60,640 nt of DNA. Source: Cystobasidiomycetes sp. EMM_F5 (taxonomy: Eukaryota). Both the position numbers and the translations under genes were made by a program. The DNA is taken from NCBI GenBank assembly GCA_051047955.1, contig JBPGPT010000010.1, forward strand, positions 496,001 through 556,640. The letters are read 5' to 3'. Below, in pieces: positions 1 through 60,640 of the stretch. Positions within the stretch are counted from its first letter, which is position 1; each line of letters starts with the position of its first letter. The notes beneath the pieces were generated by a model, which was not told where the DNA came from, searched no databases, and was given only the letters and a program-made list of their open reading frames with translations.

Positions 1-3000
1 GCGGCGCAAGTTCCAGACCATCGCAGAGACGCCAACTTTCTGCACACTTCTCAGACGACACTCGGCGTAGCGGCTCGTATTCTCGACATGGCTTGACCAG
101 TGAAAGCAGTCGAGATAACGGCCACGGCGAATCCAGTACTGGCTCACAAATCTTATCGGAGCGAAACGTTTTACGCAATGTACGCAGTGCAGGAAGCGAA
201 AATAGCCACAGCGGTCTCAGCGCCGGTGGATCAGGGCCATTACGGGGACCTTTCAGTCGGCTGGATAGCTCGCGCGGTCAGAGTCTGCTTGCAAGACAAT
301 CCCAATCGCAATCGCAATCGAGACATGCCAGTTTGGGTAGCGATGGGCATGCTGCGACTAGACGAAGTACTTCGGACAGTCATGGTTCGGCTACGGCGGC
401 AAACGGCGATAATGAGGGTGTTCGTCCTCGTCGAAGTTCGTTCTCGCGCGTTGCCCGCAGCGTAGGCCTACGGACTGGATTGGTTAATTCGGATGAGGAG
501 GTAGAAGAACCGGAACGTTCACGAGACGATGCCGAAGGTCGGTCTCAACAACTTCTTCCACCACATCAGCCCGATGCGATGCACGAGACTTCGCGTCCCC
601 AGGTCATGCATGCTGGAACGTCACCAGCAGGTGGCGCAGGTTTCCTGGGGCCAGCGCCTACTGCTTCCCGCGCTCGCCCGCGCACTGGCTTGCGTGCCAT
701 TACACTAGGCGATTTGAGGCGGTCAAGTAATACTAGTAATGATGAAGAAGGTGGCCCGGCCCGCAACAGGCGCGACAAAGATGACCAGGGAGGATTCAGG
801 TCGAATGCAAGAAGTCGGTGGGCAGCTTTACGGGAGAAGCTGCGCCAGGAGAAAAAGCCAGAGGAGCTCGAAAAGGGTCTTACAGGAAAAGAACTCGTAA
901 CAGATCTGTCGACCGGATTGATGAGCGTCATGATGCTAAAGATGGCCTTTGATCGAGACGAGCACGATCAGCATAGAGTAAGCTATACAAAACGTGCGAC
1001 ACACAACCGCGATTTGATCAGATTCTACCACAAACCAGGTTCCCGTCCTGCTGAATTACCTAAAATTGAGAATCACCGACTCTGTGTATCCCTTCCACAA
1101 CACCCATGCAATATTCCGTATCGAACTTGAGTATGGCGATGGGCTGCTCAAATGGGTAATCTACCGCGAGTTGCGTGACTTTGTCAATCTGCATGCTCAC
1201 TACCGAGTGGCAAACGTCAAACAAGGCTTGAACAAACTCCCGCCATTCCCGAGAACGTCCATACCGTATTTCAATAAGCTCGTAAGAGAGTCGAAAGAAC
1301 GTGGCGGTAATGTGCCGGGCAAGGCCGAATTCGCTAAATCGCAACGAGAGTCACTTGAAGATTACCTTCTTCGTCTCATTCGCTCAGTGGTCTGTCCGTC
1401 TTGCTGTAATTTGACGACCCTGTTACTAACAGCTTTCACAGATGTTCCGTCCGGAGGCCAACCGATTGTGTAAATTCTTGGAACTGTCAGCTATATCCAT
1501 TCACCTGGCTACGAAAGGAGGCGTCCAAGGCAAGCAAGGTTATTTGCGCGTTCTATCTTCGGGAGCGTCACGACGGCGTAAACCAGGCTTTCATCCGCTG
1601 GACTTTAAGAGCCGACACGAACCCAAGTGGTTCGTCGTGCGCGAGAGTTACATTCTTGCAGTTGATGAGACGTACGAGGTACGTTCAGGCTGATGCTTGA
1701 GTACCGTGGCTCGCCGACCTGATACATTGCACATAGACCAAAATCTGGGACTGCTTCCTTATCGACGAAGATTTTGCGATTGACAGGCCTCACAGACTCT
1801 ACCGTCAGGGTTTGGGTTTGTTTTCCGATGGCAAGGCTAAGACCTCCGAGAATGACAATAAAACCAATGATACGGAAGGAACTGAAGCATTGCCCGAAGG
1901 ATTGCGCGAGTACGAAGGTTACGAAGGCGTCGCTGGCGACGGCGTTGGGGACCCTAACGATCCTTCCACAACCACACTGGCGAGAGACGACCCAAAACGC
2001 CTCAAGAACACCAGTTTACATACCTTCTATATTCGAAACTCCGAACGCAAAATCAAATTGGTCGCAAAGACTGAGCGCCAGATGGATCAATTCATTGCAA
2101 GCATAGAGAAGACTGTTGCGAACTCGATCTGGGCTGGCAAGAACAGATTTGGCTCCTTCGCGCCTATTAGGCTGAATGTGGCAGCTCAATGGCTTGTTGA
2201 CGGTCGAGACTATTTTTGGAATCTATCACGAGCAATTCTCCTGGCAAAAGAGAGGGTTTATATCCACGATTGGTGGTTGAGTCCAGAACTATATCTTCGT
2301 CGACCACCGGCCGAGAACGGGCGATGGAGGTTGGATCGACTACTGCAGAAGAAAGCTGAAGAGGGCGTGCAGATCTTCATTATAATCTATCAGGAGGTCT
2401 CCAATGATTTTACGCCCGTCGATTCCGCCTACACGAAATACACGCTGACAGATCTTCATCCCAACATTATGGTGCAACGTTCCCCGAGCCATGCTCAGAC
2501 GAGGACCTTACTATGGTCGCATCACGAGAAGATGTGCGTTGTCGACGACACGATCGGTTTCATGGGCGGACTCGACCTCTGTTTCGGACGATGGGACACG
2601 CCGTCACATTCTATGATTGACGACGGTCCAGCAATCGATGACGATTTAGACCTACCTGAAAACCGTGGCAGGGAGATGTCGAAAGATCGAGAGACTTGTC
2701 AAGTCTGGCCCGGCAAGGATTACGCGTAAGATCGACTGCGTCGTCGGGCACGCTTGCTTCGCTGACATTCTGACACTCCAGCAACTCCCGCGTCAGCGAC
2801 TTTTCCAACCTGCATAAACCTTTCGAGGACGTCTTTGACCGTGCTAAGGTCCCGCGTGAGCCCTGGCACGATATTGGCTTACAAATCATTGGTCAGCCTG
2901 CTCGAGACTTGTGCAGACATTTCATACAACGGTGGAATCTGCTTCTACGCAGTAAAAATCACAAACGTTTCATGCCGTTCCTACTGCCGCCAGCGGACTT

Positions 3001-5407
3001 TACTGCAAAGGAACTAGCCGATTTGCAACTGACTGGAACATGTGAAACGCAGATATGTCGATCAGCAGGACCCTGGTCGATAGGGACACCCAACAAGATT
3101 GAGCATTCCATTCAGACCGCCTACATTAAAGCAATTCAGCTGTCTGAGCACTTCGTTTATATTGAGAACCAATTTTTCATTACTAGCACGGAGGTCGTCG
3201 GCGTGTCTGTCGAGAACAACATTGGCAATGCTCTGGTTGAGAGAATCATCCGGGCCCATCGAGATGAGGTGCCATGGAGGTACGATCAAGAATCGCTTCT
3301 TCGCACCTTACCTAATTTCGCTTTTATATCGTTCTTTACCAGGGCGATCATTCTCATACCTCTAGAGCCCGGCTACCCCATGCCGGTGGACCATCCTGAC
3401 GCCGGATCGGTGCGTCTCATCATGGCATGCCAATTCCAATCAATATCGCGCGGTGAACACTCGATCTTTGCCCGGCTGCGAAGGGAGGGCATCGATCCGA
3501 ACGAGTACATTAGCTTTTACAGTCTGAGAAGCTGGGCTCGTATGCAGGATGGTACACTTGCGACATCGGATGTAAGCCAGAAAGTACACGTTCGATGTTG
3601 ACGCTGATGTCAGAACATATGCCGCAGATATACATACATGCCAAATGTATGATTGTCGACGATCGAATTGCTCTCATCGGATCTGCGAATATTAATGAGC
3701 GATCACAACGGGGAGACCGTGATTCGGAACTCTTGTGCGTTGTTCGAGACACAGATATGATGGACAGTACCATGGCGGGCAAGCCATTTCAAGTCGGACG
3801 TTTTGCTCACACCTTACGAATCCGGCTTATGAGGGAACATCTCGGTATCGACGTTGACGATCTCGAGGCGAAAGAGGCGGCTATGGATCTGATGAACCGT
3901 GAACCTGTGCAAGACGCCAACGATATTGACGTATGGGACCCTACCAACGAACAGGTGTCGGGGGACCAAGATATTACATCCAGCAAAGGCCATCGCACGA
4001 GATTTGCGGATACGGCGGGAAAAGCGGGGACAATGGTGACGGAGCTTGTGAAGGGCGCGTCTGAAGCAGTCGGGATCGGTGCAGATCGTGCAATGCCGAA
4101 CGTGAGGGAAGATGCTGCATCTCTAGCACATCCCGGAAAACGGGAGGAAAGTGGACACACGACATTGTCGGAAACAGGTGCACCATCAGAAGGCGATCGC
4201 ATAGTCACTGGAAAAGAAGATGGCAAGGGCTACGCAAGCACGGTAGTCCCTACTTTGGAAGAAAAGACTTTGCGAGAAGCCAGACCTGCAACATCGTATG
4301 ATGCAAAGTCCGGTGATAACCGTCCAAGCCGCAGTCCGCAAAAGTCTGCAAGATTCGCCAAAGACGTCAAAGGCGGCGGCGAAAACATGGATGACCTTTC
4401 GCAGACACTCGGGCAACATACGACGATGATCAGTCCAAATGCTAGTGATACGCGGCAGTTCGCACGTGAGGACGAACATACAACACATCAGTTGCCTGGC
4501 GATGTGCAACACGCTTCTGAACACCAGAGCAGTGCGAAAGCTGATGTGGCATCGCCAACCGCGAGCACTGTCCGAGACGCACAAGATCATCCGGTCCGAG
4601 GTCACCGACGTTTTGGCAGTGCAGCAACTACAAACTCGCTTGTCTCACCTTCAGAAAAGTCTGTCAATGGCGTCAAGAGCAATGAGCAGATTGCCAATTC
4701 CAACAAAGCGACAGATGCGATCCGTAAAAGCTTGGCAGGCAAAATGAACCAGTACTCGCTTCCCACTAAAGCGCCGTATATCGATGCGAAGAAATTCGCC
4801 GACCCGCTCATTGATAGCTTCTACAAGGACATGTGGATTGCAGGTGCGTGCCAAGTAGTCTCTCGTTTGTTCAATGAGCATGAACGAAAAATTGACTTTT
4901 CGATACAGCTGCTGTGCGCAACACCCAGATCTATCGCAAGGTATTTCGGTGCACACCGGACGATCTAGTGACAACATGGGCGATGCTAAGAGAATGGTCC
5001 ATGTGGGGACGGCGGCATGAGAAACTAGGTAAAGGTCCAGCGACAGGCAAGACTACTGACTCGCCCAGCAATGGACCTGGAACGACTCCGGTGACAGACG
5101 AGGATCCGGAAAAGATGGCTCAAAAGAGCCCTTCTGACAATATAAGCGAGACGGAGCAAAAGAAGCGGAGCAAGCAGCAAATGGAAGAAGCATTTACAGA
5201 AGATGAGATTGATCAGATGGAGGCTCTACTGCAGGAGGTAACAGGTCAACTCGTCATATACCCTACAAGATACTTGGAGGGCGAATCTGCCGGTGGAAAC
5301 TTCCTGTGGGCAAAAGACCGCATTCCACCCATTGGTGAGTATACGCCATCCTGTCTTGTTGAAATTTGCCAAGACTGACGTGCACAATATTAGCTATATA
5401 CGACTAG
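1..5407 (+). CDS. SPO14: Phospholipase D1 (PX-PH plus two HKD motifs), multi-exon, 5' end outside window
   Basis: Frame is open from base 3, so the start lies upstream. PX-like FRIELEYGDGLLKWVIYREL, WLVDGRDYFWNLSRAI, HKD1 HHEKMCVVD, HKD2 YIHAKCMIVDD and GSANINERS. The last exon gives ...PPIAIYD with TAG at 5405-5407. Confidence 0.93.
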
Positions 5408-5518
5408 GAGAGCTCGTCTTCGACGGACACTGTACTGGTTCCTGCTATTATCTTTATTATACATGTAGTTGATGCACATACATGCCGAATCTGCCAAAGA
5501 TTGCATACATGCTTACAA

Positions 5519-7414
5519 TCACGATGCATGCAAGAGCGCGTCAGAGTCTTCAGCTACGGTCTTGTCAATTTCTGGCTGAGGTAGCTCATGCGGACCGTCC
5601 TCATCGGTAGGAGTTGGCGGCACAACGTGCGCATGACTCTCCTTGTCGATTGTAGCCTCTTGCAGTCCACCGACTCGTGGTTCACGAAGTAGCTCACTGA
5701 TGGATTTCCTCGGCTTCTTTGGCGTCTTGAGACGCCTTCGCGTGACCATGACTGGGGCTGAGCTTTTTTGAATGAGGTAGTGGGAAGTACTGCCGAGTAT
5801 GATGCCCTTGAGACGTGAAAGCCCCCGAGACCCGGTAATAACCATGACGGGGTGGACGTAATCGATGAGATCAATCAACATGTGCCGTGCTTGCTTGGCG
5901 TGTATCGCTTGACAGACGACAGTCACTCGAAGGCGGGTTCGTTCTAGCAAAGCGGTAGCTACGTTTCGAAGTCAGCATCGCGTGCTATCGGGGTCTGAAC
6001 TTCTCGCACAAGCGTAGCAAGGGGCGAGTTGACCTCACCTTCTCTCGCCAATTGTAAAGCTTTACTCTGTCGATCTTGTTGATTCCGAGTCTTTGCAGTC
6101 TTGTCGGCTCTACTCTCCTTCTCCGGATCCACTGTTCAGTAGGAAAGCGATATCAATTGTCAGAAGTCTACGAATGTATGTGCGTCGGCAGGTACAGGCC
6201 AGCTCACATTTGGCGTCCGTCTCAATAACGGTCACTATTAGGAGTTCATCGCCGTTCCGCAGTACTGTCCCTATGGCCCACTCGATGGCATAGTACGCTT
6301 CCTCCGATAGATCGCTGGCTACGACGTACGTCTTGCTTCGCCGTAAAGAGCGACGGCTCTCAGAGGGAGAATGGGGGTTGTTTGGGTCTGAAGGCTGTAC
6401 AGATGGAGGGGTGGAAGGTCGCGAAGGGCCGGGAGATGCAAAGACATCGATTTGGTGAGCGTAGTGCTCCGGACTCCCCTGAGTCAGAGTGATTGTACAT
6501 CTATTGCGCTCAAAGACTGGACGACTCGAGACGAGCTGCAGTGGCTTTCGGGGCGAGATTGTACGCCCGCCGTGATGACCAACAGGAACCATGCGAGGTG
6601 AAGTGGTTGGAGATGATGAGCCGCTACTTGCGTCTTCGTCTATAGTTGGAAAAGTCGGGTCTGCGTCATGGGCACTCGCGACTGCTTGAAGGAGCAAGAC
6701 TGTATCTTTGCTAATGGTCATGTTGGGTCCATCCTCGTATGCGTCTGCGACGGCGTTTAGAGCTGCTCCGTCTGGGCCCTCGAGGAATTCTGCAGCACGA
6801 ATGCGTTTACCGGCATTGGCTTCTGTATTTCGCAAGAGAGTGGGGTCCACATCGCTCAGATCTTCTACGTCAATATCGACGGCGCTTCCTTGAGTAGGGC
6901 GGCCATTTTCTTCATCATCAGCATACTCGTGCTCGCCTAGATCGTTGTCGCTTGCTTCTGAAGCTGCTGCTGCCGCTGCAGCGGTCAAGCGTGCAGTCGG
7001 TCGGATGGACGGTCGAAGGACGGCCGAGTTGGTGGATATTGGCTTGAGATTTCGCAGAGGGCGGAGAGGGCGAAGTGGAGCGTTGGAAGAGGTGGTGGAT
7101 GGCTTTGAGAGCGACAGTCTCTCCATCGACGTCGTCGGAGAATGGTCCGTCTCGCTCTCCGGTCCAGTTTCCTCTCCTCCTTGGCCGTCTACACTGCGGT
7201 ACCCGCTTCCAACTGCACCTGCAGCCTCGCCATCGCTCAGATCAAGAGAGCTCCTCGACCTCCCATTCCTGCCAGCATACGGACCGGGCGACCTGGACCG
7301 CAGTCGGAAGAGTCCCCCCAGCCGGCTTGCACGGCGCTTCTTCTCGTCGACTGGGTTGCCGTGACTCTCCCCCTCGCCGTTACTAGTACCAGGGAGCTTT
7401 ATCTTTGGCAGCAT
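5519..7414 (-). CDS. Universal stress protein (UspA) domain protein with long low-complexity N-terminus, multi-exon
   Basis: YVVASDLSEEAYYAIEWAIGTVLRNGDELLIV and MVITGSRGLSRLKGIILGSTSHYLIQKSSAPVMV are USP hallmarks. Confidence 0.85.
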
Positions 7415-7689
7415 TACATTGCCAAAAGCAAGGGCTGCTTTGACGGCTGTCGGGTTGCGGAGATTTGAAGAGATACAGTATAATGGTCACGTGATTGATA
7501 TCGCACAAGTGTGAATTGAGACGCAGCGTTGCGACGGGGAGCTACCAGAGGGTGCTAGGACTGTTGATATATATAAATGAAACTGCTCGAATTGGGTAGC
7601 GCAATCTGGGGGAGTGGCAGCCGAGTTGTACTGATACAAGTAACGTTAACGGGAACGCGTCCTCGCTGTCCGCCAACCAACATGAAAGC

Positions 7690-8911
7690 ATGCCGATACG
7701 CAGAAGCGCAAAGGCTGTCACTGTGACAAACGACGACGACAACGACAACGATGTAGCGATACACCCTACGAAAAACAAGGGCAAAGGCCGAGCAGAGGTC
7801 CAGGATGTGACGCCGGCAGCAGACTATACCGACTTTTTGTCATTCAACGGCAAGCGGACACAGGATCTTCAAATGCTGTCATTAATGCTGTCTCCTCTGT
7901 CTACTTGCAGAGACTGTCCAGTTCGTTGTTGAGTTCCGTACGTTGGTCGATCTGAGATTGTGCATACGTGACGGCTTATGCATCTTGAGGCGCGCAGTCG
8001 AAGTAGCTTTCCACACTATTCTGTTCCTTCGACAAGTCTACCCTCCGCGTACGTAGCCCTTACCTTACGCATAGGTCGATTGCACTGCAACTTGTTCATC
8101 CGCCAGACATCTTTGCGCGAGCAAAAAAGTACGAAACACCTGTGTGGAGATCAAGGGTACCCATGCTGCAGACCTATCTAGCCGATGCCGCAAAAGCCGT
8201 AGGGGAGCAACTGAGTACGGGCGCCGTCAAGCAGATTTGTCTCACAATCAGATCAGTCGTAACTGGACGGTTTCTCGAGACGTTTGTCTTTGATTTCGAG
8301 TTTATCGGCGTGAGCAGGCTGTTTTGGGCGAGCGCCACGGACAAGGAGACAAAGTGGGCAGAAGGGTCTTACACTCCACCCGCCTAATGAGCTCACTTTT
8401 CCAGTTAGGATTGAAGGCAGTCCTAGTCGAGCTCAATTGGCAATGCTGCTAAGGGGTTTGCTCGTCAAGCTCAATGTGACCGAAGGCCAGCTGTCTGCTT
8501 GTTTGGAAGGTAAGCAGTACCGACTCATTTCAACCAATACATACTTACATAATAGACAGAAGAGACAACCTTCGACATTGGCGTCCGTATGCGCGACGAT
8601 ATTCAAGTTGACCCAACAGCCGTAGACCGCAGTAAAGGCAGAGAGCCTCTGTGGATACCGGGTCAGGCTGATCGGGACAGGATGGTGTCCATTCCAATAA
8701 GAACAGTGAACCTCGGCGTTATCAATGTAAGTCGTCACCTCTGTTGACTAGCTGGATAGACTGCAAATTGACGCAGTTCCGCGGGAACCAGATGCAAATG
8801 TTTGTGCAGGAGAACACTGCAAAGACTGGCAGTAAAGACAAGCCAGAGGCAGACATAGAAGATTTCCCCACAACAGCAACCGACAAAGGCAAGAAGAGGG
8901 CGCACAACTGA
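7690..8911 (+). CDS. REV7: HORMA-domain protein, DNA polymerase zeta accessory subunit Rev7/MAD2L2-like, multi-exon
   Basis: Splicing gives ETVQFVVEFLEVAFHTILFLRQVYPPHIFARAKKYETPVWRSRVP...LETFVFDF. The first intron is GC-AG (7850-7910). TGA at 8909-8911. Confidence 0.8.
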
Positions 8912-9236
8912 TGCGCACAGGTGTCCAATGCAGAGCGTAGTACAGAGGCATATGATAGAAAGGTTACTCTACTTGATGTGCGCCATTGTGGTTCTGCGCG
9001 TATGGAGGAAGAAGAGCATGCATGTGCAGTAATCTCAATTGCATGGCTGAACGATACGATCAATCCAACAAACACCGAAGGAGGGCTGCAGATAACTGTT
9101 GTACCCTTCAAGATTCCGTCTGAGGGTTCGTACACATCTGCAACTCCTGAGAACGGCCTGTGTGTTGACGTTTGCAGCGTGAGTCTGCGACTAAGACTCC
9201 TTTGGAGTTTCAGGCTCGAAACGCGAGACGAGGCCA

Positions 9237-11856
9237 TTATGTCATCGGAGGAGTCGCCATCCAATGACCTTGGTCCGTCCGGTAAACGATGCCATCCATC
9301 TCTGCAATAATCAGGAAGGCTTCCAGAGTGACCAAAGATCGAGGGCTGTAGCCAGGCGCTATCGCTTCCAATATGCGATGCAGCCTCTCTGCCGGCAAAG
9401 CGCCCAGGTTGGTCAGAACTCCGTCGATTGCCTTCTCAAATTGTCGCATGTCTTGCATTTCGGCCTCACGGATAGTGTCTGCCAGAGAAGCTGAGTCTTC
9501 GGGAGCGATCACTATGTCTTCCTCGGCTGATAGATACCATCAGCGAGACCGGTGTTTCTGGAGATTGCCAACTGCTTACGCGGTTCAGGAGACTTTGAGA
9601 CAGCCGGATCTCCATTGTCCGCCACCAAGTCCTCGGCATCTTCTGCGGCGGCCCACACTTGCTCGTCATCTGCACTGTCGCCAGGCATACATTTGATGAC
9701 ACTTTTCCCTTCCCAGAAGCGTAGCGTCGCTTTCAATACATCTATATTCGTTATCGATAGCGCTTCCTGAACGGCGATCAGTGAAGCAGCTGTAGCAACG
9801 CATTCAGCAAACTTTCTGTTCCCTTCACTCTACCGAGACCCACGCTTTTCCGCGATGATCTCTAATACAGATGCCTGCAGAGGCGATACGCGCATGGTGA
9901 CTTGACTTCCCGCTCGTTCAATCACGATTTCGACACTGCCTTTACTCGGTATCCATTTCAATGACTTCTCTGGCTTCAAGCTGTGGTACGCCTTCGAGTA
10001 AGCTTTGACACAGCTGCTAAGTAGACGAGGCAAGCGGAAATTCCATTGACCGTTTTCAGGCCAGTACAAATGGGATATGATTGTCGCGTGGGCGTTCGAA
10101 GGGGCATTGACTCGTCCAGCGACGGGATCCTGCGCGTGCAAGGCGGAATCGATGCGTTTCGAATCGGCACAATCTTTCAGCATGACCTCCAGCCCTGCGA
10201 GAGCCTGATCTCCGAATCGCATCTTGAGTATCTCGATATTGCGCACTTCTCGCGAGTAGTCGTAGCTTGTGACTCGAAGCAGCCGAGTGGCATGCAATGC
10301 TTGCAACTCCTGGACAAAGGCTTCTTTGCTGTCGTATATGCTGACGAGCAATTGTATCACATCTGCAGCACTGTTCCGGGCAAAGTTGACTGGCGCATTG
10401 ACCGGAGCCGGGATCCAGCATAAATTGTCGTCTCTAAAGTCATCCACTTCGTTCTCATCATTGCTGTGTAGAAGGCCGGCGGAAGAGCCGTTAGAAGGAA
10501 GACCGGCTGTATCCGCAGGATTTCCCTGCAAGAGCTCGCGCAACAGCTCATTATCTTCGTCTACCATGCCATGCACGATGCACCTAATCGTGTCAGGCCG
10601 GTTCCGTAGATACAATCGAATTGGTGAAGCGACGCGAGCGAGAAGGAGACCAGCAGGATCCACGATGCGCAATACTCTGACGATATTGACATATTGGCTG
10701 ATGATATCTTTTGTATCGGCTCCGGGATGTAGCAGCCGCTTCTTGATCTGTGCTCCAAAATGCTTGACCAGATAGTCACGCTGATCAACCTTGTCCAGAC
10801 AGGTTTTGAGATCCTGCACCCCCGGAAGGGAAGTGGGATAATCGACAATGATGTCAAAGAGGTCATCCACTCGCATACGGAAGAGTCGCGAATAGATGTA
10901 CCATTCGAAGCGCTGCATGGAGTGTCTCAGAGACTTGTGTACGCGTAGAAGAATGGCCTGGCTGGCTGCTTCATTGGTAGAATCGTCGGTGAATGCCAAT
11001 GCGGACATTGTCGCGAGTCTCGTGCCTATGTCCGTCTGAAGCCAGCGGAGTAGATCGCCGATAATGTCATTTGATGAGAAATCGGCAACGGCAACCTGAT
11101 CAATACGATCGTCGATGAATGTGTAAACAAGAGTGAAGACTGCAGGCTCGAAGCGCTCCATGAGGCCTAGATAATGCATTGCGCGAATGGTGTTTTGCAT
11201 CTCGACGGGTATCTGCGCAGGTGTTTGTGAATATGGCATGTCCTGGGGAGATTTCCCGTTATCGATAGGCAAATTGAGGTAGTTTACGAAAAACTGCCTC
11301 CACGCTGCTAGAAAGTCAGCTCGAGTCAAGCATCGATGCAGGCGATTCAAGAATGAGAGGCGGAATTGGGCTGGAGGGTTGAGAGAGGACAGCTCTTGCG
11401 GGTTGAAGCCTTGCATGTTAAGAGCCTGGTAGGGCTGAATCCATACTTGAAGATAGGTGGCCAGACGGATGAGTAGATTTGACAGATCACCCCTAGCTAG
11501 ATGTCGTTCTACTTCTCCGCAGATAATGCTTTCGAAACACGCTTCTTCCTGGCCTGGCGTGACATGTTCAGTCCATGGTCATCATTTCCGTCCTGTCATT
11601 GCATACCTATCAGCCAGCCGAGCAGCCGGGGCACGAGTCCTACGCTATGGAGCAGATTGACGGCGTCCACCACGCGTTGCGAGGGGTCCAAGCCATGACG
11701 GCTGTCGTCGAGTGGCACAGGCCGCAGAAAGGCCGTCGCTTCATTCCAGGCTTGCAGGGTGTCGCTAACGTCAAGGCGAGTGCCATCTGACGATGTTGGG
11801 ACGAGCGATGCTTCCGCCGCTTCCCATACTGCAGCAACGTCGACAGAGGTGGTCAT
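9237..11856 (-). CDS. APC2: Anaphase-promoting complex subunit 2 (cullin homology), multi-exon
   Basis: LFDIIVDYPTSLPGVQDLKTCL, RLLHPGADTKDIISQYV, LLVSIYDSKEAFVQE, LKMRFGDQALAGLEVMLKD, and a C-terminal winged-helix-like GVLTNLGALPAERLH. Confidence 0.9.
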
Positions 11857-12156
11857 AGTCTCGCAGCTGCATTATCGTGGGCGATGTTACAGCCTGGTGT
11901 AGAGCTGCTCGTATCCAACTAACAATCAGTCAGTCAGTAGCATGATCCTTGCTTCTCGCATCATGTCTGATTGCAACGGCGTCAAGGTCTATACGCTGCC
12001 CAGTTCTTGCACTCAAACCGACAGGACTCCAACGACGCTGGCCTCAGAACAACCAACACGATACTGGCCGTGCGAGCATTCAGGGCTGTTAACGCAGCCT
12101 GGTCGCCGCTCCCGTCCACAAGTTAGCGGCCGACGAGCCAGCACTCGACCAAAATC

Positions 12157-15100
12157 ATGGAAGGCTACGAAGGATCCCTGTACGAGGATGAGGGCGGGCC
12201 CATCACGCAGGAAGATGTGTGGCTCGTAGTCAGCAGCTACTTTTCCGAAAAGACGCTCGTCTCGCAGCAGGTCGCCTCTTTCAACGAGTTTGTCACAAAT
12301 ACCATGCAGGAACTCGTCGACGAGAACGCTACCCTCATCCTCGACCAGAACTTGCAGTACACCGGCAGAGACGCTGACGAGACGAGGAGGTACGAGGTCA
12401 AGTTTGGCCAGATCTATCTCTCCCGCCCGACGCACACCGAAGCGGATGGAAGTGTCGCCCCCATGTTTCCAAACGAAGCTCGTCTACGGAATCTCACCTA
12501 CTCCTCGCCGCTGTACGTCGACGTCGAGCAGAGGATGCTCAAGCACATCCAAGGAGAGTACAATAGCGAGACCGGCGAGCCTATATGGACGCCGGTAGAT
12601 CCGTCTGGCCAGCAGAATGGTGCAGAAGACGAGGACGGGAATCCAATCGGAGCACAGACGTCAAAGATCTTTCTCGGAAAGGTACCAATCATGCTCCAGT
12701 CCGACTTTTGTATCCTCCAGCCTCAGGAGGAGGCGTCCCTGTTTGAGCTGAACGAATGTCCTTATGATATGGTGGGCGAGCGTCTTTATGAGGACTGAGG
12801 TATTCACCCTTGACTCTTTACACGTAGGGAGGCTACTTTATAATCAACGGCTCGGAAAAGGTACTCATAGCCCAAGAGCGCACGGCCGCCAACCAAGTCT
12901 ACGTATTCGCCAAGGCGCCCCCTTCGGCGGTCACGTATCAAGCAGAGATCCGGAGTGCGGTCGAAAAGGGCGGAAAGACAATTTCACAATTGACAGTCAA
13001 GATGTCAGCGCTCAAGCATTCCGCTGATGTGGGTTTCTGTGGCCGGAGCAGCAAGATTACATGTTTGGCAACTGATACCTTCGTTTCTTCAAATGTAGAG
13101 TGGCACGACGGGTCAAGTCATGCGGACAACATTGCCGTATGTCCGAAACGATATACCAGTCGTCATCGTCTTCCGGGCCCTCAATGTTATATCCGACAAG
13201 GATGTACTCGAGCATATCTGTTATGATCGCAACGACATGGAATTGTTCGAAATGATGAAGCCATGTCTACAAGAAGCGTCGCCGATCCAAGATCAGGAAT
13301 TGGCTCTCGATTTCATCGGGCGTCGTGGTTCTACAACCGGTCTCAATCGCGAACGGCGTCTGCGCTACGCTTCGGAAATTCTGCAAAAAGAAATGCTGCC
13401 GCACATTTCCATGTCGGAGAACCAACAAAACAAAAAGGCCTACTTTTTTGGTTACATGGTTCATCGCCTACTCCTAGCGGCACTTGAGAGGCGAGAGTTG
13501 GACGACAGAGATCATTACGGTAGAAAACGCTTAGATTTGGCAGGTCCGCTATTGGGTGCATTATTCCGTATGCTCTTCAGAAAGCTCACCAGAGACGTGT
13601 ATCGACATTTGCAAAAGGTAGGTCTCCGTGCGTGTGTATCAAAATCGCCAGCTGACTAGAACGCAATTGAACAGTGCGTGGAAACACAGAAAGAGTTTGA
13701 TCTCGTCGAAGCCATCAAGCCGAATACTATCACGAATGGTCTGAAGTACTCGCTCGCTACTGGTAATTGGGGAGATCAGAAAAAGGCCATGCAAGCAAAG
13801 GCTGGCGTATCTCAAGTGCTGAATCGGTACACATTCGCCTCGACACTGTCTCATTTACGTCGTTGCAACACGCCTATCGGCAGAGACGGCAAGATTGCCA
13901 AGCCACGCCAGCTTCATAATTCACACTGGGGTATGGTTTGCCCTGCGGAGACTCCAGAAGGACAAGCATGTGGCTTGGTCAAGAACTTGGCTTTGATGGC
14001 CTATATCTCTGTCGGATCACCATCCGCACCGATTGTCGAATTTCTGGAGGAATGGGGCATGGAGAACTTTGAAGAATTCTCCTCAGACTTGTCACGCAGT
14101 ACAAAGGTTTTCGTCAATGGCGTCTGGCAAGGTATACATCGGGATCCGGCCCAGCTTGTGCAGACAATCAAGAAACTCAGGCGGTGCGGGGATATATCGT
14201 CGGAGGTGTCGGTCGTCCGGGATGTCCGAGAGCGGGAGTTGCGTATCTTTACCGATGCTGGACGAATTTGCCGACCATTGTTCATCGTCGAGGACAACCT
14301 CGAGCTTGCAATAAAGAAGCATCACATCAACTGGCTTACAGAGGGCGAAGATCCGGAAGGCAATCCCTTCAGATGGCAGCAATTGGTTGATAATGGCCTG
14401 GTCGAGTATCTCGATGCAGAGGAGGAGGAGACGGTCATGATCAGCATGACACCGAAGGATCTTGAGGAGGTCCGCGAATACCAGCTCACTGGCAAGGTTA
14501 TGGAAGTCCCCCTGGAACTGGGTGCTCGAATCAAACCAAGTGTCGCTACGTACTGCCAAACATGGACACATTGCGAGATCCACCCTGCCATGATTCTGGG
14601 CATCTGTGCTTCCATCATTCCCTTCCCCGATCATAACCAATCTCCCCGAAACACCTACCAATCTGCCATGGGGAAACAGGCGATGGGCATTTTCCTCACG
14701 AATTATCAGGTGCGTATGGACACCATGGCAAACATTCTATATTATCCGCAGAAGCCGCTTGCTACTACCCGCTCAATGGAGTACCTCCGGTTCAGAGAAC
14801 TGCCTGCTGGCCAGAATGCTATTGTTGCCATTCTTTGCTACTCTGGCTACAATCAAGAAGACTCTGTCATCATGAACCAAAGCAGTATTGATCGCGGTCT
14901 CTTTCGATCTTTCTATTATCGTGGCTACATGGATCAGGAGAAGCAGCAAGGTAGCGTCACCGTGGAGGAATTTGAGAAACCTACTCGCGAAACTACATTG
15001 AGCCTCAAGCGGGGCACTTACGATAAGCTGGAGCATGACGGCATCGTTGCACCGGGCACTAGAGTCAGTGGAGAGGACATCATCATCGGCAAGACGGCGC

Positions 15101-16342
15101 CTATTCCGCCAGACAGCGAAGAGCTAGGCCAGCGTGCAAAGACTCAGACAAAACGAGATGTCTCGACACCGCTCAAATCCACAGAAAATGGCATTGTCGA
15201 CCAGGTGCTAGTTACGACAAATTCGGACGGTCTAAAGTTCGTCCGCATACGCATTCGTTCCACGAGAGTGCCCCAGATCGGTGACAAGTTCGCCTCACGC
15301 CATGGACAGAAAGGAACGATAGGTATTACCTACCGTCAAGAAGACATGCCTTTCTCACGGGAGGGCATTGTGCCAGATCTGATTATCAACCCACACGCTA
15401 TTCCATCGCGCATGACCATCGGTCATCTGGTCGAATGCTTGCTCAGTAAAGTGTCCACTATTCACGGCAATGAAGGCGATGCCACGCCGTTCAATGAGGT
15501 TACGGTTGAACACATCTCGGCTCTGCTGCGCGAACAGGGCTACCAATCTCGTGGATTGGAGGTCATGTATAATGGTCATACTGGACAGAAACTACGAGCT
15601 CAAGTGTATCTCGGACCTACATATTACCAGCGACTCAAGCATATGGTCGATGACAAAATTCACTCGCGGGCCCGTGGACCACTGCAAATTCTGACAAGAC
15701 AGCCAGTCGAGGGACGATCACGAGACGGAGGCTTGCGTTTCGGCGAAATGGAACGTGATTGCATGATTGCACATGGTGTGGCTGCTTTCCTTAAAGAAAG
15801 AATGTTTGAAGCCTCCGACGGTTATCGCATGCATGTGTGCAACATGTGAGTCTCCCTATGATGCCGCAGGCCGAATCGCGGCTAACAACTGCTTTGCTCT
15901 TAGATGTGGTATGATAGCTATCGCTAATCTGAAGAAACAATCTTTCGAGTGTCGATCTTGCAAAAACAAAACAGCCAGTATGTATTGCTTCTGTCGACGG
16001 AAGGAGAAAGCACGCAGTACTGAGTTTCATACACTGATCATTCAGTCTCTCAGGTACTACTGCCATAGTGAGTCAGCGTGCTCAGTCTCGTAAGAATTGT
16101 CTGACACTAGTGTGACGAACAGCGCTGCCAAATTATTATTCCAAGTGAGTCGCAATGTTGAGGTCGAGGTCTTCGCAGAGATGCTGATGCCAAGGTCGTG
16201 TTACAGGAACTCCAAGCTATGGTAAACAGCACTACTACCGCTGACTCGAAACAAGCTAACATTCGCCTCTGTGCAGAACATTGCTACACGAATCGCCTTC
16301 GATTCTTCAGAAAATCAAGCAAGACAAGGGATTGAAGCCTAG
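12157..16342 (+). CDS. RPB2: RNA polymerase II second-largest subunit, multi-exon
   Basis: [58 protein letters not shown] and [18 protein letters not shown]. Short 3' exons give PYAAKLLFQELQAMNIATR. TAG at 16340-16342. Confidence 0.98.
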
Positions 16343-16617
16343 GTAGTGCTATTTGAACGCAGTCTGGTCTTGGCTCCTCTGGATGCCGGTGATACCACAG
16401 AATGAGCTCGCAAGCCAAATGCAAATTTTGCCTTCATTAGCTACAATTACCGGGCGCACGTAAATGACTGTCAGCATTAGTGTCAGAGCTCTCGTGTTGT
16501 TTAGTGAAGCAGAATTGTCCCGTCGCGGGTCTCTGTGAAAATCTTGCTCCTTCAGCAACATCGTGACCGCCACTGGTTTTCTTCAGTGCCGAATCCTGGC
16601 GACTACGTTCCGTCAAA

Positions 16618-19600
16618 ATGGGAAGGCGGGAGAAGAAGACTGGCAAAGGGCGTCTCGATAAGGTGCGACTATAGCAGCTTCAGGGCCCCTATATTCTGTC
16701 ACTGTCTGATGTACGTTCAATTTGACCGCTTTCACCTTGATTTCTCGCATATAGTACTACAAGCTAGCCAAAGAGCAAGGCTACCGTGCCCGTTCCGCCT
16801 TCAAGCTCATACAACTCGACAAGAAATACGAGATCCTCAAAAAGTCAGTGCGCTTCCATGCGTGGCCTGTAACCAATATTGCTTCGTGGCAAATTTGGTA
16901 ACGGGGACGGCTCTGAACATTGCATAATTCTGATTGCTGCTCTTGTTCCCACACACAGTGCGAGATGTCTCATCGACTTGTGCGCGGCCCCTGGAGGATG
17001 GTTGCAGGTTGCGACAAAATACATGCCGCCAAATTCGATAATTCTCGGTGTCGACCTTGTCCCAATCAAGCCTATTCCCAGAGTCATCACCTTCGCAGAA
17101 GATATTACTACGGATGCATGTCGGAAACGTATTCGCGATAACATCAAGGACTGGAAAGCGGATGTCGTCCTACACGATGGCGCACCCAACGTAGGAACAG
17201 CCTGGGCGCAAGATGCATTCACGCAGTCAGAACTAGTGCTCTCGTCGCTAAAGCTCGCCGTTGATTTCCTGGCACCAGGAGGCTGCTTCGTCACCAAGGT
17301 GTTCCGATCCAAAGATTACAATTCTCTGCTCTGGGTGTTCAATCAGCTTTTCAAGAAAGTCGAGGCGACAAAGCCTCCTTCATCACGTAACGTTTCTGCC
17401 GAAATCTTTGTCGTCTGCACTGGCTATTTGGCACCTAAACGGATAGACCCGCGCTTGTTGAATCCGACACATGTCTTTAAGGATCTCGACATGCTTGATG
17501 CGCCGCGGACGGAAAATGCGGATGCCAATGCTAAAGCCGGGTCTCTGCCATTGGACAAGCTTACCCCCGCTGCGTTCAGCGTATTTCATCCAGACAAAAA
17601 GCGACGCGCAAGGGAGGGATACGACGATGGGGACTTGATTCTATTCAAAAGGACACCCATAAGCACTTTCGTCAGAGCAGCAGACCCAATAGCTGTTCTT
17701 GGCGCGAGCAACCAGCTTGATTTCGATGCTACTGATGAAGACCGCCAACTTCGCGCTTTCGAAGAGACGACCGATAGTATCACGGCTAGTGCTACCGACC
17801 TAAAGGTCCTCGGAAAGAAAGATTTCAAAATGTTACTGCGATGGCGTATGCTGGCTCGAAAGCATTTGAACCTCGACGCTGAGACTTTGGAGGCAAAGAC
17901 GGCTAATGACGGCGATGAGCCCGACGTCTCCATCACGCCGTTGACGACGGATGAGCAGATGGCGCTAGACATTGAGCGGCTGGAGACGGAAGAAACTGCT
18001 CGAGAACGTCGCGATCGACGGAGGAGTAACGAAAAGAAGGCGAGAGAGCTTCAACGCATGCAATTGCAAATGACTACTCCAATGGATATCGGTCTAGAGG
18101 CTGGACAAGCTGGTGTCGGTGATCAAGGAGACGACTTCATGTTCGACATGAATGAAATGGAGGCGAAGGCTGGCGGGAAACGCATCCGAGCAGAACTCGA
18201 TGGTAACGAAGCAGACGACTTGAGCTCCGCCTCGGAAGACGAAGTGCCAGCATCTCGTCAAGCCTCAAAACGAGTACCGCTTGAACGTATTCGCGCCGAT
18301 CATGCGGACGCCGATAGTGACGAGGATGAGAACCGACTGCGCGATCTTGAAGCCACTCTGGACGATTTATACGATGAATATCAGAATCATAAGCTTGCCA
18401 AGGATGCAAAGCACCGTGTGCGCGAAGCGCGCATGAAGCGTACGGTCGCAGAAGGCGGAGAGTGGACAGGCATCCGCGACCGAACACAGATGGTCGGAGA
18501 TCATGTGGACGCAGAACAGGATATCGACGCCAATGAGGCCGAAGAGGATTCTGAGGAGGAAGCAGCCGCTAATACCTTGGCTTACCACAATTTCATTCCC
18601 GATGCGATTCCCTTGGATGAGATGATGAGCGACGACGACGAGGAAGACATAAATGATATTGTGCCTGAGTCGAACAACCGCTCGACCAGTAATGACCTGG
18701 AGTCAGCGAGAACCGTCCCACACTCAGAGATGAAGAAACAGATGATCAGCAACCGGGCTACTGCTATGTGGTTTGATCAACCTATCTTTAAGGACGTCCC
18801 CGGCCTCGATAAAGTGCTGTCCGCTCCCATCTCGCAGCCCTTCGCTGCCAACGAGAAGGAAACGAGCACAACCTTCACGACTGCAAGAGAGGTAACGTGT
18901 TTTCTTGCACCTCCTGAGTTTATGCTAATGAAGAAGTAAAGGGGCAGACTCCGGATTCGGGAAAGCGCAAGAGAAAGCACCAGCAGTCAGATCCCAACAC
19001 GTGGGACGACGAGGAAGAAATCGAAATCACCAAGGAGGAGGAAAATGCTGCTACAATAGCTAGTACGCGAGTGACTTTGGTATCCTCATCCTGCAGGCTG
19101 ACAGAAAGGCTCTACTAGAACATGGCCTGACAACAGCCGAAGCTATGACTATTGCCGGTCAACTAGTGAATCGCGAGAAAACCACTACGCAACTGATCGA
19201 CGATGGCTTCAACAAGCGCATGCTTGCGAACGACAAGGAAGGTCTACCAACATGGTTTTTGGATGACGAGATGCGCCACTTCCGTCACAACATACCCGTC
19301 ACGAAAGAGGCGGTCGATGCGATCCGGGCGAAGATGCGAGCTCTGAACGCGAGACCTATCAAGAAGATTGCGGAGGCGAAAGCGAGGAAGAAGATGCGCA
19401 CGCTACGTCGTATGGCGAAAATGCAGAAGAAGGCGGATGTCCTGAACGAAGCTGGGGACCTTACTGAGCGGGACAAGGCTGCACAGATTCAAGCTCTCAT
19501 GGCTAAGGCTGGAAAGGAGCCAAAGAAGAAGAAGTCGGAAGTCAAGCTTGTCATTGCCAAGGGAGCGTCAAAAGGCTTGAAAGGCCGGCCCAATGGCGTA

Positions 19601-19696
19601 AAAGGTCGTTACAAAATGGTAGATTCGCGAGGAAAGAAAGAGCTGAGGGCGCTTAAACGCATCGAGAAGAGGGATGGGCCGAAGCGCAAGCGGTAG
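16618..19696 (+). CDS. SPB1: rRNA 2'-O-methyltransferase Spb1/FTSJ3, multi-exon
   Basis: [61 protein letters not shown], and C-terminal [15 protein letters not shown]...GRYKMVDSR. Confidence 0.95.
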
Positions 19697-19854
19697 TGTT
19701 TGTCTTACAGTACGCAACAAGCGCAGTTTGTTGTTGTTATACTGCTACGATTTCTGGCTTCTTTCGCGCATCAATTTTCTATAATCATTCGTTATGACGA
19801 GGCACTGGTCCATCGTCACCGTCACCGGGCTGATCCTCGCCACACTCATGAAGG

Positions 19855-20924
19855 ATGTCAGTCAATCTGCCTTGGCTGGAGGACAATGAGCGGGAATACA
19901 CTAGGCTCACAGCAGCATGGCCACGGGGAACGAACATCAGAGTCTCTATCAGAGGCGCAGAAAAGTCGTTGGCCATCCCGCAGGCCTTTCTGACGCGCAG
20001 CGGTGACAATACGTGGGGCCTCGTCCACACCATGCTGAGTAACCTCGTCAATGAGCAAGGTGTGCTCTATCTCGAGTCGGATGACCAAGAGTTACGACCG
20101 CTGTCTCATTCAACCCCACCCGTACCTTGTAACTGCGTGTTCGCCCCAACGAGCAAGTGCTGACTTGCCTCCAGTTCTGACTACCATGCTGACAGAATCT
20201 GCGTACAGCTGCTCAGCGCTTCACCTGGCAACGTGGCCCAGAAGGCGCCAGACGAGGCAGGGCGATTGTAGAGGGTGCAAGCGACGATAGGTCGAGCAAC
20301 AGTGCTTCGTCGCACGTCCAGGCTCGTCCACTCAGTAGCTCTCTATCTGTGTATGGCTAAGATCCCTACATCTGTGCAGTCTATGTTCCGCGAGAATATT
20401 GTTTCGCGTGATTCTGCATGTCTTCTCAGTGAGACCGCGAATATCCGATGTCAGGCGTCTCACCTCGTACCTAAAAGCCGTAGGGATGTAAGCGATACTC
20501 TCAGAAGTGCGGACCTTGTGACACGTCTGATCTACTACTACCAGGTCTATCAGACCCTGTTGGGCGAGGATGACGAGGTCTATCCGTACGAGACTAGCAT
20601 GGGCATACTGCTTCGCAACGACCTTCACAAGAGTTACAATCGCTACGACTGGTCTTTGTATTGCAAGGTCTGTATGCGTGGCGGCCCTAATTGCGACGGA
20701 GTTGACGAACCTTCGTTCAGGATGGTATCTACTTTGTTCATGTGTTTGAGGACCGAGATCTTATCGACAGATACCACGGCAAAGCACTGCGTGCCAACGC
20801 TTTTAGCAGCAAAAGACCAAAAGAAGACTTGCCGAACCCTGTTCTATGCGCATGGCATTATCAACAGTGCTGTTTGATGCATTTGAGAGGTTTCTCGTCA
20901 GGAATGGCAATCAATGCGCATTAG
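19855..20924 (+). CDS. Fungal HNH-type endonuclease domain protein (copy 1), multi-exon
   Basis: FRENIVSRDSACLLS, CQASHLVPKS, GILLRNDLHKSYNRYDWSLY and PNPVLCAWHYQQC fit the RD..C...AH..P / G.LLR..H..FD pattern of fungal HNH_2 proteins. Confidence 0.75.
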
Positions 20925-21200
20925 GAACAGAAGGGTGGCAGTGATCTGCGTGTGTTTGTGTTGTCAGGTCGACAGGAATAAGCAAAACTATCTTGCATCC
21001 GATTTCGGGCTCGTCATATTGCATGTCCGAGTCGCTGCCGATTGACCATGACTATGGCTCAACCGCCAACCCTTTCGACACCAGCCTGAAATTTGCTGAA
21101 CGCGAGCGCACTGTGAAAGAGCGGGCAAGGTGGCCCTGCAAGTCCGAACCTGTCTACGCTGGGAGAGGCAATTACATCGGCTGCTTCGTCGCAAGCAAAG

Positions 21201-23749
21201 ATGGCTGTCGTACCTCCAATCATGTCGAGCGACGAGGTCAACCTCCTCATCTACGCCTACCTCATCGAGTCCAGCCTGGCGCACTCTGCCTTTGCACTGT
21301 ACAACGAGTCGAGGTTGACCGACTTTGTCACTGGCGATGAAGGAGGACCTTCCATTCCCCCGTCCGGCCAGCTGATACGCATACTGCAAAAGGGCCTGCT
21401 ATACTTGCAAGCAGAAGCCAAATACAGAGGCGTGAGTGTCGCCGCAGCCTGCCAGGGACACTGTTGCATTTCGCTGACGGGAACTGAGATTTGTCATTTG
21501 AATTAATCCTAAACCACTGGCATACAATGCCTTTGCAGGAAGACGTCCGCACAAATCCCCCTAGACTCGTTGGGTATGCCATTGCAGATGCGCTGCCGCT
21601 GCCTGCACTGCCCAAAACGTTGCCTCCGCCATCACCCACAACATCGTCGTCCACCCAGCACCCAGGTGGTAATCCGTACAATCAGGAATCTCCAAGTACG
21701 ACTGAAGCAAGGTCCACACTTCGCGGAGTCAGCAACGAGCATGAGCAGCCTCTCGAGGGACGCGTCCCCGGAATAAAACGCAAAGCGTATACACATTCAA
21801 GTGATGGTGCAGCTGGCGAACTGTCATCAACGCAACCGCAAGCCTCGACGAGCAAACGAAAAGATGCGGAAAAGGAGCCGCGCGGCAGAGACTCGAGGTC
21901 GCCAGTAGCAGATTCTCATAATTCGACCAATAATAAACGTCAAAAGATCGCTGATCATCGAAGGTCGCCATCAGCCGCTTCCGATAGAAGACCTTCCCCA
22001 GGAGCCGTAACCGGCAGCCAGGCCGACATGAAAGATAAGCAGCAAAATACCCGCAAAAATGACAGAGCACGACCTCCGCCAGTCTCGGCTCAAGAGGACA
22101 GTGAAATGGGCGACACATCTGTACAATCTGAAACAGAAGGAAACGTGGCACGGCGTGGACGTGATTCCGCTCACGCTCGCAACAGCAAGCTTGTGTCAAC
22201 TTCCACGAGCTCTATGACCACAAATCAGGACGTCCGGTCGAAATCACAATCAACGAGAAGATCTACATCGCCAGTCGCCTCGCGGCTGTCCCTGCTAGCC
22301 GGTAACCAAGAGAAGGCAAGACCAAGATCTACATCACCGACAGTTTCGCGCTCTTCGTACGCTAGCAGCACCAATGCACGACAAGGGACGAAGGACGGGG
22401 CTATGTCGCTCCCAACACCCACTCTTGATGCATCCAATGTAGACCATCACGACTCGCCCTTCTCTCCGAGTACTTCTTCGAAAACGAAACCCAACAGCAA
22501 TCCAGGCGAATCTTCGGCAAATAGTCCGTCGAACACGCCCTTGCACGCCATGGGCAAGAGTAAATGCCTTATATTACGTGGCCACACGAACATGACTCAA
22601 CCGTGTGACTGGAATCCAAAAGTGGAAAATCTGCTTGCAACTGGGTACTTTGCCACGATTTAATCACACCTAGGCAGAACTGACTCAATTATCAACAGCG
22701 CAACAGATGGCACTGCTCGAATATGGGATCTCAGCACTATAACAAACGACTCGCAACACTCCGACCATGTCGTCTGCAAGCATAGCTCAGGCAGTCGTAA
22801 AAACGACGTAACTTGCGTACAATGGAATTCGGAAGGCACCTTGCTCGCGACTGGTTCTGAAGACGGCATCGCACGTATTTGGACGCCATCAGGAGATCTG
22901 CATCTCGTGTTGTCAATGCATCAAAGGACTATATTTTCAATCAAATGGAACAGCACTGGCTCGATGCTATTGACAGGTAGTCTAGACCATTCGATATGCT
23001 TGTGGGATACATCGTACGGAAAAGTGAAACAACAGTGGTCGACTCACTCGGACTCGGTCCTTGACCTTGACTGGCTCAACGACGACATATTTGCTTCCTG
23101 CGCTATGGATAACAACATAAACATTCATCAGATTGGCCGCACGTCTCCTGCTTATCGTTTCAAAGGCCATGCCGACGAGGTCAATTGCATACGGTTTGAC
23201 CCTGGCAAAAATCTGCTGGCGAGCTGTTCCGACGATAAGACTGTACGAATATGGTTGATTGCCCCTGTTCTGGCCGTTCTCGGTCTGTCTCTGGCGGATG
23301 TCGGCGCCAGCGTCACCAATGAGTCCAAGTCGGAGGAGTGGGCAACCCGCAGTTGCGTCACGTTGAAGGGTCACCGGGCGGAGGTACACGCGATTGCATG
23401 GTGTCCAGCTCAGCTTAGTTCTGGCCAACCGAGCTTACTCGCAAGTGCGTCCTTTGATTCTACGGCACGCGTCTGGGATATCCAGTCAGCCACATGCATC
23501 CACGTCATAAATCGACATACGGATATGGTGTACTCGCTCGCTTGGCAGCCAGATTCCGGCCAGCACCTGGCAACCGCCAGCAATGATAAGCGGTTGTGCA
23601 TTACGCGTATTCGGGATAAGCAGTTGCTTTATGAATACGAACATCGCGGTAACATCTACGAAATCTGCTGGCATCCAAGCAAGAATCAAATTGCGATGTG
23701 CGGTCAGACGGAAGTGGTCAGTATCGCTGTGTTGGAAAGTCTACCCTAG
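21201..23749 (+). CDS. LisH plus WD40 protein, TBL1/Sif2-like corepressor subunit, multi-exon
   Basis: LisH SSDEVNLLIYAYLIESSLAHSAFAL followed by GQLIRILQKGLLY. Multiple WD repeats (LATGSEDGIARIW, LASCSDDKTVRIW, LASASFDSTARVWD). Confidence 0.85.
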
Positions 23750-23960
23750 GGCCTACTTTGCCAGACTCGGTTTCACGCCGTAACTGCATTAGGCGAATCT
23801 GATAGTTGTTGCACTTGGGCACAATCTTCACAAGATTAACAAAACAACAATCACGCCACTTAGCTTCACGATTGCAGCTGTGTGTTCTTGCTGTCACATT
23901 TGCCTAATTTTACGCGTTGTATATACGCACCAATCTTTGGCTGTTTACCAAAATGCATCA

Positions 23961-25870
23961 ATGGTCGACGATAGGCAGGAGCATGACGAGGATGACAGGC
24001 CGTAGGCACCTTTATGAGCGTTGACGTTGTGCAATAGCGGAGGCTTACGCGATGTCATCCAAGGACATTCTCTGACGCGAGCAGCGAGGCCAGGTACTTT
24101 CGGGCGCTCGCAAAAGACCGTCAGGATGAGCTCGCAGAGCTCAGAAGCATTTTCGAGGAACTGCAGCTGAGCAGTAAGGAGCTGGAGATTGAGATGGACA
24201 AGGATATTGCTCTGCACGAGAAACGCGAAGCCGAACTGAGGACCGAGCTCGAGCGGTTACGCAGCGAAATGGACAGCCACAAGGTGGGCAGACATCACGG
24301 GTATCTAGATGGCTTGAGGATCGGCTGACCACGCTGTCGTTTTGTGTGAACATGATTTTGTGACACACAAACAAACTGCAGCATCGCCACCAAACAGCGC
24401 TCAAAGAGCATTCGACAACCCTTTCGCACATGCAGAGAGAGTTGGAAAGCCTGAGGGCGTCCGAAAAGACTCTTCGCAATAGAATGCGCGACATGGAGCT
24501 GGACAACGACGACTTGGAAAAGAACGAAAGGCAAGTTTATACGAGGTTGTCATTAACAGTATGCCTCAGCTCATCTTGTAACGCCAGAGCCACCGCATCG
24601 ACACTCGGAGACATGGAAATCCGCTACAATAAATCCATTGAGCGGACGGCTCTTCTCGAGGAGGAGCTTGTCCGCAAGGCTCAGCTTGAGGAAGAGCTTC
24701 AGCGCGTCAGAGATCAGCTTAGAGGTAAAGCGCATTGGATATACACCAAGCAAAGTCAAGACTAACGTCATCCGGTTCTAAGAAACATTCGAAGAAGTAG
24801 AATACCTCCGCAGTCATCCTGTCGAACCCTCAACTGAAATCGACGCGCCCAATGCCTCGGGTCAGCAAGGGCCAAACGACAGCAATTTGGATATGGAAGT
24901 CCTCTTGGACGACTTGACTGATGATCCGCCACAAGATCGCCGCAGCGCCGCTCATGTGCCCCCGCCAGACATAGATTCTGCTGACGAAAGCTCATTTGGA
25001 CGTCCTGCATATGGACCATATCAGTCGCGCATTGCCATGATAAAGGCCAGTCCATCCAAAATTCCACTGCGTTCCGGGCTCCGACAGTCACTGGGTCACA
25101 CCTCCGAAGCGTCTGCAGCTCTACAACAGTCATCGACTGCACTGTCTAGATCATCGCATATACACGACCTGTCAAAGCTGGCAGCTTCACGCAAAAGTGG
25201 ATCACCAACCACCTTGCGCAATAGCCGCACTACAACTATGGCTTCTGATGCTCAGCATCTAATTGCCCGAGTGAAAAACATGAAGAAAAACTTGAATACT
25301 AGGCACGAAGGTGTCATGTCGGGCTCCGCTATCCCGAGAAGTAACAGTAGTAAAGGCCTGCAGGCTGCGCGCGGAAACGACAGCATGACAGCGCAAATCG
25401 CAGCATGGGGTCCGGCTGTTCAGCGCAATACCGTACAACGAAACAATGCGACATCATTGCAGAATTCTACGCCACTCAGCACCCGTCTGGGACAAGTCCC
25501 GATGTTCTCACCATCCGCAGGACTAGGTCAGCCTACGCTGCCTCAGTCTTCAAGGAGCGTCTCTCGGCTTTCCAACACCCGTTCAAACAATTCAAGACCA
25601 TCAACGCCTAGTATGCAAGTACGCAAGTCATCACCTCTCCCAGGGACGCAAGCAAGAGAAAATGGCATGAGGGAATCACCCTCGGGTACTGCAAAACTTA
25701 CGCGTAGGGCCAGTGCTGGATTGCCTTTGCCTGCGAACAACTATTCCTCTGGTCGGCCTCGCAAGGTCTCGGCCTATGGCAGCGCTGTGCTTCCCCATTC
25801 CGTAGCGGCCGGATCCATGCAGCGTACCTTGGGTGGTCCTGATAAGACGGTGGTGCCAAAATGGAGATGA
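23961..25870 (+). CDS. Nuclear distribution protein NudE/Nde1-like coiled-coil protein, multi-exon
   Basis: Exons give FEELQLSSKELEIEMDKDI, RMRDMELDNDDLEKNER, YNKSIERTALLEEEL and EELQRVRDQLR, then an S/R-rich tail. GC-AG intron at 24531-24587. Confidence 0.8.
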
Positions 25871-26166
25871 TTTATATCACAAACGCGAGCGGAGCAGCCG
25901 TCAAGTCGTGAAAGAACAGTTTTCTGGAGTGGCTTCTCGTGTAAATGCGGAAAGACGTTTGAACATTCGTCTTGCCATAAGTGACAGCTGCGTCAGTCTT
26001 CGTTCTCTCTTGCCTACTTTCGGTGACTTAGATCGTATGGCATATATCAGCTTCACTTCAATCCACTTTCGTTTCATGCTGTGAGATAAGCTGGGATGCA
26101 CGCACGCCAGATCTGCACAACTAGTCCGGAGCTACATGTACAAGCGCCGTAGCCGCCTTCTGCGAT

Positions 26167-27248
26167 ATGGCGACGCTCTATTCTTTGGCGGCAGAATACT
26201 AGGGCGGCGACACCGTCCGTATTCATGCCTCATGTACCAATGGCCCAGTCTTCGCAACATTCCCAATGGCATTTCTTAGCGAAAGTGGTACCAATACCTG
26301 GCAGTATATTCTAGACGTGGTTATGGCATTGGTTGATCCAGCTGCCGGCAGACCTGCCATAGAAACGCTCGACAGGCAACTCGTCAATCTCTCCTCAGTA
26401 CCTGTGGCAGGCGCCTACGTCTGTCGACATTCCGGTACATTGAAGCGTTCGAATCTATTCTGTCGGCTGATTCGAGGACTTTACAGATCCATCGCAGCCC
26501 ATCGCCTACGCTGCCAGTCCGTACTATAATAATGTCACGAAGACAATGAGCACGGTACCCATTACTGCATCGTCTGCAGCATCACGGGCATCTTCTAGTA
26601 CGCACACTGAGTCGGTGCGTGGGCGCTTGCATTCTATACGTATCTACTGTATCAGCTAACCCAGTAAAAATCCGGGGCTTTTCGAACAGCATTACTGCGT
26701 CGCGACTTCGACTGTATCTTGACTGGAGCCGATGACATAGACTGTGAAGCTGCTCATCTAGTTCCAAAGACTCGCCCAGATGTAGGTAGCGGCTGCATCA
26801 TTATCGTCGTACATATCTTACGAATCTTACCGCAGGTCTATCGACAGTTCCTGGGTCTTCATGCACTCGTTCCAGCTCCTATATATGCGCCATCGTCCGG
26901 GATACTACTGTCACGCGGGCTTCGTCACCGTTACGACCGCTTGGAGTGGTCAATTTGCTACAAGGTCAGCTTACGACAGGCAGTCGATACAATTGAGTTG
27001 TTACAAGCCATGTTTGGCAGGATGAGGTCTACTACGCGCACTTCCTCGTGACATCCGAATATTCGATCCACCATGGCAAAGCAATTCCCTTATCTCGATT
27101 TCGTGTGAAGTACAATCTTAATCTGCCTAATCCGAAATTATGCGAATGGCATCATTATGCTCAATGTGTCAAAGCCCGTATCCGCGGTGTTCGTGTAGAA
27201 ATGACTCGCACGCAGATCATCGGCACCTTTGCATACTCATCTTCGTAA
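26167..27248 (+). pseudogene. HNH endonuclease paralogue (copy 2), probably disrupted
   Basis: Aligns with copy 1 (AFLSESGTNTW vs AFLTRSGDNTW; RDFDCILTG..CEAAHLVPK; GILLSRGL; PNPKLCEWHHY) with similar intron positions. In-frame TAG at 26200-26202 and TAA at 26665-26667 under the simplest splice model. Confidence 0.6.
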
Positions 27249-27763
27249 GGATGCTGGGCTAATCCCGACTCAGCTCGGGCATCTTTCGGAACCAACAGCA
27301 AACATTGTGCTAGGGGGTTTTTTGACTTTGCGTTGGCGACCGTCATCCCTTTAAAGTTATACATACGGTACTCCAGCAGTAGCTCTCAGTGCACAGGCGA
27401 CAACAGTCTGCGCAGGCGTAAATAGTCTGCAAGGGTGACAGTAGCCTGCACGAACGCCAACGGTATAGTTTCACTATAGCAGATGATCGTCGAACGATTC
27501 ACTGCGAGTTTGCCATTGTCGAGGCTCTGTCTCCCAAATGCATTCCCAGGAACAGACCGGTATTGTCCCATTCCCTTCCGCCTGGCCAAGCGGCTCAACC
27601 GAGCAAGCAGTGATTTGCAAGTATAATTGTAATCACGCGTCTGGAGATTGTTCTTGCCACATGTTTGCAATTTCTTGTGCATGTATACTTCAGCCTCGAG
27701 CTAGCTCATGCTCACGATGTAGACCTGGTAACAATATCAAGGCCGACACAGCGTCAGGTGCAA

Positions 27764-29085
27764 ATGAATAACGATGAGTGCACCACACTTACAGCACACC
27801 GGAAACGCAAGAGAGCTGGCGTGCAATTTTCCAGCGGATCATCTAGCCTCATCAGCCCCACGCGCCCCACGTTGGATCCGAATGGCACAAATTCGTCCTC
27901 TTGCGAAGCTAATGCTGTGCATGATGCACACGACACGGAACCACCGACAGGGCTGCTCCTCTCGTCGCCATCTCCACCGACAGTCTCCAAGCTCCCGCCC
28001 ATGTTGCCGTCTCGTCGTAGACGTCCAAAGGACTCCCAGTTTACACCAAGTCTGAATACAAGTGCGACAAGGACTGACGACAAAGCTGAGAATATAGAAG
28101 TCTCCTGCAAACGCGCCAGCAAAGACGTCACAAGCTCCACAAATTCTTCCAGACAATTCAATCAGCTTCGCCTGAACATTTCGAACAGACCGCTTTCACA
28201 AGAATGCTCAAAATGCGGAATGTCATATACGCGATCACGACTAGAGGACGAAGAGTTACATCTGCAGTATTGCGATCGCACGGCTGAGGGAATTCACTGG
28301 AATCTGTCGTCCGGAGTGTCAAATCATGTGCGGAGGTTAGGCCAAGAGCAAGACATCTTTGCGGCAGGGAAACCGCAGCGGGTCTCGACATGGCTAGTAG
28401 AAGGCAATGTGGGCGGTACCAACCGGAACAAGGTAAGGGCGATAGATAATAGCCGGTATCGGCGCTTTTACCCCGTTGCTGAACCAAAGGAACGCTAGCT
28501 AGAGGAGCTAGCCTCGCTTGTTGATCAGTCCATGGGCTCGTCTCCTATTTCGCACGAAACATTCTTACAATGTCGCTTCTTCTTGCTGGTAGTCACTCCG
28601 ACATCTGTGGCTCACAACTCAAAGTTGAACCGCAAGGAGCACGTTGTGGCTTGTGCAATACTGCAGCGCATCGAAAGAGCTTACCGCGTACTCAGCCGCT
28701 CGTCTGACATACCGAAGTTGCATTCCGAGCCTGTGACGGACCTGCTGCGGTTTGGCGAGGATGAGGGCGCGATCTTCTGCTCGTAAGCGGTGATTACGCT
28801 ACATCTTGACATATCGCTGCTTATCCGTGGAAGCACAGACCGAAAGCGGTGCATGCGGCAATTGGTGTACACCGTGTATGGACAGCATCATCATACCGGC
28901 GCGTAGGACTAGCGCAAAGACTTTTAGATGCTGCCGCTGCACACGCAATCTACGGTCAGCCTGTTTTTAAGGACCTTCCTCCGTTCCGCAAAGATGTCTT
29001 CGCATTCAGTCAGCCGTCAAGCTCTGGCCGACGTTTGTTTGAAACTTGGACGGGTACGGACGAGTTTCTGATATTTGTTGATTGA
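27764..29085 (+). CDS. ECO1: Cohesin acetyltransferase Eco1/ESCO, multi-exon, start uncertain
   Basis: PIP-like QLRLNI, zinc finger CSKCGMSY...EDEELHLQYC, and acetyltransferase IGVHRVWTASSYRRVGLAQRLLD...AFSQPSSSGRRL. Confidence 0.85.
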
Positions 29086-29261
29086 TGAAATAGATGCTGC
29101 TACACGACCATGACCCTGGCATCGTAGTATGCATGCTCGTGCGACACAAAAGCAGCCTAACTATTAGTTGCTCTTTGCCGTTGTGCGTGATTCGCACAAA
29201 TCCACGCAGATGGCACGCTGAACGGGCTGACGGCTAGCTCACAGAAGCCTCGTCGCCCTGG

Positions 29262-31196
29262 TTACGCTTTGACGAGGTCTTCCATGTCAGTCAAGTCCCC
29301 TTTCGCTGGGCCATTCACGACCATGCCCTTGCACGTAAAGCGTGATCCGTGTATGGGACAATCGAATGTCTTCTCGTCGGAATTCCACACAACAATGCCT
29401 TTAAGATGTGGGCACACTGCCGTCATCTTGTGGAGTTTGCCCTGTTCATCTTTGTAGATGGCGGTCGGCTTTACGCCGTCTCTCACAACGGCACCATCGC
29501 CAGGTGGTAGCGTGTCTTTAACGTCATCCAAGGTAGTAGTGGCATGAGTCAGCCACTTGGCGTAGTGTAATTGATCTTGTAAATTTCCCATAACATAGTC
29601 TGGCAGAGCCTTGAGAGCACGCTTGAGATTCGAGGCAGAGAATTGGCGACCAGGCTCGTACGTCGCTGCCCACGGATTAGCACGACCCAGCAATAAATCC
29701 TTGATGATAATGGCCCCGATCGACGAGTAAGTCAAGCCATCTCCATTATCGCCCGCTGCAGATACTCGCTAGTCAGCGTTTGAACATTACAATCGAAACG
29801 CGGAGGCTCACTATGAATGAACGTGTTTTTCGTTCCTGGGTTACGGCCTATTAGTGCCAGACCATCTGCAGTGTCGATGACTTGTCCTGACCAGCGATAC
29901 TCTTCTGGCCCAGCGTCGATCCAGCGCTCTCTCGTCCACTTGAGGATGCGCTCGTATCGTGCTTCTGCGTCAGAATGCTGGCCGACTTTGGCATCCTCGC
30001 CTCCGACAATCAGCAGGCTATGTTCCTGTGACGTACGGTGGGGAGTGGTCCGGACGTAGTAGTACGGGTCCGAGATATCCCACCAGAGCGCTCCAACCGG
30101 GGTTGGGAGCGATGAATTGAGAATTTTCAGTGCGACAGCATAAGTACGATGAGGTTCGCAGCGATCGATAATCTCCAGCTATTACAAAACATTTTAGCTT
30201 CGCCGTGCTGGAAAGTGTACGCAAGTCACCTTTTGTAAAGGTACATTTGTGGCCATAACCAAGCTATCTGCTGTCACGATGCTTCCGTCAGCCATGATGG
30301 CTGTGATTCCTCCCTTGGATTTGCCGTTGTCCTCATACTCGTTGAAATGCGTGTTTTCGTAGATTGTTCCGCCCAATTGGCTGGTTATGACGCTGGCGAG
30401 GCCTTTCAAGTACTTTGTCGGATGAAACGTAGCCTGATTGCCGAAGCGGATGGCGGGACCAGACTGAAAGCCGTGAATGTTTGCATCATCTACTATTGTC
30501 ACATCGTCAAGCTTGTTCGTCCCCTTTGCCGCCTCGTAGATTGCACGCAAGATAGGTTGTCGTTCTTCGAATTCCTTGGCACCGACAGGCGGGCCACAGA
30601 ACATGAATCCTGGCACACGCACAAAGTCGCAATTGATGTTGTGAATTCGTGCAATGTCTTCGATGCGCGAGATTGCTGCCTGTTGCGATTCCGCTACGAC
30701 CGCCGTGTTAGCTGCACCGTGCATGTCCTAACGTGGGACTCGTATCAGCTGAAGTAAATGTATTGCAGATATGATTCACGAGAAAATCATTGTACTCATT
30801 GTCCACTGACAAATGGCCAGTAGTTCGCCCAGTTTCGCCAGAACCGATTTCTCAATTTCGACAAGGCAAGACTCAGCCGCTGTGCAGGACCATATTGTGA
30901 ATGGATCACTCACTCCCGTCTTCGACAATTACAACCTTAAACATTTTCGTTGTCAGCAGTTCATAAGCTATGTGGAGGCCCGCGATGCCTCCGCCGACGA
31001 CGAGCACATCAGTTCTGATATTCTGATTCAGGGGAGGATAGGCTGCATTGACAGAGTCGGCAGTTAAATTGTCGCGTTCCTGCCAGACTTGTGAGGTAGT
31101 GACAGTCAGCCCTAGCCTAGCCAATTCAAATCTATCAATTCCCGAGAGCCACTAACCGGGAACGTGCGAACCAGACGTGTTGACGGAATCAGACAT
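29262..31196 (-). CDS. FAD-dependent oxidoreductase with C-terminal Rieske 2Fe-2S domain (YhfW-like), multi-exon
   Basis: Dinucleotide motif DVLVVGGGIAGL, GSGETGRTTGHL, QATFHPTKYL, and Rieske ligands CPHLKG...DCPIHGSRF. Confidence 0.85.
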
Positions 31197-31786
31197 GCCT
31201 TGATGAATCACTAAAGATCAGTGTTGCTGTAAGGAGCAGTCCCACACACAAATGTGCGTATGCTTCATTGCAAATGATTTGCATGTGCCGGCATTGGTGG
31301 ACCGGGATCGACGACGATCCCCAATGGCTTCAAGAGTCAGCGATGATGACCGGGCGTAAGATCCATCGGTTTTCTTAATGCAGGCTTGGATGAATAGACT
31401 TGGCTGTAGATTTACGCGCGGCGCAAGCTGGGTCATATCTTATGGGTTGGAACTCCATTCGCCGTCCCGGGATTATTGGAATGTGATGGACTTCGATACC
31501 GTGACAGCTACGGGTGCCTACCGCTGCTCAAGCGATATCCGCCTCTGTCATTCTTCAGTCATACCTCGAACCTCGTTGGCGTTGTCCTTTGGTTTAAGGT
31601 GTCAGCTGGGTTGAGTAACATTAATGCCACATCGGCTGGGCCTGACCCGTTGGCATTGGCCGTTCTCGTAGTGTACATCGTATAATATAAGTTAGTCGCG
31701 CTCAGGCGAGATGCTCACAGATGCTACAGATAGAAGTACTACACTAGCTACATAGGCTGCAATAGCTGACGACAATGGATGCGCCT

Positions 31787-34399
31787 TCAAGTCCCACTGC
31801 GTTTACCATGACCTTTCCATTCATGCATAGCTACAGAGCCGGACAGCGCACCTGACGTTTCGACCCACGCACTGGAGATGAGAACAGGCGCAAAGGGGGC
31901 CCAAGACACGTCGCGCACGATCGGCGGGCTCGAGGTTGTGGGGTAGGTGCCAAGTGGTCTATCTGGCTGACTGGGCTCGTTCATTCTGACTACATTCGAC
32001 GTTGCTCCTTTTGTCAGGAGAGGCATAGTGTATCGCCGATCGAGCACCTGCGCAACCGTGCCATCCAGATTCCATATGTGTATTTTGCCGTCATAAGATC
32101 CGGAGTATACGTAGCGTTGGCCCGTTGTGGCTTCGGGAGAGAAGTGACAGCGTATCAAGGTTTGGAGTACAGTATGACCGGTAAATGTAACAACTGAACG
32201 GTCATTCGGATGCTTCATGTACCGTGGCTTTTTGTACAAGCCGTGGCGATAGTCGAAGCCGCGGACAGCTAGAGTAAATATTGTAGTAAGTGGCCGGCAC
32301 AATCCGATGTACGAGTATGGACACTCACAGACATCGATCCGACCAAGTGTGGTGAAGTCGTCACTGGAATACATCATACGGAGATCCCACAGCTTACAGG
32401 TCTATGGAAACATTTACATTATCTTCCTATAACCATGAAACCCGATGGACGCACCTGGTCTTTGCCGTTACTAACAACAAAACGACCGTCGCCTTTCGGG
32501 GCTACGTAGGTGACTCCTTCCGTATGGCCGACCAATACGCCAGACGGCTTTGTAAATCTGCCAGAATCCCCTAACGAGCGGCGATCCCAGACTTTCAAGA
32601 ATGCATCGTCTGACCCCGATACCAGTACATTCGACGAGGCGGCTGGAATGCACTGGCTAGTCAGCAGAGCATGCGGCTACGTTAGATTGGCTTACTGTCT
32701 GCAAAGCATACCGCATTTACGTCGTCTTCGTGAGCGCTAATGCTCAGAATGGTGCGCCTGCTTTCGAGATCATAAACATGGATGGCACCAGAGGATGCGC
32801 CTGCTACGATCTCCCTCCCATCGGCAGAAAATCGAAGGGACCATATCTACATATGGTGCTTGACATTAGCCTGGCTACTGCTTGACACCATGCATACGCT
32901 TCATTGACATACTCCGAAATGTCTCCGCATGCTCCTGCCACCGGGTGCCCCAGATCCAAAGTCGAGCGACGTTTGCCCATCATTCTCGTCGAAATCCGTA
33001 CCATTGTCATTCGCTAGATTTATTTTTGACATGCCGACAACAGGACCGATGGTTGACCACACCATAAGAGAATTATCGGGCGACAGATTCGCATCGGTGA
33101 TGGTCCATGACGAATACTGTTCTCGAGCGTGTATGACTTTACTGAGATGCAATGAGGATTTCTCATCGTAGCCATGTCCCATGCGCATTGAGCGAAAGCG
33201 GCGGGCAGATGCTTCGCTGTCGTCGACCGGATCGACCTTCGATTTGTTCATGGGGCACATTGTCATATCATATATCCTGACTCGAAAATCTGTCGATGTG
33301 TTGCATTCAATTGATATCAAGGAGAAAATGTGTAGAAACCGTACCTTGCGCGCAGGTATAAAAGAAAGTGCCGTCTTTCGAATACTGTCCGCAATATACG
33401 TTGGCATCGGACTTTGCGACTTCAACGCCGGGACTGTTGGGTACAGCTAAATCGCCAAGGCTGTCTCGCCGCACTCCAGTATGGGGAGTACAATATTCAT
33501 GCTTTCGCATGATATCATTCATATTCCGTGGCTGCAGGCACACTTTACGCCGATTGTGCGTGTCGTGCCGCCTCCCCGGCTGTTCCACGTAGCATTGAGT
33601 ATTCGCCGCCCATGACAAGGAGTGACGCAGCTCTCACCTTTCCAAAAAGCCCTCTGCGCTCAAGCTCGACTCCTTCTCGAATTGGCTGGACAGTTTTGGG
33701 AAATAGGCCAGTCGCGGTTGCACGGCCTCTGTACCTTCCCCAGGAGAATGACTCCGTTTCATCATCATCAAAATCCTCGACAGCGGGCTCATTTGCGGCG
33801 ATAGCTTGACCCGTGTGTCCTGATATGTAACGCCGGAGAGCGGCTAGAGTAGATTGGGCTGAAAAGCCTCCACCTCTGCGGGGGCGTGCACCTAGCGCAT
33901 CAGTAATGTCTTCGCGGTCGCCGTTTGCATTGATGATGAAGACGCTTCCCGTCGTGGCTTGACAGTAATAGTTACACATTTCAGTCTATATTGTACGGGG
34001 CTAGAGATAAGTGACATTATACATACAATCGACTGCCAACGTATATTGGGGTGTTTCTTCAGCTTGGGTATTGTCGCCGGCATCGACTCCATCACTAGCG
34101 TACGTGTCGCCAGTAGCTGCCATTCGCTCCACCTCGGCAAGATCGGTATCGTCCTCGCTGCTTTCGAATTGGATCTCGAAATCATCGTCGTAGTCATCCT
34201 GGCTGTCGCCCGTCTCCACGTCATCCTCGCCGACATCGATGTCGTTAGTCTCGTCATCCTCGTAGTTGTCGTCGTCGTCCCCGCTGCTGCCGTCATCGAG
34301 CGTCGCCTCGTCCCGGCTGAAGACTTCACTATCTTCGCCTTCGGTGCTGGATACTGCTAGATATACTTCATGTTCGTCAAACGCTCCCGGCATGCTCAT
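31787..34399 (-). CDS. WD40 protein DCAF11/WDR23/LEC14B-like, multi-exon
   Basis: Acidic N-terminus, YCGQYSKDGTFFY, WTITDANLSPDN, GHTEGVTYVAPKGDGRF and GHTVLQTLIRCHFSP...RYVYSGSYDG. Confidence 0.8.
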
Positions 34400-34577
34400 T
34401 GTGCAATTGACCGTGTTGGGCTGGATACATCATTCGTAGGTCTATTCTATGTCTGGCGATCTCGGTTTATAACGCCACCTATATAGCTACAGACGAGCTG
34501 GACTTCTGCACAATGCTACTCGCGCTATCTTTATTGTCTACGTGTTACATTGCATCAGCGCATTGTCCATCTTGGCA

Positions 34578-36444
34578 TTACCTCCGCAGGTTGGCACTAT
34601 AAGTAGGATAAGCCGCATTGCCGGTGTATGGTATCGAAGGGGGGCCAGTCGCGGCGTTGGTGTAGACTGGAGAATCTTGATAATACGTATCGTACATATC
34701 GTAAGTAGGAGAAGGGTTGACGGCCGTCGTCGGACCATAAGAGTACATATCCGGTTGTGTTTGCAGTGCGCTGTTTTCAGCAATGTGATTTCTCCCTTGA
34801 TCGTAGAAGGGCTGCTCTCGAGCTTCTGTATCTATGCCATCATAGGCAGAGATTTCATGTTGAGATGGATGCTGTGACGATCGTCCTCGGCGATGCGCCG
34901 CACTCATCGATTGACGCTGCCTGCCGACCACCGCAGAGTCGTAAAAACCGCCCGAGGCAGGGCCTGCATTCCGAGTAATAGTAATGAGACTGCTGGTCGT
35001 TATTGGTGGGATGTATGGTCGAGATGTTTGCATTTCGTGATTGTAATGGTACGCGTCGGGAGCAGGATACGGTGTCACCACAAATCCAGAAGTCGGTTGG
35101 GTCGTGATATCTGTATAAAAATTTTGACTACCAGGCTCGTTACGAGAGGCCGGGAAAGCCAGCGGGGCAGCAGCTGCCATTGGTCTGGGACCATAAGGAG
35201 ACGCGCCCTGCTGAGCTGCATCATTGTAAAATGTTTGTCCACGCAGGACTCCGCCAGAGCCTGATCCATAAGCGCGGCCGTGCGGCGATTGCGTTTGCGA
35301 AGGCGAAGCGCTGTTGGATCTGTGTGGTATATACGGTGGATTGAAGGGTTCTGCTTGTTCAGACCCTGAACGATAGGGCCGGGCTATAGTCTGTGCTTCC
35401 GCTCCAGGTCCATAGCCATAGCCTGTTCCAACTCCGGCAATCGAATGCGAGAGCGACTGCTCATTGATGTCGACAGACTCGCTGGATGCGTTAGCTTTCG
35501 GTATGGCTGTGAGGGGCATTTGCTCTTCAGGAAAGGCTGGTAGGCCGCTGTTCCCCCCTCCGTTCCGGCGAATCGCTTCCGCCTTTTCTAGGTCCTGAGC
35601 ATCCTTCCTGGCTGCGGAAGCATAGTCGTAATCGAGGCGTGGTCGCATCCGGTCTTTTTCTTCCTCGCGCGGGCGTCTGTTGATACAGCGATGTCCAAAG
35701 CCGAAAAAGCAGCCCGACGTAAACATCAAAATAAAGCCAACCAGCGTCAGCCAGATTCCGTTCCCGAGAGAAGCCTTGATAGCCACATCGCTCTGTTGCA
35801 CTGCGTTGATGCGAGACTTTGCTATGCTGAAGAGCACGATGTCAAAGATGAATGCCAGCATGGCAACTGTAGAAGCAATGGATGCCAGCCAGGTAGCCGC
35901 CAGCCCTCGTGAAAACTCGCGAAAGTGGGAGGCTATGCCAAGAATGAACGACACTAGCCCAAGTCCAGCTGCTATAGGGTGTATGATGAGTACGTAGGTG
36001 AGCCATTTGATGAGACTGTGTATTCATAATTCAGTGAGGCTTCAAAGCTGTCGATACAATTGTTGCAAAGCTTACGAATTTGGGAGGTTCACATTGGTGG
36101 TGTTGCCAAATATTTCGTTGCTGCTGAGTTCGTAGCCCAACTGAGGACCTTGACACACCGCCTTGGTTCCGATACCGCTGAGACAATACCCGAGAGCGCC
36201 CAGGTTTACACTAGCCTTCACATTGACGCTGGCAACAGATACGGTGATGTCCGCGTTTAGGAAGTAGATGGATTTGATGATTGGGGTTGATACGGAGACC
36301 AAAATACTACAGGGCGGTGAAGATCGTACATCAATCGCGATTGGTCGCATCAGCTCCGCACTGATGCTCATACGTCGGAAACCCTCACAGTATGATCGTT
36401 GCGGCAAGGACTACTATCGAACCAGGGGTTGATGGTCGAACCAT
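34578..36444 (-). CDS. PalI/Rim9 (Sur7 family) membrane protein with long cytoplasmic tail, multi-exon
   Basis: MVRPSTPG...LVSVSTPIIKSIYFL, LGALGYC, YVLIIHPIAAG, AFIFDIVLF and LGNGIWLTL. Confidence 0.8.
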
Positions 36445-37325
36445 GTCCAGTGTACTCAACGGCTGCAGCAGCAGGGCTCGCTGCGCACTAGCGTCAGTGG
36501 CTCCAGATTTGGGCGACCAGTGATGGTGATTCCGACTTTGGGCGACCTTTCTACCAGCCTCTCGACGTGAATCTGAATGCGCCTCGGTCGTCCAGCCAGC
36601 GACGCAGCCCTAAGATCTGGCTATCCTGCCAACCCTGCGTTCTCAGAATTGACACGAAAGCAGGCCAGCTGCTGTGTACCTCGGTGTTGGTCGGGAGCTG
36701 AGAGGCGGTGCAGCGATAAGTGACAACTCAAGACAATGCAGGGACCCGTTTGCATAATTTAGCTAGCAAAAACTCTATGGACTACAGGCAGCTACAGGCT
36801 ACGGCAACACGAGAACCGCTGTACTCCTTTACCATCCTCTCGACTCGCCTTTGTTCTTACACCTTACTGACCGCGATTAATGCTGTTCCTGGCGGAGCGG
36901 CCTCAACAAGGAAGTACTAAGTATACGAAACGTCTACCAGAGTTGAGAAGAGGGGAGCAATGCCGATGCGCCTGACCGCATGCCTACGGATTTCAGGCTA
37001 CAATGCCATCCGGAATCGTGGATGCCTTGTGGATGTGCATGGACCGGCAGAACCGACTGCTAAACTTGAAGCATTTCTAGAAATAGTGTCCTGGTAGAAA
37101 GATCAAGCAATAAACTGAAGGAGGCATCCAGCCCGCACTGATCTTTTTCCCCGCCAACCCCGCTTACCCCGTCGTATTTGTTTCCCCGTTACGACCGCCC
37201 GCAGAATGCAGCAGGAATTTGAAGCGGGTGTGCATTCAAGAGATGTTAGCGTCCATTTCTCCCTCTCTTCTTGAACAAGATCGTGAAAATCACGCACCGC
37301 AATGTATTGCATGAACGGAAACAAG

Positions 37326-38314
37326 ATGACATCAATCCTGTTTCTACTAGCTTTCTGGAGCTTGGTCATCGGCCTCATTCAGGCTGTATCGCCTCTGGAC
37401 GGGTCAGTTATCTCGGCGATACATTCGCAGGCAGATGAAGTAACAATGTGTCCCCGCTTCTAGCGCTGCGTACACAGGCTATGCTAATTATTCTGGCAAT
37501 CCCGCTGTGCCAGGCTTCAGATGGCTTTATGTCAGCATGCATTTCTTACTAGTCTATCTCGCAGGCTACGGCTGAGGTTTCGCAGACCGCTTACATCGAG
37601 CTGTATGGCGATAGATTTGACTATGGCTACACTCCCGATGGTCTTAGGCGCGCGATACCTATAACAGGCGGCAATTTCACCGGTTAGTGCTCGAGTATTG
37701 AGTGCATGCTGGCTGTTTAGTCTTGACTGGTGCATCACCGTACGTGTGTGTCCCCTCACAGGCCCGTATTTTTCTGTAAGCGCACTGCACTGTGTACGAC
37801 AAACGCGACACTGACGACATTTACAGGGGAGTAGGTACCCGTTGCCTCCCGCTTTGAACCGAATGCTCAAAAGTGGTAATCTACTGAACAGCTATCCTTA
37901 ATCTTGGCGCCGATGTCGGGACCGTCAACAATCAGACCGGCGTATTTCATGCAGACACGAGATACTCCTTCAGAACCAATGATACTGTCCCTGCAAATTT
38001 CTACATGGTCACCGCAGGACCTTCCCGCCCATTCCAGCCCTCAATAGGTGGAGCCAACTCGACGTCTGGATTATTCAACTTTGTGAACATCCAAACGGGT
38101 GATAGCCGATACAGCTACCTGAATGACCTTGCTAGTGGGTTGTTATATGCTGTGATTAATCGACTTTCTGATTTGCGTAATTGGGTCTGCATCAGTTATT
38201 GGACTGACACAAACTGCTGCTACCAATCTGCTTCGCTACGATGCATACTATCTCGTGACTGCTGGACCGGGCAATACAGCTAATTCTACCGGCAATGGTA
38301 CATCTACACAATGA
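37326..38314 (+). CDS. Secreted DUF3237 (UPF0311)-like beta-barrel protein, 7 exons, 206 aa
   Basis: Exons 37326-37402, 37464-37530, 37586-37682, 37762-37775, 37827-37830, 37892-38134 and 38196-38314, all GT-AG, join in frame. Product has a signal-like MTSILFLLAFWSLVIGLIQA, then RRAIPITGGNFTGPYFSGTILNLGADVG, DTRYSFRTND and TGDSRYSYLN. Confidence 0.75.
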
Positions 38315-38822
38315 GAGTCGGTCAAGGAACGAGCGGGTGCTAATCGTAAACAATATGATCAACCGCTCGGGAGGTCTGTGGATTCTAGTACATACGCTTC
38401 ATCTCTATTAAGATATCCGGTACGTTGGAAAAGCAAAATCTCAGATTAATTGCCATAGCGCGTTGTAGACCCTATATGCGCGCAACTTGGTCTGCGGAGC
38501 GATGAGGACACGGGCTTGCAAACGAGTCACTGGCACAATCCAAAAATTCAATGCTGATAGCAGAACTCCATTTGCGTTATAGCTAGCGGCAGGATGATTT
38601 GCATGATGATACGCGCGTCGCTGGACTCAGATTAAGGTGAAAGTGTCAGGCGGCAGTAGGTGGCAGGAGAGACGCGAATAAACACTGCCAAAACGTACGA
38701 TATTGAACTATGTCAGATTAGAATCACAATGCTACTCAGAACTGCGCCAGTACCCTATTATGTGACCATACATGATGCGTATACGTACTGACCGGAGTCT
38801 CAGGTCGAAACAATAGCACCGC

Positions 38823-40772
38823 TTACGCATGAACAACGTGTTCAGTCTCGTACTTTTCGTCATGGTCAACGATGCCCTTTTCCCGCTCGGAATAGCCAAT
38901 CTTGGTGTTTTCGCTGAGCTGCGCGACAGCACGGTCTCCATCGAAGAGTTGCGCAATCTCTGCAGATAAGCACAGAAACGAATGAGATAGAGTGCCATGA
39001 CATGCTATGGATGCCTTACCCTCGAGAGGAAGTGGTCCGTTTTTGCCCTTCGTTTCAAGCAAGTAGAAGTAGCAGAAGACGAACTCAAAGGCGATCCAGA
39101 TGGTGTATACGATGTAGTACTTCCACTTGAGCGCACCAAGTGCGATCGGGTTGGCATACTGGTTGAACACCAGCGAAGCGTTGACACAAAGATTCATTAC
39201 CATGAGGCCCTTGGAACGAATGCGGAATGGCAGGCTGTGTAGTCAAGAGTCAGAAACAGTACCTTCATCGTGGTTGAAAGACACACATTTCGACCGTGTA
39301 TGCCACGAGCAGTGGAGACATGGCGATGTTGTACGCGGCGTAATATAGAAAGATGGCAGCAAGGACACCGCGACCAGCGTTGGGATTTCCGTTGACGGGA
39401 TCACCAGCGTCGTCGATGCCTGTGGCAGTATTGGCGTAAACCGCCGCACAGATCGTCCACATGGCGTAAGAGAGACACATTCCGAAGCACGATGCCAGGA
39501 AAAGGGTTCGTCTACCAAGACGTTCGACAAGCAGAGCACCAAGAATAGCAGTGCCGTAGTTGTAGACTTGTAGGATACCGTTCAGAAGCGTCTTTTGACC
39601 TGCCAGGACGAAAAATCAGACATCACCGCAGGCGCATTAACGCGCTAGATCCACCAACCGGATGTCGTTATGCCTATACCGTTTAATACGATATTGAAGT
39701 AGTATGACACTGCAAGCAGTTTATGAGACTCTTTCCCAAATTTATTTAACGCAAATCTCACCAATTCCGTTACCAGACCACTGCGAGAAAAATGCGATGG
39801 CAATAATGATGCGCATACGTTTGCGATTGCCTGATGTGGAAAAGAGTGACTTGTAAGAAGCTGTGGCAGTGGCCTCTTGCTCCAATCGGATAGCTTCTTT
39901 GATTTCCTGGATTTCGAAATTGATAAGAGGATCGGTTGTATCACCTCCGCAATGGTGCTTGCAAATGACACGAGTCGCAAGAGCTTCCTTCCCGTTTGCT
40001 ACAAGCCATCTTGGCGATTCGGGAATGAAGAAGATGAGGATGACTTGAATGACGGACGGGAGGCCTTGAAGAAGGGAAGGGATTCTCCACGACCAAGAAC
40101 TATCAATGCGGAATGTGCCAAACGTGGTCCATGCTGCGATGATTGAGCCCAGATACCAGGAAGAGTTGTAGAGGGAGGTGAGCTGAGCACGGTGAGCGGG
40201 ATACGCAAGCTCTGTAATGAGGATCGGGGCGGCCAAGCAGGCAAACGATAGGCCGAAACCGATGAGGAAGCGGCAGCCGATAAACATTCCCACATTTTGC
40301 GCTGCCGACTGGAGCGCAACGCCCACGAGCATGATGATTGAGCCAATGAAGATGGTCATCCGCCGTCCGAACTTGTCATTCAGATAAGGAGCGAAAGGAA
40401 GCCCCGCTATACCCCCAATGCTTTGAATGGCGTTGAAAACTCCCAGAACAGACCCAGTAGGATGGCCAAAGTAGTCCTGCCATTGGTCTACTTGCTGCAG
40501 GCCATTCATCATGCTTCCATCGTAACCTAGAGGGAATTTTTCGAACGGGATGAATGGTGCGTCAACGTCTCGCCACGTTTGCCGTATAGGCGAGGTCCCG
40601 AATTTTTCGTAAACCTACCATTCGTTGCAGATGTAATGATGAGCAGGAAAATGATGGAGTTCAATACCAGGAAGTGTCCCCTAAACCACGATGTGTTTCG
40701 TCCTTTGATGAGGGCATCAGCCTCAGCAGAGGCCTGGTTGGAAGAGCGGTCGCGGATGTTGAATTCCTCCAT
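38823..40772 (-). CDS. MFS sugar porter, lactose permease/cellodextrin transporter-like, multi-exon
   Basis: NGYDGSMMNGLQ, DKFGRR, ITELAYP, PESPRWL, FFSQWSGNG, YTVE.LPFRIRSKGL and LETKG. Confidence 0.92.
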
Positions 40773-41429
40773 GATGATCTAGCCTGACAGTCTTGATGAG
40801 AGAGATGTAGAGACCAAGAGACAAAGAGACAACACGCAGGAAGGGTGAATTTATGCTCCCAGCGCATCAGACGGTGAGCCGGGGACTGGTAGGAGGGCCT
40901 CCACCATCGTCGGGCTACTCCAGACGGAGCAAAATCGGTGTAAAAGTCAGATTGCACGTATTGCTACGGGCGAAAGAGCAGGCTACGATTGACTTTGCTT
41001 AAGCCGAAAAGACGGAATGCTATTGCCACCTTCGTGCATGCGGAGACGCAAGCGGACGGACCTCGCCAAAATAGGGGGACGGTGCAACTGCGCCGTCAGC
41101 GGAATTCGCAAGGTATCACATGTCCGCTCACACTGCTACGTGCGAAATGCTGCTCCGTAGCGGTCGTGTATGATTGAACGGCTTTCCAATGACGGCGACT
41201 TCTGAAGACGGTGAAGTCTAACGATGCAGCAGCTGACCCTGGGCCGGTAGCCCGGACAGCAGTGGTAGCACTGCGCTGATCACCATCGTCGAGCTTGTAG
41301 GCCGGATCTGCGCAGGGATTTGACACGCCGCTTGTGGAACTGTTCATACCCTACTTCGATTCATACAGCAGGATAACAGGCAGTAATCTCTGTAAACGTC
41401 ACTACGCCTGTCGACTTTACGCGACGAAC
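40773..41429. promoter_or_regulatory. Divergent promoter shared by sugar porter and GH5, CGG-triplet rich
   Basis: Lies between head-to-head ATGs at 40772 and 41430. Many CGG/CCG triplets, including CGG-N8-CGG at 40925-40938. Confidence 0.4.
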
Positions 41430-43640
41430 ATGTCTACTTCGAAGCTGAGCAACGGGTCCGACCATGGTTTCCTGAAAGTCACAGGGGAGCACATCACGTT
41501 ACATGGAAGCCCTGTGCTGTTGAAAGGTGAGGCGATACAGTCATGATTGGGATGACTGGCTTGACAAGTCGCAAATAGGGGCTGGACTAGGAGGCTGGAT
41601 GAACATGGAGAATTTCATTACTGGTAGGTTCAGAACTCATCTAATGCTGCCAATCCAATTACTGACTGATAAAATCGAACCTGCAGGATACCCCGGACAC
41701 GAGTTTCAAATTCGAGCAGCTTTACAAAAGACCCTTGGTCAAGAGAAGTACGAATTCTTCTTCGACAAGGTAGACCTTCTCTGCTGTGGTAGTGGACATG
41801 CCCACGTCTCTCTGACAGCCTCGACCAGTTCCTTGAGCATTTCTTTGGGGAGGACGATGCGAAATTCTACGCCGAATTAGGCATGAACTGCATTCGTCTT
41901 CCAGTAAATTATCGTCACTTTGAAGATGATATGAATCCTCGAGTATTCAAGAAAGCAGGTCTGAAGCATTTAGACAGGGTCATCGACATCGTATGTATCG
42001 AACCATTGAGGAGACTGCTACAAGCTCATGTCGTAACATATGACAGTGCGCGAAATACGGCATTTACTCCGTCATTGATCTCCATGCTGCTCCCGGAGGT
42101 GCGTCAATCAGCGCTATCGAGAGCATGCGCAGCGGCTACTAAATTTTACTTTTGCAGGCCAGAACATCGATTGGCACGCTGATGCAGGTACACGCGCTGC
42201 ACACCGTACACATTGTCGACTTGTGCTGATCCTTGAGGACGGTGACAGGAAATCACCAAGCCCTGTTTTGGGAACACAAAGATTTTCAGGACAGGACGGT
42301 CATCATCTGGGAGCATCTAGCCGAGGTCGGTTCCTCTACAAGTCGTCTGCAGGAAGTGCCGCAAGCTGACTCAACCTTCAGCACTACAAAAACAACACCT
42401 GGGTCGCAGGCTTCAATCCTTTGAATGAACCGACAGATATTCAACACACTCGTCTCACTGCCTTCTACGAGAGGATTGAGAAGGTCATTCGCAAAATCGA
42501 TTCAAACCACATTTTGTTTTTAGAGTGAGTTTCAGATGGTCTGCTTACAAGGGGGCATGCTGCTGATATGCGATACATGTTCGCAGTGGGAAGTGGGTAC
42601 AATTGCAATGTGACAATTTAATCACTTCAATGTCGACTAACTCGATGTCGTACAGCACTTTCGGCGCCGACTTCAGTCGATTCGGTGATCCTCTGCCAAA
42701 CACAGTATATGCTTGCCACGACTATAGCAAGTACGGCTTCCCTAATCCTCCGGAAGAGTTTACCGTTAGTTGAGGATGCAGACTGGGAGCATACTAGCTA
42801 TAGATTATGCTGACACTAAACTCTTCTGCTGACAGGGTTCCGAAGCACAGGTTGCCCATCACGAGCGTTCTTTCAAGCGGAAGGTAGAGTATATGCAAAA
42901 ACACAAAGTGAGTGACGTATCATAGTCGGTCGCGAGCTTCTAGATCGCTAATAGCTTCATGGTGTCTCAAGATTCCCATCTGGAACGGAGAGTTTGGGCC
43001 AGTCTATCAAAACGGCACCGACGGTTTGGAGAATTGGGAACACATCAATGACACTCGATACCATGTCTTGAAGACACAGCTCGACATTTACGCCAAGGCG
43101 AAAGCGTCGTGGTCGATCTGGCTGTACAAGGATATTGGGTTTCAAGGCATGGTCTACGTCTCTAAAGACACGCCGTATATGCAGCGCCTCAAACCTTTCC
43201 TTGAAAAGAAGAAGGCGCTCGCTGCAGACGAGTGGGGCTGTGACGATCTCCCCGTTCGTGAAGTATTTGACCCTCTCGAGAAATGGTTTCTTGCTGCGAC
43301 GCCCAGCTTGTCCAAGCGTTACCCGCAGACATGGAAGCCGGCGACACACATAGGTCGACTCGTACGAAACATCCTTCTCTCTGTAGGTGTTGATGTTTGC
43401 TACTTTGGCACATTGCTAAGCATAACAAACGAGCAGGAGGAACTGGTAGATGAATGGGCATCGTACTTTGAGGGATTGAGCGAGCAAGAACTTGAAGCTC
43501 TTGCCGAGAGTTTCTCTTTCCGTCAGTTGGTGCTCTATTTCAGCAGAATTGCTTGCTAAAAGATGCCCCGCTCTACAGGCAATTGTAGACAACGTACACG
43601 TCTGAATGAGTATTTGACAGCGGACTCGAAGCGAGCATGA
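41430..43640 (+). CDS. Glycoside hydrolase family 5, intracellular, resembling subfamily GH5_22, multi-exon
   Basis: GLGGWMNMENFITGYPGHE, NCIRLPVNYRHFEDD, acid/base LNEP and nucleophile PIWNGEFGP. No signal peptide. TGA at 43638-43640. Confidence 0.9.
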
Positions 43641-43981
43641 TATCCGGATAGAATGCGAATGCGTTTATGCAGTGTGAAGTTTCATACAGCTTACAGAACC
43701 GTAATGCCACAATACTGCATGTAATGTACTTCTGTATATTGCCACCGCTTGCTACAGTACCCCTCGCTCGGGCCGGAAAATCGGCTCTTTTCATACAGGG
43801 AGCTCGGCCCTTTCCTTCGAAACATCACGTATGCATCTGCAACTGCTTTAGCTGTAAGTTAGCGAGCAGCTAGTGTGCGCACTCCATTGAGGCCTTCTGT
43901 CTGTATCGCTGCTCACGATTGGCGTCTGTTCAGCAGCGTCGCTTGTCAGCCCGATGACAGACTGACTTGTCTGCTACGAGG

Positions 43982-46541
43982 ATGTTGCCGCCCAGCGTCC
44001 TACGAACCTGCGACTCATGCCGCTCAAGAAAAGTAAGAGAGCCATGTCGTCTGCCTAGAGCTTGGAAGCAAGCTAAATGCTCCACAGATTCGGTGCATCG
44101 TGCCCCCCAACTCGAACGATCACAGTGCGCCTCTGGCTTGCGCCGCCTGTCTGTCGCGCAATGCAGACTGCCAATGGACGCATGTTTATCAGCGCAAAGC
44201 TGCTCGGTCGCTGTAAGCGGGACATTCAAGTTTGCCTTGCTCGTAGGGATAGCCTTGTTTTGACTGTTCCTAAAGGCGATCTCGCACGCACACCCCGCGC
44301 GGAGACACCCGTCAACATCGGCCAACCACGTCCACTAGTCTCCAGGATCTAACAACATCTATACGGCCTTCGCTGATCTCGCATGGATCTACACAAACTA
44401 TGCCCGAAATCTCACCCAGTACGGATGCTGGCGAGACTAAGCACTTTCTTGATTTTCTTATGCTAGATGGCAGCTCTGCGCCTGCACTACGAAGCGATCA
44501 GTCTATCGCTCCTGATAGCAGGCCTGACGCGCAGATATTCTTGGCCAATCCAGCCGGACTCTCTGCAAACGAGCCGAGTTCTCAACAGGCGCTTGCGGAC
44601 AATGAAGGCGACTTTTCCGGTATGGTAGACTTTGCTTCGTACTTTGGCGCGTTTGCAGGTGTATTCGGCAACGATGTCGCCGACACAAACGCGTTGCCGG
44701 ATGCCGCTCCCGCGGAAAACGCGAATAGTGCAGAGACATCTGGAAATAGTGCGTTCGCGACGCATCTGTCTCCAACTTTCTTGGCATTCAGCCCGGCGGA
44801 AGCTGTAAATATACGACAACCCAGCCTTCCATTGACCACGACAACTGCCGGCAAAATCCATGATTCTCCCACAGCAGCTAATGGACAAATCATTCCCCTG
44901 AAGACCCAAGCGTTTTCGAGTGAGATTCAACAGCAGGCAACGTCGCATTCCCATATAGCTGGATTTACGGGCTTCTATGGCACACTGGCTGCTCCAGATA
45001 TCGCACTCGACGATGTTGCTCCGTGGACGACTTTCAGCTTCATCTTGCAGCACTTTCTGAGCCATATGCACTGTCTGGTTCCTCTTGTTCACAAGCCTTC
45101 ATTTGCACAAGATCTTATGATGGGACGGGCGAAAAGAGATCGGGAATTTCGGGCGCTCGTATTTGGCTTAGTGTCATTGACGATTGGCCAGTCACCCTTG
45201 AGCAAGATGGCTCATATAAGTCGACCAGAGCTGGAAAGGTTACACCGGGACTGCCACAGGGCAAGCATGGTTCTTCTCAACCGCTCGTTTCGGAAGCCAA
45301 CAGTAACGCAGCTTATTGTTCTGATGTCGTCAGTTCTTTTCCCATACGACTATATATGCGCTCACCTACGTCGTCCGCCAGATGCTATTACTACTATGCA
45401 TCCGTAGAGCAGTCGCTCAAGGCTGCTATGATGGTGGCTGAAACCTGTCAAATTATGCATGCTCTGCGTTTGCATGATGAACAAGCATTAGAGTGCATGG
45501 GTCTCAACATTTGCGAAATCGAGATTCGAAGGCGTATCTTTTGGCACATGATGAGCATTGATACGTGAGTTGAGCGTTGAGTTGTCATATGGCGAGTGTG
45601 TATGCTGCCGTCTAACCGAATTCTCCTGGCGTGTTACCTTGTTTCGCAGTACGGAGGCATACCTCAATGACCACCCACTCCATGTACGAGAAGAAGAAGG
45701 CACTCCTCCCTTTCCATCGGAGATCGACGACGAATACATTACTGCGCAAGGTGTCTTTACGCAACCTAGCGGCAAATTGTCGTACCTCTCCGGCTTTGTA
45801 CGCAACGTTAAGATTTTTCCTGTCATCCGCGAAGCCATCGTCCGCAGCCGGTCTCTGCGGAGACGCCTGATCCTTACAGCAGAAGCGAAAGCGGACGCTT
45901 TAAGCTGGCTGAACTCAGCTGAGACCCGCCTGATGGAAGTTACAAATGACCTGCCAGTCGCTTTATGCACTCCTGAACGTCCGCCGGATTCGGATGACAT
46001 TCAAGAGGTTATTCGTGGGATCCAACGGGCAAATATATTCGTCACCGCCATCTCGGCTCGCTTCGCCGTAGTAAGCCGCATATGCTGCGGTGACGTCTGC
46101 GACACTGATTGTTCTGCAGTTTGAGTATCGTATGATGCACGATTCCAACAATACGGACAGCCTGATGAGGCAAAGGGATTCAGCTTCCCGCGAAACATAC
46201 ATTTTGTTATCCAGGTAACTTCGCTGTGTTGTAAATGAATGAGTGGTGAGCCACACTGACCTGCTTTCTTCAGCATCCCGATCGAAGCTCTGGCTAACAA
46301 CGGAGAGAATATGGTGAGTAACGTGAAAGGGGAGGGAATACATCTTTGCTCACGCAATAATATACAGCGAGGCAAAATGAAACGCCTGATAACAACGTTA
46401 TTGAATTGCACAATGACCGTCGGCGCTGCAAACTCACTGAAGGACTGGTGGGAAATGTACAGTAAAATCTCCTTCATTCAATTTGTACCGATGCCTTTGG
46501 ACAGCAGTCTCTTCAGCCGTGAGACCACGCCAATTCGGTGA
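43982..46541 (+). CDS. Zn(II)2Cys6 transcription factor with fungal middle homology region, multi-exon
   Basis: Spliced CDSCRSRKIRC...CAACLSRNADC, plus PLVHKPSF and EIRRRIFW. Confidence 0.88.
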
Positions 46542-46900
46542 TAATCACACAGCACAAAACTCCCAATTCGAGAAGCTTTTCCCCGCACTCCTCTTTTGGT
46601 CTGTTGAGTGCCATTCGTATTTGTAACAATGTAGCATAGCATGTCAGCTGTAGGAAAGACTGTGCAAGCATAGCGAAGGATCGTCCGCTTTTTCCTCATC
46701 GGGTTTGCGGCCTAGATCACAACCCCTCCGCCGGATCCACGTGACGTCTGTCGGCGCGGCCTTGTCTCCGCCCGACACTTTAAATTTGCCAACCCCTCGT
46801 CCCCTCACAAAGACCCCGACCTCTACACCGGAAAGTCTCAAGTCTACATCCCAGCTACTGTAGTGCACATTACGACGGTCTCTATTGGCAGATTCGACAG

Positions 46901-49852
46901 ATGACTTCTACCGAGAAATACCAGCGTCTCGATGTCGAAGACGTAATAGCGAAGCTCAAGCTAAGCGACAAGGTTGCTCTGCTATCCGGGACAGATAATT
47001 GGCACACCTACGCCGTTCCTAGTCTGCGAATTCCGCCTGTGCGAGTTAGCGACGGCCGTACGTTCCGCCGTCCCGCAAACGGATACCCGCGTTCCAGTAC
47101 CACTGTCTGATTCATTGCCTGACAATGTGCAGCCAACGGCATACGTGGCATCACATTCTTTAATGGAACAAAGTCCAACTGCTTTCCAGTTCGTCCTGGT
47201 TTGCTTTTACTCGTGAGCATAGAGAAATTTGACTATTTTCCACAGTGTGCAACTGGACTGGCGGCTAGTTTTAACGTAGAACTCATAGAGAGGGTTGGCG
47301 TGCAGATGGCCGAAGAGTGTCGCGCTAAGGGTGCTCATGTGTGGCTCGGTCCTACTCTGAATGTTCAACGTTCTCCACTCGGAGGTCGCGGATTCGAGTC
47401 CTATTCAGAAGATCCGCTTCTTAGCGGTAGAATGGCTGCAGCAATAGTACGTGGCGTTCAGTCTCAAGGCGTTACAGCCTCGCCCAAACATTTCGTATGC
47501 AACGAACAAGAACGAGACCGAATGAGCAGCTCCTCTGAATTATCCGATCGCGCTCTACGAGAGATATACCTGAAGGCGTTCCAGGTTCTGATAAAGGAAG
47601 GACAACCTGGTGCTCTCATGACCGGGTAGGTTGTTCGACTCGCTTGAGCTGTACACCGAGTCCTGAAGAAATCCCATAGGTATAACAAGGTCAACGGCAC
47701 GCACTGCTCGGAAAGTGAATATCTTCTGAAGACTATCTTGAGAGACGAATGGGGCTTCGATGGCATGATAATGAGTGATTGGTTCGGAACCTATTCAACG
47801 GCAGAGGCTTTACGTGCTGGCTTAGATCTCGAGATGCCGGGTCCTTCTATGCTTCGTGGAACTCCGTTACTGCGTTACCTAGCCGGCAACAAGATCCGCG
47901 AATCTGAACTTACCCCTCGCTTGAAGAAGGTAAGGCCCGTGAATCGAGCGCCTGCGGACCATGCAGGCATCACTTACAATCATGTTGTAGATTCTTGGCG
48001 TCGTCAATACTGCCATCGCTTCGAAAATTGAGTTCTACAAGAAAGAAGAAGCAGTCGACAACGAGCAATCCAGGAAGCTTTTGCTTGAGGCTGCCCGGGA
48101 AGCGGTTGTCTTGATCAAGAATCATGATAACGTGCTGCCACTCCCTATCAAGAAGCATCAGAAAATCGCCGTCATCGGTTCAAATGCTCAATTTGCGAAT
48201 ATTAGCGGCGGAGGTTCCGCATCAATGAAACCCACTTATGCCGTAACACCACTACAAGGTGTAAAACAAGTAGCTGCTGATTCCGAGATGGATGTCACTT
48301 ACGAACCCGGCGTCCAAACGCACTTGTACCAGCCGCTCCTGGATCCGTGGGTAGAGGGCGCTTTCCATATCGACTTCTTCTTGACAGACCCTGCTGCCAA
48401 CAAGACCGTTCAACCTGTCTGGAGCCTGGACTATGATACGTCCATAGCCCTAATGGTGCGTGTTCGGCGTGTCACATACTGCGTGACTGCTCAAATGCAA
48501 TGTGCAGGGCGATGGTCTGCCTCGAGACATTGTTCCACGGCGATGCTATGTACGGATGAATTGCACCATGATTCCGGATCATACTGGTTTGTGGGAATTT
48601 GGTTTGAGCGTAGCGTAGGTCACCTTGATTTCGTTGTTCGGCATTTGACATCTGCTAACCAACCATCTCTTATGCTAGTGGAAAGGGAGACCTTTATATT
48701 AATGATGAAAAGGTCATTGATAACTCTGAGAAACAGACACCTGGGGAGCTCTTCTTTAATACAGCCACTGTCGAGGAGAAGGCGAAAATACAATTAGAGA
48801 AAGGCCGTGCATATCGTCTTCGGCTGGAATGGCGCAATGTTCACCTGGGTGCCGAGTCTGATTTTGGAGGATACCGCATTGGTGCAGCGCCGGTCCTCGA
48901 AGTGGAACCTTCAATTCAGAATGCCGTAGATCTGGCAAAGCGAAGTGATGCAGTCATTGTGATTGTGGGAACAAATGCGGAATACGAGTGCGAAGGGTGT
49001 GAGTCATCGCCATTTTGAACAGTATAAGTGTGCAACTGAAACGCTAGATTAGACGACCGCAAGACATTAGCCTTGCCCCCACACGTCGACGAAATGGTTG
49101 ACCGAGTATTGAAGGCCAACGACAACAGTATTGTCGTAGTACAATCTGGGATGCAATGTCTGATGCCGTGGTCACAGCAAGCCAAAGGCATCGTGCAAGC
49201 ATTCTTTGGCGGTTGCGAGCTGGGTACTGCGCTAGCCGACATTATTTTCGGGGTAGTGAGCCCAACGGCTAAACTCCCTCTGACATTCCCTTTGAGAATC
49301 GAGGACGTGCCGTCCCATCCGCATTTCCCAGGCAAGAACAACAGAGTAATCTACAACGAGGATGTCTTTGTCGGTTATCGAAATGCTGAATCAACTGTAC
49401 CTCGACAACCAATCCTTGCCTGCTTTGGCCACGGCTTATCGTATACCACGTTCGAATTGGACAAGCCGTCATTGGATGCTATTATCGACCCTAAGGCCCA
49501 GTCCGTACAAATTGCTATCGATGTTGGAGTAAGTAATACGGGTCACCGTTCTGGTTCGGAGGTTATACAAGCATACGTGCAAGCTCCAGAGTCTCGCCTG
49601 CCACGACCACGTTTGGTGTTGGCATCGTTCTCCAAGCTGGCCCTGCATGCTGGCCAAACGAAAACTGCAGTCCTCTCATTCGATCGCGATATCTGCAGTT
49701 ACTGGGACGAAATGGCAGAATGTGATGGTCGTCTGGGTGCTTGGGTTGTGGAAGCGGGAAAGTACGCTGTTCATATAGGAACCTCTGTACGAGACTTGCC
49801 TCACATCGTTACATTTGTCATTGAACGAGGCTTCATGTGGCGAGGCATGTAG
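46901..49852 (+). CDS. Glycoside hydrolase family 3 beta-glucosidase-like, intracellular, PA14-type insert and FnIII domain, multi-exon
   Basis: VSDGPNGIRG, GGRGFESYSEDP, KHFVCNEQE, nucleophile MSDW, GLDLEMPGP and FGHGLSYTTF. No signal peptide. Confidence 0.93.
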
Positions 49853-49982
49853 ATCCTAATAGTAAAGTCAGGCATAGCCAGCATACTATTCAGAGGATAC
49901 TACATAACCTACGGACACGAATAGCGCTGTTATTTTGTTCGCGGCTGGCAAATGCTGTATAGTCTATGCGCAGGCCGTCCAG

Positions 49983-51793
49983 CTACGATGCTTCCTTCTC
50001 TTGGAGCTGTTTCCTCGCTGATTTGTCGTCGCGTATCCGCTCAACAGCCACAAAGACTGCGATACCGGCGAAGTTTATGAAGAGAATGGCCACAAGAACA
50101 CCATAGAATAGACCAAGTGATGATTGAGTGCGAGTACCGTAAAACAACACCTTGTAAGCCTCGACTGTATTGTAGAATGGCAACGCGCGCATCCTGTAGC
50201 CGTTTGACTTATGTCAGCGTTGCTTGAGTCCGTACATGATGACGTACCATCTGTAGAAGACATGCATGACTTCTATCGGCTGAAAAGAGGACGTGATATT
50301 CAAAATAACCCAGCAGATTCTGCAGAAGTTGTGAGCATAACTTCCTGTATAATTTTCTTTCGGAGCTCACAAGAAGAACGGAATATACTGTAAACAGACA
50401 GTCAGATTGGTGTTAAAGTCGATTATGGTCATAATTCGCACCTGGGATGTCAAGAGGGCCATCATACTCTCCAGCGCCAGGCCCACACAGCAGAGACATA
50501 GATAATTTAGCAGCCATAGCATCACGAAACCTGACTGCGAGTTGAACACGCCGTCTGTGGGTATTTGAAACGCTACAAAGAGCCTGAGCGTTTGGTACCA
50601 TTCAGCAACTGTCGTAGCCGATGCTGCAACTGCATACTACTCACAGGCTGAACATCAGGGACACAAATACATAGAAGAACATCGGCAAGCCGATGCGCCA
50701 GAGTACGAGCCATGGGTATTGAACCTTCTGGTTCCAACCGGTCTTGTCGCGACCCGCATTAAACCAGGTCGCCATTTCGAAACTCTGGTGTCAAGATAGG
50801 AATTTCAGCTGATAAGCGAGCAGCGCAGTAACCTTGCTCGACTGACCAAAATAAGCAGGTATATCAACCCAGCTTCGAACGGTGCGGCGGCACTCCACTG
50901 GTTGATGGGTGCAACCTGCGATGTGGGCAGAGGTCTCAGTCAGCGTCAACGTCAACGCCTGGTCCCATATTAGGCGACACCACTTACATCTTCCGAAAAG
51001 AAGCTAAAGGGCGTAGCGAGCGCTTGAGGAACGGTAGCTGCAAGAGCTAGGGCAGTGGTATTTGAGGCATTCGCTGTAAGCCACGACTGCAGAGCCTGGG
51101 ATGAAGCTTGACGCGTTGCGGATCCAGCTACTCTCTGCATGAATGGTAACAGATACAGAAGGGTAATCTGTGGCAATGAATTGGGTTAGGACTTGAATAC
51201 GATGTTACATCAAAGGACAAAAGTTGCGTACTTGGTAAAATCTGGCTCCTGACAAGAAGATGCCGACGCAACCGGTGGGATCATACGATGTATTGCCGAC
51301 TTGCAAGGAAGTAATCCATGTACTAGTGCAATTGGAATAGGTGACGATCGCACCCCAGTAATGCGATAACTTCACAGCGTCTTTAACCTGACTTGGACCA
51401 CCAGGAAACGCAGAAGCCGGCAGATTTATACTCCCAAGATGAGGGTTCATTGGCGAGTCATTCATTTCTTGAAGTATCTGAATCACAGCAGGTCCCACAA
51501 CGGCTGCATTCAGGGAAAGTTAGAAGATTCTGCATTCCGACAGCTTCATTGGACACACCATCGTCGAAGTTTACTGATAGAATAGTAAGACGATGAAAGT
51601 AGTTGAGCAAGAGCAGGTTGCTTCCCCAGAAGATTGGCAGCGCAATCCAAAGTATCGCGGTAATGAGAATGATTCCAGGCAGCCATGACTTTAAAGTATC
51701 CTTCCGCTCTTTGGCGAGCGACGCATGCCAGAAAGGACGCTGATTAGAGCTCAGTTGAGCTTTGGCGACAGCGGCACTGTCTCCGGAAGTCAT
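49983..51793 (-). CDS. SNG1/DUF3533 family multi-pass membrane protein (copy A), multi-exon
   Basis: LPIFWGS...LTILSVNFD, YWGAIV, YDPTG, GFVMLWLLNYL...GLALESM, PFFL..WIILN and YRMRALPFYNTVE. Confidence 0.75.
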
Positions 51794-51987
51794 AATGCTT
51801 TCATGAGAGTAACAACAGAGCGAAGAAACTTCGTCTTCATACCATGCTGGCACCTGTCTGTCGATTTGAGATTTTGAAACGAGGATCGGCAGTCGATGAC
51901 AGCTTTGCTGCTCAGGAATTTCTTTCGCCTCATGAGCTGATGACTACAGCTTCCTGCGACGACCTCATTGCCTGAGCAGTCGCCCAC

Positions 51988-53785
51988 ATGTATAACCTGT
52001 TTGCGTCTACGTCGCCTGACGGCAAGCCGCGATATCCCCCATTCCATGACGCTCTGCGTAGCGAAAGAAGGACTATCTTTAAACTCGCTCTCATCAATTT
52101 AGGTCTGGTGATTGTTTTCATGTGGACATTTGTAGCTTTATGTCAGCTAAGCTATTCGCCTGCGCTGCAAAGGATTTACGCTGATTCTGCCACCGTGGAT
52201 CCTCCAGATTTTGGCTCATATTATCGACAGACCCAGAATGCCAATCGATTGACCGTACGAATACTAGACTTGGACTCGGAGTACAGTGCCGCAAATCCTA
52301 CTGCTTCGGTCGCTGTTCTTGGCCCTGCCGTCAGAGCAGCAGCGCTTCAAAGTGAGTCACGAATGTTGGAAACGCAGACTATATTTGTTCTGAATCGAGC
52401 GGGCTTACTGTTCAGATGCGCGAGAATATCCTGACTTCCACCTTGGCTGGCAGATACCAGAAGTGGGAGGCGAAGAGCTGGGGCAATTGAAGTTGCAAGA
52501 AGGCGGCCAGGGAATTAATGCGTCTCAGTACGCAATGAATCTCGTGCTGGATCAAACCGTCTTTGCTGTGATCGTCATCAATCCGAACGCTACACGTCTT
52601 GCTACAGCTGCTGCACTCACTGGCAACATGGCCTATGACAACCGGGGCGCTATCAGTTTCTTCTACGAAGAAGGTTGGTCAGGCAGGATGGTTGGATGCT
52701 GTCTGTTCTGACTGCTCCTATGGGCCCATACAGCTAGAAATTTCTACTCTACTAATCAGTACGTCGTGCGCTTCAGCACGACCGTCATTGAGCACGCAAT
52801 TGCGCAAGCAGCAATTTTGCTGGCCTCGGAAACTTTACAGCGTGCAGTTACCAGCACAAACTCCTCAGTCATAAGCACCGCTGCTGCTGGAAAAGCTCTG
52901 TCTTATCCTTTCTACTATTCAGAGTGGAACTTGAGACCTTTCGACCAACTTGCTGCAGAAGCAGCCACGACTGCCGGACAGATATGTCAGTCAAGCATTA
53001 CGCATGCTTCTACTTCAAGAATGAGGAAGCTAATCCTTCCGACTGCAGATCTGATTATATTTACCTTCTTTGCATCACCCTTGTGGAAGCAAGCCTTTGA
53101 ACCCCTACGGCCCAAACTCACTTATTCGAGTCAAATGATTTTGCAGCTAGCCGTCCCAATTCTCTCATACTTCTGGATATCTTTTAACTATTCGCTAGTG
53201 ACTCTGGCTTTCAAGACCGACTTCCGCAGACTCTTTGGCGTAGGCGGTTGGCCACTTTTTTGGCTGAACAATTGGGTTTGTGGGTGCAGCGATCTGCGTT
53301 TATATGCGGCATAGCTGAATCATTCATCAGCCATGACGGCGCTAGGTTTGGTCATGGAGACAATGCTACGCCTGCTTGGACCACTGTTCTTCCCTTTTTT
53401 CCTCTTGGCATGGGTCATCTGGAATGTTTCAGTTGCCTTCCTGGACATCGCGGATGAAGCACACTTTTACAGCTACGGCTTCGCATTCCCTGTCTGGAAC
53501 TCCATTGATGCGTCCAAAGCGATCATTTTCGCTACAAAAAACCACCTACTGCAAAATTTTATGGTCAACTTTGGCTGGTATGTGTGTGTGACAACCGGTG
53601 ATGTTGCGTATCAGCTCAGTTGCAGGCTATGCAGGGTAATTGGAGGAAGTATTGCTCTGCTGCTGGTTGTCTCGGTGCAACGTCGCAATGAGGAACTCCA
53701 GAATATCAGGAAACGCGTAGAAACTATCGAGAAGGAAAATTCTGCTCGTCCGGATTCTCACAGCAGCCAGGTCACAGCTACTTGA
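51988..53785 (+). CDS. SNG1/DUF3533 family multi-pass membrane protein (copy B), multi-exon
   Basis: FGSYYRQ...LTVRILDLD, VFAVIVINPNAT, YDNRGAISFFYEE, FWLNNW, GLVMETM, PFFLLAWVIWNVS and FYSYGFAFP. Confidence 0.75.
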
Positions 53786-54681
53786 GCAAAGAGCAAGCTC
53801 AAATGAGTTCCATCAGGCAGCAGCGGCGCATTGTGACTATCACAATCTTGAACGGCGCCGTCTTCTTTCTTTGTCTTGGCTGTGGCGCAATGCAGACAGA
53901 CAAAGGACAATGATCATCAATGTAAGCCTGCGCGGATGCTGTAAGCGCGTGCGCGGGTCGCCACTGCTCGCCTGTAGTGTGCAACTGTTTTCGTGGGAAG
54001 CCACACGCAAACTTCGCAGACTGAGACATATCCATCAATCAACGCCAACAATGATGTACCTATGCGAGATCCAGCACATTTTCAACTTCCCCATACTGAA
54101 TGGCTCCTTGGCATTCGGTCTACCATCGTCCGGCCGATCAGGTCTACTTATGCCTAAGGCGTGAACTTCCCTGGTGAACCCATTGGATTTCTCCGCAACC
54201 GCACCCAGTACTCAACAGGCTCGCAAACAAGAAGGCAATTTTGTTTTGGCATGGTTGACTTTGCTTTGTATTTCAGCGCGTTTGCAAAACTGGTCGGACC
54301 GCCAACGCGTTGCGGTGGTGCACAAAATGCGCTGCCGGATACCGCTGTCGCGGAGCACGCAAATAGTGCGGTGACGAAGCAGTGCATTAGCAACTTATCT
54401 ACTCCGTCAGTATCGGCAGACGGTATCTGCCGCCGTTTTGACCTTGATTGGCTGCAACGCTATCCAAACTATATATGTCACCATATGACAAAGTTACAAT
54501 AATTCCAACAAGCATGAAAAGCACTTCACTGAATACTTGATCAATTTAACACAACCCTGTTTGACCGTCTTCATTGCCTCTTGAGGATGTGAAGCCGGCT
54601 GTCGTTCTCGCTCTTGTCGCCCAGGAAACTGTTTCCCAACCAGCTGCAACTGTCTTTGATGTCGAAGAGCCAAGCCGGCGG

Positions 54682-55163
54682 TGTCACGACCCGACCCTAA
54701 TTGGGGTAGACTCGAGGTACTCGAGTGAGTCTCGAAGTAGTGGAGGCCGACTCGAAGGTTGGGGAGGAGAGTCGAAAGGGCGGAGGTCTCTCAAAAGAGC
54801 TCGAAGAGTGTCACGCACACCAAAAACTTGATCACTTGCAAAGGGTCAAGCCGGCCGTCTCTCAGCGACGACTGGCTCTGGCCAAGTCCAACAACCACGC
54901 TGGCATGTATGCACATACTGTTGGCACCAATACGACACATACAACACCCAACCCCCAATTCTCTAGTCCTTGTCGTCTCTCATCGACGATATACTAATCC
55001 CTGCAACATCCACCACCCCTCCTTCAACACCCTACTCCCCCTCCGCCTTGCTGTCACGAATGTCACCAAAATAAAATGTATTGCCCCTCTAAAAAGTCAC
55101 TAAAATATAAATACAACAAGACTCAAACCCCCGATCTATTAACAAAAGAGAAAGACACCTATA
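54682..55163 (+). mobile_element. Probable nested or truncated LTR 5' fragments
   Basis: TGTCACG at 54682, 54809 and 55052, and TGTCAC at 55061, all in the same orientation as TGTCACGATCC at 55164. Composition changes after each. No matching right ends seen. Confidence 0.4.
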
Positions 55164-56507
55164 TGTCACGATCCGTACACATCATTCCTGACCTCTAGTC
55201 AAAATCCCGATGGTCATATCTCAATTCCCGACTGAGATACATAATTCCCGAAGAACAACCCTTCGTCTAAGTTGCGAATTCTCCATCGGTAATTTCACCA
55301 TGTGACTCGCCATATCATGTTTGGTACTTTCGCCAAAATTCCGATGAACATATGTCAAGATTTGACGAAGTTGCAATAATCCCGATAAGCAGCATACAGA
55401 CAACATCAACAATCGTTATCGGCAATTATGCCATGCGACTCAGCACACTCGACTTGCTATCCTGCCGAGATTCCCCTAAAAGTCCGATGCTTCTTCACTG
55501 AGATAGAGCCTTGCCTCGACTCATCGACGAGCGACGACAACTTCCGCAATATGCAAGATATTTACTCCGGGATTTCGACAGTGGTCTTTCTACATCAAAT
55601 GGAGTCTCTAGCAAAAATCGCGGTGTCCGAAATCCTCATTTCCATGGACCTGTGTACCGCTCTCAAAATGGACGACATGCGACTTCGCCAATATTGGAGA
55701 TATCGACTCCGGTATTTTCGTGCTGGCTCATCTACACCTTGGAATACCTTAGCAAAAATCCCGGTCGTCATATCTGCTCTTCCCTTTGAGCTATGGCAAC
55801 TCTTCGCCGACTTTAGGCCGACTTTGAGCCGACTTCCAAATGGCCTAAATCTTCATCGGTATTTTTGCCAACGCATCCGCCGCACTTCCAAATGGCACTT
55901 CCATATCCGTCGCAAATTCTCTCGTCAACTTCCATCGAGTAAATCGCGTATATCCGACTTCCCATTTCCAGACCCACTTTCCTCATCCGGTATTTTGTCA
56001 TACGCATTCGGCAATTTCCTCAATAGCATTCTTGAGTCTACTTAGTGCATTTCCAAATCATTTTCCACAACGTTGTAAGATAGAATGCCCTTCTTCTTCG
56101 TTGATTTCTGAAAAGAGTTACTTAGGGTAAAACTTCGCTCCGGCATTTATTCTGAGTATCGGTGAGGCTTCTGTCTGTTCATCGACAGTCGTATCGAGGA
56201 CGCTCTTCGCTGTCCGCGACCTCCGGCATTTTTCTACTGCTACCTCATCTTGTCTGCATTTATCATCCACTCCTCTTCCTCTGGAAAAATAGCGATAAGC
56301 CCCTCGCAGACCCGGGCTTCCTCCTCGACACTCGTCGGCAATATTTCAACGTCGTCTGACGTCTCCGGCAATTGTTTTGGCCTTCGGCATTTTCTACTGC
56401 CGTCGGTATTTATTATTTCGCTTCGGGATTTTTTCCCAAGCATCGGGATTTTCGTAACACACTCGTAGAACATCGCTACGGGTGTTCAAGTCGCGTTAAA
56501 CCTTACA
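55164..56507 (+). repeat. Putative 5' LTR (left boundary uncertain; alternative start TGTAAG at 56074)
   Basis: TGT...ACA termini (TGTCACG at 55164, CCTTACA at 56501-56507). The right end is followed by a self-priming site, and element-typical motifs begin near 55200. No second LTR is available to confirm. Confidence 0.55.
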
Positions 56508-56508
56508 C

Positions 56509-56519
56509 TAGAAATCAAC
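56509..56519 (+). promoter_or_regulatory. Self-priming primer-binding site
   Basis: AGAAATCAAC (56510-56519) is the exact reverse complement of GTTGATTTCT (56100-56109). T56509 can wobble-pair with G56110. There is no TGG tRNA-type PBS. Confidence 0.7.
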
Positions 56520-56546
56520 CTTTCGCTATTTCCACAATCCCTCGTC

Positions 56547-57734
56547 ATGTCTACCGTTGGTCGCGTCACTACTCGGTCAATGGGACAAGGTGTCATCCAA
56601 GCTCAATCTATTCGTTCCGTACCCCTATCTCTCAGCAAGTCTGAACCTCTTCAACGTACTGGCGAAATTCCCGAGCAGTCACCTGATGACACACATGAGC
56701 AGGAGGATGATCTCGTATCGAATCATTCCCACGCCGCCTCCACTCATGCAAATATTCCCGAAAGTCAAGACACAGTCATGCTACGCCTTCTGGCCAAGTT
56801 GACGGAAGCCGAGATTCGTCGTTCCGCCTCACCGCCTCCTTCCATGGAAGCGTCGAAGGGGCCACACGCAAGAATTCCCGATCCGTTCGATGGCAAAGAC
56901 AGAAGCAAGTTTCGGCCTTTTTTGGCCGCACTTCGTGTCGTCTTCCTCAACCATCCGCGACGGTTTAATACCGATAGGAGCAAGGTCCTCATGGCAGGAT
57001 CTCTTCTCACCGATATTGCCGCGGACTGGTTCGAGCCTTTCACTCATGACTCTGGTAAAGAGGCCATCATACTTGATGATTGGCACATCTTCGTTGATCG
57101 TATCGAATCCATGTTCGGCGACCCCGACGCTGAGGCAACTGCCGAATACAAGCTCGAGGCCCTCAAAATGTCCGAACGTGATTCCATCTCTACTTATATT
57201 ACCGAGTTCCGCACATATCAAGCACAGCTTGATTGGGGCAATTCACCACTTCGGTTTGCTTTCCGCCGGGGTTTGCCTCACCGCATCCTAGATAAATTAG
57301 CGACGATCTTGGAACAGCCCAAGACTCTGACTGCCCTCATGGAGGCTGCCCAGCGCATTGACCAGCGTCACTGGGACCGTGAGCGCGAGAAGAAGTTGCA
57401 CCGTCATAAGGATGGCTCGAAAAATCCCGAAAGTCATCGCAATAATGCCGAACGCCCCTCAAACACATCAAACAAAAATACCGAAAGCAAGTCCTCTGAT
57501 TCCCGACCCCAAAAGAAGACAAACAACAAGCTCAAGGATCTAACCGCTATCCTCACCAAGGACAACAAGTTGACCGCAGCTGAAAAATCCCGAAGAGCTG
57601 AACAAGGTCTTTGTTCGTACTGTGGAGGACCGCACAAGATCGATGATTGCAATGTTCGCCCGAAAACTTCATATTCGCGCTCAGTTAAAAATAGCGAGAA
57701 GTCAAAGGACGTCTCCGCTGATCCAAAAAATTAG
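56547..57734 (+). CDS. gag: Retrotransposon Gag, 395 aa
   Basis: PDPFDGKD, LLTDIAADWF, YITEFR, FRRGLPHRI, and zinc knuckle variant CSYCGGPHKIDDC (CX2CX3HX4C). Confidence 0.92.
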   Translation: MSTVGRVTTRSMGQGVIQAQSIRSVPLSLSKSEPLQRTGEIPEQSPDDTHEQEDDLVSNHSHAASTHANIPESQDTVMLRLLAKLTEAEIRRSASPPPSMEASKGPHARIPDPFDGKDRSKFRPFLAALRVVFLNHPRRFNTDRSKVLMAGSLLTDIAADWFEPFTHDSGKEAIILDDWHIFVDRIESMFGDPDAEATAEYKLEALKMSERDSISTYITEFRTYQAQLDWGNSPLRFAFRRGLPHRILDKLATILEQPKTLTALMEAAQRIDQRHWDREREKKLHRHKDGSKNPESHRNNAERPSNTSNKNTESKSSDSRPQKKTNNKLKDLTAILTKDNKLTAAEKSRRAEQGLCSYCGGPHKIDDCNVRPKTSYSRSVKNSEKSKDVSADPKN

Positions 57735-57793
57735 CGGGCGATTCCGGCGCGCACTCCGGTCATCGCAATTTATCAAATCTTCGAAATGTGCGC
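57725..57793 (+). other. -1 programmed ribosomal frameshift signal (slippery heptamer plus pseudoknot)
   Basis: A_AAA_AAT at 57725-57731 immediately before the gag TAG, then a 6-nt spacer and a stem GCGAT/ATCGC plus CCGG/CCGG. Loop GCGCAC is complementary to GTGCGC at 57788-57793. The -1 frame is open into pol. Confidence 0.8.
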
Positions 57794-60532
57794 TTCCGAG
57801 GAAATCCCGACTCTCCTCACTCCATGTATCATTCGGTTACCCTTGTAAACTATCCCGGTATTTATCGAGCACTCGTCGACACTGGCGCTTCCGACAGTTT
57901 CATCGACCCTGCTCAATTCCCCTTCGTTCTTCATACGGAGAAAATTCCCGAGCCCGTCAAGCTCATTTTATTTGGCGATGATGATGCTCCACTCATCACT
58001 TCGGCAATTTCTCTCATGCTCGACACTGGTTTGTCGTCGGCATTTTCTCACCGCTTCCTGGTGACTCAACTCGAAGCCTCTTGTCCTATCGTGCTAGGAC
58101 TCGACTTCCTTCGTAGAGCCAAACCTTCCATGGACTGGTCTACATCCACTTTGGCACCTTCGCCTGCCGCAAATATTCCCGTGGCTCCACTACGCGCAGC
58201 CCAGACTTCGGAATTTTTGGTTTCAGACTTCTTCGACCCTGATGAAGACCCTGACGAAATTACCGAAATCATTAAAGTCGTTCCCTCCGAGTACCACGAC
58301 TTTCTCGATGTCTTTTCGAAGGCAAAGGCGGAAATATTGCCGCCATCCCGGTCCTATGACCATACTATTGACCTCATCGATGACGGGAATTTACCTTCCA
58401 TCGGCGCAATTTATTCCACATCAATTGCCGAAAGCAAGGCCCTCAAAGATGAAATTGACGGTCTTTTAGCCAAGGGATTCATCCGGCCTTCCAAGTCGCC
58501 CATCGGCGCTCCGGTATTATTCGCGAAGAAAAAGGGAGGTGCACTTCGTATGTGCATCGACTATCGGCAATTAAATTCCCGAACTCGCAAGAATAAGTAT
58601 CCCATTCCCGCAATTAATCATCTTCTCGAGCGACTTTCGCAAGCTCAGGTCTTCACTAAGTTCGACCTGCGAGGCGCTTACCATCTACTACGCATAGCCG
58701 CAGGCCACGAGTGGAAGACTACCTTCCGCTGCCGCTATGGCGCGTTCGAATTCCTCGTCATGCCTTTCGGCCTGACCAATGCTCCGTCATCCTTCCAACA
58801 TTTCGTTAATGACGTTTTCCATGAGCATCTCGACAAATTCATCATAGTCTACCTAGATGACATCCTCATCTATTCCAACACCATGCAGGAACATCGCCAG
58901 CACGTCCGTCAAGCACTTTCATTGCTTCGGCAATTTAGGCTCTTCGCCAAGGCAAGCAAATGCCACTTCCATGTACCGTCCGTCGAGTATTTGGGGTACA
59001 TCGTCGGTCAGAACAGTATTTCTATGGACCCTGACAAGGTTTCGGCAATTTTAGCTTGGCCTATTCCAACATCGGTCAAATCAGTACAGTCTTTCCTTGG
59101 TTTCGCTAATTTTTACCGAAGATTCATTCGGGAATATTCAAAAGTCGTCACTCCGTTGACGGCACTCACCAAGAAAGACTCGGCATTTTTGTGGAGCCCC
59201 GCCTGCCAGCAAGCATTCGAGCTCCTAAAATCCCGATTCAGTACTGCACCTATCCTCGCACATTTTCAACCCGACCGCAAATTTATTCTTGAAACTGACG
59301 CGTCAGACTACGCAATTGGTTCAATTCTGTCTCAAGAGGACGCTTCGGGAATTTTACATCCCGTCGCATTCGACTCGCGCAAATTATTACTGGCTGAGCT
59401 GAACTATGAGATCCATGACAAGGAGCTCTTGGCCATTGTATGGTCGTTCTCTCGCTGGCGCTCAATGCTCCAATCCACCTGCGAGCCAATTCAGGTATTT
59501 TCGGACCACAAGGCTCTGGAGTATTTCATGTCATCCAAAGTACTCACCCGCCGTCAAGCAAGATGGTCGGAAATTTTGTCCGAGTACGACTTCCGAATAG
59601 TCTACCGTCCGGGTAAGCAGTCGCAAAAACCCGACGCGCTATCACGTCGAGACGACGTTTATCCTGAAGGGGGGGAAGGCGCTTACGCCAGGAATAATCC
59701 CGATAATTTCCGAACTCTCCTTCCTCAATCTACTCTAGCCCGTGTGCAAACATCCGCACTCGTCAGCAAAAATCCCGAGCTTCGTGCAACGCTTGGCGAA
59801 ATTACCGATGACATACCTTCGCTAATTACCGAGATACGCAAGGCCCAGGATAGCGACGATGCGCTTCAAGCACTTTTGGCAAATCCAACCAAGTCAAAAA
59901 TCCCGAGCAAAATTCGCGACGATGGTATCGTCGTATTCAATGACAAGGTTTACGTCCCATCCGACCCCACCGTCAGATTGCTCATCCTACGCAGCAAGCA
60001 TGACCATGTTGTAGCAGGCCATCCGGGAATTTCTAAGACACTCGCCCTGATCAAGCGAGCATACTACTGGCCCGGCGCTAAGGACTTCGTCACAGATTAT
60101 GTTTCATCATGTCTGATTTGTTCGCGAAATAAATCCCGAAGACATCAGCCTTCCGGACTTTTACAGCCGCTACCCGTAGCGACTCGCCCTTGGATTTCCA
60201 TATCCATGGACTTCATTGAGGAGCTTCCTACATCAAATTCCTACAATTCAATCCTCGTGGTGGTCGACCGATTTACTAAGATGGCTCATTTCATCCCTAC
60301 ATTCACGACAGCAAATTCCCGAGACCTCGCAAATATTGTTATCCGACACGTCTTCACCAAACATGGAATTCCCGACGACATAATTTCCGATAGAGGCGCT
60401 AAATTCGTCAGCAAGTTCTGGCAACGTGTCTGTTCGAGCCTCGGCATTTTACGCAAATTATCTAGCGCGTATCATCCGCAAACCGATGGTCAGACCGAAC
60501 GAGTCAACTCCGTACTGGAGCAGTATCATTAG
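57731..60532 (+). CDS. pol: Retrotransposon Pol (protease, RT, RNase H, integrase), truncated in integrase
   Basis: Protease LVDTGASDSFI, RT YLDD, RNase H ETDASDYAIG, integrase HHCC (HDHVVAGH...CLIC) and D-D-E (SMDF, SDRG, QTERVN). The stop codon is supplied by telomeric TAG at 60530-60532. Confidence 0.95.
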   Translation, partial: LAGDSGAHSGHRNLSNLRNVRFRGNPDSPHSMYHSVTLVNYPGIYRALVDTGASDSFIDPAQFPFVLHTEKIPEPVKLILFGDDDAPLITSAISLMLDTGLSSAFSHRFLVTQLEASCPIVLGLDFLRRAKPSMDWSTSTLAPSPAANIPVAPLRAAQTSEFLVSDFFDPDEDPDEITEIIKVVPSEYHDFLDVFSKAKAEILPPSRSYDHTIDLIDDGNLPSIGAIYSTSIAESKALKDEIDGLLAKGFIRPSKSPIGAPVLFAKKKGGALRMCIDYRQLNSRTRKNKYPIPAINHLLERLSQAQVFTKFDLRGAYHLLRIAAGHEWKTTFRCRYGAFEFLVMPFGLTNAPSSFQHFVNDVFHEHLDKFIIVYLDDILIYSNTMQEHRQHVRQALSLLRQFRLFAKASKCHFHVPSVEYLGYIVGQNSISMDPDKVSAILAWPIPTSVKSVQSFLGFANFYRRFIREYSKVVTPLTALTKKDSAFLWSPACQQAFELLKSRFSTAPILAHFQPDRKFILETDASDYAIGSILSQEDASGILHPVAFDSRKLLLAELNYEIHDKELLAIVWSFSRWRSMLQSTCEPIQVFSDHKALEYFMSSKVLTRRQARWSEILSEYDFRIVYRPGKQSQKPDALSRRDDVYPEGGEGAYARNNPDNFRTLLPQSTLARVQTSALVSKNPELRATLGEITDDIPSLITEIRKAQDSDDALQALLANPTKSKIPSKIRDDGIVVFNDKVYVPSDPTVRLLILRSKHDHVVAGHPGISKTLALIKRAYYWPGAKDFVTDYVSSCLICSRNKSRRHQPSGLLQPLPVATRPWISISMDFIEELPTSNSYNSILVVVDRFTKMAHFIPTFTTANSRDLANIVIRHVFTKHGIPDDIISDRGAKFVSKFWQRVCSSLGILRKLSSAYHPQTDGQTERVNSVLEQYH

Positions 60533-60640
60533 TAGGGTTAGGGCTTTAGTAGGGTTAGGGCTTTAGTAGGGTTAGGGCTTTAGGGTTAGTAGGGTTAGGG
60601 CTTTAGTAGGGTTAGGGCTTTAGTAGGGTTAGTAGGGTTA
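60529..60640 (+). repeat. Telomeric repeat array, main unit TTAGTAGGGTTAGGGCT (17 bp) with variants
   Basis: G-rich strand runs 5'->3' to the sequence end. Five complete 17-mers plus extra TTAGGG and TTAGTAGGG blocks. Confidence 0.9.

Follow-up and report, generated by a model that had tools for sequence, protein, structure and literature searches.

What caps this probable chromosome end, and how did the cap come to lie inside a retrotransposon gene? The window, by which we mean the whole stretch of 60,640 nucleotides analysed here, comes from a yeast of the Cystobasidiomycetes (Pucciniomycotina), whose Spb1 is 99.8% identical to that of isolate EMM_F5. The first-pass annotation had taken as its background that most filamentous fungi use TTAGGG, but the organism is a basidiomycete yeast. 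Direct reading of positions 59800-60640 reveals a telomere-like tract that includes the last base of the window (Table 1); its proximal flank is non-telomeric DNA, and the window stops within it. With A for TTAGTAGGG, B for TTAGGG and C for CT, a scripted parse of the tract returns A B C A B C A B C B A B C A B C A A TTA, identical to the block order ABC ABC ABC B ABC ABC A A TTA proposed earlier. The 17-base unit consists of TTAGTAGGG followed by TTAGGG and CT. Five exact copies bear out the earlier description of a 17-bp unit with TTAGGG inside it; all five copies present in the window fall within the tract, where 100 dinucleotide-preserving shuffles lead one to expect 0. Tandem Repeats Finder assigns the tract a period of 17, 5.8 copies and a score of 154.

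Is the 17-base unit real, or are two short repeats mixed at random? CT stands 3' of the TTAGGG block in 5 of 6 cases and 3' of TTAGTAGGG in 0 of 7 (hypergeometric p ~0.005; 6/1287 by our own arithmetic), and therefore the higher-order unit is real and not a random mix. The tract holds six TTAGGG and seven TTAGTAGGG blocks. The core TAGGGTTAG, which we take to be the type of site read by Myb-type duplex telomere proteins, occurs seven times, at least once per 17-base unit. All of these statistics describe one chromosome end, that of the window alone. The G-rich strand of the tract (+) runs outward, 5' to 3' toward the 3' end of the window, giving the tandem short G-rich repeats with endward G-strand that characterize a telomeric array. 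The rest of the window contains one TTAGGG and ten CCCTAA, none near another, against the ~14-16 expected by composition, and no telomere-like cluster was found in the window outside the tract. Terminal position in the window, outward G-strand, TTAGGG core and direct joining to a truncated retrotransposon gene all agree with the first-pass reading of a true telomere, and the tract is probably a telomerase-made telomere of a novel form.

Table 1. Features of the retrotransposon, the junction and the telomere-like tract (positions in the window)
Feature	Position	Strand	Content or evidence
gag ORF, same Ty3/gypsy element as pol	56547..57734	+	Retrotrans_gag, Ty3 capsid
Ty3/gypsy pol ORF	57788..60532	+	RT, RNase H, integrase zinc finger, DDE core
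Retrotransposon/telomere junction	60526..60529	+	comparison with relatives
Whole telomere-like tract	60529..60640	+	three units, TTAGGG, two units, two TTAGTAGGG, TTA
Three perfect 17-base units, from the junction on	60529..60579	+	exact matches at 60529, 60546, 60563
Extra TTAGGG	60580..60585	+	slip analysis
Two further perfect 17-base units	60586..60619	+	exact matches at 60586, 60603
Doubled TTAGTAGGG and TTA	60620..60640	+	parse and slip analysis

Where does the element end and the telomere begin? The pol ORF breaks off 16 residues past the start of its TDGQTER motif, a point from which 37 of the 39 relatives listed continue for at least 199 residues. The polyprotein is missing some 180-320 residues that relatives have, and the element is without the C-terminal part of its integrase, the chromodomain and the 3' LTR. 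Pfam domains of the ORF stop at the integrase core, while PF00385, presumably the chromodomain, is precomputed in most of the relatives listed. The final codon at the junction that matches relatives is TAT (Tyr). It is followed by CAT (His), at a position where all 39 relatives listed carry Leu, Ile or Val and none carries His, and the stop codon of pol, TAG, falls within the first telomere repeat. That first 17-base unit is already perfect, 1-3 bases past the last retrotransposon codon. The A at 60528 fits neither the canonical unit, in which T or G precedes TTAG, nor the Leu, Ile or Val codon of relatives. The junction shows neither a degenerate nor a subtelomeric transition, as in a healed break with de novo telomere addition, and such an abrupt start of an array in a truncated integrase is the hallmark of a chromosome break that was healed through addition of a new telomere. 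At the other end of the element, the boundary of the 5' LTR was not fixed by comparing the element with itself or with other parts of the window, or by PBS-like motifs. The search for this LTR returned only a weak match of 71% between 54190-54375 and 44560-44737.

A second assembly carries an identical truncated pol (P0241, 902 aa), which stops at the same residue, on a separate contig of 4,092 bp; the Spb1 gene of the window lies on another contig, of 212,351 bp. With the same end residue, the shorter contig must either include the junction or end at it. P0241 was considered as independent proof of the junction and dropped, since its contig may simply end at that point. Three sequencing runs of one study, with small shares (0.06-0.11), were also compared with positions 40641-60640 of the window. 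Spliced contigs from these runs, at least 99% identical, correspond to two genes, at ~49.9-51.7 kb and 52.4-54.1 kb. The same runs contain one conserved snippet of 34 bases at 58850-58883. Their spliced contigs do not cover the junction or the tract, which carries no weight either way.

How might such a tract be made? The course of events that we favor would begin with a chromosome break within the integrase gene of the Ty3/gypsy element. Telomerase would then heal the broken end by adding repeats directly onto the element; passages of PMC8381367 document that fungi can form telomeres de novo on broken ends. The telomerase RNA (TER) template would be long, ~19-23 nt, comprising a 17-base unit extended by 2-6 bases that occur at both ends, such that each full round would add TTAGTAGGG-TTAGGG-CT. 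Within the 17-base unit TAG occurs at three places and TTAG at two, and a DNA end can therefore re-pair out of register. A single +3 slip and two -9 slips over some seven rounds would yield both the additional TTAGGG and the two consecutive TTAGTAGGG. We consider it fairly probable, judging from the letters of the tract and its junction, that we are looking at the inner ~112 bp of a genuine Cystobasidiomycetes telomere, formed where a long-template telomerase healed an integrase break, slips included. For the broader claim that this yeast has a TER template of ~20 nt and that every one of its chromosomes ends in the 17-base composite repeat, the balance is even.

The arithmetic of the irregular units can be followed base by base. 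Three slips on a single 17-base cycle generate the whole 112-base tract, each at a 3' homology of 3-4 nt, as template slippage would leave them. On the most sparing reading, the extra TTAGGG takes two slips: one of +3 after TTAG at 60583|60584, where the homology is TAG (3 nt), and then, past the following TTAG, one of -9 at 60589|60590, where the homology is 4 nt. A second -9 slip after TTAG, at 60632|60633, accounts for the doubled TTAGTAGGG. The first-pass annotation had explained every variant by one product realigning at TAG and had predicted a single template from them. All irregularities are indeed slips at TAG or TTAG, whereas the proposed 20-nt register places only part of them where a translocating enzyme would. 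Among the 85 template registers surveyed (17 starts by 5 overlap lengths), the proposed one, with a product equal to window 60539-60558 and its last templated base at unit position 13, puts two of the three events at the translocation step and requires one slip in mid-template. Registers that end at unit position 4 (CT-TTAG; for example, product window 60529-60549) put all three at translocation, and a third group, ending at position 7, puts one there. The variants thus do not single out the predicted template; with only three events at one chromosome end, the register cannot be fixed.

Has this repeat been seen before? The first-pass annotation did not recognise the repeat and left its novelty unconfirmed; the 17-mer appears to be unreported: it was absent from the literature searched with 11-mers in all rotations and on both strands, a scope that excludes subscription journals and bioRxiv supplements, and from the TeloBase 2023 supplementary list. 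The 9-mer TTAGTAGGG occurs in that literature in primers only, and one combined literature search returned no telomere paper on Cystobasidiomycetes. JGI metagenome contigs, scanned with an 18-mer of the repeat, yielded no second array of this kind. The scan returned 11 loci, all single matches in unrelated contexts, none extending the repeat and none telomeric; seven (L003, L004, L006, L007, L008 and L011 among them) share one conserved gene-like context, and two share another. A 26-mer gave 0 matches in a prokaryote genome collection. No copy of the TER template was found within the window, where a C-strand 20-mer matches only the tract itself. Rfam returned 0 families in the window, which at 60 kb is uninformative.

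Could the enzyme of this yeast make something simpler? The genome-wide product might be TTAGGG or TTAGTAGGG, with the 17-base pattern confined to proximal, end-specific variants and a homogeneous telomere beyond. Proximal variant repeats are well known from human telomeres. A short-read assembly would reach only the inner stretch of a telomere, and ~112 bp by the junction is what we see; the tract closes with two TTAGTAGGG, a possible change of pattern; and TTAGGG-type repeats predominate in basidiomycetes to the point of being their norm, as stated in parts of PMC13234504 and PMC12506658. Against this, five letter-perfect 17-mers are present from the first unit on a non-telomeric end, the proximal repeats of a healed end are telomerase products too, and a 6- or 9-base template is unable to set CT at every second repeat in the way the 5/6 versus 0/7 distribution demands. 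We regard a simpler product as unlikely. It is very unlikely that the tract is a telomerase-independent, recombination-maintained array particular to this end, like those of telomerase-less Microstromatales yeasts. Basidiomycete yeasts with non-canonical, end-specific terminal arrays do exist, according to passages of PMC13234504, but the Microstromatales arrays described there are devoid of TTAGGG-like sequence, and their distal motifs are at least 41 bp in three species. Here the unit has 17 bases and consists of TTAGGG-type blocks, with the G-strand running outward. An ALT-type array would have no TTAGGG-like sequence, whereas this tract has six TTAGGG and seven TTAGTAGGG, and register slips at homologies of 3-4 nt are what one expects of a template-copying enzyme.

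A shade less probable again is that the tract is not a chromosome end at all but an interstitial array, a chimeric contig end attached to the wrong retrotransposon copy, or an assembly artefact. Against this, the orientation of the tract is that expected of a terminal array, and five perfect 17-mers whose variants are structured do not come from random error. In its favor, the genome probably carries the retrotransposon region more than once, and the window simply stops within the tract. With pol and Spb1 on separate contigs in the second assembly, the link from the element to unique genes depends on the assembler. A mis-join between copies of the element, however, would shift the telomere to another end, not abolish it, and the end residue of pol is identical in the two assemblies. 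The closest named genome was assembled from Illumina reads of 2x151 bases at 142x (PMC12697161); that paper gives 253 contigs for the public short-read assembly of this species and mentions 27 sequenced Cystobasidiomycetes. If the window stems from such an assembly, a read-anchored tract of 112 bp is what a real telomere leaves. A Nanopore base-calling artefact as the source of the repeat was set aside, the closest named assembly being Illumina-only (PMC12697161).

Why would a healed end with a long composite repeat matter? The prevailing view of basidiomycete telomeres is that they are conservative and resemble those of vertebrates; a unit of 17 bases would demonstrate that long composite repeats can arise in this phylum too. 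If all ends are so capped, this would be, by the searchable literature, the first long, complex telomerase-made repeat in Basidiomycota, and a separate entry into the kind of 'runaway' telomere evolution that has so far been seen in budding yeasts; if the other ends are plain TTAGGG, the finding shrinks to an ordinary variant stretch. Duplex-binding proteins would still find one canonical TAGGGTTAG site in each unit, and the 17-base spacing of these sites would offer a natural test of what a Myb-type telomere protein tolerates. The long unit would also be a near-unique search key for the telomerase RNA gene of Cystobasidiomycetes, and the redundancy of TAG and TTAG built into it would make a natural system for the study of template realignment. 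The healed break in the retrotransposon would record a recent terminal deletion.

How does the unit compare with known telomeres? Canonical basidiomycete telomeres (Mycosarcoma/Ustilago maydis; Rhodotorula) likewise have an outward G-strand and a TTAGGG block per unit and are presumably telomerase-made. Their units have 5-6 bases, whereas here there are 17, in which TTAGGG is joined by the TAG-expanded TTAGTAGGG and a CT spacer. Within the Pucciniomycotina, passages of PMC12800127 and PMC13234504 give TTAGGG for Rhodotorula and TTAGG for Rhodosporidiobolus nylandii, and the non-canonical telomerase-type motifs quoted for Basidiomycota in parts of PMC13234504 and PMC12506658 have 5-7 bases. The TeloBase list includes motifs of 8-28 bases. 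The nearest relative of the 17-mer is (TTTTAGTAGGG)n, found at contig ends of Lipomyces suomiensis according to a passage of PMC6692504. This repeat and TTTAGTAGGG of the TeloBase motif list share with it the TAG-duplicated TTAGTAGGG preceded by T. Both belong to an ascomycete budding yeast and have a single block of 10-11 bases as their unit, without the alternating TTAGGG-CT half, and the resemblance is most likely convergent. The long or irregular repeats of Saccharomycotina (for example, the TTAGTCAGGG type, which we take to be that of Yarrowia) likewise have a long template-encoded unit consisting of TTAGGG plus an insertion, but belong to a different phylum from the host here; their 'runaway' telomere evolution is treated in PMC12449055.

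Closer to home, Malassezia also belongs to the Basidiomycota, and parts of PMC12506658 attribute its variants TTAGTG and TTAAGTG to point mutations in the template and to slippage during alignment, a mechanism of the kind that we propose for the 17-mer. Its units have 6-7 bases and its TER is identified, as those parts report, whereas here the unit has 17 bases and the template is the one we infer. The Microstromatales (Jaminaea and relatives) are likewise basidiomycete yeasts with non-canonical tandem repeats at their ends; in the passages of PMC13234504 that describe them, the arrays differ from end to end and the genomes are without TERT and Tpp1. The closest parallel to the junction itself is provided by de novo telomeres of Pyricularia oryzae, in which, according to passages of PMC8381367, repeats likewise directly abut sequence that was internal before the chromosome end was truncated. 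Those healed ends carry plain TTAGGG, whereas the end described here carries a composite repeat set in the integrase of a Ty3/gypsy element.

What is the repeating unit at this end of the window? The tract reads as three units of TTAGTAGGG-TTAGGG-CT, a single TTAGGG, two further 17-base units, two TTAGTAGGG blocks, and TTA, and a script parse bore out the first-pass annotation's description of the array exactly. Tandem Repeats Finder returned a period of 17 with 5.8 copies (score 154), and five exact 17-mers are present where 100 shuffles gave an expectation of 0. CT directly follows the TTAGGG block in five of six instances and the TTAGTAGGG block in none of seven (p ~0.005, our own calculation). 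Given the exact copies, the period, and the tie between CT and the TTAGGG block, the 17-base pattern is a genuine higher-order unit. Outside the tract the window holds no telomere-like cluster; its one TTAGGG and 10 CCCTAA are dispersed and fall below the 14-16 expected from composition. The tract holds seven copies of the core TAGGGTTAG, with one or more in every 17-base unit. Myb-type duplex telomere proteins recognise sites of this kind, and one such site per unit would explain how the 17-base unit stays functional.

Features of the window
Feature	Position	Strand	Basis or remark
APC2 cullin	9830-11416		
RPB2	13678-15849		
rRNA methyltransferase Spb1	16879-18939		
End-proximal gene	49932-51711	-	spliced contigs, at least 99% identical, three runs of one study
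End-proximal gene	52449-54103	+	spliced contigs, at least 99% identical, three runs of one study
gag ORF	56547-57734		upstream of pol ORF
pol ORF	57788-60532		reverse transcriptase, RNase H, integrase zinc finger, integrase DDE core; directly adjoins tract
Retrotransposon/telomere join	60526-60529		
Telomere-like tract	60529-60640 (112 bases)	+	sequence reading and script parse

The gag and pol ORFs form one Ty3/gypsy retrotransposon oriented toward the window end. From the first residue of the catalytic TDGQTER motif, the pol ORF runs 16 residues before stopping at a TAG codon inside the first repeat, while 37 of the 39 relatives listed run for 199 or more; the other two, with 16 and 113 residues, look cut by contig ends. 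Precomputed domains of relatives include PF00385, the chromodomain. The element has thus lost the C-terminal part of the integrase, the chromodomain of its relatives, and the 3' LTR. A 5' LTR boundary was sought in the window and not located. The element (56547-60532) is apparently young: both ORFs remain open, and no relative in the protein collection exceeds 72% identity across the aligned region. The junction codon is His in the window copy versus Leu, Ile, or Val in all 39 relatives listed. A lone A at 60528 separates the first TTAG from the last base plausibly belonging to the retrotransposon and misfits both the canonical repeat, where T or G is expected, and the Leu/Ile/Val codon of the relatives. 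The A may be the first base added at healing, either without a template or by misincorporation, or else a mutation private to this copy.

How did the tract come to lie here? No telomere repeats occur upstream of the element, which rules out its insertion into a pre-existing telomere. The chromosome probably broke inside the retrotransposon, with new telomere repeats laid straight onto formerly internal sequence. The first 17-base unit is perfect and sits directly on that sequence, which is the signature of a break healed by new telomere addition; such healing is a known fungal event (PMC8381367). The housekeeping genes RPB2, Spb1, and the APC2 cullin are all found no more than 45-50 kb from the end, and the short gene-poor subtelomere is consistent with terminal deletion. 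The two ordinary genes nearest to the retrotransposon were seen spliced in three runs of one study, each with a small share and guessed to be RNA, and none of these sequences reaches the tract. Their introns span 51-122 bases and are GT..AG (CT..AC on the minus strand). At one joint (50319-50442), 17 bases found on neither side of a 122-base skip appear in the contigs from two of the runs, possibly a micro-exon within the intron.

That the tract is a real telomere at a healed break is likely, taking together the readings in which the 17-base unit is genome-wide and in which it is peculiar to this end. We lean toward the former, a genome-wide telomerase product, on the basis of one 112-base end; an end-specific proximal stretch of variant repeats is unlikely. 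The main mechanistic rival, an array maintained without telomerase, is improbable. Telomerase has been lost in Microstromatales yeasts, whose arrays are long, specific to each end, and free of TTAGGG (PMC13234504), a pattern to which a 17-mer built on TTAGGG is a poor fit. Least probable of all is a non-terminal or chimeric artefact. RPB2, with best named matches 81-83% identical in Puccinia, Leucosporidium, and Microbotryomycetes, places the window in Pucciniomycotina. The Spb1 ORF is 99.8% identical over 645 residues to KAL7007770.1 of Cystobasidiomycetes sp. EMM_F5, with which it shares a cluster at the level of at least 90%, so the window belongs to that species or to a strain nearly identical to it. 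The genome of EMM_F5, an isolate placed near Microsporomyces, was assembled with SPAdes from 2x151-base Illumina reads at 142x into 253 contigs totalling 18.6 Mb, and the genome note leaves telomeres unmentioned (PMC12697161). Should the window come from an assembly of this kind, a real telomere would be expected to leave a tract of ~112 bp, limited by read length, and artefacts of long-read base calling would not arise. Spb1 lies on a 556,640-bp contig in a named NCBI assembly. A second assembly has Spb1 (P0121) on a 212,351-bp contig and an identical truncated pol (P0241, 902 aa) on a 4,092-bp contig. The element is thus shown to be a repeat boundary, and the separation of pol from Spb1 makes the join between unique genes and retrotransposon plus telomere assembler-dependent. 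We rejected the P0241 contig as independent proof of the junction, since it either includes the junction or stops there.

Traced around the 17-base cycle, the tract needs a minimum of three non-canonical jumps; when each must retain 3 nt or more of 3' homology, four equivalent solutions are left of the 135 minimal ones. One jump is a +3 slip after TTAG (60583/60584, TAG homology) and two are -9 slips after TTAG (60589/60590 and 60632/60633, TTAG homology), which supports the earlier proposal that variants arise by re-pairing at internal TAG sites. The single ~20-nt product proposed with it (window 60539-60558) fared less completely. Among 85 template registers compared, it explains both -9 events as alternative realignments after a full copy and requires a mid-template slip for the +3 event. 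It therefore places two of three events at translocation; three or more registers are possible, and this one is not the most sparing. Registers that finish on the G of CT-TTAG (such as the one with product 60529-60549) place all three at the translocation step, one by alternative realignment and two by premature translocation; those ending at the second TAG account for one event. Three events at one chromosome end cannot decide the register.

Searches of the window gave no second copy of the C-strand repeat sequence outside the tract and no Rfam family. A 26-mer of the repeat had 0 matches in the prokaryote genome collection, and an 18-mer had 11 unrelated single matches in JGI metagenome contigs. 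Six metagenome loci with the 18-mer (L003, L004, L006, L007, L008, and L011) share one conserved context of GC 0.47-0.53, apparently a conserved gene from unrelated organisms that contains the motif by chance; they are not telomeric.

If genome-wide, the 17-base unit would be a telomerase-made telomere unusual for Basidiomycota and could help locate the telomerase RNA. From the searched literature, composed of sources other than subscription journals and preprint supplements, all rotations of the 17-mer were absent on both strands, as was any relevant telomere paper on Cystobasidiomycetes, and the TeloBase 2023 list contained none of five substrings jointly covering all rotations. Basidiomycota are described as having mainly TTAGGG-type repeats (PMC13234504; PMC12506658), with TTAGGG assigned to Rhodotorula strains and TTAGG to Rhodosporidiobolus nylandii within Pucciniomycotina (PMC12800127), and the 6-7-base repeat variants of Malassezia are ascribed to template mutation and alignment slippage (PMC12506658). 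The TeloBase supplementary list includes TTTAGTAGGG, in which the TTAGTAGGG block is preceded by T. The same arrangement, as in the window unit, appears in the ascomycete Lipomyces suomiensis, whose repeat is given as (TTTTAGTAGGG)n (PMC6692504).
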